A stretch of 64,000 nucleotides of DNA from a virus. Taxonomy: Duplodnaviria > Caudoviricetes. The DNA is taken from the IMG/VR virus record IMGVR_UViG_3300024269_004845. One strand, 5' to 3'. Every line of letters begins with the position of its first letter. Position 1 is the stretch's first letter. This document shows, piece after piece, positions 1 through 64,000 of the stretch. The position numbers and the translations under genes are program-made. The notes below the pieces were generated by a model. It ran no database searches and was not told the DNA's origin. It saw only the letters and a list, made by a program, of their open reading frames with translations.

Positions 1-935
1 TAGAACATATCGTCATGGTGTCCGACAGTCTTTTCGCCACTGGAAGTCTCCTTATAGGCGACATTGTCCAAACTATCCATGAGTCGAGTGCACTGGCTAT
101 CAACCATGTCAATCAGGTGCACAATATAGGCGTAGATGGTCTTAGCCTTTTCTTCGTACACGTGATGATGGCCACGGATTACTGAAAGCAGACGATAGAA
201 AAAATCCTCATCATACAGAGATAGGATGTATTCCTTATTGTTGTACAGCAATTCGCAGCCCAGCTCACGGTGAGAAATGAAGCTGTTCTTGACGTATTGA
301 CCCATATACAACTCGTCAATCTTACCCATGTCATGGAAGATGATGCCAGTATAAATGAGGTCCGAGAAAGGAATGAATCGAGGGTCATTCTCAATCATGG
401 TCTTCGCCAGGCGCAACATTTTGACCGTGTGGTTAATTAGACCAGAAGGACAAGCGTCGTGCATACCCTTTGCGGCAAACTCAGTGCAGAAGCGTTCTCG
501 AGTGTTACCAGTAATGATGTGGTTTACTAGCTCCTGAGCCTTCGCAGAAAGCACCGTCTTGACGAAGGTATCAAATTCTGCCTCAAGCTTGATTCTGTCG
601 TGGCCAAGCAGAAAATCTGCAGGGCAATAACCGAAAATATCAGGTTCGATTTTATCCACAACAACACTGGCGGTATTGTTCCAAGTATCGATGGTACCAG
701 CAATGCTGATAACCTTCTTGTCAGCCATGGACTTAAATTCCTCGATATGGTCGCTCCAAACCTTGAAAGGGAGAATCACTCCCTGGTCAGAGAACTGACC
801 ACTGATAAATTGCTTGCCTGTAGAACCTGCCTTGATATCGAAGTTGTGGATATATACCACACCAGAAACCTTGGAGCCCTTCACAAGCTTGTTGTCTGCC
901 ACCTGCTCGATGGTATCCTTAATGTTCATTTTCAT
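1..935 (-). CDS. yhaM: YhaM/CBF1-like 3'-5' exoribonuclease (OB fold + HD domain); runs off the left edge
   Basis: Not in the ORF track; translated by hand from ATG 935 (RBS AAGGAG): MKMNIKDTIEQ...FAAKGMHDACPSGLINHT...GIIFHDMGK...IRGHH...VHLIDMVDS. HD motifs intact. Confidence 0.8.
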   Translation of the reverse strand, partial: MKMNIKDTIEQVADNKLVKGSKVSGVVYIHNFDIKAGSTGKQFISGQFSDQGVILPFKVWSDHIEEFKSMADKKVISIAGTIDTWNNTASVVVDKIEPDIFGYCPADFLLGHDRIKLEAEFDTFVKTVLSAKAQELVNHIITGNTRERFCTEFAAKGMHDACPSGLINHTVKMLRLAKTMIENDPRFIPFSDLIYTGIIFHDMGKIDELYMGQYVKNSFISHRELGCELLYNNKEYILSLYDEDFFYRLLSVIRGHHHVYEEKAKTIYAYIVHLIDMVDSQCTRLMDSLDNVAYKETSSGEKTVGHHDDMF

Positions 936-1045
936 ATTAAATTTCTCCTTCCATATATGTCTTTCCGACCATTTTGATTTGTTACTGAACATATTAAATT
1001 TTATGTTTTTTTTATTGAATATATAATACTAGAAATTTATTTCTA

Positions 1046-1074
1046 TTGATGTAAATGCCTAAATATGATATAAT
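1046..1074 (+). promoter_or_regulatory. sigmaA-type promoter
   Basis: TTGATG-17 bp-TATAAT with extended TG. Confidence 0.65.
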
Positions 1075-1100
1075 ATATATGATAAAAGGAGGTGTTAAAA

Positions 1101-1793
1101 ATGAAGTATATTATTAGTGATATACACGGTGAATATCAAATGTTCTTAAAAATGTTAGAGAAAATAAATTTTTCTAACAGTGATACTTTATATATATTGG
1201 GTGATGTTGTTGACAGGGGACCAGAACCTATAAAGGTTTTGCAATATATAATTGATAAGCCTAATATTATTTTAATTAGGGGTAATCATGAACAAATGAT
1301 GTTGGACGCCATTTGTTTGTCTAAAGACAAAAAAGAATATGTATCTACTATTAATTCTAGGCTGTGGATGAGAAATGGTGGATTTGTTACGGTCGACCAA
1401 TTTTTGAATTTGCCATTCGAGGAACAGAAAAAGATTTATAAGTACATTGGAGGTACAGAATTATTTAAAATTGTTGATAAAAATTTATTGGTTCATGCAG
1501 GAATTCCAATGTATAAGTTTGATTATAAAGATGATGAGGAATTATCGCTGGCGATGAAAAAAGCAAATAAAGATTATTTGCTTTGGGATAGAGATATGGT
1601 ATATAATGATGAATTTTTTTTAGATAATTATCATATTTATATTGGGCATACACCAACACTTAAGTTACATGATACTAATAAAATATATAAGACAATGGGG
1701 TTCACACTTATTGATGGGGGAGCATGCTTTGCTCCTGGAGTATTAATATGTGTGTGTCTTGATAACAATAATGTTTATTATCAAGAAAAATAA
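1101..1793 (+). CDS. Calcineurin-like metallophosphoesterase (PrpA/lambda-phosphatase-like)
   Basis: SDIHG, GDVVDRG, RGNHE, VHAG and GHTPT motifs; RBS AGGAGGTG. Confidence 0.88.
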   Translation: MKYIISDIHGEYQMFLKMLEKINFSNSDTLYILGDVVDRGPEPIKVLQYIIDKPNIILIRGNHEQMMLDAICLSKDKKEYVSTINSRLWMRNGGFVTVDQFLNLPFEEQKKIYKYIGGTELFKIVDKNLLVHAGIPMYKFDYKDDEELSLAMKKANKDYLLWDRDMVYNDEFFLDNYHIYIGHTPTLKLHDTNKIYKTMGFTLIDGGACFAPGVLICVCLDNNNVYYQEK

Positions 1794-1987
1794 CATATAG
1801 TTATTATTATTTTGTAAATAATTAACTATTTATATAAGTATTTTTTATACAATTTATACATATATAATTATTAGATAAGACATTTTTTATCTTTACTTAT
1901 CTTTTTATATGTGTATAATATAATTGTATCAAAAAATGATACCATTTTAAAAATTTAGATTTATTTTTTTTAAAGGAGCGAATTAAA

Positions 1988-2926
1988 ATGAATAAGAAAA
2001 TTACTTCAGCATTAGTATTAACTATGGCCGCAACAATGTCTCTTGGACTTGTTGGATGCGGTAATAAGACAGAGGAAAAGCCCCCTGTGGATAATCCTCC
2101 TGTAGTAGAGGACCAGAACACTCCTTCTACACCAGAAGTTGAAACTCCTGGTACGGAAACTCCTGACGTTGAAACCCCTGAGGTAGTAAGCGTTTCTATG
2201 GATGATGTAGTTAATACTTTGAAGAACACTTACGGTGAGAGATATCTTCCTAGCATGCCTCTTGACCAGGACACCTTCAACATGATGGTTGGTCTAACTT
2301 CTGACATGTACAGCGAATTCTATGCAGAAATGCCTATGATGAGCACTCATGCTGATAGACTTTTCATCGTTAAGACTGACAAGGTAGACGATGTTAAGGC
2401 AGTATTTGATACTTATAAGCAGAGTCTAATTGATGACACTATGCAGTATCCTATGAATATTGCCAAGATTGAAAACTCTGAGGTTTATGTAAAGAATGAT
2501 TATGTAATGTTCTTTATGCTTGGTGGTTATACCGATGAGGAGCCTGCTGGCGCTGAAAACATGACTCCTGAACAGGTTGAAGAAGCTGTTGAAGCTATGC
2601 AGACTGCATATTATGTTGAACAAATGGGTTATGGTTTAAATGCTCTTGATAAGCTATTCCTTGACGGTATAGTTCCTGAGCCTACTGCACCCGAAGTTAC
2701 AGATGAAACCGTTACAGACGAAACTGTTACTGAGGAGAATACCGAAGTGGCAGAAGGAGAAGATGTCAATACTGCTGAACCAGTAGCTGACGTTGTCGAT
2801 GAAACTTCCACTGAAGTTGATGGCACCGTTACCGATGGTGAACCTACTGAAGGTTCCGAAGAGAATACTACTGAAGAAGCATCTGATGTAGAAACTCCTG
2901 CTGAAGAAGTAACTGCTAACAACTAA
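1988..2926 (+). CDS. Lipoprotein, DUF4358-like, with acidic low-complexity tail
   Basis: Lipobox LVGC; QYPMNIAKIENSEV segment; upstream of an MBOAT-DHHW pair as in clostridial operons. Confidence 0.65.
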   Translation: MNKKITSALVLTMAATMSLGLVGCGNKTEEKPPVDNPPVVEDQNTPSTPEVETPGTETPDVETPEVVSVSMDDVVNTLKNTYGERYLPSMPLDQDTFNMMVGLTSDMYSEFYAEMPMMSTHADRLFIVKTDKVDDVKAVFDTYKQSLIDDTMQYPMNIAKIENSEVYVKNDYVMFFMLGGYTDEEPAGAENMTPEQVEEAVEAMQTAYYVEQMGYGLNALDKLFLDGIVPEPTAPEVTDETVTDETVTEENTEVAEGEDVNTAEPVADVVDETSTEVDGTVTDGEPTEGSEENTTEEASDVETPAEEVTANN

Positions 2927-2933
2927 TTAAATT

Positions 2934-2971
2934 TAGTGGAAGGTTAACAAGAAACCTTCCACTATTTTTTT
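2934..2971 (+). terminator. Intrinsic terminator
   Basis: TAGTGGAAGGTT/AACCTTCCACTA stem + T run. Confidence 0.7.
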
Positions 2972-3005
2972 GTCTAAAATAAAATTTAAAGAGGTGAAAA
3001 GAAAC

Positions 3006-4415
3006 ATGGTTTTCAGTAGTCTCGTATTTTTATTTAGGTTCTTGCCTTTGTTTTTGCTTTGCTATTTTCTCGTTCCTGAGAAATATATAAAAACTAGAAA
3101 TTTAGTTTTGTTCTTATTTAGTTTAGTCTTTTATGCTTGGGGAGAGCCTATATATATATGCTTAATGATATTCTCAACGGTATTTGACTATATAAACGGG
3201 TTACTGATTGAGAAATTTGGAGCGGGCTCTAAGAACTCTAAAATGGTATTGATTGTCTCGTTAATAGGGAATTTGGGGTTATTAGGGGTTTTTAAATATA
3301 CAGACTTTATATTATCATCAATAAATTCCGTATTGGGGACATCTATTCCTATGGTTGGATTAGCTCTACCCATTGGCATTTCATTCTATACATTCCAAAC
3401 TTTATCCTATACGATAGATGTTTATCGAGGTGTAGTACCTGCTCAACATAATATTATAAGTTTTGGTGCTTATGTTGCAATGTTTCCTCAGTTAATTGCT
3501 GGTCCGATTGTTCAATTTAAAACGGTTGCAAAGGAACTCAATGAAAGAAAACATACTTGGGATAATTTTTATGTTGGAGTACGTAGATTTTGTATTGGGT
3601 TTACTAAAAAAGCGCTATTAGCCAATAATATTGGCTTTATATGGAGCGAAATATTGAAAAATTATCAAGAGGCTTCCATATTGACTTTATGGCTGGGCAT
3701 AGTTTGTTTTGCATTACAAATTTACTTCGACTTTAGTGGATATAGTGATATGGCTATTGGGCTTGGTAAAATGTGTGGGTTTACATTTCTTGAGAACTTT
3801 AATTATCCATACGTATCAAAGAGTATTACTGAGTTCTGGCGTCGTTGGCATATCAGTTTAGGCAGTTGGTTTAGAGATAATGTGTATATTCCTCTGGGAG
3901 GGAATAGAAAAGGTTATAAGAGGCAGATTTTAAATCTTGCTATTGTATGGTTATTAACTGGTTTTTGGCATGGCGCAAATTGGAATTATGTCTTGTGGGG
4001 TATATATTACGGAGCGCTTATAATTATCGAAAAGGTATTTTTGTTAAAAAAACTAGAAAAAATGCCAGCGATAATTAGTCATATATATACATTGTTTATA
4101 GTTCTTATCGGGTGGGCATTATTTGCGATTGAAGACTTTTCTATATTGGGTAATTATATGGCTGGTATGTTTGGTGCTAGTGGGTTAGCATTTATTGATA
4201 ATCAGTTCGTATATTATTTGCAAAATTATGGGATTTTGTTAATAATCGGAATGCTTGCTAGTATTGAAGTTTTTAAAATTAAAGAAACACAACTAAAACA
4301 AAAACACATTTGGATTGAAAATCTTGAAAACGTCGCAATTATTGCAATGTTTGTTATTAGTTTGGCAATGATTGTAAGTTCTACTTACAATCCATTCTTG
4401 TACTTTAGATTCTAA
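3006..4415 (+). CDS. MBOAT O-acyltransferase (AlgI/PatA/DltB family)
   Basis: MVFSS start, LPIGISFYTFQ, FPQLIAGPI, DFSGYSDMAIG, EFWRRWHISL, GFWHGA, FLYFRF end. Confidence 0.93.
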   Translation: MVFSSLVFLFRFLPLFLLCYFLVPEKYIKTRNLVLFLFSLVFYAWGEPIYICLMIFSTVFDYINGLLIEKFGAGSKNSKMVLIVSLIGNLGLLGVFKYTDFILSSINSVLGTSIPMVGLALPIGISFYTFQTLSYTIDVYRGVVPAQHNIISFGAYVAMFPQLIAGPIVQFKTVAKELNERKHTWDNFYVGVRRFCIGFTKKALLANNIGFIWSEILKNYQEASILTLWLGIVCFALQIYFDFSGYSDMAIGLGKMCGFTFLENFNYPYVSKSITEFWRRWHISLGSWFRDNVYIPLGGNRKGYKRQILNLAIVWLLTGFWHGANWNYVLWGIYYGALIIIEKVFLLKKLEKMPAIISHIYTLFIVLIGWALFAIEDFSILGNYMAGMFGASGLAFIDNQFVYYLQNYGILLIIGMLASIEVFKIKETQLKQKHIWIENLENVAIIAMFVISLAMIVSSTYNPFLYFRF

Positions 4416-4430
4416 AAGGGGGGATATAAG

Positions 4431-5549
4431 ATGAAGCAAAAAATAGTTAGTTCATTGTTCTTGTTTGTGGTATTTGGATTTTTCATTGTTAGTTTTATTA
4501 TCCCTGATAAAGATTTTTCATATAACGAAAACAGAGAATTAGCTCAGAAACCTGAATTAAGTATTGAAAATATTTTCAGCGGAAAGTTTATGGAAGAATT
4601 TGAAAGTTATGTAACTGACCAAGTATATTTGAGAGATGAGTTTGTTACATTTAGTACAAATATTAAATTATTACTTGGGCAAAAAGAAATTAATGGGGTT
4701 TATTTTTCCAACAATTATTTTGTTGAAAAATTTCAAGAAACTGATATTGATATCGAATTATTAAATAAATCCAAAGAATTTATTTCTACATTTTTGAAAA
4801 ATCATTCCAATGCTAAAATTGCAATTATTCCTACCGCTGGTGGGGTAGTAGATGGATTGTATCCAAAATATTCAAACAACGTAAATCAAGAAGAATTAAT
4901 AAAAGAAATTTATAATTCTGTTGGTTCTGCTCAGAGCATTGACATCTTTGAATATTTAAAAAATCATCAAGAAGAAAACATATATTACAGGACGGACCAC
5001 CATTGGACAACGTTGGGGGCATATTACGGCTATGAGGCTATTATGGATGCTTTTGGCATGGAGATTATAGGGTTAGATAAATACAACAAAGAAGTCGTAG
5101 ATAATAAATTTCAGGGGACTATACAATCTAAAGTGAATTATGATATTGGTTATGATGAGATTATCAAATATGTTCCCACTTTTGAAGTAGATTATTTAAT
5201 GACTTTGAATGAAGACAAGAGTACTGAAACAAATTCTTTGTATGATGAAAAGAAATTAACTAGCAAGGAGAAATATGCAGTATTTCTTGGTGGAAACAAC
5301 GCTGCAACCAGGATAAAAAATGCATCGGTTGAGAACAATAAAAAAATATTAATTATTAAGGATTCTTATAGTCATTGTATGACACCTTTTATTGTCAATA
5401 ATTATTCGGAAGTGCTTCTATTAGATATGCGATATTTTATGGGAGGCATAGATACTTTCCTTAATGGCGAAGAATTTGATGATATTTTAATTATGTATAA
5501 TTTAAAGAACCTAGTAGAAGATAGAAATTTAATTCGATTGAATAAATAA
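4431..5549 (+). CDS. DHHW-family (AlgJ/PatB-like SGNH) acetyltransferase partner
   Basis: ENRELAQKP, YYRTDHHWT, KDSY motifs; N-terminal TM. Confidence 0.88.
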   Translation: MKQKIVSSLFLFVVFGFFIVSFIIPDKDFSYNENRELAQKPELSIENIFSGKFMEEFESYVTDQVYLRDEFVTFSTNIKLLLGQKEINGVYFSNNYFVEKFQETDIDIELLNKSKEFISTFLKNHSNAKIAIIPTAGGVVDGLYPKYSNNVNQEELIKEIYNSVGSAQSIDIFEYLKNHQEENIYYRTDHHWTTLGAYYGYEAIMDAFGMEIIGLDKYNKEVVDNKFQGTIQSKVNYDIGYDEIIKYVPTFEVDYLMTLNEDKSTETNSLYDEKKLTSKEKYAVFLGGNNAATRIKNASVENNKKILIIKDSYSHCMTPFIVNNYSEVLLLDMRYFMGGIDTFLNGEEFDDILIMYNLKNLVEDRNLIRLNK

Positions 5550-5589
5550 CAAAAAAGCCATTGGATATCCAATGGCTTTTTTGTTATTT
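5544..5589. terminator. Bidirectional terminator, perfect 46-bp palindrome
   Basis: AAATAACAAAAAAGCCATTGGAT|ATCCAATGGCTTTTTTGTTATTT; contains the stop codons of both convergent genes. Confidence 0.85.
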
Positions 5590-6237
5590 TGTTGTTGTAT
5601 AGCACCAGCTTTGTGGAGCCTTTTTAATTGGTTCGTTTTGTGCATTTAAAAATTCAGTAATTGGAACTGGAGTTTTGAATTGTACTGGCGAGGAAACTTC
5701 GAAAACATAAGAATAATGACTTTCACAGCAATCATTGTAATAACCAATGTTTTCTAGCCAACTATCACATTCGCTAATTATTTTTTCTGAATTTTTCTTA
5801 TTCTTTATAAAGGTTTTATCCATATATTCTTTTATTCCAAGCTCTGGCATATCATGGTTTTTCTCCATATAATCGAGAACCTCTGAACAATACATATATG
5901 AGTAGACAATATCCTGATAATGATGGTCCATTACAATATTTGCACATTTGTTTATTAGTTTGTAAAGTTCTTCGTCCTTTTTTATTTCTTTTGCCCAATA
6001 TTCTATAAAAGAAGTATATCCACATCGACCACATTTAGGAATTTTATATGCGTTTTTTAATGTGAAGTATCCTACGACCATTTTCTTCCCAAGATTTCGA
6101 TATGTTTCATAAATAAAAATCTTATCTCCTGGGTTTAAGTTTTTAGGTAAGCTGTTTCTAAATTCTAATGTTTTTTCACCTGAAAATATTTTATTTGCCC
6201 AAACATTATGAATTGAAATTATAATATTCATAGACAT
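5584..6237 (-). CDS. ASCH/PUA-like domain protein
   Basis: ISIH..WANKIFSGEKTLEFR...IFIYET...VVGYF and C-terminal APQSWCY, with a central insertion. Confidence 0.75.
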   Translation of the reverse strand: MSMNIIISIHNVWANKIFSGEKTLEFRNSLPKNLNPGDKIFIYETYRNLGKKMVVGYFTLKNAYKIPKCGRCGYTSFIEYWAKEIKKDEELYKLINKCANIVMDHHYQDIVYSYMYCSEVLDYMEKNHDMPELGIKEYMDKTFIKNKKNSEKIISECDSWLENIGYYNDCCESHYSYVFEVSSPVQFKTPVPITEFLNAQNEPIKKAPQSWCYTTTK

Positions 6238-6296
6238 TTTTTCCTTTCCTATTAACATTTATGATTGTTTTGCTCTATTATTTTTTTGTGATAAAA

Positions 6297-6325
6297 AATC
6301 CCGACTGCGAAAAGCAGTCGGGATT
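6297..6325 (-). terminator. Terminator after ftsH
   Basis: AATCCCGACTGC/GCAGTCGGGATT stem. Confidence 0.7.
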
Positions 6326-6331
6326 GTGTTT

Positions 6332-8164
6332 TTATTCAATCGCTGCACAATCACTAACGACGGTATCGAAACTATTTTCGATTATTTCGCCATTAATTAG
6401 GGCATCAAGCTCCGCACCATCAATGCTCTCTTTTTCAATTAAGCGGTTTGCAATGCGCTCAAGGGTGGATTCATTTGCTTTTAATAGGTCGATTGTCTCT
6501 TGATATAAGGTGGTAGCCATTCTAGAAGCTTCTGAAAGAATATCTTTGTCCGTATTTTCAAATTGGTCAAGAGCTAACATACCATTATCACCCATACCAT
6601 AAGTACCGATATAGTCCTTAATTAAGTTGGTAGCCTGCTTAATATCCTGGCTTGCGCCCGTAGTAATTTCGTCATCATCCTTTAAAAGGATATATTCAGC
6701 AGCACGACCTGCGTACATAACCTTTATTAAGTTGCGCAGGTATTTCTTACTTTGGACAGCTTTTTCCTTGGGGCTTCTAAAAGTGACTCCACCTGCTCCA
6801 GATGTGGAACCAACGATTGTTACAGAAGGAACATCGTCATCAGTTAGTAGCTTTGTGGCTAAAGCATGACCAGATTCGTGATATGCAATCAGGCGATTTT
6901 CTGCAGAATCACGCTTGCTTTGCTTCTTGTTACCACGCATGACAATCTGGAAAAAGGCATCTTCTATGTGCTCGGAAGAAATAACTTTTGCTTTCTTGCT
7001 AATAGCAATAAGTGCAGATTCATTAAGAAGACCTTCCAGTTCAGCGCCACTAAATCCCATGGTTTTATCAGATAGATTGTGTAGGTCAACACCGCTATCA
7101 AGCTTTTTATTTTTCGCATGACGAGCAAGAATTTCATATCTTCCCTGTTTGTCAGGTAGAGGAACGGCTAGCTGCTTATCGAAACGACCAGGACGAATTA
7201 GAGCGCTATCCAACATGTCTAGGCGGTTCGTGGCACAAATGGTCAGAATGCCTTCCTTGCCTTTAAAACCGTCTAGCTCAGTTAGTAAAGCGTTGATAGT
7301 CTGGTCTCGTTCGCTATTCTGAGATAGACCACGCTTACCACCAATAGCATCAATTTCGTCGATAAAAACAATACAAGGAGCGATTTTGCGAGCCTGAGCG
7401 TATAGATTACGAATACGCTGAGCGCCAACACCGACATACATTTCAATAAAGTCGGAGCCGCTTGCACTTAAGAATGGTACTCCAGCACTTCCAGCAATGG
7501 CCTTGGCAATTAGAGTCTTACCAGTTCCAGGAGGGCCATATAGAACGATACCCTTAGGCATTCTAGCACCCATTTCAGTAAGTAGGGATGGATTCTTTAG
7601 ACATTCAATATCGTTTTGAACACTAGCCTTTAATTCATCGCAACCGCTTACATCGTCAAATGTTACATTTGGCTTTTCGGCAACAACTGCACCATTATTG
7701 GTCCCTCCTCGTTCTTTCTGCTGTAGCATGTCAATGTTCTTCATTGCAGAATCGGTCATTTTGCCAAGACCTGCCATAATAATGGCGGTTACAAGACCAA
7801 ACGCACCAAGCACAAGAAGCACAACAGTTAATGGAGACATACCACTGGAAGAGGTAATGACCTGTTCAACTTCGGCTAGTTCATTAAGTTCAAGAAGAGG
7901 GGTTAATTCTTCATTATATTCTAAAACCTTATAATGGCCTGCTTCAGTTTTGTAATAAGCAGTAGAACCATCAATTACAACTTTAATAACTTCTCCATTA
8001 TTTACCTGGCTCAGAAGAGTTTCATTAGTAACAGATTCGTACTTGACAAAAGGTTCTGGCGTTACTGCAAAATGGTTAAATGCAGAGTTAATAAGGAATG
8101 TCAAACAAATGGTGATAGTTAAAAAAGTAATTAGAGATACACCCGTGTTTTTATTAGTTTGCAT
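6332..8164 (-). CDS. ftsH: ATP-dependent zinc metalloprotease FtsH (divergent)
   Basis: Two N-terminal TMs, GPPGTGKT, VFIDEID, ATNR...RPGRFD, HESGH; start moved to ATG 8164 (RBS GAGGAGG). Confidence 0.93.
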   Translation of the reverse strand: MQTNKNTGVSLITFLTITICLTFLINSAFNHFAVTPEPFVKYESVTNETLLSQVNNGEVIKVVIDGSTAYYKTEAGHYKVLEYNEELTPLLELNELAEVEQVITSSSGMSPLTVVLLVLGAFGLVTAIIMAGLGKMTDSAMKNIDMLQQKERGGTNNGAVVAEKPNVTFDDVSGCDELKASVQNDIECLKNPSLLTEMGARMPKGIVLYGPPGTGKTLIAKAIAGSAGVPFLSASGSDFIEMYVGVGAQRIRNLYAQARKIAPCIVFIDEIDAIGGKRGLSQNSERDQTINALLTELDGFKGKEGILTICATNRLDMLDSALIRPGRFDKQLAVPLPDKQGRYEILARHAKNKKLDSGVDLHNLSDKTMGFSGAELEGLLNESALIAISKKAKVISSEHIEDAFFQIVMRGNKKQSKRDSAENRLIAYHESGHALATKLLTDDDVPSVTIVGSTSGAGGVTFRSPKEKAVQSKKYLRNLIKVMYAGRAAEYILLKDDDEITTGASQDIKQATNLIKDYIGTYGMGDNGMLALDQFENTDKDILSEASRMATTLYQETIDLLKANESTLERIANRLIEKESIDGAELDALINGEIIENSFDTVVSDCAAIE

Positions 8165-8192
8165 GTTAATCCTCCTCAAATAATCTAAATAT

Positions 8193-8221
8193 ATAATAAC
8201 ATATTTTTGATAAAATATCAA
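8193..8221 (-). promoter_or_regulatory. sigmaA-type promoter of ftsH
   Basis: TTGATA-17-TATTAT with TG; near-identical to the promoter at 10824-10852. Confidence 0.6.
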
Positions 8222-8376
8222 GGTTTGTGCAAATATTTCTTTAGATATTTTATGAAAAATAAAAAGTAGTAATTCGTCGTTTTTGCATATAGACAAATTA
8301 GAAAAAATATGATATAATATAAATAGAAATAAAAAATTTCTAACAATTAAATACCGTTATAGAAAGGTGGAATTTT

Positions 8377-8832
8377 ATGAAGATTATTGACGACACTAAT
8401 TTCACAATTCAGGATTATAAGGATGCGCTTGGGTATTTAAAATATTTAAGTAAAGAACATCCCGAAATGTCTCAGGATTGCTTCGAGGATATAGATGCAA
8501 TCAAAAACATTTTGGAAGAAGCAGAGATTGAAAAGCTTGATAATATTCAGAGCAAGCGAAATAAACAACAGCGCAAAAGAAGAGAGTATTATAAGAAGAA
8601 GAAATTGTATGAGAATACAAAAAACTCTTGGGGTGCTCCTATTTACAAACATGAAGACGGTAGTTTGAGGCGTTGTAGTTGGGGAGAAAATAGAAAAAGA
8701 TTCTATAAAAAGCATAGCAATAGGTTAAATCGTAGAAATTCAAATAAAATGTTGAGAACTCTTGGTACATACGAATGTAGAAAAGGGAATCATTATCGTA
8801 GAGTTTTTGACTATGCTTGGGAAATAGATTAA
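8377..8832 (+). CDS. Basic hypothetical protein
   Basis: RBS, promoter TAGACA-17-TATAAT upstream, terminator at 8837-8861. Confidence 0.7.
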   Translation: MKIIDDTNFTIQDYKDALGYLKYLSKEHPEMSQDCFEDIDAIKNILEEAEIEKLDNIQSKRNKQQRKRREYYKKKKLYENTKNSWGAPIYKHEDGSLRRCSWGENRKRFYKKHSNRLNRRNSNKMLRTLGTYECRKGNHYRRVFDYAWEID

Positions 8833-8836
8833 ATCG

Positions 8837-8903
8837 TAGAGCGGCCATGTTGGCCGCTCTATTTGTATATATCAAAAAAGCGTCTGGAGACCCCAGACGC
8901 TTT
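8837..8903. terminator. Two back-to-back hairpins between convergent genes
   Basis: TAGAGCGGCCA/TGGCCGCTCTA and AAAGCGTCTGG/CCAGACGCTTT. Confidence 0.7.
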
Positions 8904-8907
8904 AATA

Positions 8908-9942
8908 TTAATAGAGAACATAGCTACGACCGCCATCATAGGCCTTAACAAATTTTTCTCCTTCATTGGTCTTTTCAAGGTTTTCAAATAGACCCTTGGT
9001 GAATACCATGGAAACAATATCCGCCAGGAGCATTGCATGCTTAGTACGAGGAGTAATGGAAGGATTATATTCAAGCTTACTCTTGGAAGAAACAATCATA
9101 TGAATAAGTTCCTTTATGATATCGGAATTAACATCATAAGAATTGCCATCCTTGTCAGTTTTTCCTTCCATCTTCATTAACTCTCTGGTTATGATGTCTC
9201 TGGTTACCAAAGTGTCGTTATCAACGATGTTACTTTCTGTTTTTACGATGTTCCCACCTTCATCAAATTCGAGCATAAATGCTCGACCAACATTACAGAG
9301 AATCGCTCCCGCAAGCATTAGGTCCATATTAAACTTAGGAGAACTATCTCCAAAGTTAGAATTGAGAGCAGTTACTGTAGAATGAGTAAGATTAATTGTA
9401 TCCGCAATCATATTAATGATTCCATGTCTTTCATTATATGCAGAATGTTCGGTAGCGGGGTTTTCCATAATCTTTGCTACCGTTTCCTTGTTCTTATACA
9501 CTTCAAAGCAGAGCTTGTTTAGTGTTTTATCTTCAATTCGGGAAAGAGCGGCTTTCAGCTGTGCGGAGGACGTGTTCTTCTCTTCTTCTTTCTTTTCTTC
9601 GACTTCCTTTTTTTCTTCTTCGGAAAGAACTTCACAATGAATGTTGTGGATTTCAATTGCCTGATAGTTCTTTGTGCCAACAGTATTGGTTACAAACTTA
9701 ATATCTGCGACGCAAGGAATCTTCTGTCCGATGTGCTCTTCAAAAAATTTAAACAGCTTGTTACTAGGGAAAACCAACTGGTTAATAGAGTTTTTGCTAA
9801 CATCATCAGTAAGCTTCAGCAAAATATTAGAGTTGCTTTTCACAACTTCTATCTTGCCAGAAATCTGGACTAGAGCTCCGTCCTTAAATACCAGTTTGGA
9901 AGGTTCATATACAAGTTCTTTTTCCATAAACTTCTTAATCAT
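8908..9942 (-). CDS. YhaM-like OB+HD protein with degenerate active site
   Basis: YhaM layout (PATEHS, AGAILCNVGR, LIHMIVSS, PRTKHAMLLAD) but HD replaced by CN. Confidence 0.65.
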   Translation of the reverse strand: MIKKFMEKELVYEPSKLVFKDGALVQISGKIEVVKSNSNILLKLTDDVSKNSINQLVFPSNKLFKFFEEHIGQKIPCVADIKFVTNTVGTKNYQAIEIHNIHCEVLSEEEKKEVEEKKEEEKNTSSAQLKAALSRIEDKTLNKLCFEVYKNKETVAKIMENPATEHSAYNERHGIINMIADTINLTHSTVTALNSNFGDSSPKFNMDLMLAGAILCNVGRAFMLEFDEGGNIVKTESNIVDNDTLVTRDIITRELMKMEGKTDKDGNSYDVNSDIIKELIHMIVSSKSKLEYNPSITPRTKHAMLLADIVSMVFTKGLFENLEKTNEGEKFVKAYDGGRSYVLY

Positions 9943-9959
9943 AACATATATCTCCTTTT

Positions 9960-10787
9960 TTATTTTCTAGGTTTGCGAACACTCTTATCAGAATCCCAAA
10001 CAGATACATTCTGTTTCTTTTGCTGAGAGTTTTGGTTTTTATTTTTAGTGTGATTGTTGGATTCCTTTTTAGGCGTTCTTTGAGTATCAGTCTGTACTCG
10101 ACTTGCAGGCTTTGTATATGGCTTATAGGCACTGCCATTATAGGTTGCGGGAGCCATATTAGGCATTCTCTTGCTTGTCTGTACATATTGAGTATTCTGT
10201 GCGTCTTCCGTAATTGGGATATCGGGAATTTGATTTGTAAGATTTTTTACCTTGTAGTGGTATTCCTTAATTGCAATATCTTTGGGGTATAAGAGCAATA
10301 CAGAAGGAAGAATTACTAAAATTATGCCAACAATCAAAATAGGGATTGTTATAGACTGTAAAGCTAAAATAAATAGGCCTTTGAAATCCCAAGAATTATT
10401 GATTAGATAAATCGCCATAGCTCCTAAAAATCGAGTCATTCCAGTATACATAATAATACAAAGAGAAATTAGACCGATTTTGTTGAGTTTTCTAGATTCG
10501 CTTGCAACTTCTTTAATTGTTGCTCGTCTTATCATTGGAACAATTCCACATCTTAAAACGATAAAGGATAGAGTCAAAAAGAAGTCAATTACAAGCCATC
10601 CATTATTTAAATATCCGTCATTTAACATTAATAGGCTCGATAGCACACCGAACAAAATACCAATTCTGGAGGTTGCATGGACGGCATTTACCAGACGAGG
10701 CTGGGAGTACGGCCAATTATATGTTTTTGAATTACTCTGTACATATTGAGGATTAAGATTTCTTTCCGCTAAATTACTCTTCTGCAC
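9960..10787 (-). CDS. Four-TM membrane protein with polar C-terminal tail
   Basis: Four hydrophobic segments; RBS AGGAGG; GTG start. Confidence 0.7.
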   Translation of the reverse strand: MQKSNLAERNLNPQYVQSNSKTYNWPYSQPRLVNAVHATSRIGILFGVLSSLLMLNDGYLNNGWLVIDFFLTLSFIVLRCGIVPMIRRATIKEVASESRKLNKIGLISLCIIMYTGMTRFLGAMAIYLINNSWDFKGLFILALQSITIPILIVGIILVILPSVLLLYPKDIAIKEYHYKVKNLTNQIPDIPITEDAQNTQYVQTSKRMPNMAPATYNGSAYKPYTKPASRVQTDTQRTPKKESNNHTKNKNQNSQQKKQNVSVWDSDKSVRKPRK

Positions 10788-10924
10788 TTCCGAGTCCTCC
10801 TTTACTTACTTAATTACAAATATATAATAACATATTTTTAAAAGAATATCAAGTCTTTTCTATTGATTTTTTTAAAAAAATGTGATATGATATAATAAAT
10901 ATATTGATTGCGGGAGGTAAATCC

Positions 10925-11530
10925 GTGGAGATAATTGCTTTGGGAGCTGGAGTATTATTATATCAAATATTCTGGTACTTGTTTATAAAAGACTTTAAAG
11001 TAAAAAATATGTGGTACATAATATCTGTTGCTTTAACATTTGTTATTTTGGGAGGGTATTATTATTTCCACAATGGGATTGGGATTGAATTATTACCATA
11101 TGCTTTAAATTTAGTAATTTTGATAAATTTATCAATTATTGATTGCGAATATTTTGAAATATCTGGCAAGAGCTATTGGTATTTATTTTTCCCGACAATT
11201 GCTATTCTTATACTTAATTATCCAATAATGCTAGAGCATTTAATATCTTTTATAATAATCTTTTCAATATTTTGGATAATAGATAAGATAGTGGGGGTAG
11301 AAAAAATAGGTGGAGCGGATGTAAAGATATTAATGATATTGGCATTAACGGTATCATTTTTTGATTCCATTACACTACTTGGATTATCTTTTGTATTTGA
11401 TGTATTCTTTTTTATGGTGAAATTTCCAATAGATAAAATACGTGGGAAGACTGAGAGAACAAAAATACCAATGATTGTGTCTATAACTCTTGCCTGGATA
11501 ATTGCTTCTCTGATGAATTTTACAATATAA
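10925..11530 (+). CDS. A24 prepilin peptidase (TadV/CpaA-like)
   Basis: Polytopic; SIIDCE and GGADVK catalytic Asp motifs; KIPM near C-terminus. Confidence 0.75.
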   Translation: MEIIALGAGVLLYQIFWYLFIKDFKVKNMWYIISVALTFVILGGYYYFHNGIGIELLPYALNLVILINLSIIDCEYFEISGKSYWYLFFPTIAILILNYPIMLEHLISFIIIFSIFWIIDKIVGVEKIGGADVKILMILALTVSFFDSITLLGLSFVFDVFFFMVKFPIDKIRGKTERTKIPMIVSITLAWIIASLMNFTI

Positions 11531-11534
11531 AAAT

Positions 11535-11564
11535 AAAACCCTGGAGAATATTCTCCAGGGTTTT
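11535..11564. terminator. Bidirectional terminator, perfect 30-bp palindrome
   Basis: AAAACCCTGGAGAAT|ATTCTCCAGGGTTTT. Confidence 0.8.
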
Positions 11565-11578
11565 TGTTATTGAAAAAA

Positions 11579-11767
11579 TTAGGCAAAAGAAACATTTGAA
11601 AATTCGCCTGCAAAATAGGTACAAACAACATATGCAGAATTACCAACTGGCAAATCTCTGTCAGACTTTATGACTATCATTCTTCTATTTGGCATCCTTA
11701 TAAAATATTCAAAACCCTTTTCAAGTGGTTTTTTACTTATGATTTCAACTTTTCGAATATCATTCAT
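11579..11767 (-). CDS. Small hypothetical protein (62 aa)
   Basis: RBS AAGGAG before ATG 11767; ends at the terminator. Confidence 0.55.
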   Translation of the reverse strand: MNDIRKVEIISKKPLEKGFEYFIRMPNRRMIVIKSDRDLPVGNSAYVVCTYFAGEFSNVSFA

Positions 11768-11893
11768 AATAAAAACTCCTTTTCTCAATATCTGTAATTA
11801 TTATATTTTGTATTCTTTGAAAGTATAATTAAAATAATATATAAGGAATTTTTTAAGTTTGTCTAATAAAGTAATAAAAGGAGATGATAGAGG

Positions 11894-12529
11894 ATGAATA
11901 TAAAACGAATATCTCTGATTTTTATGATAATAATATTAAGTATCGTATTTTCGATTAATGCAGCCGCTACTTGCGGAGGAGCTATGTCAGAAGCTGAAAG
12001 TTATTACAGCGTTTATAATGTAAAAATAGATATTTTAGCTGCTGGGCCAAAATATCCAGATGTGGGACAAAGTGAAATAAGCGAGGTAGACTCTGCATGG
12101 AGCCATTCTACTGGGAAAACTGCATCAAACACAAGCAAAAATGATTTTGGTTACGCTATTACATACGTAATGGAAAATGGAACAATTTGTAACTTATATG
12201 CGGAGTCTGTTCCAGATAATTTTGGTATTTGGAACACGGATATTGTTATTAATGATGGGCGAGTAGTTGTTACTGGAGTAGATGGTGATGACCAAAGTGC
12301 GTGGAATTTGATTTATAGTAAGTACAAAGGAGTAATCGTAGGAATTGCAGGATTAGGTACCATTACTTGTGTTTTAGCATTTGTAATATTCTTTATGAAA
12401 ATGGGAGCTACATCTGGCAATCCTGCAGAGCGCTCTAAGTGTTTAACTATGCTTCTGTTTACAGGCGCTGGTGCTGCTGGGTTGGGTGCTGTAACATTGA
12501 TTTTCGGATTCTTCTGGAATCTAATATAA
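11894..12529 (+). CDS. Exported protein with C-terminal VirB2/TrbC-like pilin hairpin
   Basis: Signal peptide; two C-terminal TMs separated by GATSGNPAERSK, resembling Gram-positive conjugative pilins. Confidence 0.55.
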   Translation: MNIKRISLIFMIIILSIVFSINAAATCGGAMSEAESYYSVYNVKIDILAAGPKYPDVGQSEISEVDSAWSHSTGKTASNTSKNDFGYAITYVMENGTICNLYAESVPDNFGIWNTDIVINDGRVVVTGVDGDDQSAWNLIYSKYKGVIVGIAGLGTITCVLAFVIFFMKMGATSGNPAERSKCLTMLLFTGAGAAGLGAVTLIFGFFWNLI

Positions 12530-12661
12530 AAAAGAAAAGACTTGAACGGCTGTTCAAGTCTTTTTTGTTTTGCTCCCGCCCACAAACAAAACGTGATACA
12601 TGCCAACACACAGTCCAAGTATCCCCATCATAATTTATATTCTTTACCATTGTTAATCTAT
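12527..12661 (-). ncRNA. Candidate ~130-nt small RNA
   Basis: TATAAT at 12668-12673 (-); two hairpins closed by G-U pairs only on the minus strand; ends in terminator 12535-12564. Confidence 0.35.
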
Positions 12662-12788
12662 ATATAAATTATATGAAGCTTTTCGATATAATATAATTAT
12701 TGTATTAACTGCTTTTTATTGATTTTTTTATGACAAATAAAATATGATAATATTAAGTTTTAGTATATTTGGCTAAGGAGGTTTTTCG

Positions 12789-15017
12789 ATGAACGAAAAT
12801 ATGAAAATACTTTCTGAGATAGCAAATGAATTTTTAGCTTCTGGAGATATTTATGACTTAGATAAAAATAAGAGTGAAATTTTATTTCCATTCTTTGAAG
12901 AAATCTTGGGCTATGATGCACTTGCTGTCGGAGATATAGTAGTTGCCCCTGCGTATACATCTGATGGTACGTATAAACTAGATTATGGATTAAGAAGCAA
13001 TACTCCTGGTGTTTATAAAAGCTGTTTTAAAGTTATAAATAGGGGCGAAAAATTTGAAGACCATGTTCAAAATATTAAAAAGTGTTTGGTCATGGCAGAA
13101 ACAGAATTTGTTGTTGTTACGGACTGTTTCGAATATAAATTTTATGCATATGACGATACAAGAGAAGATATCATAGATATTGGTTTCTATTCTTTAATTA
13201 ATCCCGAAGAGTGCGATTATGGTTTAATTCCATTGATTGAATGTCCAAAAGAAAGAACTCCAAAGCAGGAGTTTGCAGTTAGAGATGATGAACCAGAAGA
13301 CGCTGGATTGAATATTGTTGAAGAACCATATGAACCACCTGTTATTCCAAAGAAAAAGGCTGCGCCAAAGAAGAAGAAAAAAACAGACAAGAAAATATTT
13401 ATTATTGGTGGAGTAATTATTGCTTTGTTAGTATTAATTATAATTCTTGCATTTGCAACTAGGGATGAAGAAGGTAATTTCTTTAGCGAGTTCCCATTAA
13501 TTGGCAGTCAAAGCGGAATAGAAAAAGGGCAATTAGATGGTAAGCTGACAATAGATGTTAGTATGGATTCTGTTGTTTCTATGGGGATATATTCTAGAAA
13601 TATTCCTGCTGGCGGGGTTATTAAATTTGAATTAACATCTGGGACTTATCAAGATGCTGTTTATGGCAGTATTGGCAATGACGGTAATGCATATGCAAGT
13701 TTTACGATTCCTGCTTTTTGGGATGAAGAAACTATAACCGTAATTGCTTATTTAAGATTTGATGAGGGTAGCTATGCTCAGCCTAGCAATATAAAAGCTG
13801 AATTTGGAGAAATTGGTGAAAAAATTATTGGCAAAGAAGGGGCTCCCGATAAATTTGCTATAACTTATGGAACCATTACTCATAATAGCCAGGCTGTAAA
13901 AGATAAGCTAGCTGCTGAATTATTAGAAAAAGAAAAGAGAGAAAGAGCTGAAAGGCTTAAAGTTTTTGGGGCTTTGAACATTCGGGTTGATAGTATTGGA
14001 AACTGGAAAATATTACCTGCAGAATATGATATGAATGAGTCTAACATTACAAAGAGTGTAAATATTTATCCTCAAGTATTCTATAATGCATCTGAAAATG
14101 CTCCTTACTTCTATTTAGTTTGTGGGGACCTAAAAGCTAATCCAATATTATTCACTGATATTATCTTCTATGCAGACGGTTATCAGTGGGCTTATGAAAT
14201 TCCTAATGACATTAAAGAAGTTTCAGTAAATAATGGCGTTTGGAAAGAATGGGCATATTTAGATAACTACGATTTCCCTGATATTGTTGATAAGGCAAAA
14301 CTTTTGGGAAGCTCTGATGTAAGCAAAATTACATTTAAGGGAAATCAGATAGTTGAGCATGTACTATCTCAGGGAGAAAAGAATAATATTCTTACAATGA
14401 TTGGTGCATATAGTACTTATTTCAATATCGGAAGCGCTCCTAAATCTGAGTGGTATGTTGAGTATATGGAAAGCAAAAATCCAAATAGTAATAAAGACAA
14501 CCAAAGTGGTAGTACAAATATAAGTTCTAATATAGCTTTAAATTATATTAAAAAGCCTGTATCCGTATTTGAAAGAGAAAGCGCTGCAGAGAAAGAATTA
14601 AATACTTTATTATTAGATATTCAAAACAAGAGATTACAGGGGCAAACCGTAAGCGCTGCCGAAGAAGCTCAATTAGAAATTTATATGAATAGATATAAGG
14701 TTTTAAGTGAAGAACTAATTGAAAAACTGTTTTCAGAAATTGTGATAGCTCAAGGAACATTAACTGAAGAACCTGAGTTTGATAAATTGGATAGTGGATA
14801 CTACAAGTTCTATTTTGAATACAATACTCCTTCTGCGAAAATTGAAAATGGGTATTTAAGTGAGTTGTATTTACTGCCTAATCAAACAGTTTATATTCCT
14901 ATTAAAAGTGTAATAACTCCTGAAGATAAGGCTTATGCTTCATTTAAGATGAGTAATCAAACGTATAAAGATTTATTATATTTCATATCTACAACTGATT
15001 ACGATATTGTTTCATAA
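12789..15017 (+). CDS. Single-pass membrane protein with degenerate HsdR-N-like cytoplasmic domain and large external region
   Basis: LFPFFEEILGYD...KLDYGL...VVTDCFEYKFY; Lys-rich stretch then TM at ~aa 203-223. Confidence 0.6.
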   Translation: MNENMKILSEIANEFLASGDIYDLDKNKSEILFPFFEEILGYDALAVGDIVVAPAYTSDGTYKLDYGLRSNTPGVYKSCFKVINRGEKFEDHVQNIKKCLVMAETEFVVVTDCFEYKFYAYDDTREDIIDIGFYSLINPEECDYGLIPLIECPKERTPKQEFAVRDDEPEDAGLNIVEEPYEPPVIPKKKAAPKKKKKTDKKIFIIGGVIIALLVLIIILAFATRDEEGNFFSEFPLIGSQSGIEKGQLDGKLTIDVSMDSVVSMGIYSRNIPAGGVIKFELTSGTYQDAVYGSIGNDGNAYASFTIPAFWDEETITVIAYLRFDEGSYAQPSNIKAEFGEIGEKIIGKEGAPDKFAITYGTITHNSQAVKDKLAAELLEKEKRERAERLKVFGALNIRVDSIGNWKILPAEYDMNESNITKSVNIYPQVFYNASENAPYFYLVCGDLKANPILFTDIIFYADGYQWAYEIPNDIKEVSVNNGVWKEWAYLDNYDFPDIVDKAKLLGSSDVSKITFKGNQIVEHVLSQGEKNNILTMIGAYSTYFNIGSAPKSEWYVEYMESKNPNSNKDNQSGSTNISSNIALNYIKKPVSVFERESAAEKELNTLLLDIQNKRLQGQTVSAAEEAQLEIYMNRYKVLSEELIEKLFSEIVIAQGTLTEEPEFDKLDSGYYKFYFEYNTPSAKIENGYLSELYLLPNQTVYIPIKSVITPEDKAYASFKMSNQTYKDLLYFISTTDYDIVS

Positions 15018-15019
15018 AA

Positions 15020-15056
15020 AACAAAAATACCAGCGATTATCGCTGGTATTTTTGTT
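15020..15056. terminator. Bidirectional terminator
   Basis: AACAAAAATACCAGCGAT-T-ATCGCTGGTATTTTTGTT. Confidence 0.8.
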
Positions 15057-15062
15057 ATTCAA

Positions 15063-16142
15063 TTAATATCTAACTATAGTATATTCATCTTTGATTAATA
15101 CTATTAATGCATTTAAATATTCAAATGCCATAGAGTTTTCATATCTCTGCAAATAATATCTTGTTGCGGATAAATATTTGTTTTCTCTCATTCCTCGAGC
15201 TTTTAATGATGCGTCTGCTTTCAGAACAAGGTTTGTACCTATTCCATTTTTGTTGGTAATGAGAGTTTCTATAGTCTGAAAATCTCTGATTTTTAATAAT
15301 TCTGCAATATCCAATATTTGTATCAATGCACTTTTGACTAGCACTTGAGAATCTGTAGAAAGTTCAGACACCTTACTAAATAATTCGAGATAATTAGTTC
15401 TTGTTTTTTCAAGTGAAATATCTTCTGGGTCAGCCAAAAATTTAAGTTTTTTTGTGCTTGCAGTATAAGTGTTTATCATCTTAGATAATTCATCTTTAAG
15501 ATTATACTTATCAACATCAATATTTTTTACATATTGGTTAATTGGAAGTGTGGTGTCAGAATTTAAGTATTCTTCCTTAAGCTTTTTTACATTTTCTTTT
15601 ATGTCTTCATTATTAAATGTTTTTGTATCTTCAGGGGTAACTCTATTAAAAGAAGACAAATATTCTGGGATAAAATGTTCGAAATTTTCAAAATCAAACT
15701 GTGGTTTATTTTTCTCAACTGGCTTTGTTGGGGTTTTATTGAATTGGATTACGATATTTTGTCCATTTGCGGGGATATTAACAGAAGATGATACTTGCCA
15801 TCCATCCTTCACTTTGGTTACTAAGTTTTTTGCTTGTAGTTCAGTCATAATATTTGCGAGCATATTTCTAGAGATTTGAAGGTCATTGATAATCGTATCA
15901 TATGTTCCAACGTAAACACCCTCATCGTTTGAATGGTTAAGCAAATACAGTAAAATGTCAATGCTTTTATCATTTAGGTTTGTAGCTAAAGACAAATATG
16001 TCTTTAAAAAGCCGTTTGGTGAAAAATTTTTCTGAATGACCGTGGGAGAAGCAATCAGATTTTTGGTTAGATTTGCAAAATTATTAAAGAATGTTTCGTC
16101 AATACCTTCAAGTAGAGAATTATAAAAGTCATTATTATTCAT
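15063..16142 (-). CDS. Winged-HTH protein, RepL-like N-terminal domain
   Basis: IDILLYLL...GTYDTIINDLQISRNMLANIMTELQAKNLV resembles the Firmicute plasmid RepL wHTH. Confidence 0.5.
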   Translation of the reverse strand: MNNNDFYNSLLEGIDETFFNNFANLTKNLIASPTVIQKNFSPNGFLKTYLSLATNLNDKSIDILLYLLNHSNDEGVYVGTYDTIINDLQISRNMLANIMTELQAKNLVTKVKDGWQVSSSVNIPANGQNIVIQFNKTPTKPVEKNKPQFDFENFEHFIPEYLSSFNRVTPEDTKTFNNEDIKENVKKLKEEYLNSDTTLPINQYVKNIDVDKYNLKDELSKMINTYTASTKKLKFLADPEDISLEKTRTNYLELFSKVSELSTDSQVLVKSALIQILDIAELLKIRDFQTIETLITNKNGIGTNLVLKADASLKARGMRENKYLSATRYYLQRYENSMAFEYLNALIVLIKDEYTIVRY

Positions 16143-16204
16143 TGTGAATACTCCTTTACATTTTAGTTTATTTTTTATATACTATATAGTATCATACAGT
16201 ATTC

Positions 16205-16252
16205 TTTTTTAAAACTAAAAAATGCTCGAGAGTTTATTTTTTAAAACTAAAA
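16205..16252. repeat. 16-bp direct repeat x2, 32-bp period
   Basis: TTTTTTAAAACTAAAA at 16205 and 16237; inverted core at 16161-16169. Confidence 0.6.
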
Positions 16253-16257
16253 CAGAA

Positions 16258-16287
16258 AAAGACCTGAATCGAATGATTCAGGTCTTT
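16258..16287 (-). terminator. Terminator after the sigma gene
   Basis: AAAGACCTGAATC/GATTCAGGTCTTT. Confidence 0.7.
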
Positions 16288-16290
16288 CTT

Positions 16291-17238
16291 TTAGAGAATT
16301 TCGCGGAGAGCTTTCTTGGCTGCAGGGGTCTGCAGCTTTTCAAGGGCCTTCTTGTAGAGCTGACCGATACGCTGCTTAGAAACACCATATCTTTCTGCCA
16401 GTTCATCAAAGGTTTCCTTCTGGCCACAGAAGCCAAAATGGCAGGCGAGAATATCGGTTTCTCGGTCGGTGCAATGCTGCTTAATAAGTCTGAGGATACA
16501 CTGGGTACGTTCGTCCTTAAGGTAGTTACCTTCGACGTCCTCATTCTCATCTACAACCGTCTTTCCGATAGAATCCTTATCGTCGTTGCCTTCGTAATCG
16601 AGGCTCAGAACTTCGGAATTCTTCTTCGCGGCCATGGCTTTCTTGATGTCAGAAACCTTTAGGCCCGTTGCCTTAGCCAAATCCTTATCGGTGTATTCGA
16701 TATTGGCAAGTTCAAATTCGCGCTGTGCGTTATTGATTTTGCCAATCATCTCAACCATATATACAGGAAGTCTCATTGCAGAGGTATTTTCCTGCAGACA
16801 GCGCCTTACGGTAGCAGTACACCACCATGTAGCGTATGTACCGAAGGTGTAGCCCTTAGCGGGGTCAAAGCGGTCCACGGCCTTTACAAGGCCCAGATTG
16901 CTTTCCTGGACGAGGTCCAGAAGAGGTACGCCTCGGTTCTGATACTTCTTGGCGATGCAAAAGGCTAGACGTAGGTTATGCTGAATAACCTTATTCTTTG
17001 CCTCTGCTGTGCCCTCCTTGATGAGTGCGGCAACTTCCTGCTTAGAAAGCAGAGGATACCGTCCGATTTCTCTCAGGTAGGACTTAACAGCATCTACGCT
17101 GTAAGAGTCGGCTACAATCTCTTCGGACATTTCTTCCTCAGAGACTTCTTCTACACTGTCGAGATTCATCTCATCGTCAGTGGTTTCCATAATGTCCTTT
17201 GCCATCTCTTCGATGTCATAGTTAGCTTTTCGGCTCAT
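16291..17238 (-). CDS. RNA polymerase sigma-70 family factor (RpoD/RpoS-like, no full region 1.1)
   Basis: Region 1.2 YLREIGRYPLLS; region 2 NLRL..IAKKYQNRG..LLDLVQE..GL.KAVDRFDP.KGY.F.TYATWW; region 4 HTH. Confidence 0.92.
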   Translation of the reverse strand: MSRKANYDIEEMAKDIMETTDDEMNLDSVEEVSEEEMSEEIVADSYSVDAVKSYLREIGRYPLLSKQEVAALIKEGTAEAKNKVIQHNLRLAFCIAKKYQNRGVPLLDLVQESNLGLVKAVDRFDPAKGYTFGTYATWWCTATVRRCLQENTSAMRLPVYMVEMIGKINNAQREFELANIEYTDKDLAKATGLKVSDIKKAMAAKKNSEVLSLDYEGNDDKDSIGKTVVDENEDVEGNYLKDERTQCILRLIKQHCTDRETDILACHFGFCGQKETFDELAERYGVSKQRIGQLYKKALEKLQTPAAKKALREIL

Positions 17239-17270
17239 ATTTTTTCCTCCTTGTTTTTTTCCTTTGTTTT

Positions 17271-17936
17271 TTATTCATCTGCTACAGAGTTCTTAGCAAG
17301 GCTAAGAATCATATCCACTACGTCACGGTGGTCGAGCAGAGTGGGGTATGGACGAATTTTGAAAGACATTGCTTTCTTGATTGGGATGCCACCTGCATCA
17401 CGCCAAGCATTTAGATTGCCTTTCCAGTCGTCAATAAGAAAGGCACGCTTAAGAGAATTAAGCTGAGTTTTCTTCATTGCATACTCTGCTTTGTTGTCTC
17501 CTACATTGCAGAAAAGCATTTGCTTGTTTGTGATGAAAGGCATATGTTCTTTCAGTGCAGCTTTCTTTTCATCTTTACAATGTGCAGTTTGTACACATGC
17601 AGACAGAATGAAAATACGCACACCAATCAACTGCAACGCCTCATAAATTGCGATGTTCTTCATCGGGTCCAGATTTCTGTAAAAACCTTCATCAAACATT
17701 CTTTCAAGGACGTCTACGTCATTGGATTTCCCGTAGGAAAATCTGAATAACGTATTATCCATATCCAAGAACACTGTAACGTTGGATATCCAACTTTGGT
17801 TTGCGATAATCTGTGCGACGAACTGAGATTTGTCGATGGGTTTGTATATGCCAAAAACGACAGAAATTCTATCAAGAACATCATATTTTGCCAAAATATC
17901 GTATGCCCGCTCAAACTTTTTAGTTTGAATTACCAT
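17271..17936 (-). CDS. HAD-family 5'(3')-deoxyribonucleotidase-like protein
   Basis: FLDMDNTL motif I, ILSA, K, LIDDW..NL..W. Confidence 0.75.
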   Translation of the reverse strand: MVIQTKKFERAYDILAKYDVLDRISVVFGIYKPIDKSQFVAQIIANQSWISNVTVFLDMDNTLFRFSYGKSNDVDVLERMFDEGFYRNLDPMKNIAIYEALQLIGVRIFILSACVQTAHCKDEKKAALKEHMPFITNKQMLFCNVGDNKAEYAMKKTQLNSLKRAFLIDDWKGNLNAWRDAGGIPIKKAMSFKIRPYPTLLDHRDVVDMILSLAKNSVADE

Positions 17937-17969
17937 TTCTTTTTCCTCCCTTTGTGTATTCTTATTTAT

Positions 17970-17998
17970 ATTATATCATATTTCAAAACAAAATACAA
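17970..17998 (-). promoter_or_regulatory. sigmaA-type promoter of the HAD-sigma operon
   Basis: TTGTAT-17-TATAAT with extended TG. Confidence 0.6.
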
Positions 17999-18052
17999 TA
18001 TTAAAAATATAAAAACCTTCTCAGTTAAGAGAAGGTTTTTTCGTTTAATATG

Positions 18053-19132
18053 TTATTTTATTCTAATATGGCCGCCACGCTTATTTAACATAATTAGTGA
18101 TGCGACAACGAAAATTATACAAATAGGTACAATTGTTAGGATAAGAAGCGTTGATGTATTTATTTTTGAAAATTCGATATTTATTTCAGCATTTCCTGTT
18201 ACATCATATGTGAAAATATCTCCTGTATACATAGAAACGGAATCGGTTGCTTCTTCAGGCATTATTATTTTTAAAATAACATTATCTATTGATTCTGATT
18301 CTACAAATTTACCAGTAACCGTCATTGATTTTGTTAATGACTTTTGGGAATCAATTTGAAGATTTCCTATTACATTAAAATATCTTCCAAGATTTAGATT
18401 AAACAGATTGTTGAATCCTCCTAAATCGGAATAAGATTCTTCGATTACTATATTATCACTACTTTGGCTTACGACATTAAAGCCTTCTTTTGCATAAGCT
18501 TCAGCGGACATATCTTTCATTCTACCGCTAGAGGTTTTAATAGCATATGTAACATGCACTGTTTTATAATTGTTTTGAGGTTCAATTCTAATTTCTAAAG
18601 AATCTGCGGTGGTTGTTCCATATTCTAAAGAGAGGGGGATATCTGAAGGGGTTATTTGTGCCTCAGAAACATATTCGCTATTGTTATAGGAAAATGTACC
18701 ATCCATAAATATATTTATATTTTTATCAAAATTTTCACCCGTTAAATAAATAGAAGTTCTTCCTCCGAAAGGATATCCATAAAACGAAGACTCAAGGTTT
18801 ATATTTTTACTTTTCAATTCATTAGCTATTTCAGGATGATATTGTTCTAAAGCTTGAATTAATACATCAAAATCTTCTTTGAATTCTTCTTGAATATTTG
18901 CATTAGAAACAGTTATTCTTAATAGAATATTATCGTCCGATTCCATAATTTTAATTTCATCAGATAGACTATTTAAAAAATTTTTACTTAGGTCTCCTTT
19001 TTTAAAAATAATGTCTATTTCAGTTGTTTGAACATTTTTTATATTTACATTTACCTCTTCATAGGCATATACTGGAAGTGATAAGGTAAATAGCATTAAA
19101 CATATTGTTAAAAGGGAAAATAGTTTCTTCAT
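18053..19132 (-). CDS. Exported protein with C-terminal membrane anchor
   Basis: Signal peptide ending VYA; C-terminal TM + basic tail; terminator at 18011-18040. Confidence 0.7.
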   Translation of the reverse strand: MKKLFSLLTICLMLFTLSLPVYAYEEVNVNIKNVQTTEIDIIFKKGDLSKNFLNSLSDEIKIMESDDNILLRITVSNANIQEEFKEDFDVLIQALEQYHPEIANELKSKNINLESSFYGYPFGGRTSIYLTGENFDKNINIFMDGTFSYNNSEYVSEAQITPSDIPLSLEYGTTTADSLEIRIEPQNNYKTVHVTYAIKTSSGRMKDMSAEAYAKEGFNVVSQSSDNIVIEESYSDLGGFNNLFNLNLGRYFNVIGNLQIDSQKSLTKSMTVTGKFVESESIDNVILKIIMPEEATDSVSMYTGDIFTYDVTGNAEINIEFSKINTSTLLILTIVPICIIFVVASLIMLNKRGGHIRIK

Positions 19133-19276
19133 TGAAAATTCCTCCTTAATTCTAAACTAAAATCATTTTATATATTATATTTTAGTAGTATCGGTTATAT
19201 TGTTATTTTTTGTTTTAATTATTTTTGTAAATTAATATAATAAAACAAAAATATCCTTTAAGTTAGGAGTGGTCAA

Positions 19277-20119
19277 ATGTCCTCAAAAGAAGTCGTACTC
19301 GTTCAACGCATAACAAAAAAACAAAATAAAGTAGATTTTGCAGTAATTGAAAATAGTATTCTTGGGAAAAAGAACAAAATAACACTAACCAGGAATGATA
19401 TGAAAATTCGTGCATCTAAAATTATTTTTAATGGTTTGCATGGATATGGGTTAGATTTTTATGGGCACACAATACTTAAAGAAGCAGGTGTTCCGTCCAA
19501 AATAATTATGGAAAAGATTGATGATGGGACTATTTTGGTTTTTATAAGCTATAGCACTGCAGATTCAAATATAAACGAATTAATTGCAGAATCTATCAAT
19601 ACTCGTTGTTTGGGCATTGATATGGGGAAAAAGAACACTTTTGCAATCGTTAATAATTTTAATAGAGACCCTATTTTGATAAAGGGTACAATGATGGCTA
19701 AGCTATATAACGAAGAGCCTGAAAAATTTTTAGAATATTTAAAAAATGCTATGAGATTTTTACAAGAATACATAGTAAAAAACAACGTAAAAGTTATCTA
19801 CATAGGAGATATGTATAAATATAAACCATATGACATAATCTTGAATCATGTTAAACGATTAAAATGTGTTAAAATCGTTGTTGTAGATGAAGCAAATACT
19901 TCTAAAGCTAGTTTCTTGGATAAAGATATTCTTTGTGCAGAAGGAGATTTTTCTGGGAAGAGATTGACCAGGAGTCAATATGTTTCAAAAGATGGCACAA
20001 TCTTTTCTGCAGATATTAATGCAGCATATAATATTTTGGTAAAAGGAAATCCTTTCGCTTTATATGATGTGCATAACCCAAAACTAAAAACGGTTGATTA
20101 TCAAATTAATGAATTATAA
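19277..20119 (+). CDS. Shortened TnpB-derived RuvC-fold nuclease
   Basis: LGIDMGKKN, IYIG, DEANTSKASFLD, FSGKR.TR..Y.S.DG...SADINAAYNIL; only 280 aa. Confidence 0.8.
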   Translation: MSSKEVVLVQRITKKQNKVDFAVIENSILGKKNKITLTRNDMKIRASKIIFNGLHGYGLDFYGHTILKEAGVPSKIIMEKIDDGTILVFISYSTADSNINELIAESINTRCLGIDMGKKNTFAIVNNFNRDPILIKGTMMAKLYNEEPEKFLEYLKNAMRFLQEYIVKNNVKVIYIGDMYKYKPYDIILNHVKRLKCVKIVVVDEANTSKASFLDKDILCAEGDFSGKRLTRSQYVSKDGTIFSADINAAYNILVKGNPFALYDVHNPKLKTVDYQINEL

Positions 20120-20122
20120 CAA

Positions 20123-20157
20123 AAAAAAGACTCTGATTTAAAATCAGAGTCTTTTTT
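20123..20157. terminator. Bidirectional terminator
   Basis: AAAAAAGACTCTGATTT-A-AAATCAGAGTCTTTTTT. Confidence 0.8.
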
Positions 20158-22546
20158 ATAACATAAGTTTTTGTTTTATTTGTGATTTTTTACTAGTAGT
20201 TTCTTCTTTATTTATTGCTTCTTTTACTGCTATATCTGTACCTACGAATAGAAACTGAATTTTTGCTCTAGTAAGTGCAGTATACATTAAATTTCTGTTG
20301 TTTATAATTGCATGATTAGACGTAACTGGCATAACTACGTAATCAAACTCTGAACCTTGCGATTTGTGAACGGTTATTGCATATGCCAGATTAATCTCGT
20401 TGATATTCTCTGATTTGTACTCTGCCAGATTACCATCATAATCAACAACTACTGTTCTTTGTATATTGTTTATTTCAGAGATGATTCCAATAGAACCGTT
20501 AAAAACATTTATGTCATAGTTATTTACTGTCTGGATTACCTTATCTCCTACTCTAAATAATTTAGTAGGGCTTATAAGTATTTCGTTCTTTGTTGGGCTT
20601 GGGGGGTTGATAATATCCTGCAACTTTTTATTAAGTCCTAAAGTTCCAAGCAATCCATCATTCATAGGAGTAATAATTTGGAATTCTAGAATTGGGACGT
20701 GCTTATCCATTATCTTTTGAGTTGCGGAAATAATTTCGTCCAAAATTTCAATATTATTTTTCTTTGACTTATATTTGAAATACTTTCGGTTTGGGCGATT
20801 AAATATTTCATCTGGTGTGTTATTAAGAATATATTTACTAACATCAATAATGTCACTATCTTTGCCCTGTCTAAAGACTTTTTTCAGTTGGACCGTTGGA
20901 ACTTTTCCAGAATCAATAATGTCTCTAAGGATAAGTCCTGGGCCTACAGATGGTAACTGATTATAATCTCCAACAAGAAGAATATTTGTCATGTCTGATA
21001 CATTCTTTAATAGCTTGTAAAACAAATCGATATCAATCATTGATGTTTCATCAATAATTAACAAATCACAATCTATTTCTTCTAGGTCGCTACTTGCACC
21101 GCTATCAAAAGGCATATAATTTAGTTTTTTATGAATAGTCTCTGCAGGACGGCCGATTACCTCGCTCATTCTTCTGCTGGCTTTTCCCGTAGGAGCACAT
21201 AGCTGAATATTTGCTGTTGGGTTGGCGTTTAAAAGAGTTTCTACAATGATTTTTATTGTTTGTGTTTTTCCTGTCCCTGGGCCACCAGTAAGAACACTTA
21301 ACCTACTTCTAAGAGCCATTTTAACAGCTTCTATTTGTAAAACATCTAGCTTTATACCTTTTTTTTCAACTGTTGAAAGGTATCTATCTATGTCGGACAC
21401 AGATGTAAAGTGGGAACCTACTACCGAATTTATTGTTAATAATTTGGAGACAATGAAATCTTCCATTATTTTGTAATAATATTTGTAAACACATTCTTTG
21501 GATGGCTCATCAATATTTGCTTCCGTAGTTATGATATTAGATAGTTCCAAATCCATTAATGCGGTTTCGACATCCTTATTCAAAATTGGTTCTTCATATA
21601 AACCAATTTTTTTGATGATTCTATTTATCGGGGACTTTCTATTGGGGTCTTTTCCGATAAATTCATTCTTATCTACATATATATCTCCATCTTGGGATGT
21701 TTTGCTTTGTATGTAATATAAAATACATGCTTTTACTCTGTCTTGGTTGTTATGTGGTAATCCTTCTTTTATTGCCATTTTATCAATAGTTGCCAAATCT
21801 ATGTCTCCAAAGGATAGCAAGCAATACGGATTTTTCTTTATTTGAATAAATGCTAATTTTTGATATTTTTCCAATATTTTAACCGCTATATAACTAGAAA
21901 TATTAAATTCTATTAAGTACTTAAAGGCTTGTTCTTGTTCAAAATTAGTTAAAAAAGCGTTTTGAATATCGCCTAACTTTGTAGAGCTTTTAATGATTCT
22001 TGTAAGGCCAATATCCATTTTTTTTATTGCATCAATTGCTTTAATATCATAGATTTCAATTATTCTCTTTAAGGTCTTATCAGAAACTCGTTTTCCCTTT
22101 AAAATATATTTCATAAAATTATATGTAGAAACAACTGAGCTATTTAGAACTTCAGTATGTTCTGTTAAGACAAATGTTTCTTGGTGCATATAATTGTCTT
22201 TCCAATATCCAAAAGCTTCGAATTCAGCATCTGGGTAAACATTAAAAAACAATCCTTCAACTACAACATTTTTAATATGGGGGATTTCTTCTCCATGCTG
22301 ATATTCAATAATATTTACGGATAGAAAACAATAATTGTTTAGTTCATTTCTGGAAATAATTTTCTTTACAGAAAATTTCATATGATACAGTGGATAAATT
22401 GATGTAGCAAAAAAACAATTATCCATATTAAATCCAAAACAAATATAATCTATTCCGTTGATTGGAGTTATTCCATCTAATGATATATTTTTATTTGGGA
22501 ACTTTGTTTTTATCTTTTTATCATTATATATTGCGTAAGATAACAT
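20156..22546 (-). CDS. recD2: RecD2-like SF1B helicase
   Basis: GGPGTGKT, IIDETSM, GDYNQLPSVGPG, FRQ, AYAITVHKSQGSEF, YTALTRAK. Confidence 0.9.
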   Translation of the reverse strand: MLSYAIYNDKKIKTKFPNKNISLDGITPINGIDYICFGFNMDNCFFATSIYPLYHMKFSVKKIISRNELNNYCFLSVNIIEYQHGEEIPHIKNVVVEGLFFNVYPDAEFEAFGYWKDNYMHQETFVLTEHTEVLNSSVVSTYNFMKYILKGKRVSDKTLKRIIEIYDIKAIDAIKKMDIGLTRIIKSSTKLGDIQNAFLTNFEQEQAFKYLIEFNISSYIAVKILEKYQKLAFIQIKKNPYCLLSFGDIDLATIDKMAIKEGLPHNNQDRVKACILYYIQSKTSQDGDIYVDKNEFIGKDPNRKSPINRIIKKIGLYEEPILNKDVETALMDLELSNIITTEANIDEPSKECVYKYYYKIMEDFIVSKLLTINSVVGSHFTSVSDIDRYLSTVEKKGIKLDVLQIEAVKMALRSRLSVLTGGPGTGKTQTIKIIVETLLNANPTANIQLCAPTGKASRRMSEVIGRPAETIHKKLNYMPFDSGASSDLEEIDCDLLIIDETSMIDIDLFYKLLKNVSDMTNILLVGDYNQLPSVGPGLILRDIIDSGKVPTVQLKKVFRQGKDSDIIDVSKYILNNTPDEIFNRPNRKYFKYKSKKNNIEILDEIISATQKIMDKHVPILEFQIITPMNDGLLGTLGLNKKLQDIINPPSPTKNEILISPTKLFRVGDKVIQTVNNYDINVFNGSIGIISEINNIQRTVVVDYDGNLAEYKSENINEINLAYAITVHKSQGSEFDYVVMPVTSNHAIINNRNLMYTALTRAKIQFLFVGTDIAVKEAINKEETTSKKSQIKQKLML

Positions 22547-22575
22547 AGTCCACCTCATTTATTATTTGTAAGTTT

Positions 22576-22604
22576 ATTATAACACCCACCTAACAAAAAG
22601 TCAA
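22576..22604 (-). promoter_or_regulatory. sigmaA-type promoter of recD2
   Basis: TTGACT-17-TATAAT with TG. Confidence 0.7.
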
Positions 22605-22609
22605 CGATA

Positions 22610-22641
22610 AAACCTTCGGATTTTTAAAAATCCGAAGGTTT
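22610..22641 (-). terminator. Terminator, perfect 32-bp palindrome
   Basis: AAACCTTCGGATTTTT|AAAAATCCGAAGGTTT. Confidence 0.75.
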
Positions 22642-22646
22642 GTTTT

Positions 22647-23165
22647 TTAGTTACTAATATCTGTGTATTCTTCTTGTACTTTTTGTGCAATGTCTTTAGC
22701 TTCTTCTTCGCTTACTTTTAGTTGTTCCTGAATTTCTGCGACCAACTCATTAAAATCGATATCTTTTAAACCAGCTTCATAAATGTTGGTAGCTAAAGTT
22801 TTTGCAAATTTATCTATATCTACTTTTCCAAGTCCTTCAACGACAATATAATAACCTTTTTCAATCGATTCAGTCATTTTGTCATATACCTTATCCGCAT
22901 CTACTATGCCATATTCTTCTCTCTTTTTCTCAAAATCGTCGAAGAAGTCAGATATCTTTTGAGCAGTATCTTGGTCTACATATTCATTTATTTGTAAATT
23001 GTTCATAACATCTGTTCCGTCATATTTAAATCCTATATTAAAGATTAACAAGATTGCTGCTAGGCAAACAGCTATTGTTATCGCTTTTTTTATTAAAAAT
23101 ATAACTATGGAAACGATAATTATTACATATAAGATTGTTTGAATAAGTTCAGGAGATATATTCAT
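22647..23165 (-). CDS. Membrane protein (two N-terminal TMs)
   Basis: ORF with RBS GAGGAG. Confidence 0.7.
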   Translation of the reverse strand: MNISPELIQTILYVIIIVSIVIFLIKKAITIAVCLAAILLIFNIGFKYDGTDVMNNLQINEYVDQDTAQKISDFFDDFEKKREEYGIVDADKVYDKMTESIEKGYYIVVEGLGKVDIDKFAKTLATNIYEAGLKDIDFNELVAEIQEQLKVSEEEAKDIAQKVQEEYTDISN

Positions 23166-23231
23166 GCTTCATCAACTCCTCTTTTAATATTTAATATATA
23201 ATATGCAAAAAGAATGAGAAATAATCATATT

Positions 23232-23513
23232 TCAATCTACTTTTTCTAATATGTATTGAACTCGGCCAATAAAAAGCGCAGCTCCCATAGACTGATATCT
23301 CCAATCTCTTTCATCTAATATTATTTGGACTTTTACGCCGTTTTCATAATAATTCCCATGTGAATAAATATGAAGTATTTTTCCTAACACTAATTTATTA
23401 ATATCTCTAGTGCCTTGGTCTTCTTTTTGTATAATATAAACAGTATCTCCAATCATTAATTGCGAGGGGATTTTAGAATCTTCTGGTCTATCTATAAAGT
23501 GATTTATTGGCAT
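23232..23513 (-). CDS. YwbE/DUF2196-like protein
   Basis: V.IIQKEDQ.T..L..G......S......GVKV......GRVQYI pattern. Confidence 0.65.
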   Translation of the reverse strand: MPINHFIDRPEDSKIPSQLMIGDTVYIIQKEDQGTRDINKLVLGKILHIYSHGNYYENGVKVQIILDERDWRYQSMGAALFIGRVQYILEKVD

Positions 23514-23572
23514 ATTGGCAACCTCCTCATTTTAGAAAAAAGGCTTGAGCGCTAAAACTCAAGCCTTGATTT

Positions 23573-24502
23573 TTAACCGATTAATGCTTCTAATTCCTGA
23601 TTCCACTTATTTGCCTGTTCAACAGTAACAGGCTTTCCTTCTTCGGATAGTTTAATAATTTCTTTTAGGATGTTTGTCACAGGGGTTTCAGGATACTTTT
23701 CAACAAATGTTTTGTAAGAGTTGATAGTTGTTTCGTCTGGGGTATATTCGCCAGATATATTGTAAGTACCTGCATACATCTTAGATGCTAAAATATAGCT
23801 ATTAATAACATCCGAAATGATAGGATAGCTACTATGATTTACAATAAAATCGTTTGCTTGAATAATGTAATTAGCTGTTTTTTCTCTGTCGTAAGAACCA
23901 GTGACCCCAGATAATTCACCTCTTTGAACAACTTCTTTGAACTGGATATAATCTCTAGTTGCATCGTTAAAAATATCTCCATATCTTTCAGTTAAAGAAT
24001 CATAATTTACAATTACGTATGGTCTTTCATTGGTAATGCCCTTTGGGACCATAATTCTCATATCGGAATTATAAATTTCTTGTACAACCGTTTTTAAAAC
24101 TTGGTCGTTAATTTTGTTTACGGCAGAAGCTTCTTCATAATTTATCGTATCTGAATTATTTTCTATAATACTTGCATACAGAGTGATGAAATCAGAATAT
24201 ACGGACATGTAATACTGAATATGATTTATATAAAATGCAATCATATTATTTTTTACATCATTATCGATATCATCTTCTAATATTTTTTCCATTACATATC
24301 TTACTTGTGTAGGAGTTGTTTCTGCGTTTAAGATTCCTTGATAATAATTCAGTTTTTCACTTGATGACATCTCGTCTAAACCTTTAAAAACTACTTCATA
24401 TGGAGAATATTCTTCAGCTTTTTTTTCTCCAAGAAAATAGCCTCCCGCAAAACCACCTACAAGCATTACAAGTGCTAATAGAATAGCTGTTATTTTTCTC
24501 AT
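23573..24502 (-). CDS. Membrane-anchored exported helical protein
   Basis: N-terminal hydrophobic segment; RBS. Confidence 0.7.
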   Translation of the reverse strand: MRKITAILLALVMLVGGFAGGYFLGEKKAEEYSPYEVVFKGLDEMSSSEKLNYYQGILNAETTPTQVRYVMEKILEDDIDNDVKNNMIAFYINHIQYYMSVYSDFITLYASIIENNSDTINYEEASAVNKINDQVLKTVVQEIYNSDMRIMVPKGITNERPYVIVNYDSLTERYGDIFNDATRDYIQFKEVVQRGELSGVTGSYDREKTANYIIQANDFIVNHSSYPIISDVINSYILASKMYAGTYNISGEYTPDETTINSYKTFVEKYPETPVTNILKEIIKLSEEGKPVTVEQANKWNQELEALIG

Positions 24503-24514
24503 ATATAATCCTCC

Positions 24515-24757
24515 TTAAAAAATAAATGCTAAGCCAAGAATTGTTATAAATATATAAAAGAAAATCCCCATAACCAAACCCATAGAATTTTCTCTTAGTT
24601 TAAATGCAAATAAAATTCTGCCAATTAAACCACCTACTGGGCATAAAAAATCGGTAAGTAATTGTGCTCGGTAAGAGACGGTCTTGTCAGAATAATCTAT
24701 ATACTTATAAAAGCCTATTAAATTTACTAACAACAATGTTAATATATAATATCTCAT
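24515..24757 (-). CDS. Small membrane protein (weakly DUF1294-like)
   Basis: Three hydrophobic segments; RBS AAGGTGG. Confidence 0.55.
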   Translation of the reverse strand: MRYYILTLLLVNLIGFYKYIDYSDKTVSYRAQLLTDFLCPVGGLIGRILFAFKLRENSMGLVMGIFFYIFITILGLAFIF

Positions 24758-24893
24758 CTAATTTCCACCTTTCTTAAACTATATATAAGTATATTATATT
24801 TTTCATTGTTTTTCAAGTTTTTTTTGTTTTATAGCAAAAAAGAGAAGTTGGATAAGCGTCCAACTTCTCTTTTTTCTATTTTAGAGGCTTATA

Positions 24894-25154
24894 TTACTTA
24901 GTATAAGCTTCCTTAATAGCATCAACAATCTTCGCTCTCAGCTCGGAAGTGATAGGATATGCAGTGTTTCTACGAGTATATGTACCATCTGCATTCTTCT
25001 TAGACTTCTCAGGGTTGAAAACCATAAGAGCGCCATCCTTCTCGACAACGCGGAAACCGTCTACGACGAACTCGCCATCAAGACAAACGCTTGCAAATGC
25101 CTTAAGGCTACCCTTTTCCTCAACCTTGGTTACTCTAGCTTCAGTTACAATCAT
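24894..25154 (-). CDS. spoVG: SpoVG-family nucleic-acid-binding protein
   Basis: LKAFASVCLDGEFVVDGFRVVE..G.LMV..P.K....G.Y....YPITSELR; terminator at 24836-24874. Confidence 0.85.
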   Translation of the reverse strand: MIVTEARVTKVEEKGSLKAFASVCLDGEFVVDGFRVVEKDGALMVFNPEKSKKNADGTYTRRNTAYPITSELRAKIVDAIKEAYTK

Positions 25155-25272
25155 CTTAATTGCCTCCTTAAAAATAATTAACAAAATTTTTTAACCGCAT
25201 CGGTATATACTATATTATTTTGTATAAAAATTTTTTATTCAAAATATATGTGGTAATTCCGATGACGTGTTC

Positions 25273-25301
25273 ATTATAACATATTTTATTTTAAAAGTCA
25301 A
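25273..25301 (-). promoter_or_regulatory. sigmaA-type promoter of spoVG
   Basis: TTGACT-17-TATAAT; shares AATAAAATATGTTATAATGA with the recA-operon promoter. Confidence 0.7.
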
Positions 25302-25402
25302 TAGGGATAGACCTTCAACAAGAAAAATTTTTATATATTTTGTTCGAGTTATATAATACTATATAAAATACTCGAAAGTATTAAGTTAGGAGGTTATTCA
25401 TA

Positions 25403-27439
25403 ATGTCTGATAACGATAAAAATATGGGTTCTCGTGAAGAGTTTGAAGGCAAAGAAGTGAGAAATACTATGCCTCAGCTAGACGAAGAAGCATATGACAA
25501 AATAAACGAAAAAGGTAGAAATATCAGAAATTTTGATGATAGCGAATACTATGATGCTGAAGAAGAGGAAGAAGCAGCTGTTCCTGATGAAGATAATGAA
25601 ATTATTAATTCTTTATTAGCATTTTCTAAAGAGGCCAAAGAGCCAACAGAAAAAGAAGAAGAAAAGAAATCAAAATTCTCTTTTGGGAAACCTAAAAAAG
25701 AGAGCGAAGAAACTTCTAGCTTAGCTTCAAAACTTTCATTTGGCAAAAAGAAAGAAACTCAACAAGAAAATAGCATTCCTGTTACAGAAGATATTAGTTC
25801 AGATTCTTCTGCTGATGATATTGGTTCTTCTTACGATGAAGAAATTCCATTTGCCAAGCCTGTTAAGGAAAAGAAATCTTTCTTTGGTAAAAAGAATAAG
25901 AAGGAAAAAATTGTAGACGAAAATATTGGGGATATTATCAATGAGGACATTGCTAATGATGAAAATATTGATGATACATATGTAAATACCATCGAGGATA
26001 TTGAAAGAGACATTCGAAGAGCTAAAAAGAAGAATCCTAAAATCGATAAAAAAGTATTTATTATTTTGGGGGTTGTTGTTTTGGCTATTATCGTCGGTGG
26101 GGCCGCGATGATGTTCTTTGGGGGGAACGATGCTCCGCCCGTTGAAACTCCACAAGACCAGCCTGTTATAGAAACTCCGTCTACCAACGACGAATTTACA
26201 AGTAGTGATATTAACAATATTTCTTATAAGCAGGGTGAAATAAAGAGAATTCTTGGTAATAAAGTATTGATTACGCCTGATGGAGAAACGGAAAATACTA
26301 TTTACTATATTGATAATATGCAAGTAATTGAACCGTTTAAAGCTGGTCATCATGTTGAATACGGGTATGTAATTAAAAATTATCTCCCTTACATAACTGA
26401 AATTATAGAAATCAGAGAGGGCACTATTGCATACAAGGGTATCATGACTATAAATATCATGGTAAACGATACACTTGTGAAATTTGCATACGATAATTCT
26501 TTGGCGGAAGATATTAAGGATATATCTACTGGAGATGTAATTCAATATGTTTACGAAGATATCGAAGGGACTCCTACTATTACAAATATTATAAATGTGG
26601 TGAAAGCAAAAATAGAGGAAGATAATAGCGGGAATGTTAATCACAATCCTTCCGATAATCCTATGACAGACGACCTTTATAATGGTTACATTTACGATGC
26701 TAAAGATTTTTATGAAGAACACACAATTATTGATAATAGACAAGAAGAAAGTAGAGAAGCCCTAAAAACAAACATCAAGGATAATACTATTGCTTTTTAT
26801 AACGGAATTAATGGTCCTATTTGGATTAGACATGCTTGGAGAAGCACTGATTTGATGGAAAATGTTCCTAGTATTGATGCCGTAGATGTTATTCTAGAAA
26901 CTCCTAGTGGAGTTCAAATTACAAATGCAAATATTGCTGAATATGGACGTATGTGGTTAGATGGGAGTATTGTTAATTATGCTTTAAAAAATCCTGAAAT
27001 TGGTGAATACAAATTTATTGACAATAAGCCAAATGGAACGTTCTTGGGCGAAGCGAGTATTCATGTAATGGAGCTATCTGGATTTATTACAATTGATAAA
27101 TTCGGAGCTAACTTAATTAATCGTGACACTTTAGAATTAGTTTGGAAAATTACTGGGGTTCCCGATGATGGGTTAGAAATTGAAGTTTATTTAACGAACG
27201 ACAGATTTTCCACTATGGTTTATTCTGGGTCTTCTAAAGAAGAGCCTTTACATATAATTGACAAGAAAACCGTGTCCATCTCTAATTTACCAAAAGGGAA
27301 ATATAATGTGGTGGTAAAGGTTAAAGACATCGACATGAAAACGCAGGCAGATAATCCAGAAATTCCAGAAAATACTATTGTTATCGCTGCCGAAACGATT
27401 TCTGAAACTAAAAATGTAGGCATCTTGATTTTGCAGTAA
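25403..27439 (+). CDS. Single-pass membrane protein with acidic cytoplasmic N-terminus and beta-rich external domains
   Basis: TM at ~aa 218-239; RBS AGGAGG. Confidence 0.75.
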   Translation: MSDNDKNMGSREEFEGKEVRNTMPQLDEEAYDKINEKGRNIRNFDDSEYYDAEEEEEAAVPDEDNEIINSLLAFSKEAKEPTEKEEEKKSKFSFGKPKKESEETSSLASKLSFGKKKETQQENSIPVTEDISSDSSADDIGSSYDEEIPFAKPVKEKKSFFGKKNKKEKIVDENIGDIINEDIANDENIDDTYVNTIEDIERDIRRAKKKNPKIDKKVFIILGVVVLAIIVGGAAMMFFGGNDAPPVETPQDQPVIETPSTNDEFTSSDINNISYKQGEIKRILGNKVLITPDGETENTIYYIDNMQVIEPFKAGHHVEYGYVIKNYLPYITEIIEIREGTIAYKGIMTINIMVNDTLVKFAYDNSLAEDIKDISTGDVIQYVYEDIEGTPTITNIINVVKAKIEEDNSGNVNHNPSDNPMTDDLYNGYIYDAKDFYEEHTIIDNRQEESREALKTNIKDNTIAFYNGINGPIWIRHAWRSTDLMENVPSIDAVDVILETPSGVQITNANIAEYGRMWLDGSIVNYALKNPEIGEYKFIDNKPNGTFLGEASIHVMELSGFITIDKFGANLINRDTLELVWKITGVPDDGLEIEVYLTNDRFSTMVYSGSSKEEPLHIIDKKTVSISNLPKGKYNVVVKVKDIDMKTQADNPEIPENTIVIAAETISETKNVGILILQ

Positions 27440-27450
27440 GGGGTTTTATT

Positions 27451-27822
27451 ATGGTAAAAACTTTATTGGATTTAATAATGACAGAGTCTAGTCCATATAT
27501 AGATATTTCTTCTCAATCGTCTTTGTTTGAAACAGAAATAAAGAAAGAAACTGAATCACTGGATGTTGGGATGTTAATAAAGGTTTCTGATTTTGAAACG
27601 GGGAAAGATGATGGCGTATACTTAAGTAAAAAAGAGAAATTAATAATTCATATCGTAAAGAAATCTTTCAAGAGCGATAAAGAAATTGATAAAGAGGACT
27701 TCGAACGACTTTTAGCATATTCTTATATCGTAAGAGCTTTGGCTTATATGCAAAATTCTCCTTTTGATATAATTAGAACTTTTACACAAAAAAGCAATGA
27801 AATTATAAGTAGATATATGTAA
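27451..27822 (+). CDS. Hypothetical protein
   Basis: Co-oriented ORF ending at terminator 27826-27860. Confidence 0.65.
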   Translation: MVKTLLDLIMTESSPYIDISSQSSLFETEIKKETESLDVGMLIKVSDFETGKDDGVYLSKKEKLIIHIVKKSFKSDKEIDKEDFERLLAYSYIVRALAYMQNSPFDIIRTFTQKSNEIISRYM

Positions 27823-27861
27823 ATAAAAAAATGACTGGCCATCCAGGCCAGTCATTTTTTG

Positions 27862-29226
27862 TTATTTTATAATATCTTTTAATTCCTTAATTGTTTTTAT
27901 TTCTTTTACAACTATTTTAGAGTATTTTTTTGTTGTATTATTTGAAGGAACGACAATTTCTTTAAAGCCCATTCTTTCAAAATCACTGATAATTTTATCT
28001 ATATTGGGGACTTTTTTAATTTCTCCCGTTAGACTAACTTCTCCGACAAATACAATGTCACTTGATAAAGGAATTTTGTTTACGGCAGAATCAATAGCTG
28101 CAACGACCCCCAAACCTATATACGTATCTTTTACTCTTATACCATTACTTGTTTGGACGTATATATCTTTCTTTTTTGTGTTTGAAGATAATTTATTTTC
28201 CATTACCGCTAAAAGAATTTGTAAAAAGTCTTTAGAAACACCTTGAGAAATTCTTGATGGGTATGTAAAATTATTAGACTCTGCTAAAGCGTTTATTTCA
28301 ATTGCTATTGTTCTGCTACCTTCTTTAATTGCTGTAATAGCAGAACCAGAAACAGGAGTCGTTCTTTCTGTAATGAAATATTTATTTGGATTTGTTAATT
28401 CTTGTAATCCTTCTTCTTTCATTTCAAATAATCCAACCTCTGAAGTGTCTCCAAAGCGGTTTTTTGTACTTTTAAACATTCTTAGAACTCCGCTATCATC
28501 ACCAATAGAAAGAGTGAAAACAGCATCTACCATATGTTCAAATTCTCTGCTGCCCCGTAGTTCATCTTCTTTGGTTACTTGTCCAACAAAAAATACGCAC
28601 ATACTTCTGGCCGAATTTTTTGCCTTATTTAAAATTGCGGACGTGCAATGCAGGAGTTGTTTTTCTCCTCCTAGAGTACCGTCACAATCGTTACTAAATA
28701 GCATTTGAATGCTGTCAATTATTAGAAATTCTGGAGAAACCATGTCTATTGTTGCTAAGATAGTCTCCAAATTGGTTTCTGATTTTATATATATATTTTC
28801 CGAAATATTTGTTAATATTCTTTCTGCTCTCAGCTTTATTTGGGATTCGCTTTCTTCTCCCGCTATATATAATACAATATATCCTTTATTGGCTAAAGCT
28901 TGAGAAACCGATAGTAAAAGTGTACTTTTACCCGTGCCTGGTGGTGCCGAAATGACATTTACAGAGTCTGCTACTAATCCGCCACCAACCACTCTATCAA
29001 ATTCACCAATGTCTGTTTTGAGAAGGTTGCTCGTGTTTGAGGCAATAACTTCTTTTAATTTATTTGCCTTAGTATTTTTGCTTGTAATTCTATTTGTTGA
29101 AACGGGGGGCTCTAAAACTTCTTCTTCCATTGTTCCAAAAGATTTACAACTTGGGCATTTTCCATATTGAGTTGCGGATTTATATCCACATTCTGAACAA
29201 ACATAATTTGTATTCTTTTTAGCCAT
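27862..29226 (-). CDS. radA: DNA repair protein RadA/Sms
   Basis: C4 zinc finger, PGTGKSTLL, GEES, IIDSIQ, KNRFG, Lon-like C-terminus (GEVSLTGEI). Confidence 0.92.
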   Translation of the reverse strand: MAKKNTNYVCSECGYKSATQYGKCPSCKSFGTMEEEVLEPPVSTNRITSKNTKANKLKEVIASNTSNLLKTDIGEFDRVVGGGLVADSVNVISAPPGTGKSTLLLSVSQALANKGYIVLYIAGEESESQIKLRAERILTNISENIYIKSETNLETILATIDMVSPEFLIIDSIQMLFSNDCDGTLGGEKQLLHCTSAILNKAKNSARSMCVFFVGQVTKEDELRGSREFEHMVDAVFTLSIGDDSGVLRMFKSTKNRFGDTSEVGLFEMKEEGLQELTNPNKYFITERTTPVSGSAITAIKEGSRTIAIEINALAESNNFTYPSRISQGVSKDFLQILLAVMENKLSSNTKKKDIYVQTSNGIRVKDTYIGLGVVAAIDSAVNKIPLSSDIVFVGEVSLTGEIKKVPNIDKIISDFERMGFKEIVVPSNNTTKKYSKIVVKEIKTIKELKDIIK

Positions 29227-29315
29227 TTAAAAGACCTCTCAATCTATATATACTTATTATTTACACAAAAAAATAGTAATATAAATATATATCTTGTAAT
29301 GTTTTTATTATGAAC

Positions 29316-29344
29316 ATTATATCATATTTTGAAAGATAAATCAA
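29316..29344 (-). promoter_or_regulatory. sigmaA-type promoter of radA
   Basis: TTGATT-17-TATAAT with TG. Confidence 0.6.
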
Positions 29345-29356
29345 GGAGGGATTGGA

Positions 29357-30190
29357 TTGAGAAGAAATATTACTTTAATATTAATGCTATCCTGCTTTAT
29401 AATGATGCTATCTGGATGTGGGAAAACCGAAACTGTTAATTATAATTTTGATGCAGAAATAGAAAAAATAATATCTGTTGATGCATATGATGAAAATTTG
29501 TTAGATAAAGAACTGCAAGATTCATTAAAAAAAGACGCCGTTAATGAGGACTTAGCGTTAGTCGATACCAGTCTAATAGGTTATGAACAGGCAGCGAATA
29601 AATTACCGCTTGAGGCTATGTTTGACAAACCAGATGGGTTTTATGATGACAAAACTTTTGATTGGTTGGGTGAAAAATGGAGCGTTACAGCATTCGTAAA
29701 TTCTAATAATTTGGAAACTACTGCTATACGTTTACAGTTGGGGTTTGACCCTCAAGACAAAGAATATGCGCAAAGAAAGATTCGTGAATTATCTGATAAG
29801 TTTTTAATGGAATACGGTACAATTCGTCATTATAGTAATATCTATGAATACGATTTGGAAGAAACAAATGATACTCCGATAGAAATTGTAGCAAGTATAG
29901 AAGAGGCTTTTATTACCTATAGGGTTTATTTGTATAATTCAGATAGTGGGAAATTCCCGTGCGTGCAAATTTTCTTTACCAGCAAAGATGGGCTTCATGA
30001 CGTTGATAATAGTGATTTAGCTATGGAAGTTAGATATCTTAAAAATGTGGTAGACAAAGAGGACGAAGAAGTTTTGTTAAAAACAATAAGGCTTAGTCCT
30101 AGCGCTGGTTATATTGTTGATGAACCAAAATCAAAAGAAAATATGACTCCTGAAGACAAATTAGTATCTGGAGGGGTTTTTTACAACTAA
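29357..30190 (+). CDS. Lipoprotein
   Basis: Lipobox LSGC. Confidence 0.75.
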   Translation: MRRNITLILMLSCFIMMLSGCGKTETVNYNFDAEIEKIISVDAYDENLLDKELQDSLKKDAVNEDLALVDTSLIGYEQAANKLPLEAMFDKPDGFYDDKTFDWLGEKWSVTAFVNSNNLETTAIRLQLGFDPQDKEYAQRKIRELSDKFLMEYGTIRHYSNIYEYDLEETNDTPIEIVASIEEAFITYRVYLYNSDSGKFPCVQIFFTSKDGLHDVDNSDLAMEVRYLKNVVDKEDEEVLLKTIRLSPSAGYIVDEPKSKENMTPEDKLVSGGVFYN

Positions 30191-30211
30191 TTAGTAAAGG
30201 AGGCACACAAC

Positions 30212-31669
30212 TTGAAAGTAGGTATTTATTCTAATAATGCACAAGTAAACACCGCTTTGGTGAGTATGTGTGCTAGTTGTGGATGCAAAGTTCAAAAGAT
30301 TTTAACGTATAATAAAGAACAGTTTAAAGGTTCTGATATGGTTTTAATTGACCTGGATAATTGCAATGATGGCAAAGACGTATTGGAAAACGATGTTCAA
30401 ACAATGCCCGAAATAGTTTTTATTGGGATAAGCAAAGATTTGGATTTGCTTGATACTTATCGAGGGATAATGAATGTTGAAAGAAAACCATTTTCCAACA
30501 AGGTTTTTAAACACTACAAAGACTTGGTTCTGAAAAGACTTGAAACAACTATTGTTATTACAAAAGAAGAAAATCGTATATATGATGAATTTGGTATAAA
30601 CTTAGGAGCAACATTCAGCAACTCAAATATTGCAATCGAAGAGCGATTATCTGTTTTAAAGAGTACTATTAAAGATAAGTCTAATTACGATTCTGAAGCA
30701 GTATTCTTAAAGAAAATTGGCTTAGACCAAGTAGAATATAGAGAGGGGAAAAAGATTCCTCTAGAAATTCTTGACATTGAAAAAGAGATTCATAAAGACG
30801 CAATTGTAAGATACAGAATTCGAAAACTAAAAATGATGAATCTTTCAAATAAAGATGTTGATGATAAGATTAATGAAATTATCAATGCTAACATAAACGT
30901 TTCAATAAATAGGCCTAAGATATCTTCTGGTGAACAAGATATTTTAAGTAAGCTTAGAAGACGGGGAGAACGAGGTAGGAGTTTCCAAGAAAGGAAAAAA
31001 GAACTTGAGCGAAATAGGGAAACTAAAATCAATGAAATTCCAGGAAATGAAAAACAAATAATTGCAGAACCGCCCGCAAAAAAGCCCGAGCCAGTAAATG
31101 ATAAAATAGTTGAGACACCAAAAGAAGAGACGAAAAAGCCTGTTCTTAACAAACCAATATTAAGTAATGATGGACCTCCATTAAAGAAGCCCGATGCGAT
31201 AAAACGGCCGATGGTTTCTTTGGGAGCCAAAGATACAAAAGAAGAAAAAACAGAACAAAAACCATCTGTTTCTGAGCCTCCTAAAAGGCCAACATTTGCA
31301 AAACCACAGCTTTTGCTTGATAATGATATTAAAACTGATGAACAAGAAACTAAACAACCTGAAAAATCCGTTTCTAAACAAACGTCGCAAGCGGACGATG
31401 ATGCATTGGCAAAGTTTAGAGCTGATAAGGAAAGTGGCAGAAGAAAATTAGAAGAAAGAAAAGCCCAATTATCTTCAAATCAGCACAATAAAACTAATAC
31501 AATGAATATAAGTGAAGATAGAATAATAAAAGATAATAGCGAGAATGCGTTTGGAGAATCATTAGTTGATAGAATGCATGAACAAATTGGGTATATAAAT
31601 ACACATAAAAAACCCAGAAGGGAAACTGCGCATGATATTGCTAATAAAAAATCTAAACCACCTCGTTAA
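30212..31669 (+). CDS. Protein with receiver-like N-terminus and long charged/disordered C-terminus
   Basis: KVGIYSN...DMVLIDLD...IVFIGIS...RKPF pattern. Confidence 0.55.
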   Translation: MKVGIYSNNAQVNTALVSMCASCGCKVQKILTYNKEQFKGSDMVLIDLDNCNDGKDVLENDVQTMPEIVFIGISKDLDLLDTYRGIMNVERKPFSNKVFKHYKDLVLKRLETTIVITKEENRIYDEFGINLGATFSNSNIAIEERLSVLKSTIKDKSNYDSEAVFLKKIGLDQVEYREGKKIPLEILDIEKEIHKDAIVRYRIRKLKMMNLSNKDVDDKINEIINANINVSINRPKISSGEQDILSKLRRRGERGRSFQERKKELERNRETKINEIPGNEKQIIAEPPAKKPEPVNDKIVETPKEETKKPVLNKPILSNDGPPLKKPDAIKRPMVSLGAKDTKEEKTEQKPSVSEPPKRPTFAKPQLLLDNDIKTDEQETKQPEKSVSKQTSQADDDALAKFRADKESGRRKLEERKAQLSSNQHNKTNTMNISEDRIIKDNSENAFGESLVDRMHEQIGYINTHKKPRRETAHDIANKKSKPPR

Positions 31670-31709
31670 TTATAAAAATATAAAAAATAAAAAAGGAGGG
31701 TAATGTTCT

Positions 31710-32477
31710 ATGGCATTACAAAAAGATGTTGCTGCTAAAATGAAGCAGTATCAGAAAGAGAAGACAATTTTAACTGGCGTTGTCAAGGTTGCTCAAGTCA
31801 ATCGAGACAAAAATAGAGAGGAACTAATCGTTGATATTGATGGTGTTAGAGGTCTTATTCCTAAGGAAGAGATTGATATGTCTTTTACCTTTAAGTCTTT
31901 AATTACCTTTGTTGGCACTACCGTTAAGGTTGTAGTTCAGAATGTTCCTGCTAATGGAGATTTTGTTATCTGCTCCAGAGCGGAAGCTCAGAAGTTAATG
32001 GCTCCTAAGATTTTGAGCCGTCTAGAAGATGGTGAATTCTTTGAGGGCAAGATTATCAATATTTTACCTTATGGTGCTTATATTGATATTGATGGTGTAG
32101 TTGGTCTTTTAAAGAATACCGATTATGCTGAGGACTATACATCTATTAAGGAAATGCATCACGTTGGTGATACCATTCAAGTTAAGATGAAGGGTCGTTC
32201 TTCAAATGAAAAACTTTTATTTGAAGCTGTTACTAAGTATGTTAGTCCTACTGTTATTACCAGAGAAAGCCTTGAACCAGGTCAAATTATTTATGGTGTA
32301 GTGAGAAGTGTTCAGCCTTGGGGTGTATTTGTTAATATTCTTCCAAACCTTGATGCTCTCGTGGATTCTGAGTTCGCTGATATTCAGGAAGACCAGAAAG
32401 TTGCAATCAGAATTAAGTCTATTAAGCAGGATGATGACAAGTTTAAGGTTCGTGGTAAGATTGTAAGCATTCAGTAA
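31710..32477 (+). CDS. Triple S1-domain RNA-binding protein
   Basis: Three S1 repeats (VDIDGVRGLIPKEEI; GKIINILPYGAYIDIDGVVGLL; GVVRSVQPWGVFVNI). Confidence 0.85.
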   Translation: MALQKDVAAKMKQYQKEKTILTGVVKVAQVNRDKNREELIVDIDGVRGLIPKEEIDMSFTFKSLITFVGTTVKVVVQNVPANGDFVICSRAEAQKLMAPKILSRLEDGEFFEGKIINILPYGAYIDIDGVVGLLKNTDYAEDYTSIKEMHHVGDTIQVKMKGRSSNEKLLFEAVTKYVSPTVITRESLEPGQIIYGVVRSVQPWGVFVNILPNLDALVDSEFADIQEDQKVAIRIKSIKQDDDKFKVRGKIVSIQ

Positions 32478-32491
32478 AGGAGGTTGTCAAA

Positions 32492-33421
32492 ATGGGAAAT
32501 TACATAACTAATACTTTTGATGGCTATTCTTTTGGTGCTGATTATAAGCAGGTTTTCCAAAATAAACCTGTTACTACCTTAATGCACGAAGAAATCATTC
32601 GTATGCGTTTTAATGGTTTGATTACCGACGATGACCTGAAGGTTATTAAATTTATTTTTGATTTTAAATTTGCTACTCCTGGGATTATTGCTGATTATTT
32701 AAATACTCAGGAGACAATTGAAAATATAACTAATAGATTGGATAGACTGGTTAAGAATCGCATTCTTAATAAGTTTATGTTGGCAATGATTCCTGAGGAT
32801 TCTATTCCTGCAGATGCTCTTTGCATTTATTGCTTAGACCTTGGGGGCAAGACATTATTGTCTCAGTATTCTCATTGCGATATTGCAAACTGGAATACTA
32901 CAAAAAATAACTGGAGTTCCGATAATATCGGATATGCTTTAGTAACTGCAAACTTTTATGTTCGATTGTTAAAAACTTGCCCTGGCAAACTTGAATATTT
33001 CAAGTCTTGCCCCGAATACAGAATTAATAAGATGGTAGTAATTCCTTCCTTTGAATTTTGTATTAAAGTAAATGGTATGCGCAAGTATTTTATTGGTGAA
33101 ATTGTTCGTGACTTTGATATTCCTATTGGATTTAGAACTAAGTGTGAAAAGTTGGAGAGTATTCTATGTACAAAGGCATGGATGAAATATTTCCATGATG
33201 CTGATGGGGTTCCTCCTGTTCTTTTCTTAATCGGAGAGAATGATTCTGTTGTTCTTGAAGCTGCTCAAATCATTTCTAATGTATCTGGTATTGGAGCATT
33301 TAGATTAACAACAGATGAACGAACTAAAAAGCTTCTCAACGAAGGCGGAGCATTCTTGAAGTATGATGTTGAAAATAATCTTCTAAAACCTATCAAAGCT
33401 TCTACTTTTGACCCAGAATAA
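32492..33421 (+). CDS. Replication-relaxation (Replic_Relax)-like protein, divergent
   Basis: DDLKVIKFIFDFKFAT...RLDRLVKNRIL...IYCLDLGG wHTH followed by a nuclease-like half. Confidence 0.55.
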   Translation: MGNYITNTFDGYSFGADYKQVFQNKPVTTLMHEEIIRMRFNGLITDDDLKVIKFIFDFKFATPGIIADYLNTQETIENITNRLDRLVKNRILNKFMLAMIPEDSIPADALCIYCLDLGGKTLLSQYSHCDIANWNTTKNNWSSDNIGYALVTANFYVRLLKTCPGKLEYFKSCPEYRINKMVVIPSFEFCIKVNGMRKYFIGEIVRDFDIPIGFRTKCEKLESILCTKAWMKYFHDADGVPPVLFLIGENDSVVLEAAQIISNVSGIGAFRLTTDERTKKLLNEGGAFLKYDVENNLLKPIKASTFDPE

Positions 33422-33438
33422 TTAAATATAAAAAAAAC

Positions 33439-33468
33439 GAAACCCCACGATGAGAATCGTGGGGTTTC
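33439..33468. terminator. Bidirectional terminator
   Basis: GAAACCCCACGAT-GAGA-ATCGTGGGGTTTC. Confidence 0.8.
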
Positions 33469-33486
33469 TTATATTTGTAGCAGATA

Positions 33487-35709
33487 TTACTTCTGCATGA
33501 GCAGCATACGTACCTGCTTAACCAGTTCCTTAGAAATATCCTGAGGAGCGCAAGAGATGAGGTTCTTCTCATACATTTCCTTGTACTCACTCATAGTATT
33601 TCGACGGAAACCTTCGTCGCCAAAGAAAATAGCGATAACCTTGATACCTGCCTTACGAGCATTCTTAACGGCAGTCTTAACGTCGTTGATTGCCTGAGAA
33701 TGACTGCGATAGTCAGAAGGCAAACCGTCGGACAAAACCATCAGAATCTTATTCTGTTCCGAGCGCTTCATCAGTTCAGCAGTTGCAACCTTGATGGAGT
33801 AACCATCTTTGTTGCCGCCGCTGAAGCTGCGGCTGGTGCCGTAAGAATAAGCGTAATTGCGAACAGTATCACGGTCTTCAAACTTCTTAACCTGGAAATG
33901 CTTTACACAGTTTCCTTCAGTTGTGAAGTTAGTAATCTTCATTGGCATGAGGGGCTTCAGAGCCTCTTCGATGATGGCACAAGCCATGGTAGAGCGCTTC
34001 TGCTTTTCGCCGCACATAGAACCAGAACCGTCCCAAACAATGCTTACGCAAGAATCTACGTTAAGAGGGTTGCCCTTCTTTTCGAAAATTCTGAAGTCAT
34101 TAGTACCAACTCTGTGGATGGACTTCTTGTTGAGTCTGCCAGAATGCTGGTCAGCGAGGTCGAAAGCTTCCTGCTCACGGAAGAAAGCTTCAAGCTGCTT
34201 ACGAAGCATGCGACCCTGCTTGCGAATTTCATCAGGAGCAGGGAGGCTCACATTTACGTTTACAGCGTCGTAACCTTCGACATGGGGGTCATCATAACCT
34301 TCGCGGATGCTTTCGATATCAGCGGAGCTGAGGTCTTCAGATGCGGCTTCTTCTGCCTCAATCTTCTTGGACTGAGAGGTGTATTCCTTAGCAGCGGATT
34401 CCATACCTTCTTCGATAGCTCTGTCAATTTCTGCTTTTACGGCTTCGTTGACTTCGTTGATATCAGGAGTGCTTCCATCGGCCTGCTTGTTGCCAGAAGA
34501 AGTGCCCTGTCCGTTGTTGTCAGCGTTCTGGCCAGAAGAATCTTCACCATCTTCGCTGCCACCACGTTCGGCATGGTCGGGAGCTTCGCGCTTCGCTGCG
34601 AACGGGTCCTTGGAATAATCCTTACCTTCTTCACCAGAAGAGGAACCCTTGGACTTGTCTTCGCCCTCCTTACCATCTTTACCGTCCTTGCCTTCTCCAT
34701 CCTTGGATTCGCCGTCTTCGCCGTCCTGGTCTCCGTTACCAGCGCCAGTGCCATCCTGCTTCTTATCGGACTTCTTGCCTGCCTGACCTTTACCATTGCC
34801 CTTTCCAGATTTGCCAGGGACACTGATATGGACAGAGAGAGAATCTCCATCGAGGTCAGAATCGGGGCGCTCAAGAGCATTCTTGTTCTGGAAATCGACG
34901 AATTCTGCCAGAAGCTCCATGATTTCCTGCATTGTGGCAGCATCTTCAATCTCGACTAGCAGAAGCTTTTCGAGATAAGGCTTCAGCTTAAGGATAATTC
35001 TCTGAAGCTTTTTAGTAGCTACCAGAGGGCCAGCAATGTTGATGAATTCTGCCACGTCCTTACGAACCAGGTCGACGTTATCGCGGAGTTCCTGGTCGAG
35101 CTTGTCGTAGTACTGAGGGTCTACACCACTGGTTGCCAGATAGCAAAGACACATCATCAGATTGACAACGTTACTCTTTGCAGGAGTATCTGCCATTTTC
35201 CAAAAAGTACCATTCAGGAACTTCAGGTACTTTGCGGAACCAGGATACTTATTGACCACAAAGTGCTCACAACGACCGTCTTCCAATGCATTGTTTAACT
35301 GAGCGGCGATTCTACGTACAACGAGAGGCAACATCTTCTTGCCAGTAGGAGAAAGCTTGGGCTCAAGGTTACTAAATTCCATGATTGCCCAATCCTGGAA
35401 TTTCTTGAACTGACTGAAAGAGCTGAAAAGCAAATGGCTAGTCTCGTGGATGAGCAACGCCATACCCATCATCCATACTTCCATAAAAGTAAAGTTGATG
35501 CCTGCCTTCTTGGAAGCTTCCTTGTGGCCAGGATGGGATTCTAGAGTGAATTCGGGGATGCCAACCGTCACGCCACGGCCATCGGTAAAACTACCGCCAC
35601 CGTAGGGAACGTTGAGACGCAGGTCATGGCGACCTGTCATCATGCACATCTTTCTGAATCCAATCTGCTTCAGCTGGTTCAAAAGTTTCTTCATTTCCTT
35701 GTCTGTCAT
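33487..35709 (-). CDS. CobT/NorD-like vWA protein with N-terminal HExxH metallopeptidase-like domain
   Basis: HETSH and NALEDGRCE; G/D/K-rich linker; MIDAS DGSGSM and LSDGLP. Confidence 0.85.
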   Translation of the reverse strand: MTDKEMKKLLNQLKQIGFRKMCMMTGRHDLRLNVPYGGGSFTDGRGVTVGIPEFTLESHPGHKEASKKAGINFTFMEVWMMGMALLIHETSHLLFSSFSQFKKFQDWAIMEFSNLEPKLSPTGKKMLPLVVRRIAAQLNNALEDGRCEHFVVNKYPGSAKYLKFLNGTFWKMADTPAKSNVVNLMMCLCYLATSGVDPQYYDKLDQELRDNVDLVRKDVAEFINIAGPLVATKKLQRIILKLKPYLEKLLLVEIEDAATMQEIMELLAEFVDFQNKNALERPDSDLDGDSLSVHISVPGKSGKGNGKGQAGKKSDKKQDGTGAGNGDQDGEDGESKDGEGKDGKDGKEGEDKSKGSSSGEEGKDYSKDPFAAKREAPDHAERGGSEDGEDSSGQNADNNGQGTSSGNKQADGSTPDINEVNEAVKAEIDRAIEEGMESAAKEYTSQSKKIEAEEAASEDLSSADIESIREGYDDPHVEGYDAVNVNVSLPAPDEIRKQGRMLRKQLEAFFREQEAFDLADQHSGRLNKKSIHRVGTNDFRIFEKKGNPLNVDSCVSIVWDGSGSMCGEKQKRSTMACAIIEEALKPLMPMKITNFTTEGNCVKHFQVKKFEDRDTVRNYAYSYGTSRSFSGGNKDGYSIKVATAELMKRSEQNKILMVLSDGLPSDYRSHSQAINDVKTAVKNARKAGIKVIAIFFGDEGFRRNTMSEYKEMYEKNLISCAPQDISKELVKQVRMLLMQK

Positions 35710-35798
35710 ATTTTTTATCCTCCTTAGTATTCTTACCATTTTTGTTTTGAGCTTAATATATTATATAATTAAGCTTCATGAATTATCTAATATAAATC

Positions 35799-35830
35799 AC
35801 AAAAACCAAGACCGAAGTCTTGGTTTTTGT
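35799..35830 (-). terminator. Terminator between AAA and vWA genes
   Basis: ACAAAAACCAAGAC/GTCTTGGTTTTTGT. Confidence 0.7.
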
Positions 35831-35839
35831 TTTCTGTGG

Positions 35840-37651
35840 TTACTTAATCATCAGGTCTACGATGCTCTTAACCGCTTCGCGGTCTTCAACATCACGAATC
35901 TTAGGAACGATGGTGCTCATGATAGCACTCTTGATATCGTTACCCAGAGCGATGTTCTGTGCAGCGTAGATGAATGCACGCTGAGAGAAGCTGCGCTCCT
36001 GAATCTCTACACCACGAACACCCTTCAGCTTCTTGTAAAGCTCGTTAAGAATCTTTACGGCCTTAGCGGGAAGAGTAGGAACTTCCTGCTTCAGGATTTC
36101 TGCGATGTTGTCAGGTGCCTCGAACTCGATTACGTGCCAACGGTCCTCAAAGGCGAGGTTCAGCATGCTGGTACCAGCATATTCTGCACCTTCGTTCATA
36201 GTGGCAGTAAAAATAACGTCGTCATTGACTTCGATATTCTTATAACCATTGATGAGGATGTTACGGCGCTTATCGAGGGCGCTGTGGAGAGAAGATGTCA
36301 CAGTAGGACGAAGAGTGTTTACCTCGTCCAGATTGATGAGAGAAGGCTTCTCGAGGGCCTTAGTAAGGATGGAGGGCTCGAACTCAATCTGTGCGGTCTG
36401 AGAACGCATAGCGTCAAACAGAACAGAATAGTCGATATCGCCACCATTTTCCTTAATGGTCTCAATCTGCTCTTCAACGGAAGCGTTAGCGAACGCTTCC
36501 TTATCAATCTTTGCATTTGCGATAGCATCGATGAAAGATGCAAACGCAGCATTTACTGCATCAGGAGAAGGACACTCCTCGCTTGGCTTCATGGACAGAT
36601 AACCGTACAGGCCTTCCTCATCCACACCTGCGGAACAGGTCTTATCGATGAGGTTCAAATCCATGAGGTTGGCAAAGGTGGTAATGAACATGTTCTTACC
36701 ACTACCAGCGGGGCCAACCAGAAGCAGGTTACCCTTGGCGTAAGAGAAGGCGATAGCATTCTCTACTTCCTTGCCATGCGGGATGTAACAAGGAGCAAAC
36801 TCCACGATGTCCTTATGTCCTTCCATCTTCTTCACGAAGAGAGCGATTGCGTATTCAGCAACGCCGACATTCTTCAGCCAGTCGATGCGCTTCTGAACTT
36901 CGGCAGCATCTGCTTCAGCAAAGGACTTCAGAAGCTTATCGTAGTCCTTAGAAGGAGCAGCGACAGCGGCAACCTCTTCCTTCACTTCAACGGTGATGGT
37001 TACAGGGAATACCAGACCATCTACGAACTTAACCTCTGCGGAAGTGTTCTTAGATACCTTCATCGCAGAAACGATATCAGCAACGTTGTCCAGCTTGATA
37101 CCCTTAGCATTTAGGGTAGTCTTTGCAGTAGAGGAAATCTCTGCGGTAGCCATACCGCAAGGAACCTCGTTGTAGTCAAAGACGATGGACTCGTCGTTTT
37201 CAATCTTGGCCACGACAGGAACGGAGCCATTCTTGCGGGAAGCGGAAGCAACCTGCATACGATTAGGGTAGTTGAGCTTATTGCCAGCCAACAGGGTCCA
37301 GTAAGTCTTGGTTACAGTTCCACTGGTAGGAGCAGCGGCTTCCTTAACAGGAATGCCCACCAGAAGAGGGTCAATAGATGTAACCTTAACCAAGTCACCT
37401 TCGGCAACCATATTGAAGACATCCTTTGCCATAGGATATCCATTTGCCGTAGAAGGACGGGCCGCAACGAAACCCACCTCATTGCCATCGGCGGTTTCGA
37501 GCTTGATTGCATAAGGGTCTTCCTTGTAAGTGTTCAAACGAACAACCAGACTATCGCTGGTAGTCAGTCCCTTTGCCATGCTCTTACTAGCGGGTCCAAC
37601 AACGCGAACCTCCTGAATTTCTACGGTATTGTTTTTCTTAGTTCTAGCCAT
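35840..37651 (-). CDS. MoxR/CbbQ/CobS-type AAA+ ATPase with N-terminal HIRAN-like domain
   Basis: GPAGSGKN, LDEVN, ATMNEG..YAG..LN.AF.DR, SQR; N-terminal EDPYAIKLETADGNEVGFV. Confidence 0.82.
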   Translation of the reverse strand: MARTKKNNTVEIQEVRVVGPASKSMAKGLTTSDSLVVRLNTYKEDPYAIKLETADGNEVGFVAARPSTANGYPMAKDVFNMVAEGDLVKVTSIDPLLVGIPVKEAAAPTSGTVTKTYWTLLAGNKLNYPNRMQVASASRKNGSVPVVAKIENDESIVFDYNEVPCGMATAEISSTAKTTLNAKGIKLDNVADIVSAMKVSKNTSAEVKFVDGLVFPVTITVEVKEEVAAVAAPSKDYDKLLKSFAEADAAEVQKRIDWLKNVGVAEYAIALFVKKMEGHKDIVEFAPCYIPHGKEVENAIAFSYAKGNLLLVGPAGSGKNMFITTFANLMDLNLIDKTCSAGVDEEGLYGYLSMKPSEECPSPDAVNAAFASFIDAIANAKIDKEAFANASVEEQIETIKENGGDIDYSVLFDAMRSQTAQIEFEPSILTKALEKPSLINLDEVNTLRPTVTSSLHSALDKRRNILINGYKNIEVNDDVIFTATMNEGAEYAGTSMLNLAFEDRWHVIEFEAPDNIAEILKQEVPTLPAKAVKILNELYKKLKGVRGVEIQERSFSQRAFIYAAQNIALGNDIKSAIMSTIVPKIRDVEDREAVKSIVDLMIK

Positions 37652-37695
37652 GTTTTTTTCCTCCCATTAAAATCTTTTGTTTTTTGGATACTAAA

Positions 37696-38976
37696 TTATA
37701 CTGTGAAAACATACTCCATATAAGCCTTTTTAACTTCTTCATCTGGAGATTTTGCATTCACTTTTGTCAGGAGCTTATTGACTCCTGTGTTGAATTGCTC
37801 GAAAGTTTTCATCCGAAGATATGGCCTGACATCGCCAAATTCGGAGATAAGGTCATCGATACCTTTTGTTTCGTCGGTATAATCCCACAGTGCATATTCA
37901 ACGGAAATTCCGTTTGCTTCGAGTTCCTGGCCGAGTTTAGCAGCCTGAGTAAGAACATTAATATTATAGCACATATCGGAGTCATACGCAACGATTACTC
38001 CCGAAAACTTAGGATACAGGGCCTTAAGACCCTTGATGGTACTCATGATTGGGCGCCAATTCGTAACGCCCTGAATACTGATTGCTGACATGCCATACTG
38101 TTTTCTGATTGCAACAGCCTTGAAAAAGCCTTCGGTAATGAACATTTTCTTGGTAAATTTACCAAGTTCAAAGCCAATTGGGCTACCAGGGCTCAAACCA
38201 TCCTGCAGATATGCGTTGTCAGGGTCATCTTTCAGACAAAAGCTGGAAGAAAACCAAACATACTTGTTGTCAGCCTTTGGGTCTCTTTTTCTGATTTGCA
38301 ATCCAACAATTTTACCCTCAAAGTCTTTACATGGGATAATAATGCCAGACTGATATCCGAATGAGAAAGGCTCTCCTTCTTTTTTGAAAAATCCAGGGAC
38401 TTCAAACAAAACGTCTGTTGTTCCGAACTTTTCGGAGACCTTAGACTCTAATTCCTTACGCAGACTCAAGAGTCTGCGAGGAAACGTTTTGAAGCCATAG
38501 GTCTGAATTTCGTCATCCGTGAACCCTCTTGTCTTCAAAAGGGCTGCATCTTCTTCGCTTAATGTAAGCATATCGAGGAAAATTCGATAAACTTCATCCA
38601 TCACTTGAAGATTTAGGACTTTCTTGACCGAAGGAATGGTCAAGATTTTACGCTCTACATCAGTGGAAATACGACCACTGAAATAGCCGAGGTTGAATTC
38701 CTTGGCTAGGCGCTTAACAGCATCGACAAAGCTTAAGCTGTACAGCTCCATGTAGAACTTTACGGGGCCACCAACGATATCCAACTTCCAATCGTGGAAA
38801 ATATTATTGGGAACGTTGATATTAAAAGACCCCAAACTGCCAGAAGGACGAAGCGGGCTTACAGTTTTAAGATTAGGGCCAACGCCACTAAAAACGCAAC
38901 CTACTCCTTCCAGGACTTCTTTTATCGGAAGTGCATTGCACTGTTCCGATAATTCTTCAAATGACTTCTTAGCCAT
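37696..38976 (-). CDS. Primase-like protein (CHC2-like domain without Zn ligands + DUF3854-type TOPRIM)
   Basis: SPLR..GSF.I.....FHDW...GG...F......SFVDAV..LA; ITEGFFKA, AYDSD, KGIDD. Confidence 0.78.
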   Translation of the reverse strand: MAKKSFEELSEQCNALPIKEVLEGVGCVFSGVGPNLKTVSPLRPSGSLGSFNINVPNNIFHDWKLDIVGGPVKFYMELYSLSFVDAVKRLAKEFNLGYFSGRISTDVERKILTIPSVKKVLNLQVMDEVYRIFLDMLTLSEEDAALLKTRGFTDDEIQTYGFKTFPRRLLSLRKELESKVSEKFGTTDVLFEVPGFFKKEGEPFSFGYQSGIIIPCKDFEGKIVGLQIRKRDPKADNKYVWFSSSFCLKDDPDNAYLQDGLSPGSPIGFELGKFTKKMFITEGFFKAVAIRKQYGMSAISIQGVTNWRPIMSTIKGLKALYPKFSGVIVAYDSDMCYNINVLTQAAKLGQELEANGISVEYALWDYTDETKGIDDLISEFGDVRPYLRMKTFEQFNTGVNKLLTKVNAKSPDEEVKKAYMEYVFTV

Positions 38977-38997
38977 CGTTATTCTCCTCCTCCCATA

Positions 38998-39597
38998 CTA
39001 GAACGGGCTTTCGCCTACCTTTCTTGACACATCCTCGCCCTGCTGTGTATTTCGTTTCGCATCTCTGATTTTGCGAACGTCGTTACACCACAGAGCTAGA
39101 ACATTTCTCAGAGAACCTACCTTAGTCAGCTTTAGCTCACCGATGATAGAAATCGTATCGCCCTTCAGAACATTCTGATGCAGATAAATCGCGTCTGCAT
39201 CAAAAGCGATGAAAGGCAAGAAGAGTACGATACCTCCATCAGACTTAGACTGGAAAGGAATGTCCTTCATCTCGGGTACGTACTGAATGGACTTCTCGTA
39301 CCGTTCTCGAGAAATATTTACTGCTACAGTGGGCATTCGCAGATTGCGAAGCTCAACAGGAACGCTAGGAGTGTTATGAACTACCTCTTTAACGCCATTG
39401 ATGACCACGTTGTTCGTGGAGGTGGCACCTCGTACATTATCCTTTACCAGATAAAACGGTGTCACCAGCTTACTGCTTCCCTTGCAAAGGAAAGGGAAAT
39501 CATCGGTGGTGTTGCCTACACACTGAACGATATTTCTATCTCTATCGTCGTGTACGGCAAACAGGTAGTTCAAATCCTTTTTGTTGTTCTTCTCCAT
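38998..39597 (-). CDS. Divergent single-stranded DNA-binding protein
   Basis: VGN; FLPFIAFDADAIYLHQNVLKGDTISIIGEL matches the SSB OB core; C-terminal PF. Confidence 0.6.
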   Translation of the reverse strand: MEKNNKKDLNYLFAVHDDRDRNIVQCVGNTTDDFPFLCKGSSKLVTPFYLVKDNVRGATSTNNVVINGVKEVVHNTPSVPVELRNLRMPTVAVNISRERYEKSIQYVPEMKDIPFQSKSDGGIVLFLPFIAFDADAIYLHQNVLKGDTISIIGELKLTKVGSLRNVLALWCNDVRKIRDAKRNTQQGEDVSRKVGESPF

Positions 39598-39619
39598 GTT
39601 TTTTCCTCCTTGGTGTATT

Positions 39620-39660
39620 TGTGCTTATATTATTATATAAATATTAAATCTAAATAATAA
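39620..39660 (-). promoter_or_regulatory. Non-canonical promoter motif (class II), copy 1
   Basis: TTATT-18-TATAATAATATAAGCACA; 26 bp identical to 56118-56143. Confidence 0.65.
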
Positions 39661-39773
39661 GCGCAAGCGAACAAAATAATTTACTTATATTAATGATAAC
39701 ACAAAATATCGAAAAAAGAAATGCACATAACATATAAAATTTGTTACGTGCATTTATATATTTTTGTTATGTT

Positions 39774-41474
39774 TTATTTTTGGTTCCTTTGTTCTTGCCA
39801 GATACTATATGCATCGGGATATTCTTCAAGAACAGACTCATCAATAATGAAATTTCCATACTCGTCATAGTGACCTGTAATCTTAATACCACCTTGTTCT
39901 TCAATTAAGACTTCTGGCCTTACATAATCACCAATCTCGTTTCTAACAAGCAATACGCCGTCGCTATCAACTAATTCGCCTTTGGAATTATAATAATTGC
40001 CGTCTTTATTTTGTACGTATTTCACTACTTTTCCGTTGGAATCTATAATATTGTTGTATCTATCAATAAATTCACCATTTTTATTAATAGCTCTTCCTTT
40101 TTCATCAACTCTCTGTCCATACTTATTGATTCTGTCATTATTTTCATCAACGAGTTCTCCATCGCTATTAATAAAGTAATTTTCTCTATTTACCAAACGG
40201 CCATCGCTGTCGTAGTAATAATCATTAATATAAGGCTTGTTTGCTATAAAAATATCGGAATATTTTCTTTCTTGTCCTGTTGGGTCTTTTTTGATTTCTG
40301 CAAAATCACTAGAGCCAATAGAACCTATTAGAAAATAATCTTCATATGGGTTAAACAAATAAACATCTAGGTTTTTAGACAATACTTTTGTTGGTAGATA
40401 AGGAATACCAATAGTGTATAATTCTGCATAGTCATCATATCTGAAAACTCTTAGTTGGCTAAAGTTTTTATTACTAATGGTAGTTTTAAACAACGCGTAA
40501 ATGTTATTGTTTTTATCTACATACATGTGTAATGGATTTGCATATTGGATTTCAATGGCCTTATTAATATTCATATCTTTATAATCTACATTTAGAATTA
40601 AAGATTTTTCAGAACCATCACCAAAGTCACTAATTGTATAAATATTTTTATTTATACCGTCCATATATGTAGAGGTTACTGGGCGAATACTTCCATAATG
40701 TAAAGTTATTTGGTCATTTTCTATATCGTATTGTCCCATTTGAGTTTCATTAAAGAAGTAAATGTACTGAGTATTTGCAACCCAAGTATTAACATTTCCT
40801 GGAAGTTCGTATGTTGCCTTTGAAATTTTGGGGAAATTTGTAAGTTCTATATCAATTGTTGTCATATATTTATCTAAACCAGTATACCCTAAAAATTCTT
40901 TAGAATAATTCTCCATATAAACGTATGTTGCTTCTTTGCTTGTATTTACTGGGACATTTGTTGCATATGATAATTTTCCATCATCTGAAAGAATTTGTGG
41001 TCTGACATAGGAATAAATATTTGCTTTGGTTTCTGGATTATCTGTTGAATAATAAAATAATCCATTATATCCATAAATATCTTCTATATTACTTTCTTTT
41101 AAAATATAGTCTTTCATTGTTTTTAGTTCGTTTTTATAAACTAAAATCATTGTCATTTTTCTGGAAGTCTTATCTACGGCATATAATATGCGAGGCACAT
41201 TTTCGACTCCTTCTAATTGGCTACTATAAAGATTTCCTTCATCCATTGCATAAATATATTCACTTTCTTCGCCGCCGTTCAAATCTATTTCGGAAACAAC
41301 ATTACTTAGGTCGTCAAACATTGTAACAATTCCGTTTTCCGTTGTTAAAATATAATCTCCATTTCTAACAACTTCTGTAACTACATCTTGTTTCTGAGAA
41401 GTAGATGAACAACCTGTTAATATAGAAAAAATTGTACATATTACTAACAAAAGAGATACTCTTTTCTTTATCAT
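39774..41474 (-). CDS. Lipoprotein, beta-rich, with C-terminal 7-residue (D/N)xxG repeats
   Basis: Lipobox LTGC; DSDGRLV-NRENYFI-NSDGELV-DENNDRI-NKYGQRV-DEKGRAI-NKNGEFI. Confidence 0.75.
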   Translation of the reverse strand: MIKKRVSLLLVICTIFSILTGCSSTSQKQDVVTEVVRNGDYILTTENGIVTMFDDLSNVVSEIDLNGGEESEYIYAMDEGNLYSSQLEGVENVPRILYAVDKTSRKMTMILVYKNELKTMKDYILKESNIEDIYGYNGLFYYSTDNPETKANIYSYVRPQILSDDGKLSYATNVPVNTSKEATYVYMENYSKEFLGYTGLDKYMTTIDIELTNFPKISKATYELPGNVNTWVANTQYIYFFNETQMGQYDIENDQITLHYGSIRPVTSTYMDGINKNIYTISDFGDGSEKSLILNVDYKDMNINKAIEIQYANPLHMYVDKNNNIYALFKTTISNKNFSQLRVFRYDDYAELYTIGIPYLPTKVLSKNLDVYLFNPYEDYFLIGSIGSSDFAEIKKDPTGQERKYSDIFIANKPYINDYYYDSDGRLVNRENYFINSDGELVDENNDRINKYGQRVDEKGRAINKNGEFIDRYNNIIDSNGKVVKYVQNKDGNYYNSKGELVDSDGVLLVRNEIGDYVRPEVLIEEQGGIKITGHYDEYGNFIIDESVLEEYPDAYSIWQEQRNQK

Positions 41475-41561
41475 TATTAAGCCCTCCGTTTCTCAAATCT
41501 TCTTAAATAATATATTTTACGATATTTTTATATATTATATTAAAAAGGAGTGATTTATAAA

Positions 41562-42239
41562 ATGCGTATTTTAGGTATTGACCAGGGGATAGCCAATATG
41601 GGATATTCTATTCTCGAAGATGATAAACTTATTACATATGGTTGTATAAATACAACTAGCAAAGATTTTTTAGAAGAACGTTTTTTTATTATTTATTCTA
41701 GAATTAAAAAAATTATTGAAGAATATAAACCAGAAGTTATCTGCTGTGAAAAATTGTTTTATACTTCTCCGAAGGAAGGAAATAGAAATAAGTCTGCATC
41801 TATTATATACACAAATATGATTACTGGGGTTTTGGCTGCGTTATGTGGAGAATTCGAAATTGAATTAAGAATGTTTGTTCCAAGCAAGGTCAAAAAAGCA
41901 GTGTGTGATAATGGCAAAGCAGAAAAAGATGAAATGATTACAAAAATTAAATCTTTATACACTGTAGAATCTGACAAAACAAAATATGAACACGTTTGTG
42001 ACTCTATTGCGATTGCTTTCACTTGTTATGTTGAGAACAAAGAAAATCCAGAAATAAGAGCTGAATTTGAAAATAATAAAAACCTTAAAATTAAAAGAGT
42101 AACTGAGGATGAAATTAGAAGATTAAATAAAATCGATAAAGAACGCAAAAAGTTAAAAAGAGAGATTGAGAGAAAAAGAAAAAAGGCTGAAAAGTTAAAA
42201 ATACAACAAGAAAAAGCATTAAAACGGCGTAAAAACTAA
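41562..42239 (+). CDS. ruvC: Holliday junction resolvase RuvC with basic C-terminal extension
   Basis: ILGIDQG, CCEKLFY, KVKKAV..GKAEK, HVCDSIAIA. Confidence 0.88.
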   Translation: MRILGIDQGIANMGYSILEDDKLITYGCINTTSKDFLEERFFIIYSRIKKIIEEYKPEVICCEKLFYTSPKEGNRNKSASIIYTNMITGVLAALCGEFEIELRMFVPSKVKKAVCDNGKAEKDEMITKIKSLYTVESDKTKYEHVCDSIAIAFTCYVENKENPEIRAEFENNKNLKIKRVTEDEIRRLNKIDKERKKLKREIERKRKKAEKLKIQQEKALKRRKN

Positions 42240-42329
42240 AAATTTTCTATTGGTAAAAAAGACTAAAATTATATTCAAATGCATTTGTTAATATAATTAC
42301 AATAGATAATTTTTTATCTGAAAGGAGCT

Positions 42330-42830
42330 TTGTTTATTATGACTTTACATGAAGAAAAAGTATTTCACGCATTATATTCTTGTGGAGCTATTACAAAGAA
42401 CACAATCAGAAAATTGGGTGGAGATGAAGATACCATTATTTCTTTAATGGATAAAAAGTTAATTAAAAAAGAAAAAATGGATATAGATAGTAAAAGTATC
42501 GCTGTCTATAAATTTACCAAGCAGGGGGAAAAAGCTTATATAGATAAGTTTGGTAAAAAACATTTTTATCGTTGTTCTAATCTTAGAAAAGCTGCAGAGC
42601 TTGGATATTTTTATGCTTCTTTAACTGACGAAGAAAAAAATAGTTGGAAGAGTAAGGATGAATTATCTCAGGAGATGCGTTGTTCTATGTATCCCGATTC
42701 TATTTTTAACAAGGGTGGAATCCCTTGTGGTGTGTTTGTTGTAAAAAGTGAAGATGTTGACGAGAAATTGCCAGAATATAAGCAATTTGCAAAAGAACAA
42801 AAAATTAAAATTATTTTAAAACGAATTTAA
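42330..42830 (+). CDS. Small wHTH + PD-type protein (Replic_Relax-like)
   Basis: LMDKKLIKKE...VYKFTKQG...YPDSIF. Confidence 0.45.
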   Translation: MFIMTLHEEKVFHALYSCGAITKNTIRKLGGDEDTIISLMDKKLIKKEKMDIDSKSIAVYKFTKQGEKAYIDKFGKKHFYRCSNLRKAAELGYFYASLTDEEKNSWKSKDELSQEMRCSMYPDSIFNKGGIPCGVFVVKSEDVDEKLPEYKQFAKEQKIKIILKRI

Positions 42831-42843
42831 GGAGGGGAATAAT

Positions 42844-43086
42844 ATGAAAGATACAGGTGTTGTACGCAAGATTGACCCACTTGGCAGATTAGTTATTCCC
42901 AAAGAGTTGAGAAAGGCTTTAGGGCTTGGGACTAACGAACCTGTTCAAATTTACGTAGAAGGAAATCGTATCTGTGTAGAAAAGTACAATAAGGCTTGTC
43001 TTATTTGTGGGAGCACAAAAGATGTATTTCCCATTAAGGATAAAAATATTTGTGCTGAGTGCGCAGAATTGATTAAGGAAATCTAA
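42844..43086 (+). CDS. abrB: AbrB-family transition-state regulator with C-terminal Zn ribbon
   Basis: TGVVRKIDPLGRLVIPKELRKALG; CLICG...CAEC. Confidence 0.9.
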   Translation: MKDTGVVRKIDPLGRLVIPKELRKALGLGTNEPVQIYVEGNRICVEKYNKACLICGSTKDVFPIKDKNICAECAELIKEI

Positions 43087-43087
43087 T

Positions 43088-43798
43088 ATGTTTGTATTGC
43101 TGCGAGATTATTTAAGGAAATTAGAAGGAAAAACAAAAAATGAAAAGAAAGAAGAAATAGTTTCCGAAAAAGAATCATCTATTAAAGATGATATGGAGGA
43201 TAATCTTGTAGATGAATCCGATAAACAAGAGAAAGAGAAAGAACAAGAGCAGGAACAAGTTAGAAAAAAGACCCGAATAGAAATTATAAAAGAACGGAAA
43301 AGAGAAGAAAAATTAAAGAAGAAAGAGAAAAAAAGACGTAAAAAAAAGCCAATTACGGTTTATTCTGTTCTTTTGTTATTAATATTTATTGTCGTTTTTG
43401 TATCTAGAATTTGTTTATTAACATCGTCTGAAACTTACATATTAAATGGACAAATAATTTATAGTTCGAAACTTAATAAATACGTTATTAACTACGATAT
43501 AGAAGAGTTGTGGAATGATAATAAGCTGGCTCTCAATGAGAAAGTTTGCATTCCTCAAGATTATACAAAAGATAGGGCAGCAATTAAAGATTATCCTGGA
43601 GAGTGTGTTCCTGGAGTAATTGTAGAAGCAAGCAATAAGGTTAAAATCAAATATGATTTACCAAAATATATGACGTATGATGAATTAAAATTATTTGTTA
43701 TTAATGGGTCTTTTGGCCAGACGATAAATCGAGTAAAAATTGAAATAAAAAAATGGGGAGATTTATATCAGATAACAAAAATCTATCCCATGAATTAA
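43088..43798 (+). CDS. Single-pass membrane protein
   Basis: Charged N-terminus then TM; terminator at 43797-43830. Confidence 0.7.
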   Translation: MFVLLRDYLRKLEGKTKNEKKEEIVSEKESSIKDDMEDNLVDESDKQEKEKEQEQEQVRKKTRIEIIKERKREEKLKKKEKKRRKKKPITVYSVLLLLIFIVVFVSRICLLTSSETYILNGQIIYSSKLNKYVINYDIEELWNDNKLALNEKVCIPQDYTKDRAAIKDYPGECVPGVIVEASNKVKIKYDLPKYMTYDELKLFVINGSFGQTINRVKIEIKKWGDLYQITKIYPMN

Positions 43799-43836
43799 AA
43801 AAGACGAATCTGAAAGATTCGTCTTTTTTTGTTGTA

Positions 43837-44766
43837 TTAAAATTCCAAACTTCCTAGTGCTGTAATCATTGTAGGGATAGCGATAACGGCCATGTTACAA
43901 AGTAGCATAGGCATCTGAATCATTGTCGCCAATGTTTTTCTACCGCTAATTTTAATTAGGAACTGGTCCTTTTGCATTTGTGCAACTTTATCTGCTTGAG
44001 CAGCGAATGCGTCTTTTGCATCGCCACCTTGTTCCATTGTTAATTTAACAAGAGATACGAATTCTCTAACTTCGAACATATTTACCGTATTAGACATAAC
44101 GTCAAGAGCAGCAGTAGTTCCTTTTGTATTACAGTCAAGAATAAATTGATTAATTACAGGTTTCCAGTCGTCAGAAACATATCTAACACTATTTTCCATG
44201 GCTCTTACCAAGTCCATACCTGCAACAAGGTAACCAGAAATAATTCTTACTAAGTCTGGGAAATACTTAAATAAAGCTTCGTTTTTACCTTTAACTTCTG
44301 CTTTAAACATGTAGTCTAACAAGAAAGAACATCCCGCAAAAACAACAGCTCCTGCAGCAATCATATATCCACCCATGGTAGCTAATAATAGTCCTAATAT
44401 CACACCAATAATTCTTAGAATTAAATTAGTTGCGATATAAGATTCTGCTGTAAAAGTATCATCCCAAGCAATAAATTTAATATCTTTATCTAATTGTTCT
44501 ACATTTTCAATTCTTAAACTAGGTAATAGTTTTTGTAACTTAGGGAATAAGTCACTTCTAATACTTGCAGTTAAATCATTAATAGTGTCAACTGTTGCGG
44601 CTGAGTCTTTTTTAACGCCTTTACTGAATTGTTTTAGACGACTCTTAGTTACTGAGCTGTCTAATGTAGTACCAATTAAATCAATAAATGTTTTTGCTGC
44701 GGACAAAATCAGAATTAACATACCAGCAATAAAGATAATATTGGCAACTGTCATATTTATTTCCAT
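43837..44766 (-). CDS. tadC: TadC-like pilus assembly membrane protein (T2SS-F domain)
   Basis: FPDLVRIISGYLVAGMDL..AM...GG....F..QA; paired with tadB. Confidence 0.78.
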   Translation of the reverse strand: MEINMTVANIIFIAGMLILILSAAKTFIDLIGTTLDSSVTKSRLKQFSKGVKKDSAATVDTINDLTASIRSDLFPKLQKLLPSLRIENVEQLDKDIKFIAWDDTFTAESYIATNLILRIIGVILGLLLATMGGYMIAAGAVVFAGCSFLLDYMFKAEVKGKNEALFKYFPDLVRIISGYLVAGMDLVRAMENSVRYVSDDWKPVINQFILDCNTKGTTAALDVMSNTVNMFEVREFVSLVKLTMEQGGDAKDAFAAQADKVAQMQKDQFLIKISGRKTLATMIQMPMLLCNMAVIAIPTMITALGSLEF

Positions 44767-44782
44767 ATTGTTAATTCCTCCT

Positions 44783-45727
44783 TTACTTTAGTGGGGCACC
44801 GATTTTATTATTAATAAACCAAATGACGCCCATAATAATTCCAAACAACGCAGCAACCATTATTTGGCCAGTTAGTTGGTTTAATAAGAAATCAGAATAA
44901 CCATCCATTGATATAAATCCAAAACAAGCGAATAGAGGAACAGTTAAAACAAGGATATAAGAGTCCTTAACGGGTTCTGAAATTTCTCTTTTTAGCATCT
45001 GTCTAAGCTGTCTATCTTCTTCGTACTGTAAATATGCTTGGCCCAATAGATTTTCTCTAGCTTCTTGGGTACCAATTGCAGAAGAAATTTTATAGAAGTC
45101 TGAAAAACGTTCCAAAAATTTGTTGTCGCATCTTTCTGCCAAATTATCCAATGCTTTTTCAACAGTTACGTTAGCTTCCATTTCTGCACAGGTGAGTTTT
45201 AATTCGGTATACATTGGTTCCATACCTTTGAACTCATTCTTTGTCATATTCATTGCTTTAGAAAAGTCTTTGGTGCTAAGATATCTTTTAATTACCATCT
45301 GCATCATTGGGCCTATTTGTTTTTCAAGTTCTCCAACTCTTTTATTTCTTAAAAATGTAATTACTTGGGACGGTATCATAGGTCCAACAAGAATCATTTC
45401 TACTGCCAAAAAAGGATTTCCAATTACAACAAATGTAAATATACACAATACAATGGCGCAAATGACCTTTAGTAAAAACAATTCATGATATTTTAGATTT
45501 AAGCCTGCCTGACGGCACATCTTTTCAACGGCATTTCTTTTTGAATATTTTGTTTTTTCTGCAGCAGTCTTTTCTAATTTTTTCATAAAAGACTCGGACT
45601 CGTTGCCCATGTCTCTAGCTTGGCTTTTTCTAAAATTTTCAGAAAAGTCTGTCTTGCTAAAAGTATTAAAAATAGTTAAGGCTATGAATATTAACACATA
45701 TATCATAGGACTTATTGGTTGACTCAT
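44783..45727 (-). CDS. tadB: TadB-like pilus assembly membrane protein
   Basis: T2SS-F pattern (ALDNLAER; FL.....GQIM). Confidence 0.78.
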   Translation of the reverse strand: MSQPISPMIYVLIFIALTIFNTFSKTDFSENFRKSQARDMGNESESFMKKLEKTAAEKTKYSKRNAVEKMCRQAGLNLKYHELFLLKVICAIVLCIFTFVVIGNPFLAVEMILVGPMIPSQVITFLRNKRVGELEKQIGPMMQMVIKRYLSTKDFSKAMNMTKNEFKGMEPMYTELKLTCAEMEANVTVEKALDNLAERCDNKFLERFSDFYKISSAIGTQEARENLLGQAYLQYEEDRQLRQMLKREISEPVKDSYILVLTVPLFACFGFISMDGYSDFLLNQLTGQIMVAALFGIIMGVIWFINNKIGAPLK

Positions 45728-45963
45728 TCAATACTCCTCCTCGCTATCAAAACTTAGTATTTATCTCTATTATATTGGAAAGAGAAATAAAATAATGAAT
45801 TATATCGGCTTAGAACAAAAATATAGTAAAGAAAATACTCTTATATATTCTACAAAACATTTTCATTTTTCATAATATAAAAAAGCCTTGTTAAATGGTT
45901 TTTATGTGATGATTAGGGATAAAGAACTATATAATATAATTAGCAAAGAAAGGAGTTGAAATC

Positions 45964-47235
45964 GTGGCTAAAAGAGTTGAAAAAGTAATGAATGAATATA
46001 GCGATAGAGATTTTCAAGCATTGTTGTCTATATATAATTTTAGATGTTTGTCCATGAATCAATTGTTTGATTTACATTATAGATTTTCTGGGAAAAAGGA
46101 AGTGACTTCTGAGTATTTAAGAAAAAAGATTATTAAAATGAAGAAGGATAATCTAATTGAAGAATCTAGGCTTGTAAGTAAGAAGGCTCCTGTTGTCTAT
46201 TTTTTAACAAATGACGGAATCCAAGCCGTTCGCATGTATTTTAATTTGTCTAATAATATATATGATACTAAGAAGAGAATTCATGAAAGAGGATATTATA
46301 CTTATTCTGAAATAAAAGTGGCAGATAGATTTATTCCACATCAATATAACTTGAATCAATTTGCTTTGACTTCTATTGATTACTTAAAAAGTAAAGATAT
46401 TGGATACTCATATGTTGATGAAAGACATGTTTCTCAAACATATGGAATTCGACCAGATGGGATTTTATCGACTTTGGGGTTAGATATATTTTTAGAAATG
46501 GATATGGGAACCGAATCATTGTCTCAGTTGAAAGAAAAATGGAATCATTATAGGAGTTATTTAGGGTCTCAAAGCTATATAGATAATGGGAAAAAGATTA
46601 TTATATTTTTCATTTGTTATAATAAAGGCAATATTACGGAAAGAATTAAAGTCATAAAAAATTCATTAAATGAGCATTTTATAGATTGTTTAAAAGAAGT
46701 TGAAGTGTATGTGGGATTACCAGAAAAATTAATGTCGGTATTAAAAAACATAATTGTTCCTTTTTACACGACTGGCAAAAGTGAAATGTATGAAGAATTA
46801 ATTACCAATATTAAACGACATGAATTTAAAGTTGCTTCTGGTATTCAAATGGCAAAATATTTAGACAATACAAATTATACATTTTATATTAAAAATGAAG
46901 ATGGGAAAGATTTTTTAGTTCATGAATTTTTTGGAGAACCTATCGGTGCTATGAACAGAGTCGTTTTCCATGAAAAAATTAATAATTTATTTGAGAAAAA
47001 ATTTAATAAATCTTTGCCATTACTTTTGATTGGAACAAACGAAGATACAATAATTGAAAATATAGATTTATTTGTTGTTTCTGATATCCCAAATGTATAT
47101 TTTTCTACATTAAAAAGGTTGAATACTATGCCTTTTAATGAAGCATTATTTAAAATAATGCCAGATGGTAGTATTTATTCATTCACTGAAGACTTTCAAA
47201 ATATAAAACAAACGGAGAAAATAAATAAAAAATAA
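45964..47235 (+). CDS. Replication-relaxation (Replic_Relax) family protein
   Basis: RDFQALLSIYNFRCLSMNQL, VYFLTNDG, PHQY, IRPDG, FLEMDMGTES..QL.EK...Y. Confidence 0.82.
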   Translation: MAKRVEKVMNEYSDRDFQALLSIYNFRCLSMNQLFDLHYRFSGKKEVTSEYLRKKIIKMKKDNLIEESRLVSKKAPVVYFLTNDGIQAVRMYFNLSNNIYDTKKRIHERGYYTYSEIKVADRFIPHQYNLNQFALTSIDYLKSKDIGYSYVDERHVSQTYGIRPDGILSTLGLDIFLEMDMGTESLSQLKEKWNHYRSYLGSQSYIDNGKKIIIFFICYNKGNITERIKVIKNSLNEHFIDCLKEVEVYVGLPEKLMSVLKNIIVPFYTTGKSEMYEELITNIKRHEFKVASGIQMAKYLDNTNYTFYIKNEDGKDFLVHEFFGEPIGAMNRVVFHEKINNLFEKKFNKSLPLLLIGTNEDTIIENIDLFVVSDIPNVYFSTLKRLNTMPFNEALFKIMPDGSIYSFTEDFQNIKQTEKINKK

Positions 47236-47305
47236 TTTATATTGTCGGGGTTCATCCCGACAATATTTTTTGTTACCAAAAAATCTTTGTAATGCTTGAA
47301 ATTGC

Positions 47306-47334
47306 TTGACTTTGTATTAATAATGTGATATTTT
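47306..47334 (+). promoter_or_regulatory. Promoter of secY-secE
   Basis: TTGACT-17-TATTTT with TG; follows terminator 47239-47266. Confidence 0.5.
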
Positions 47335-47417
47335 GTATATGTAACAGTAATGACATTCTTGCTATTATAAGCGGGAATGTTTATTTATTAAGTTAGTGTT
47401 TAGAGAGGAGTTTATTT

Positions 47418-48761
47418 ATGTTTAGTAGTACTAATGTAAAAATGTTAAACAAAAACAAATATAAGACAACCGAAAAAACATTGGCTCAAAAGATATTTTT
47501 TACGTCAATGATTTTAGTAATTCTTCAATTTTTATCTCAAATTCCTATTTGGGGGATAAACCGAGATTTAATTAGTTTTTGGTTAAATAGCGACATGAGT
47601 GGTATTTTTGGAATATTTAATATTTTTTCTGGTATGTCGTTTGAGAATCTTTCATTCTTTGCTTTAGGTATTGCGCCATATATTAGCGCATCAATTATTT
47701 TGCAATTATTGAGAGTTGCAATTACTCCTTTGGACCAGATGTGTAAAGACGCACAAAATGAAAAGAAGTTTGTAGAAAAAATTACTTATGGGTTTGCAAT
47801 TATTATTGGTATTTTACAAGTGATTCCTTTGGTGATGAATTTTTCGACTAGCGGTTTATTGGTTAATAACAGTTTTTCTTGTAAGCTTTTAGTTGGTGCT
47901 TCCATCTTATTCGGTAGTGCGATAATGATTGCTTTAGGCAAGATAATTGAAAATAAGGGGATTGGTAATGGTATTTCATTAATATTGTTAATGAATATCT
48001 TGTCATCTATGCGTGGTGACTTCATAAATATTTATAATACTTTTATTTACAATAACGAAATTACAACTATTATTTTAACTGTTTTGATTGCTGTACTGGT
48101 CCTGACATTTTCTTTTGTTTCCGTTATTTATCTGTGTGAAGGGAAGAAAGATATAAAGGTTACTTTTTCTGGTAAAATGCATGGCGGGAAAATGGTTAAA
48201 TCTGCAGATAATATTATTCCCCTAAAGGTTAATATGTCTGGTGTTATGCCAGTTATTTTCGCATCTACATTAATTCAATTGATTCCTATGATTACTGCCA
48301 TACTAAATGTTTCTGAAACTAGTATCTTGAACGAAATTTCAAAATATTTTAATCAAATATATTGGTTTGATTTTTCGAATATCCAATATACTTTTGGTAT
48401 CTTAATTTATTTTGTATTGATTGTCTTTTTTTCTTATTTTTATAATATGATATCTTTCAGTTCAAAAGATATCGCTGACAATCTTAACAAGCAAGGTGGA
48501 ACAATTGCAGGTATTAGGCCAGGTAAATCAACTAAAGAGTATTTAGATGGGCAAATTAAGTATATGGTATTATTAGGTTCGTTAATGTTAATTATTATTT
48601 CTATTATTCCAATGATTATTGGTGGAGTAATCAACATTAACTTAGCTTTTGGGGGAACATCTATTATTATTGTAGTAAGCGTATTAATTGAAACTTATAA
48701 AACAATTAAATTGGAAAAACAGAGAGAAACTGTTGCTCCTAGAAGATATAGCGTATTTTAA
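47418..48761 (+). CDS. secY: Preprotein translocase SecY (divergent, stand-alone)
   Basis: About 10 TMs; ALGIAPYISASIILQLL, GIGNGISL, IPLKVNMSGVMPVIFA, GIRPG, GGTSIIIVV. Confidence 0.93.
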   Translation: MFSSTNVKMLNKNKYKTTEKTLAQKIFFTSMILVILQFLSQIPIWGINRDLISFWLNSDMSGIFGIFNIFSGMSFENLSFFALGIAPYISASIILQLLRVAITPLDQMCKDAQNEKKFVEKITYGFAIIIGILQVIPLVMNFSTSGLLVNNSFSCKLLVGASILFGSAIMIALGKIIENKGIGNGISLILLMNILSSMRGDFINIYNTFIYNNEITTIILTVLIAVLVLTFSFVSVIYLCEGKKDIKVTFSGKMHGGKMVKSADNIIPLKVNMSGVMPVIFASTLIQLIPMITAILNVSETSILNEISKYFNQIYWFDFSNIQYTFGILIYFVLIVFFSYFYNMISFSSKDIADNLNKQGGTIAGIRPGKSTKEYLDGQIKYMVLLGSLMLIIISIIPMIIGGVININLAFGGTSIIIVVSVLIETYKTIKLEKQRETVAPRRYSVF

Positions 48762-48774
48762 GGGGGAAAACAAT

Positions 48775-48936
48775 ATGTTTAAGAAATTAAAAAATGAAAT
48801 TAACAGAATTAAATGGCCTGACAAATGGTTACTTGCTGAAGATTTAAAAGTTGTCTGTATTGGAGTGATTGGTTTAATACTTGCAATATCTATTATTGAT
48901 TGGCTTTCTAAGTTAACGCTTGGATTAATATTTTAA
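48775..48936 (+). CDS. secE: Preprotein translocase SecE
   Basis: 53 aa; EINRIKWP motif then single TM ending IDW; RBS; terminator at 48945-48975. Confidence 0.8.
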   Translation: MFKKLKNEINRIKWPDKWLLAEDLKVVCIGVIGLILAISIIDWLSKLTLGLIF

Positions 48937-49118
48937 AACTAGTGTAATGGCTCGAGATTATTTCTCGAGCCATTATTATTTGTTTTTCTTTAGACATTTT
49001 GTCAAACAATTCTTCTATTTAATTATATCTCATATAACATTATAATGAAATTATGAAATAATTTTTTATATGATTTTTTTACAAAAAATAATAAATAACA
49101 AGGAGATGCAAAAATAAT

Positions 49119-49886
49119 ATGAAAAAGATTCTTTCGACTGTTTTATGCTTGGTTATGATATTAAGTCTAGGCGTTACTGCGTTTGCAGAAACAAATGAAT
49201 TTGTTCTTACTTATAGCAATGAAGCCAGCTATGAGATTTCTATACCTGAAAGTGGGAACATAGATGTTACTAATGGTAAAGGTACTATTACCATTGGAGT
49301 AACAGAAACTAATTTAGCAGATGGAACTGTTGTTAGTGTTACTGCTACTTCTGCCAATTATACTGATGATTCTTGGTATTTAGTTAATACTAAAGATAGT
49401 AGTGACAAGATGGCTTATACTGTTGGTACTACTGATGGTGGTAGTGATGTAGCAAGTGGTGATGAAGTTTTATCTGCTGATAGTGCTACCTCTACTACTC
49501 TTTATGTAACACTAAGTGATACAAGCAAGATTGGTACTTTTACAGATACTATTACTTTTACTAGTGAGATTGAAGCGGCTATGGTTACTGTGATAGTCAA
49601 TGAAATCGATACTAGCTATGCGGAGCTTTATGTAAAAGGTGATGACAATATGTTATACGGGGGCACTTATCAGTTCCCAGTTGGAACAATTTTAGAGTGT
49701 TGGATAAGTGACTGGAGTGATGATAGTGATTATGATGGTATCGTTATAAATGGAAGCTGGATAATGGGTGCTGGACATAATAGTAGCATAACTTATGACT
49801 ATATCCTTACTAAAAATGTAACAATTGATGTGGGGGCTGATGTGCTTGGTTATGAAGAAGGTCGTATTGAGATAACTGAACAATAA
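49119..49886 (+). CDS. Secreted Thr/Ser/Asp-rich beta protein
   Basis: Signal peptide ending AFA; GTFTDTITFT (WxL/pilin-like end strand). Confidence 0.7.
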   Translation: MKKILSTVLCLVMILSLGVTAFAETNEFVLTYSNEASYEISIPESGNIDVTNGKGTITIGVTETNLADGTVVSVTATSANYTDDSWYLVNTKDSSDKMAYTVGTTDGGSDVASGDEVLSADSATSTTLYVTLSDTSKIGTFTDTITFTSEIEAAMVTVIVNEIDTSYAELYVKGDDNMLYGGTYQFPVGTILECWISDWSDDSDYDGIVINGSWIMGAGHNSSITYDYILTKNVTIDVGADVLGYEEGRIEITEQ

Positions 49887-49912
49887 TATACTTAAATTAT
49901 AATGTCTATATA

Positions 49913-49947
49913 AATAACCCCTTGTGGATATTCCACAAGGGGTTATT
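49913..49947. terminator. Bidirectional terminator
   Basis: AATAACCCCTTGTGGA-TAT-TCCACAAGGGGTTATT. Confidence 0.8.
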
Positions 49948-49959
49948 GTTATATATTGA

Positions 49960-50610
49960 TTAGGAATTAGTAGGCTTAAATACCTTGCACTTATCGTTAG
50001 GGAAAAGTTCTCCACTAAACTTATTGTAATACTGATTGAGGTAAGCTTCGTAATGAGTTTTAATTACGATTGCAAGCATCTTGAAAGATTCATTTGTCAT
50101 TGGGATATTGATGTAGTCGGCAGGCTTTCCAGAAGGAGTAATAAGACCTGTTTCACTAGAAACGCCTAGTCCATACTCTGCACGAAGAATCCAAGGCATC
50201 TTCTGTCCTGCCTGAATCTTAAACTGGCGGGAAATACCCTTTCCAGACTGTACCCAAGGATAAGTCTTCTGATAATCACTAAGTTTCTTATTAACCTTAT
50301 CTTCGCTAATGCCGCCCATATCGGTGAAATAGCAAGTATAATCATTTACTTCTCTACCTTCAAAACTATTAGTTTTCTTGGCATGTTCAACAATCTTAGC
50401 AAAATTACCAGTAAGAATGTCGTTACAAAGAACTAACATTCTGTTAATATCAACATAAATATCAAGGCGTTTAGTCATAGCCTTGGTAGTTTCATCATAC
50501 TGACAAAAGTTTAGCTGAACTTTGCCAATATTGAAAGCAGAGTTTAAAACCTCTACGAAACAATTCTTACCATCAAAACGTGCAATCTGTGTAGAATACT
50601 TTTCTCTCAT
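49960..50610 (-). CDS. Hypothetical protein downstream of recA
   Basis: RBS AAGGAG, biased codon usage. Confidence 0.75.
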   Translation of the reverse strand: MREKYSTQIARFDGKNCFVEVLNSAFNIGKVQLNFCQYDETTKAMTKRLDIYVDINRMLVLCNDILTGNFAKIVEHAKKTNSFEGREVNDYTCYFTDMGGISEDKVNKKLSDYQKTYPWVQSGKGISRQFKIQAGQKMPWILRAEYGLGVSSETGLITPSGKPADYINIPMTNESFKMLAIVIKTHYEAYLNQYYNKFSGELFPNDKCKVFKPTNS

Positions 50611-50664
50611 TTTAAAAATCTCCTTTTAAATTCAAATATTATTTTCAGTTATTTATATTGTCGA

Positions 50665-51717
50665 TTATTCGACGTTGAAGAGGTCTTCTTCATTTCCTGG
50701 TTCATCTTCGTCAACAACAGGGGTACCAGGTTCCACATTGACACAGCGAAGCTGGTCTTCAATTTTCTTAAAGATGTCTGGATTTGTCTTTAAGAAATCA
50801 TATACGGAATTTCTTCCTTGTCCAATTCTTTCTCCATCATAAGAGAACCAGGAACCAGATTTAACTATAAGATTTTTTTCTACTGCAAAATCGATAAGAC
50901 TTAGGATTCTATCAAATCCTTCGCCAAAGCGAACTTCTACAATAGTTTCCTTAAACGGAGGAGCTACCTTATTTTTAACAACTTTGATTTTGGTCTTGGC
51001 TCCAACAACTTCGGAACCTTCTTTGGTTGCTTCAGCTTTTCTAACTTCTACTCTGATAGACGAGTAGAATTTTAATGCGCGTCCACCAGTGGTTACTTCG
51101 GGATTGCCATACATGACTCCAACCTTTTCTCGAAGCTGGTTAATGAAGATTACTGTACAATCCATATTGGAAGCGATTGCTGTTAGCTTACGCATCGCTT
51201 TCGACATTAATCTTGCATGCAGTCCAACAAAGTTGTCTTCCATTTCTCCTTCGATTTCAGCCTTTGGAACAAGAGCTGCTACAGAGTCGATAACGACTAA
51301 ATCAACAGCTCCAGAAGAAATTAAATCACAAGCAATTTCAATTGCCTGTTCTCCATTGTCAGGCTGAGAGATAATCATATCATCAATATTTACTCCCAAC
51401 TTTGCAGAATATACAGGGTCTAAAGCATGTTCTGCATCAATAAATGCAACCATTCCATCATGGTCTCTTTGGATTGCTGCTACGGCCTGTAATGCAAGGG
51501 TTGTTTTACCCGAAGACTCTGGGCCGTAAATTTCAACAATTCTACCTCTTGGCAAGCCTCCGCCAAGAATATTGTCAATGGCAACAAGGCCTGTTGAAAA
51601 TTTCTTGACATCGCTAATACCGCTATCGCTCATAAACATAGCAGCGCCTTTGCCAAACTTCTTGTCAATTTCGTTGAGCTTTTTCTTTAAAAGCTCTCGT
51701 TTTTCCGCACTTGGCAT
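50665..51717 (-). CDS. recA: Recombinase RecA
   Basis: GPESSGKTT, FIDAEHALDP, IDSVAALVPKAEIEGEM, INQLREKVGVMYGNPEVTTGGRALKFY. Confidence 0.97.
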   Translation of the reverse strand: MPSAEKRELLKKKLNEIDKKFGKGAAMFMSDSGISDVKKFSTGLVAIDNILGGGLPRGRIVEIYGPESSGKTTLALQAVAAIQRDHDGMVAFIDAEHALDPVYSAKLGVNIDDMIISQPDNGEQAIEIACDLISSGAVDLVVIDSVAALVPKAEIEGEMEDNFVGLHARLMSKAMRKLTAIASNMDCTVIFINQLREKVGVMYGNPEVTTGGRALKFYSSIRVEVRKAEATKEGSEVVGAKTKIKVVKNKVAPPFKETIVEVRFGEGFDRILSLIDFAVEKNLIVKSGSWFSYDGERIGQGRNSVYDFLKTNPDIFKKIEDQLRCVNVEPGTPVVDEDEPGNEEDLFNVE

Positions 51718-51732
51718 TTTACTAATTCCTCC

Positions 51733-52248
51733 TTATTCAATTGTTCTCCAGTATCTAGAACCATATCCTTTTGAAATTGCATATAGTTTGAAATACACGT
51801 TATTCAAATAAGAGATATACGCTTTTAAATAACTGGAAAAAATTTTTATTTTTTGAATTTTATCATTAACAGCCGTTGTTTTTGTAGTTAATTCCATCAT
51901 TATATCAGCGACTGTAAGTGATTGAATCTTGTATTCTGTCAATAAATTTTTGGGAACGAGTTTGTTATCCTTCATCATTGAAGATAATGAATCATAACAG
52001 TCTCTTACGCAGATAAATCTGTCTAAATAGACTTCGACCATTCCTTGCATGTCGGAAAAATAATCTTTCCACGCAATAGTTTCCTTTATCAATTTATTGC
52101 ATTTATCAATATCAACGTCTGAGAGAGTGTAGAGGGATAATAAATACTCATCAAAATCTCCTACATCAATATTTCTTCTAAAACTACGTTCAAAAATTTC
52201 CGATGTTTCAAAAGCAGCAACATAAAATTTCTTTATTGATTCTGTCAT
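51733..52248 (-). CDS. Helical hypothetical protein
   Basis: Translationally coupled in the recA operon. Confidence 0.7.
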   Translation of the reverse strand: MTESIKKFYVAAFETSEIFERSFRRNIDVGDFDEYLLSLYTLSDVDIDKCNKLIKETIAWKDYFSDMQGMVEVYLDRFICVRDCYDSLSSMMKDNKLVPKNLLTEYKIQSLTVADIMMELTTKTTAVNDKIQKIKIFSSYLKAYISYLNNVYFKLYAISKGYGSRYWRTIE

Positions 52249-52715
52249 TATGTATTAGGCTGCTGAGAAATGTTTTTGCACTGATAGAATGCTTTATCGA
52301 GAAAATCTTTCTTTGACATAAGACTGTCATATAAGGCTTTTAAAGCATTTCGCTTATTACGAGCATCAATAACATCCTTGTCTGTGTTTGCCTTTCTATC
52401 ACCTGCCGAAACATTCTTATCAGAAAAACTAATAGATTTTTCGGAATAAACTTGAATTTTAGATGTTTCTGCATCAAGAAAAATATTTTGAATGTAGTTT
52501 GCTGTATCTGAACAATATTCAGACCATGCGTTTAGTTCCTTTGCTAATTCCCAATTCGCATCTTTATCGGTTAAAGAAATGTTCTGGTATTTTTCCACAA
52601 CTTCTTTATATCCTTCAAAGTTAATAGGGATTGCAAGGTATTTTGATGCCTGTTGGCATAGCATATCAAAGTAATCATAAGAGCCATTTATTGGCGTCTT
52701 TGGTGGCATAGGCAT
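52248..52715 (-). CDS. Helical protein, possibly a UvsY-like recombination mediator
   Basis: Size, helical pattern and position at the head of the recA operon; family call weak. Confidence 0.4.
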   Translation of the reverse strand: MPMPPKTPINGSYDYFDMLCQQASKYLAIPINFEGYKEVVEKYQNISLTDKDANWELAKELNAWSEYCSDTANYIQNIFLDAETSKIQVYSEKSISFSDKNVSAGDRKANTDKDVIDARNKRNALKALYDSLMSKKDFLDKAFYQCKNISQQPNT

Positions 52716-52744
52716 AGTTTATCCCTCCTTTTGGTCACAGTATC

Positions 52745-52773
52745 ATTATAACATATTTTATTCTTCTTTTCAA
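52745..52773 (-). promoter_or_regulatory. sigmaA-type promoter of the recA operon
   Basis: TTGAAA-17-TATAAT with TG. Confidence 0.65.
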
Positions 52774-52801
52774 GTCTTTTATAGAATAATCTAAAAAAAA
52801 T

Positions 52802-52831
52802 AATGACAGATTTTTTGTGAAATCTGTCATT
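52802..52831 (-). terminator. Terminator after the second prepilin peptidase
   Basis: AATGACAGATTT/AAATCTGTCATT. Confidence 0.7.
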
Positions 52832-52860
52832 GACTTTGTATATATTATATGTTATAATTA

Positions 52861-53409
52861 TTATGCTACAGGCAAGAAAAAATGGACTATGAATAGAACA
52901 ATATATCCTGCGTAAAAGAATGGGGCAAGGGGGACCCTGCCAGTTGCTTTAAAAGGTAAATATCCAAATTTACCTAAGCTTTGTATGTGGAATTCTTTAT
53001 TTTCTTTTTTGCCAAACATTACTCTATATACTAAGTTTAACAATGTACCAGCTAACGCGAGAAATAATGCAGGAATAGCACCGCACCAAAGTCCTAAATT
53101 AAAAGCGAATTTAATGTCTCCACCTATTTGGTCTTTTGCCATTGCCGCTGGAATCCAGAAAGCTAGGCACAAAATAAATGCTCCAAATATACAGTCCAGT
53201 ACATATCCTAAAGATATTAAATCTGGGAAGAAAATACCTAAAATAACAAACCAAAGAGTTCTAACAATTAACATTACCAAGTTAAACTTGTTATATATCT
53301 TCATAGTTTTGCAATCGGTATATGTAGCAATAATTAAGAAAATGTTTAAAATAATAATTTCTGGAAGAAATTCAAATAATCTTAAGATTGGGTCAAAAAT
53401 ATATTGCAT
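52861..53409 (-). CDS. A24 prepilin peptidase (second copy)
   Basis: ATYTDCKTMKIYN, IGGDIKF, VPLAPF. Confidence 0.8.
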   Translation of the reverse strand: MQYIFDPILRLFEFLPEIIILNIFLIIATYTDCKTMKIYNKFNLVMLIVRTLWFVILGIFFPDLISLGYVLDCIFGAFILCLAFWIPAAMAKDQIGGDIKFAFNLGLWCGAIPALFLALAGTLLNLVYRVMFGKKENKEFHIQSLGKFGYLPFKATGRVPLAPFFYAGYIVLFIVHFFLPVA

Positions 53410-53494
53410 CTATTTAATTCCTTTCTGTAATGTTTTATCTAAAAACATTATATCACATAAAAAGGATAAAGACAATAAAAAAGTGATTAACAAA

Positions 53495-53532
53495 TTATTG
53501 TTGATAATTGTTTTTTATATAATATAAATAAG
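53495..53532 (+). promoter_or_regulatory. Class II promoter motif, cassette 1
   Basis: TTATT-18-TATAATATAAATAAG. Confidence 0.5.
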
Positions 53533-53564
53533 ACCTACAAAAATATTAAATGGGAGGAAAATAA

Positions 53565-54950
53565 ATGGCTATTTGGATTAAGAAAGGATATTCCACGTTG
53601 GCTAGATACAATAGTCTTTCTTATATTTTCAACAATCCATCAGATGTAAATATCGATGAAGATGAAAATTTGGGGCTTTGGACTACGAAGTACGTTGGCA
53701 ACGAGTTATTCCTTTACAAATTGGATTTTACACGAAATGAAAAGGTTATCTTCTTCAAAGAAGTTGAACCTCGACTAATCGCAAGTTTTAACGATGATGG
53801 TGAATATACCACTGGCGATGGGCTCACCTTCATGCATGCAGTCTACAATAATATTGTAGATATTAACCCTATTGTGAATTTCCTGCGAGATTCCATGATT
53901 AAGAACGAATGTCTGTATAAACTCTTTTTCTTTGATGAGAACTTTGCTGATAGAGTCAATAGAAGTCGTAGAAATGCGGAATACAACGTGTCCATGAATG
54001 TTTTTGAGAATATCTTAAACAATGGGCTTATTTCTCTGGAAAAAGTGTTCACTGGTTGTTCGCTAGCTTTTTTTGTAGATAATATCTGCAAGGGAGATAT
54101 GGGTCTTCAGAATGACAAAAAGAAGTTGAGACAGGTGTTAGGATTGCCTTCGGCAGTCATCGATTTCCTGAAAGACAGTTCTTATTCTTCTCTTTATGGC
54201 AAATTTAAGGAACTTGCAGAAACAAAGGATGTCAATGATACCGTGTTCTTGGTCGAATATATGGCCTTGTTACGCCAAGTTGAGGTGCAGACCAGTCTAA
54301 TCAGTAATGGTGCTAGAAATTCTTTCGTTGAGAGCGTCATTGATATCGCACTTATGGTTAAGTCCAGTATGAAGGTAATTATCAATTATTTGCATACTCA
54401 GCAGTTTTATTACAACGAAATTGGTATGGGCATTATGATGCCTTATTCTGAAGCTATTGCGATGAGAGATTATCTTGCCATTGCCAAAAAGCATGGGCTT
54501 GAGGTTGACCCTCTACCGTCGAATCTTCGTGCAGCACACTTTTACATTCAGAATAACGTTTGCTATGCAGATGACGAAGCAAAGAATGAAGAGTTTAAGA
54601 AAGCTGTTGCGAAATATAGGAATTTGGAATATAAGGGAAAAACTTATTCAGTCGTTGTTCCTGATTCGATTGGCGCGATGATTGATGAGGGTATGCAAAT
54701 GCACCATTGTATCGCAAATTATGTTGACCTTGTTTGTACTGGTACAATCGTTCTGTTCTTGAGAAAAACCGAAAATCTTAAGGAATCTTTTGTGTCTTTT
54801 GAGGTTTCTGAGGATGGAGAATTCGTTCAGATTAAGGGAAAATATGATGCTGATATCGTTGAAACAGAAGAGGAGTCTGAGAACAACGAAGTTCTTAAGT
54901 TCCTAACAAAATGGAGGGAAAAGAAATATGAAGAAGTATATGGCAGCTGA
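53565..54950 (+). CDS. PcfJ-domain protein, copy 1
   Basis: C-terminal P.NL..AH...EGMQMHHCIANY...VLFLRK....ESFVSFE...QIKG. Confidence 0.82.
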   Translation: MAIWIKKGYSTLARYNSLSYIFNNPSDVNIDEDENLGLWTTKYVGNELFLYKLDFTRNEKVIFFKEVEPRLIASFNDDGEYTTGDGLTFMHAVYNNIVDINPIVNFLRDSMIKNECLYKLFFFDENFADRVNRSRRNAEYNVSMNVFENILNNGLISLEKVFTGCSLAFFVDNICKGDMGLQNDKKKLRQVLGLPSAVIDFLKDSSYSSLYGKFKELAETKDVNDTVFLVEYMALLRQVEVQTSLISNGARNSFVESVIDIALMVKSSMKVIINYLHTQQFYYNEIGMGIMMPYSEAIAMRDYLAIAKKHGLEVDPLPSNLRAAHFYIQNNVCYADDEAKNEEFKKAVAKYRNLEYKGKTYSVVVPDSIGAMIDEGMQMHHCIANYVDLVCTGTIVLFLRKTENLKESFVSFEVSEDGEFVQIKGKYDADIVETEEESENNEVLKFLTKWREKKYEEVYGS

Positions 54951-56073
54951 GGGTATTGAACTTCTTAAGGAGTTTAATATTTCTCATATTGAAACTACGA
55001 TTAATTATCGTTGCGACCGTATTATTTGTGCCGATTGCAATACAGTTTCGGATGCAGAAAATCCTTGTTCGTGTAAGAGAGAAGACAAAAAAAAGCGAGT
55101 TTACCATTCAATGGAAACTGGCGAAAATATCTTGGTTAAAGATTCTGGTCGTCTCTTCATCAGAGAGGAAGACGGCGCAAAGATTTTGTTCTATTACGAG
55201 CTCATTGGTTCCATCATCAAAGAGACTGGCGCTATAAAATTTTTTAAGAGACCAATCGAATTTATGTCAGTAAAAGACAACTCATTTACTTTTACTATGA
55301 CATATGGGGTTAACGAAATCGCTATTTCGGATGTGCTTAACATTTTGGAAGCCAATAATGTTCAGTGTGACAGGCTTATGAAGATATTAAAGCTTTGTAA
55401 AGTTTGTAACTATCATAACTGGGCCTCCTTAAATAAGTATGTTTCGATGATTGATGTTCGGGGGCACAAGCTCTTCGAAGATGAGAAATTTGTAGAATCT
55501 CATACTGCATTGATTAGACATGTAATCAATCGTAGTTATGGTAATGGTAAAATCGATTCTGTAAACGGTATTTGTGAATACTTTGAAATTCCTGAATGTT
55601 TAGTCGATTACACCAAAGACCCGTATTTCTCGAAGATTGATGGGTATTCGGATATTAGACTTTTGGATTCACATCCCATAGAAATTCAGGGGTGCTTCGC
55701 ATATTACATTGGTTCTGGCAAATTCACAAGAAGAACTATCAAGACTTACCTGGATACTTTTGATGTTTCGTTCTGGGATTCTAGAAACAAAATCAATTAT
55801 TTCCTGACGTATGTCAAGAAGAACTTGTGGATGGGTGACGCAGTTTTTGGAAAGGCTGTACAAACTTTTAAATATGTTGAGGAAAAGAAGTTTCCCACAA
55901 ATGAAGATACTATCAACTCTAAGTTCTGTTTCGGGATGAAGAATGTTGATATGTTTGCAGAGCGGTTTGGAACGGCTGAAGCAGATGAATTCCATCAGAT
56001 TCGAGAATCTCAAGGAATCGTTCCTGCGTTGAAGCAGTTACTCGTTTGGACAAACAAAAATGAAGGCGTATAA
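54928..56073 (+). CDS. Zn-ribbon partner protein, copy 1
   Basis: N-terminal CADC...CSC; overlaps the upstream stop. Confidence 0.7.
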   Translation: MKKYMAAEGIELLKEFNISHIETTINYRCDRIICADCNTVSDAENPCSCKREDKKKRVYHSMETGENILVKDSGRLFIREEDGAKILFYYELIGSIIKETGAIKFFKRPIEFMSVKDNSFTFTMTYGVNEIAISDVLNILEANNVQCDRLMKILKLCKVCNYHNWASLNKYVSMIDVRGHKLFEDEKFVESHTALIRHVINRSYGNGKIDSVNGICEYFEIPECLVDYTKDPYFSKIDGYSDIRLLDSHPIEIQGCFAYYIGSGKFTRRTIKTYLDTFDVSFWDSRNKINYFLTYVKKNLWMGDAVFGKAVQTFKYVEEKKFPTNEDTINSKFCFGMKNVDMFAERFGTAEADEFHQIRESQGIVPALKQLLVWTNKNEGV

Positions 56074-56091
56074 ACGCCTTCATTTTTGTTT
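56052..56091 (+). terminator. Terminator closing cassette 1
   Basis: AAACAAAAATGAAGGCGT/ACGCCTTCATTTTTGTTT. Confidence 0.8.
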
Positions 56092-56102
56092 TCTATTTCT
56101 TC

Positions 56103-56143
56103 TTATTTTTCATTCTAAATATTTATATAATAATATAAGCACA
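56103..56143 (+). promoter_or_regulatory. Class II promoter motif, cassette 2
   Basis: TTATT-18-TATAATAATATAAGCACA. Confidence 0.65.
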
Positions 56144-56175
56144 TATAAACAAATTAACAAGGGAGGAAAATTAAA

Positions 56176-57609
56176 ATGGCTATTGTATTTACGTGCAAAA
56201 ATGGTAGACGATTTTACCAGTTGGTGAACATGAACGGGTATGGTTACGACCCTTATGGTTATCACACGAAAGAAATTAAGGAGGTCGATAATCCTCTTCC
56301 TTACGAGGAAGACATTTTGGCCTTCAATGGTACTGGTTATGGTGCCGAACTGGCGCTCGGTAAGTTCCGAATCGAAGAAGAAAAGTCTCCTTTTATGGAG
56401 AATCCTTACATCAAGATGTATGAAGACTTCCTGTCTTGTAAGAAAATTAGCTACGATGTAGCTTCCGACACTATCACTATCGACCCTGAGGTCGCAGAGA
56501 AAGTGTTTGCTTACGAGACCTTCCGCAACAATCCTGCTTGGTTTGAAAGGGCAACCAATTTCGTGTATTACATTGTAATGCATCGAAATCCTTACGTTTA
56601 TTGTCTTTTCTCTGAATTTACTCAGAAGAGTAAGAGATTTGCCAATAATTGTTCCAGCACGGAAAAGTTTTATACTGTTATCAATCTTTGGAAGAACATT
56701 GATGCGCTGAACAACTTTGAAAAGATTGTTAAGAGTATTGGTGAAGATTTCGTCTTTGATAACATCGGAAGAGCGGACTTTACCCTGAATAACGCCAAGA
56801 AGCTTCACCAGGTTGTGGAGATGCCTATGGTTGTTGCGCAGGGAATTCAGAAGCTCGGTGTGGAGGAAACTTTCTCCGATATCAAGACTATCACTGCTAT
56901 CGACAAGAACTATGCCGTAACGCTCATTGATTTCATCTTTGATTTCAAGAAGGCATTTCCTGGTAAGGATTTCTGTTGTAAGGCAGACGTCAGCGTATTC
57001 ATTAAGAACATCGCCAATCTGATGAGTACTGGAATTTACAACGAGAACTTCAATGATTTGCTTGGTTTCTTGGTCAATGAAAGTCTGAATTTCTCCAGAT
57101 TTAAGCTTCCCGTAAGCGAGTCTGGCGAACTGTTTGACTATCTCAAGATTGCTCAGCAGATGAAGGAAGCCAATGATGGCGTTAAGTTCGACCGATTCCC
57201 GAAAAACATCCAGAAGGCACACAATATTGTGATGCAGAACAGTACTATCATTTCTAAGCCTAGACCCGAAGAGTTTGCTGCTGCTGTTGCAAAACAGGCA
57301 TTCCTGAACGACGAGAAGGATGATGAATATGTATTCATGGTTCCTCGCAGTGAAATGGACCTCATGAACGAGGGTAATGCTCTGCACCACTGCGTAGCAA
57401 GCTATCGAGACCGAATTATTGATATGGGTACTAAGGTTGTATTCATGCGTAAGAAAGACGATGTGGAGACTCCTTTCGTTACCATCGAATATGAGGACGG
57501 GCTCGCCGTACAGATTAGAGAAATGTACAATGTGGATGTCACCGACACTGCAGTACTTGCCGCCGTTGATAGATGGCTGGCTCGTGCAGAACGTAGAGAG
57601 AAGAAATAA
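56176..57609 (+). CDS. PcfJ-domain protein, copy 2
   Basis: FPKNIQKAHN...EGNALHHCVASY...VVFMRK....TPFVTIE. Confidence 0.85.
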   Translation: MAIVFTCKNGRRFYQLVNMNGYGYDPYGYHTKEIKEVDNPLPYEEDILAFNGTGYGAELALGKFRIEEEKSPFMENPYIKMYEDFLSCKKISYDVASDTITIDPEVAEKVFAYETFRNNPAWFERATNFVYYIVMHRNPYVYCLFSEFTQKSKRFANNCSSTEKFYTVINLWKNIDALNNFEKIVKSIGEDFVFDNIGRADFTLNNAKKLHQVVEMPMVVAQGIQKLGVEETFSDIKTITAIDKNYAVTLIDFIFDFKKAFPGKDFCCKADVSVFIKNIANLMSTGIYNENFNDLLGFLVNESLNFSRFKLPVSESGELFDYLKIAQQMKEANDGVKFDRFPKNIQKAHNIVMQNSTIISKPRPEEFAAAVAKQAFLNDEKDDEYVFMVPRSEMDLMNEGNALHHCVASYRDRIIDMGTKVVFMRKKDDVETPFVTIEYEDGLAVQIREMYNVDVTDTAVLAAVDRWLARAERREKK

Positions 57610-57623
57610 GGAGGATAAAAAAT

Positions 57624-58793
57624 ATGGCAATCAGAAAGTATACGAAATGGATTGATAAGTGTGGTGCGAATCCTAAGGGAATTCGTATTACGCCTAACGC
57701 AAGCGCTTTTGTACGAACCGTTTGTTCCTGTGGGTTTGCTGATGCGGCGCAGGTTTACGAGTGCCCCAATTGTGGCAATACGGAATTCGTAGTTTGCGAT
57801 TCTTATGAAACCACCTATAAGAAGTTCCCTATCGAGGTGGTTGTTTCCAAGGGGGATGTATCCGTAATCCAGCGAGTTCAGAACATTTGGCTTCGTCAGG
57901 AAATCGAGATTGAAGAATCTCCTCAGAAGCTATTTACCTATGATGGGAAGAATGTTAACTTCCCTAGATGGAATAATCACGATGAGGTTTTTACTGCTCT
58001 GAGAGAAAACAAGAGTAAGCTTCCTGCTGAAATTGTTGAGGCTCTGGACACAATGGAAGATTTGGGCCACGGCAACAACTATCGGACTTTTGGCAAGTTG
58101 CTGGAAGAGCATCCCAAGACTGATATGTTTATCAGGATGGAAAAGGATGCCCATCCTGCCTTTACCAAGGCTCTAATCGACATGGTCTTCGGCTCTTATT
58201 CTAACTATCCTGATATGGATTTCGTATCTATGGAAGGATTTTTTAGAGAATATGCCGTTCCTGAAGAGTTTAAGGAGTTCGCTGATAAGTGTCCTTCCGA
58301 AATTCTTGACCGAACCATCAATGTTCGTCACAGAAGCTGGAGAGCATCTCCTAATGCAAAGTTTGAGAAACCTACTAATTGGGGCCTTGTTCCCGAAGAA
58401 ATCAAAGGTGTTTGTAAGTATTATGTCGAGAATGGCGTAATTTCTTTCCGCACTTATGCGTCTCTGGGGACCATTGAGCCTCAAATGCTCAAGAAAAAGG
58501 CGATTCTCAACTTGTATTTTAAGAAATATATGATGCAGTTTAAGGACCGTATCGTAAGTGCAGTAAATGCAACCTATCAGTATTTGACTGAAAACAATAT
58601 CCCTATCACCGAAACAACTTTCGATGAGAAGTGGTGTCGTCAGAAGCAGAATATTGATATGCTTTATTCGAATCTGGCTCGCTCTCAGTCAGACATCGAT
58701 GCATTCATCAACTACTGCGATACCGATGCAGTGAACGCCATTAAGAATCTCGCTAATGCGAAGAGGACTAAGAAGGCAAAAGCTGCTGAATAA
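57624..58793 (+). CDS. Zn-ribbon partner protein, copy 2
   Basis: CSCG...CPNCGN. Confidence 0.75.
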   Translation: MAIRKYTKWIDKCGANPKGIRITPNASAFVRTVCSCGFADAAQVYECPNCGNTEFVVCDSYETTYKKFPIEVVVSKGDVSVIQRVQNIWLRQEIEIEESPQKLFTYDGKNVNFPRWNNHDEVFTALRENKSKLPAEIVEALDTMEDLGHGNNYRTFGKLLEEHPKTDMFIRMEKDAHPAFTKALIDMVFGSYSNYPDMDFVSMEGFFREYAVPEEFKEFADKCPSEILDRTINVRHRSWRASPNAKFEKPTNWGLVPEEIKGVCKYYVENGVISFRTYASLGTIEPQMLKKKAILNLYFKKYMMQFKDRIVSAVNATYQYLTENNIPITETTFDEKWCRQKQNIDMLYSNLARSQSDIDAFINYCDTDAVNAIKNLANAKRTKKAKAAE

Positions 58794-58794
58794 A

Positions 58795-58830
58795 CTAAAA
58801 GACCCCTATCGAAAGATAGGGGTCTTTTAG
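58795..58830 (+). terminator. Terminator closing cassette 2
   Basis: CTAAAAGACCCCTATC-GAAA-GATAGGGGTCTTTTAG. Confidence 0.85.
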
Positions 58831-58839
58831 TTTTTGCTT

Positions 58840-58880
58840 TTATTTTTCTGAGTTCAACTTTGTATAATAATATTAGCACA
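58840..58880 (+). promoter_or_regulatory. Class II promoter motif, cassette 3
   Basis: TTATT-18-TATAATAATATTAGCACA. Confidence 0.62.
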
Positions 58881-58911
58881 ACAAAAGAAAATCAAATGGG
58901 AGGAAAAATTT

Positions 58912-60261
58912 ATGAACATTGTTATCAGAAAAGGGGAAAAGCAGTATTCGCTTATTCCTGGGAAAGCTGCTAGTAGCAGAAGTACCTTCAACATGGGTGA
59001 CGAAAAAGAAATTATCTGTGAGTCAGCAGAATACATGGTAGAAGAAACGTCCGATGCCATTAAGCTACTGTCTCGGGATGTTAAATGCGTATTCGAAGAG
59101 GAATATGGCATGGAATATCCTGTGTTCTCTTACGGTACTACCAATCTGGTATTGGCTTTTGATAAGTCCAGCCAGCATATCGATGGAGAATACGAAAGCA
59201 TCATCGAACAGCTTTGTTATGTAGAAGAATTCGGTGAGTTTCTGAATCGTGTGGCCTACCACATTAATAAGTACATGTATGTAATCTACTGTACCGAAAT
59301 GAAGTGCCATTCTTATTATGGCTGGTCGATGAATCGACACACTGCTTTAAATACCATTAAGTTTATCAACGATGGTGTTTTTGGGCAGCTTGAAAGTCTC
59401 ATTAAGAATTTGGGTTTGGAGTTCTTTACGAGCAACATTTCTCGTGAAGATTTCACACTGAACAACGCAAAGAAGCTTCATCGTGTCGTCGAACTGCCTA
59501 AGCAGGCCATTGATTTCTTGAAGGATAAGGAATTTGCAGACCTCCTGTCTCAGTTCCGAATTCTTGCCGCTGATGACCCCAATGAGGTTATCACGCTTGT
59601 TGATTGGTACAACAAGTACAAGAAGTATCAGAATCTTAAGAAAGGTCTTCAGGAATTCAAGAGTTATGTTAATCTTTTGGTAGATATCAAGAAGAAGGAT
59701 GATAGGATTACTCTTAATCGTTTGATTCCTTATCTTGCTGCTCAGAGATTCTACTATTGTTGGCCTGTAGAAGACAAATTCGAACTTCCTTACTCTGAAG
59801 CACGTCTATATCGTGACTATCAGAATCTTGGCGGTGGAGAAACTTATCCTTCCTGCCTTGAAGCCGCTCACAACATCCTTGAGCGAAACAAGAGCATTAC
59901 TAACAACAAAGAGCTTTGCGATAAGTTTGCTGAGGTTGTAAAGCCTCTCAAGGCGCTGGAATGGGTACATGATGGTTATACCATTGTCGCTCCCGTTAAG
60001 GCTCAGGACTTTGTAGATGAGGGTGAAGCACTTCATCACTGTCTTGCAACTTACGTAGAGTTGGTTGCGAACGGCTCCGAAAAAGTAATGTTCCTCAGAG
60101 ACGAAAAGACGCCAGAACAGTCTTTGGTAACCTTTGCTTTTGACGATAATTTCAATATTGTTGAGGCTAAGGAAGCTTATAACGTCGATGTTGAGGAACC
60201 TAAGATTCTGAAGGTTCTTCAGGATTGGAAGAAAAAGCAGCGTGCTGCAATGTCTAAATAA
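58912..60261 (+). CDS. PcfJ-domain protein, copy 3
   Basis: YPSCLEAAHN...EGEALHHCLATY...VMFLRD....QSLVT. Confidence 0.83.
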   Translation: MNIVIRKGEKQYSLIPGKAASSRSTFNMGDEKEIICESAEYMVEETSDAIKLLSRDVKCVFEEEYGMEYPVFSYGTTNLVLAFDKSSQHIDGEYESIIEQLCYVEEFGEFLNRVAYHINKYMYVIYCTEMKCHSYYGWSMNRHTALNTIKFINDGVFGQLESLIKNLGLEFFTSNISREDFTLNNAKKLHRVVELPKQAIDFLKDKEFADLLSQFRILAADDPNEVITLVDWYNKYKKYQNLKKGLQEFKSYVNLLVDIKKKDDRITLNRLIPYLAAQRFYYCWPVEDKFELPYSEARLYRDYQNLGGGETYPSCLEAAHNILERNKSITNNKELCDKFAEVVKPLKALEWVHDGYTIVAPVKAQDFVDEGEALHHCLATYVELVANGSEKVMFLRDEKTPEQSLVTFAFDDNFNIVEAKEAYNVDVEEPKILKVLQDWKKKQRAAMSK

Positions 60262-60281
60262 CAAAATGGAGGAGAAAAAAC

Positions 60282-61505
60282 ATGGCTGTAAGAATTTTTA
60301 ATTCGTGTACCAATACCCATTATCTCACTGAAATGGGTATCGAAGGTATTACTATCAATGTAAATGACGGGAAGGATACTCGTCATGTTTGTGCTTGTGG
60401 ATGGGTTGATAAGGGAGATATTGATACCTGTCCTAAGTGCGGTAACAAGCATTGGGTTTTTGTTTCTGCTAATAATTGGAGTAGAAGCTCTGTGCCCGTT
60501 TATATCAAGTCTAAGGAACCTGTGATTCGTCCTATCGGTTCTGGTTTTGAAATCATCGAAACCGCTTTGAAGGTTTTCGAAACTTCCGCTAAGCAGTTGA
60601 ATCTTGCTTATGAGGATTTTTCTACTCTCGAAGTCGACCTATGGAAGCTCGATTACAAGAATCGTCCTCGTGTGAGTATCAATAATGATATCGACATCAC
60701 TAAATACCTCATCGAGCATATTGGTGAGATTACTGATGAAGCTATTAGAGATACCATTTTGGACGCCGTAAGAGTATCTTCTGGTATTTGGGGCGGGAAC
60801 AATTATCTTGCCATGGCTTATAAATTGATTGGATATCCTTGTGTTATGCATCTTCTAACCGATGAGAATATCGCCAAGTATGCAAGATTTTTTAAGGAAT
60901 CCTTCAATCGTAATGAGTGGAATCGCAGTGACCCGTTTCCTGGGAACACTTGTCTAACTATGAAAGAGTTCTGGGCTCTTATGGGGCTTCCTGAAGACTA
61001 CGCCGCATACTACGCTTCTGACAGTTTTAGCTATTCGTACTACTATTACAGAAGTTCTGAAGATAAGATTGAACCCGCTAAGCTGCATGCTCTTCCTATC
61101 GAATTGCAGCGCACAATGAAGAGTTGTTTGGAGCACAAGACCATCACTCTTCAGACGATTCGGAGTATTTTGAGCTGGTCCGATGGTCAGAGCGAAAAAA
61201 CTCTGGTTCTTCTTGCTAAGTTTATGAAACGTCATGGAATGCAGTATCAAGGAAGAGTCTTTGACCGATTCAAAGAATATCTTTCTTTGGCTCATGATAT
61301 GGGCTATGATGAGGAAAGCATTCTGCAGCCTCGTAGATTTTCCATGCTCGAAGCCATGACACTTCTAAAGCGTAGAGGGTATCCTGATTCTCGTGTTAGC
61401 GCTTTTTGTGATATATTTGACCTTAACCCTTCCGTTGGTCTGGGACTACTTGGTTCTAAGGCTCAGCTTAAGAAGGATGAGGCAGATAAGATTTACAATC
61501 GGTAA
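60282..61505 (+). CDS. Zn-ribbon partner protein, copy 3
   Basis: CACG...CPKCGN. Confidence 0.75.
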   Translation: MAVRIFNSCTNTHYLTEMGIEGITINVNDGKDTRHVCACGWVDKGDIDTCPKCGNKHWVFVSANNWSRSSVPVYIKSKEPVIRPIGSGFEIIETALKVFETSAKQLNLAYEDFSTLEVDLWKLDYKNRPRVSINNDIDITKYLIEHIGEITDEAIRDTILDAVRVSSGIWGGNNYLAMAYKLIGYPCVMHLLTDENIAKYARFFKESFNRNEWNRSDPFPGNTCLTMKEFWALMGLPEDYAAYYASDSFSYSYYYYRSSEDKIEPAKLHALPIELQRTMKSCLEHKTITLQTIRSILSWSDGQSEKTLVLLAKFMKRHGMQYQGRVFDRFKEYLSLAHDMGYDEESILQPRRFSMLEAMTLLKRRGYPDSRVSAFCDIFDLNPSVGLGLLGSKAQLKKDEADKIYNR

Positions 61506-61511
61506 CATATT

Positions 61512-61581
61512 GAGACTCGCACGAATGCGAGTCTCTTTTTTTTGAAAAAAATAAAACCACCGTTTTTTAACGGTGGTTTTT
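61512..61581. terminator. Two hairpins between convergent genes
   Basis: GAGACTCGCA/TGCGAGTCTC + T run; AAAACCACCGTT/AACGGTGGTTTT. Confidence 0.78.
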
Positions 61582-61595
61582 ACATTATTAAATAA

Positions 61596-61880
61596 TTAAT
61601 CTTCTACGGAATCAGCTTCGACAGAACCCTTCTTATTTAATTTCATATGTCTATACATATATGTATCGATAGCTCTATTAATGTCTCCAGTAGTAGTTAA
61701 ATTCATTCTTTCAAGCTGGTATTCTAAGCTATCACCAGAGAACTTATCGCAAAGTTCCTCACAAATTGCATTACACAATACTGAGCGGTTATATTCACCT
61801 GTCTTTTCAATGGCATTTGCGATAATCTTTTTTGTACCTCTAGTTAATACTTCTGGATTCTTATTAATCTTTTTTCCCAT
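61596..61880 (-). CDS. Small hypothetical protein (94 aa)
   Basis: RBS AAGGAG before ATG 61880. Confidence 0.65.
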   Translation of the reverse strand: MGKKINKNPEVLTRGTKKIIANAIEKTGEYNRSVLCNAICEELCDKFSGDSLEYQLERMNLTTTGDINRAIDTYMYRHMKLNKKGSVEADSVED

Positions 61881-62066
61881 TTTAATCACGCTCCTTATTT
61901 TTGGTTGGATGAGTGCGATATTATATGTCAAATGTTTGTTTAAAACTCTTATATCACTGCTCATTAAATTATATTATTTGCTTATTTACATTATAATATA
62001 TATTATTGAAAAAATCAAGTCTTTTTGAGAAAAAAATAAAAAAAATATAAAAAAGGGGTGATTGCG

Positions 62067-62240
62067 TTGATTAATAGAATGAAATACGCCATTACAGGAG
62101 AAAACGGCGGGCCAACCGTTGAATTAATAGTTGCTATTTCTGTCGCATTAACGTTTGTAATTGCTCTTGGGAGTTTGGCAGCTACCGTTATTTCGTGGAT
62201 TGCTGGCGCCACTGGTGCAGTTTCATCCCTTCATGAATAA
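62067..62240 (+). CDS. Flp-type pilin
   Basis: Class III signal ENG|GPTVE (Glu at +5) followed by a hydrophobic helix. Confidence 0.72.
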   Translation: MINRMKYAITGENGGPTVELIVAISVALTFVIALGSLAATVISWIAGATGAVSSLHE

Positions 62241-62254
62241 TGGGGGTGGTGCAA

Positions 62255-62863
62255 ATGTTTAAAAAACTCAAGAATAATAACAACGGTAATATAGAAATAA
62301 CACGTGTAATTTGTTATTTTTACTTAATAATTTGCATCGCATTTGTACTTGATATAATTTTCGTAATCGGTCAAAATGTTGTAACTTCTTATGAGGCTGC
62401 ATATTACGCGGAAAAGATATCTATCCAGGGTGGGTTAGTCGGAGATAAAGCGTTTTATCCATCAATAGCTGAAGTAAAGAAAATGAATGGGGCTAATGCT
62501 TGTTATACTTACCAAAAGCCATGTGAAAATAGTTGCTTACCAAATGGAACGATAACTGAAAGAATATCGACAACACTTGGATATTTCGGAGTTGCGCCAA
62601 ATGAATGGGCTGGCTATTTACAAGGAGGGGGAGAAACCACAGTATTCCATTCCAAAATGAATCAGGCTACAGGTGGAGATAAAAGAAAGGTTTATGATTA
62701 TATGTCTACCGCAACCTTTATTATTAGTTCCGACTGGCAACCCATATTCGCTAAATATTTATGGGCTGAAGATTTTTACACAATTGAAAAGTATGTGCCG
62801 ATTGTTATTGAATATATTCCTCAAGTAAATCCAAATGATGATGCCTGCAAGAATCTTTATTGA
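62255..62863 (+). CDS. TadE-like minor pilin
   Basis: KKLKNNNNG| leader, hydrophobic helix with D, then AAYYA..ISIQGG. Confidence 0.62.
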   Translation: MFKKLKNNNNGNIEITRVICYFYLIICIAFVLDIIFVIGQNVVTSYEAAYYAEKISIQGGLVGDKAFYPSIAEVKKMNGANACYTYQKPCENSCLPNGTITERISTTLGYFGVAPNEWAGYLQGGGETTVFHSKMNQATGGDKRKVYDYMSTATFIISSDWQPIFAKYLWAEDFYTIEKYVPIVIEYIPQVNPNDDACKNLY

Positions 62864-62878
62864 GGAGGTTGATATCAT

Positions 62879-63460
62879 ATGAATTTTTTCAATAAAATAA
62901 AAAACAATAAAGGTAGTGCTGAAAGTGCTATGTTTGTTTTTGGTCTTGCGATATTTGCGACTATAGTAGTGTTTTCAATGGATATATTTGGACTTACTTG
63001 GCAGCGTTATTTATCAACTAGAGAGCTTTCGAATATGTCGCGTTTATACGCTATTAGAGCAACGGACTTGTATATTGATGATTCCCAATCAGGTGTTCTG
63101 GACAGTATGATAACCACTCCAGACAAATCAGACTTGGGGAAAGAAATGGCAGATATCATGAAAATGATTGTCGCTCACGGGAAAATAGATAATGCAGTTT
63201 TGACCATAACAAAGGGTCCTGGGGGAGTTCAGTTATTAAGAATCACAGCTGATAGAAATTCCACTGATATAGTTGCAGCAGGATACGAACAAATAAAAGT
63301 TTTAGATTATGGTGATGATTTAATTGCTGAATTAAAAATAGAATATAATAATTCTACTTTTAAGGGCGTTGGAGCTCAAGAAAAATCAAAAAACTCATAT
63401 GTGATTCAAAACAAATTTGCATTTGAAGACTTTGCTCATGATGGAAACAATGTTGGATAA
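62879..63460 (+). CDS. TadE/F-like minor pilin
   Basis: KIKNNKG|SAE leader + hydrophobic helix. Confidence 0.62.
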   Translation: MNFFNKIKNNKGSAESAMFVFGLAIFATIVVFSMDIFGLTWQRYLSTRELSNMSRLYAIRATDLYIDDSQSGVLDSMITTPDKSDLGKEMADIMKMIVAHGKIDNAVLTITKGPGGVQLLRITADRNSTDIVAAGYEQIKVLDYGDDLIAELKIEYNNSTFKGVGAQEKSKNSYVIQNKFAFEDFAHDGNNVG

Positions 63461-63472
63461 GGAGGTATTGCT

Positions 63473-64000
63473 ATGATAAAAAAGTTAAAAAATAATAATC
63501 GTGGTGGTGCCGACCTCCAATTTGCAATTGCAACATTCTTATATATGTTTGTTGTCTGTGTTGGGTTATTGCTAGACTTTTGGTACGTTTCTTCTGCAAA
63601 AGTACATGTTTTAAAGACTGTAGAAGCTGCAGAATTATATTGTCTAGTTACTAATGCTCCTGAAAGTCATCACGATGCATCTGCAAAATACGAAAGTCTT
63701 TGGGAAATGAATTTAGCTGCTAACCAACAAGCTGCTTTGAATTGTGCTAAACCAGAGTTAGAAGCTCGTTTGGGTAATTTACCATATCTTAAACCTGGCG
63801 ATGAGGGTCTTGATATTCAGCATGTCTTTGGGTTAGGTAACACAATAGGACAAATGGGGATAAGTACTGAGATGAGATATCAAGTAAAAACAATGATTAG
63901 AAGTCCTCAACAATTATTTAACTTCATGAGACCTGACAACCTAGAATTAACGGCTGCAAGATGGGTTCCATTAAAGGTAACTTCTAAACTAGTACCTATG
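63473..64000 (+). CDS. TadG/TadE-like minor pilin; runs off the right edge
   Basis: Not in the ORF track; MIKKLKNNNRG|GADLQFAIATFLYMFVVCVGLLLDF; open to the window end; RBS AGGAGG. Confidence 0.65.
   Translation, partial: MIKKLKNNNRGGADLQFAIATFLYMFVVCVGLLLDFWYVSSAKVHVLKTVEAAELYCLVTNAPESHHDASAKYESLWEMNLAANQQAALNCAKPELEARLGNLPYLKPGDEGLDIQHVFGLGNTIGQMGISTEMRYQVKTMIRSPQQLFNFMRPDNLELTAARWVPLKVTSKLVPM

Follow-up and report, generated by a model that had tools for sequence, protein, structure and literature searches.

Few cellular genes are as conserved and as vertically inherited as those for SecY and SecE, and secY serves as a phylogenetic marker. The locus described here raises the question why a mobile element should carry both genes, and which proteins the encoded channel would serve. 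The window (the whole stretch of DNA analysed, 64 kb in length) had been interpreted from its letters alone as containing a stand-alone secY-secE operon on a mobile element, with the role of a private translocon. From the analyses presented below, we consider it reasonably probable that the pair encodes a private SecYE core channel which would be driven by host SecA and would export the element's own proteins.

The operon and its signals comprise the following features:

47239-47266, plus strand: intrinsic terminator closing the upstream Replic_Relax gene; a 12-bp stem precedes TTTTTT
47306-47334, plus strand: promoter-like site, -35 box TTGACT, 17-nt spacer, TG-extended -10 box TATTTT
47352-47381, plus strand: 5'-leader hairpin followed by a T-rich run, a terminator-like match in the scan
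47418-48761, plus strand: secY, ORF of 447 aa for a SecY of canonical type; RBS GAGAGGAG at 47403-47410
48775-48936, plus strand: secE, 53 aa, single-TM SecE; RBS AGGGGGA inside the 13-nt intergenic gap
48944-48976, plus strand: bidirectional intrinsic terminator at the operon end, 14-bp stem (6 GC pairs) and T-run

The stop codon of secY (TAA, 48759-48761) and the start codon of secE (ATG at 48775) leave a gap of exactly 13 nt, and coordinates as well as family models agree with the earlier statement that a full-length secY is followed by secE 13 bp further on. The terminator at 47239-47266 isolates the unit on its 5' side. At the same place a hairpin with a T-run is found in two relatives, L107 (SecY 93% identical) and L106 (79%), the stem sequence being different. 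Six terminator-like sites were observed in the region, compared to 0.8 expected from shuffles. The promoter consensus scan alone was not above chance, with 29 sites found and 25.2 expected; the TTGAC and TGTG-ATAT promoter blocks are kept in L107 and L106, where the surrounding bases diverge. The leader hairpin (predicted RNA fold of -18.2 kcal/mol, z -2.06) has a stem which is invariant or compensated in both relatives. It is possible that it acts as an attenuator or as an mRNA-stabilising stem; no Rfam family was matched in the window or in the secY leader. A promoter and a terminator of its own, as claimed by the sequence-only reading, are present, and with promoter boxes and leader hairpin conserved, secYE is predicted to be a separate transcription unit.

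In comparison with the housekeeping SecYEG of Firmicutes, both proteins belong to the same families above the equivalog cut-offs. SecY reached 251.6 bits against PF00344 (cut-off 32.2) and passes TIGR00967, the NCBI equivalog model of canonical SecY, with 304.5 bits (cut-off 253.6). It is full-length with 10 TM helices and can be aligned to solved SecY, its residues 22-432 matching residues 14-418 of Geobacillus SecY (8y9y, 5eul) with E 1.7e-63 and no large gaps. SecE was detected by PF00584 (31.8 bits, cut-off 22.7) and by TIGR00964 (29.6 bits, cut-off 27.55); it is short, as in Firmicutes, and carries a K-W-P-D-K motif followed by a hydrophobic helix, its one C-terminal TM helix. The pore ring of E. 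coli SecY, which we take to be I82, I86, I187, I191, I278 and I408, and the C5-loop arginine R357 were confirmed as I and R in the E. coli sequence. The window SecY has I85, I89, I186, L190, I280 and I418 in the ring, and R367 at the position of R357. This pattern is that of 23 Lachnospiraceae SecYs and is near-invariant across 30 SecYs from elements. The C4-loop arginine (E. coli R255) behaves differently: it is present in 22 of the 23 Lachnospiraceae SecYs and replaced in all 30 element SecYs.

Both genes are intact and under purifying selection, with dN/dS values of 0.04-0.11 for secY and 0.03-0.16 for secE in comparisons to the relatives whose SecY is 93% and 79% identical. The GC3 of secY (0.25) and secE (0.20) matches that of the element backbone (0.20-0.31), compared to 0.33-0.49 for chromosomal secY, and the pair has not been captured recently. 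A complex prediction for SecY and SecE gave 'weak support' (score 0.52, best control 0.00), a pass which may mirror likeness only, since SecYE is a solved complex. Of 80 solved complexes, 58 attained this mark, as did 2 of 110 mismatched pairs; scores of 0.60 or less were obtained for only 7 of the 80 solved complexes. The partner had a pLDDT of 72 or more, and 96% or more of the contacts were shared between runs.

The relatives of the window SecY form 30 clusters with 43-93% identity, located on metagenome contigs of up to 652 kb. In all clade relatives examined (L001-L004, L106-L108 and a 137-kb contig), as in the window, secE follows directly 3' of secY, and the pairing is kept even where every other neighbour changes. 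For comparison, 80 chromosomal Lachnospiraceae loci were inspected, each showing 2-11 of 11 spc/alpha-operon genes, a number limited mainly by contig ends. All 80 have spc-operon genes beside secY and none has secE within 10 kb, whereas no spc-operon genes lie beside secY in the window or at L001-L004. The earlier description of chromosomal secY as part of the spc operon and apart from secE holds for these loci, and the element operon stands alone, outside both the spc and the nusG context. While housekeeping genes are arranged as rplO-secY-adk with secE beside nusG, the element genes are adjacent in a transcription unit of their own on a mobile carrier.

A phylogeny against host-type SecY, built from canonical and element SecYs only, unites the 30 element SecYs in one clade (UFBoot 99, SH-aLRT 97). 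Its sister group is formed by the 23 chromosomal Lachnospiraceae SecYs (100/97), and both together exclude C. difficile, Vescimonas, Bacilli and E. coli. Measured from their shared node, mean path lengths are 1.39 in the element clade and 0.54 in the chromosomal clade, corresponding to an approximately 2.6 times faster evolution, and the sister placement could partly be a long-branch effect. Replacement of the C4 arginine together with the faster rate could indicate that the protein uses its partners differently and is more than an additional copy. A profile scan of 185,579 GTDB species representatives revealed no clade member among the 599 matches listed. The best 80 of these are all chromosomal secY genes with 35-41% identity, the nearest chromosomal SecYs among the matches listed. 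Profile scans located relatives on 21 'viral' contigs of IMG/VR, 12-325 kb in length; with the single SecY protein as query, neither GTDB nor IMG/VR delivered anything. Records of PLSDB were considered as a precedent for plasmid-borne secY and rejected: tblastn hit 96 records with a best identity of 36-37%, and those of Agathobacter, C. difficile, Vescimonas, B. thuringiensis and Listeria, the five inspected, are pieces of chromosomes with rplO-secY-adk. SecY matches in phage collections, with at most 37% identity, are host fragments or unannotated records.

The nature of the carrier can be seen from the genes surrounding the operon:

6335-8296, minus strand: element-borne FtsH paralogue with AAA, AAA_lid_3 and Peptidase_M41 domains
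43840-44766 and 44786-45727, minus strand: TadB/C-like proteins with 4-5 TM helices each; T2SSF matches below cut-off (E 0.013 and 0.0059)
45964-47235, plus strand: Replic_Relax (replication-relaxation) protein, a plasmid/ICE marker (PF13814, 68.5 bits); upstream neighbour of secY
49119-49886, plus strand: secreted protein of 255 aa with a signal-peptide-like N-terminus of the classical type; downstream neighbour of secE

The sequence-only reading had named a Replic_Relax neighbour, an FtsH and nearby tadBC genes. The former two were recovered by the family models; of tadBC, two genes are present, and their assignment is weakened by T2SSF matches below the cut-off. Replic_Relax is syntenic with secYE in L106, L107, L115-118 and the 137-kb contig, and the 465-kb relative L004 likewise has an FtsH gene, approximately 8.5 kb away from secYE. 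The downstream secreted protein is identical to that of L115 up to about residue 155 and unrelated beyond, and has therefore a polymorphic C-terminal half. Several assemblies break inside this gene. Furthermore, the window encodes three PcfJ proteins, two prepilin peptidases, a sigma factor, RecA, RadA and RuvC. A contig with identical window proteins in the same order carries, about 0.8 kb beyond the window end, a gene for a VirD4-type coupling protein of 640 aa (T4SS-DNA_transf, TrwB_AAD_bind and TraG-D_C in precomputed Pfam data), and also a candidate ATPase with DUF87 and a faint AAA_10 match. The window showed no MOB relaxase of canonical type. None of 11 spc/alpha-operon genes and no rRNA or tRNA was found in the 64 kb, no ribosomal-protein genes lie up to 47 kb upstream or 15 kb downstream of secY, and about half of the window ORFs have no Pfam family. 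Pfam phage families are missing from the window as well, and ten large unknown proteins gave no PHROG match, which refers to 64 kb of an element larger than 200 kb. The GC content is 0.347 for the window and 0.286 for secY. Megablast of 14 kb around the operon gave no match in PLSDB or INPHARED. The earlier assignment to a mobile element is borne out by Replic_Relax, the three PcfJ genes and VirD4 past the window end: the carrier is a giant (>200 kb), low-GC, conjugative plasmid-like element, and its hosts are probably Lachnospirales-like Firmicutes of animal guts.

For the function of the operon we propose that SecY and SecE would form the SecYE core of a protein-conducting channel of canonical type. 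Since neither secA, secG nor yidC was found in the window or in the flanks of the relatives, this channel would have to rely on SecA and SRP of the host, which would drive it. The element would thereby gain its own translocon supply, with Tad-type pilins, lipoproteins and the adjoining polymorphic secreted protein as presumable cargo, and export of element proteins would be less tied to the level or type of host SecY. In E. coli, SecY without SecE is degraded by FtsH. Because of this, a secE directly following secY may hold the subunits in balance; this would account for the constant adjacency of the two genes on elements, which chromosomes never show. By analogy, a quality control of uncomplexed SecY is possible for the element FtsH. 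By a crude heuristic, 21 of the 62 ORFs in the window count as exported or multi-TM proteins, a share which does not clearly exceed what a normal genome has and does not by itself point to a special secretory burden.

Further secY genes outside the spc context were detected on large IMG/VR contigs of 36-325 kb. In L007 and L008 the arrangement is secY-secE too, and their SecYs are the sister of the window clade; the record of L007 encodes a signal peptidase I, and Peptidase_S26 is seen in a record of this sister lineage (G002). Other layouts are secY-secG-secE (L016, L017), secY with a 60-aa TM protein and secA (L011-L015), and secY-secG with sortase-like genes (L019-L025). The SecYs of these layouts group with Bacilli, Peptostreptococcales and Oscillospiraceae, and the distribution over different Bacillota lineages implies several independent captures. 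Five SecY-bearing IMG/VR records were searched for marker genes: VirD4 was found in two, and Terminase_6N above the cut-off in none.

A published parallel is given by the 'Hodor' conjugative megaplasmids of the human gut, which carry a co-transcribed hyp-secY-secG-secE operon with trigger factor and sortase B nearby, and for which the own giant surface proteins were proposed as cargo (Yuan et al., bioRxiv February 2026, PMC12934698). Hodors comprise two groups, with membership requiring 90% or more nucleotide identity to a G1 or G2 genome, and were reported only from human gut and wastewater (PMC12934698). Megaplasmids of this type are missing from plasmid databases and routinely misfiled in viral ones (PMC12934698). 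The carrier described here shares with them the nature of a giant conjugative plasmid-like Bacillota gut element, the co-oriented Sec genes outside the ribosomal operon, the absence from plasmid databases with a tendency to viral misfiling, and the proposed role in exporting the element's own surface proteins. In contrast, the window has no secG between secY and secE, no giant surface protein, and no Pfam match for trigger factor or sortase. Its GC content of 0.35 (secY 0.29) differs from the 44.6-47.1% reported for Hodors (PMC12934698), and in this comparison of described properties it speaks against membership in either group. The window lineage probably differs from Hodor in origin, as judged from a tree without Hodor sequences. 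L016 was considered as a stand-in for Hodor and dropped; on a long branch, its SecY joins one from Oscillospiraceae, and neither sortase nor trigger factor is found up to 10 kb away. Also considered as carriers were the Inocles, giant elements of the oral cavity, for which the main text of the report does not mention SecY (PMC12340149), and the pMMCAT megaplasmids, which were set aside as Bacteroidales elements. For the private translocon claimed by the sequence-only reading, the Hodor operon is thus a precedent; the element's many membrane, pilus and lipoproteins, which that reading named as its clients, are putative cargo.

Several other explanations were weighed against this reading. The channel could be dedicated to one or a few element proteins instead of providing general capacity, in the manner of the accessory Sec systems of streptococci, staphylococci and lactobacilli (SecA2/SecY2 with Asp1-3 and glycosyltransferases). 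A second SecY outside the ribosomal operon and possibly the service to particular cargo are traits in common with these systems. Such a specialisation would fit the secreted protein with its swappable C-terminal half directly 3' of the operon, the fast evolution of the clade with loss of the conserved C4-loop arginine, the other element modules that pair secY with secA or sortase-like genes, and the specific giant cargo proposed by the Hodor authors (PMC12934698). However, the window SecY remains far below the cut-offs of both SecY2 models (101.3 bits against TIGR02920, cut-off 249.6; 105.8 bits against NF009082, cut-off 353) while passing the canonical one, and 10 further element SecYs are likewise below. 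Neither secA nor asp genes came to light in the window when 59 ORFs were scanned with Pfam and SecA and SecG queries were run by phmmer/hmmsearch; the best hit with the SecG query had E 0.12, so that no SecG-like ORF is present, and yidC and signal peptidase are missing from the 64 kb as well. As secA2, asp and gtf are absent from the window and also from the relatives' flanks, and no serine-rich repeat cargo is found at the locus, the sequence-only reading was right in separating the operon from SecY2 systems. The window operon moreover has its own SecE, which to our knowledge aSec loci lack. Finally, neither the 137-kb relative nor L108 has the secreted gene in this downstream position, which leaves the pair without a constantly associated cargo gene. 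We regard a cargo-specific channel as unlikely.

Still somewhat less credible to us is a replacement or protective channel, which would sustain export while toxins, phages or the element itself block, degrade or target the host SecY, or which would aid the element in a new host after conjugation. The sigma factor, FtsH, RecA, RadA and RuvC of the element suggest a general independence from the host, and the fast divergence of the clade with a conserved pore would be compatible. Against this, no window gene was recognised as an inhibitor of host SecY, we know of no SecY-targeting toxin in Firmicutes, and the findings fit simple added capacity equally well. That the carrier is a huge phage or phage-plasmid, with secYE as an auxiliary gene during infection, appears very unlikely. 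The 21 'viral' IMG/VR contigs, clade contigs of up to 652 kb, homing-endonuclease-like genes and many unknown ORFs could be read in this sense, but the ten large unknown proteins from the 64 kb have no PHROG match, Terminase_6N above the cut-off occurs in none of the five records searched and VirD4 in two, the element itself has VirD4, Replic_Relax and PcfJ, and such megaplasmids are known to be misfiled in viral databases (PMC12934698). The least probable explanation, and one we consider highly improbable, is the housekeeping secY of a cellular chromosome, either of a small-genome bacterium or in a chromosomal island, with a relocated secE. SecY does pass the canonical equivalog model, and ftsH, recA, radA, ruvC and the sigma factor nearby are genes of housekeeping type. 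Yet the ribosomal-protein genes which accompany secY in all 80 chromosomes are missing from the 64 kb around this one, as are rRNA and tRNA genes, a Pfam family is lacking for about half of the ORFs, genes for conjugation occur, and GTDB delivered no clade member among the matches listed.

A private SecYE channel serving the element's own proteins is therefore the reading we retain. Element-borne Sec genes as such are not unprecedented, having been described in a preprint for two groups of human-gut plasmids (PMC12934698). The window clade is probably an independent lineage of this newly recognised kind, and together with four other module layouts it suggests a much broader phenomenon with several origins. 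As a wider and rather doubtful idea, giant elements of Bacillota may repeatedly have captured an export channel (secYE, secYGE, secY-secA, secY-secG-sortase), and the window lineage may have become an orthogonal translocon preferring element cargo, which with the element's own sigma factor, FtsH and recombination genes would form part of a semi-autonomous 'second cell programme'. The fast divergence, the lost arginine of the ribosome-contacting C4 loop and an obligate partner SecE would be the marks of such a translocon.

The presence of a selected and always paired secYE on mobile elements shows that even the core export channel can turn into an accessory, horizontally mobile trait. For metagenomics, this means that a secY in a bin or on a 'viral' contig need not indicate a chromosome. 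A second SecYE beside that of the host may also be regarded as a natural experiment on subunit balance, sharing of SecA and choice of cargo.

Our analysis shows that the window SecYE is a selected pair of canonical type with transcription signals of its own. The features around it are:

47239-47266, terminator-like hairpin
47306, promoter-like site, -35 TTGACT with an extended -10 (consensus match, alone not significant)
47352-47381, + strand, terminator-like leader hairpin followed by a T-run, between the secY promoter and the ribosome binding site
47418-48761, + strand, secY, 447 aa (ORF list and sequence)
48775-48936, + strand, secE, 53 aa (ORF list and sequence)
48944-48976, terminator-like hairpin
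49119-49886, + strand, secreted protein of 255 aa directly after secE, C-terminal half polymorphic
50665-51717, - strand, recA, intact in the window

The location and description of secY-secE in the sequence-only reading are borne out by the ORF list, the sequence and the Pfam and NCBIfam scores. SecY reaches 251.6 bits with the Pfam model and 304.5 bits with the canonical SecY equivalog of NCBIfam (cut-off 253.6), while the two SecY2 models, with cut-offs of 250 and 353, give no more than 101 and 106 bits. For SecE the values are 31.8 bits (Pfam) and 29.6 bits (NCBIfam equivalog, cut-off 27.55). The 13-nt gap between the genes includes AGGGGGA, and GAGAGGAG is located 7 nt upstream of the secY start. 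Six terminator-like sites were counted in the operon region versus 0.8 expected from shuffles. The promoter-like site is kept amid diverging surrounding bases in two relatives with SecYs 93% and 79% identical to that of the window; in both, the leader hairpin is also kept and its stem changes are compensated. This hairpin may serve for attenuation or as a 5′ stem that stabilises the transcript, and no family was matched in an Rfam search of the secY leader. Concerning the proposed tadBC neighbours, two membrane proteins are indeed present, but the T2SSF matches of both are below the cut-off.

Residues 22-432 of the window SecY align with the solved Geobacillus SecY (E 1.7e-63). The pore ring and loop arginines of E. 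coli SecY, at positions which we take to be the functional ones (residues confirmed as Ile/Arg in the E. coli sequence), were transferred via an alignment containing this protein. The pore ring (I85, I89, I186, L190, I280, I418) and the C5-loop arginine (R367) follow the pattern common to 23 Lachnospiraceae SecYs and are near-invariant across the element clade. The C4-loop arginine (E. coli R255) is present in 22 of the 23 chromosomal Lachnospiraceae SecYs and replaced in all 30 element SecYs, by G, N or other residues (window residue 257, about 48186-48188); the replacement may alter a ribosome or partner contact. Compared with the same two relatives, secY has a dN/dS of 0.04-0.11 and secE one of 0.03-0.16, ratios which are approximate because dS is high (0.8-3.2, saturating for some pairs); pN is far under pS. 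The predicted SecY-SecE complex scored 0.52 (best control 0.00; graded as weak support), with partner pLDDT of at least 72 and contacts agreeing between runs in at least 96%, and since SecYE is already a solved complex this shows likeness, not binding. Of 80 solved complexes, 58 reach the mark for such predictions, as do 2 of 110 mismatched pairs; only 7 of the 80 score 0.60 or less.

The ribosomal and adk/infA genes flanking secY in a complete Mediterraneibacter chromosome were run against all fetched loci. Such spc-type genes occur at all 80 chromosomal Lachnospiraceae loci (GTDB representatives; best 80 of 599 matches listed), and none was found in the window, on four giant metagenome contigs or at 20 of 21 IMG/VR loci, which supports placing the window secY outside a chromosomal ribosomal operon. 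A SecE ORF directly 3′ of secY was seen at non-chromosomal loci only (0 of the 80 best-listed chromosomal loci). Replic_Relax, which adjoins secY, three PcfJ proteins and two prepilin peptidases (all Pfam) represent plasmid/pilus markers. The window also encodes MazE and a VWA/AAA_5/primase module, besides housekeeping-type genes for RecA, RadA, RuvC, RecD2, a sigma-70 factor and FtsH. No Pfam family matches about half of its ORFs, no tRNA or rRNA was found in it, and a PHROG search with ten large unknown proteins gave no match. A contig with identical proteins in the same order runs beyond the window end, where three genes were called within about 64840-73100:

VirD4-type coupling protein, 640 aa (three T4CP Pfam families)
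DUF87/AAA_10 ATPase, 596 aa
SbcCD-like protein, 809 aa

The exact window SecY is found on at least 23 contigs of up to 208 kb from JGI, ENA and Logan assemblies. The carrier of secYE is probably a conjugative giant element.

Among 5.8 billion proteins, the identity of SecY relatives falls gradually from 93% to about 43%, and chromosomal Lachnospiraceae SecYs follow at 35-41%. One 137-kb contig is syntenic with the window across 20 kb. On contigs of 652, 306 and 126 kb, secY is near RecD-like helicase, Toprim, AAA_23 and homing-endonuclease-like genes; on one of 465 kb it lies near ClpP, a sigma factor and FtsH, and other family members lie on smaller contigs with differing neighbours. Whatever these neighbours, secE directly follows secY on every family contig examined. 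In a careful maximum likelihood tree (61 canonical and element sequences, LG+G4, E. coli root; Hodor SecY, described below, not included), the 30 element SecYs form a single clade (UFBoot 99, SH-aLRT 97), which two IMG/VR secY-secE loci join (99/97). Together they are separate from, and sister to, 23 chromosomal Lachnospiraceae SecYs (100/97), and the whole group is set apart from C. difficile, Vescimonas, Listeria, B. thuringiensis and E. coli. Measured from the shared node, element SecYs have a mean path length of 1.39 and chromosomal SecYs one of 0.54. In our reading of this tree and of the GC3 values given below, the capture is old and came from a Lachnospirales-like lineage, and the genes have since been resident on elements for a long time, evolving fast; a long-branch effect possibly contributes to the sister position.

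Only one relevant paper emerged from the literature searched on SecY in plasmids, mobile elements and huge or jumbo phages: Yuan et al. (bioRxiv, February 2026; PMC12934698) describe conjugative megaplasmids from the human gut under the name 'Hodor'. These plasmids of 211-389 kb and 44.6-47.1% GC came to light among 'huge phage' genomes; their co-transcribed hyp-secY-secG-secE genes lie beside trigger factor and a class B sortase and were proposed to export two giant surface proteins (PMC12934698). In contrast, the window has no secG (best SecG-like match E 0.12), neither sortase nor trigger factor was found in it, and its GC content is 0.35. The window secYE represents a new layout within a kind that the 2026 preprint was the first to report, so it is not categorically new, and its lineage is probably independent of Hodor's. 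PLSDB and INPHARED contain no SecY relative above 37% identity. In PLSDB, the secY genes of the five 'plasmids' opened were rejected as precedents: these records (NZ_CP143948.1, NZ_CP149721.1, NZ_AP023416.1, NZ_CP151873.1 and NZ_LR134400.1; 59-861 kb) carry complete rplO-secY-adk and are chromosome fragments or chromids.

A profile scan of IMG/VR turned up 20 contigs (12-325 kb) whose SecY gene lies outside the spc context. Their layouts are:

L007, L008: secY-secE (the 290-kb record of L007 also encodes signal peptidase I)
L016, L017: secY-secG-secE
L011-L015 (e.g. L012:9971-13572; contigs 120-222 kb): three consecutive genes, for SecY, a 60-aa TM protein and a 723-aa SecA
L019-L025 (e.g. L021:10004-12213; contigs 125-325 kb): secY-secG, then genes with sortase-like N-termini
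L005, L006, L010: secY alone

The secY-SecA modules lie outside any ribosomal operon, and their SecY is under the cut-off of both SecY models (TIGR00967 222.9 bits). The contigs with sortase-like genes (GC 0.30-0.36, one with direct terminal repeats) carry a SecY grouping with Bacilli and may have relatives among the giant elements of oral streptococci. All IMG/VR-module SecYs scored (10 element SecYs besides that of the window) missed the SecY2 cut-offs. In a quick tree they fall with several Bacillota lineages (Bacilli, C. difficile and Vescimonas), some on long branches, and this scattered placement suggests several independent captures. Terminase_6N was above its cut-off in none of five SecY-bearing records searched and VirD4 was present in two (L012's record carries VirD4-like genes), in line with the Hodor authors' remark that plasmids of this kind get misfiled as viruses (PMC12934698).

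With regard to base composition, GC3 of secY (0.25) and secE (0.20) equals that of the element backbone (0.20-0.31) and is lower than in chromosomal secY (0.33-0.49). Values of 0.39-0.54 were observed at 16291-17238, 33487-38976 and 53565-60261, comprising the sigma-70 gene, the VWA/AAA_5/primase module and PcfJ cassettes; unlike the backbone-matching secYE, these genes look like later acquisitions. A 208-kb JGI contig (L115:2702-3344) is 99.9% identical to the window as far as the secreted-protein gene after secE. Here, about 155 residues are identical and the remainder is completely different, and at least six independent assemblies end inside this gene. Separately, in the relative with 79% SecY identity (L106:8529-9951) and on the 137-kb contig, recA is interrupted near window position 51080 by about 368 bp of inserted sequence, which leaves two ORFs; Rfam intron models did not match the insertion (E up to 0.01).

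SecYE alone is a minimal channel that requires SecA, or SRP with the ribosome. Because none of these partners was found in the window, they would have to be supplied by the host. In E. coli, FtsH degrades SecY without SecE, so that tight secY-secE coupling would secure the subunit balance of a second copy, and the element's own FtsH might take part in SecY quality control. By a crude count, 21 of 62 window ORFs encode signal-peptide, lipoprotein-like or multi-TM proteins; the Tad-type pilins would be candidate cargo, as would the polymorphic secreted protein (49119-49886). The sequence-only reading of a private translocon with membrane quality control is plausible and partly supported. The finding is of real interest because the window clade and the other IMG/VR layouts extend the Hodor report of 2026 to a recurrent phenomenon.
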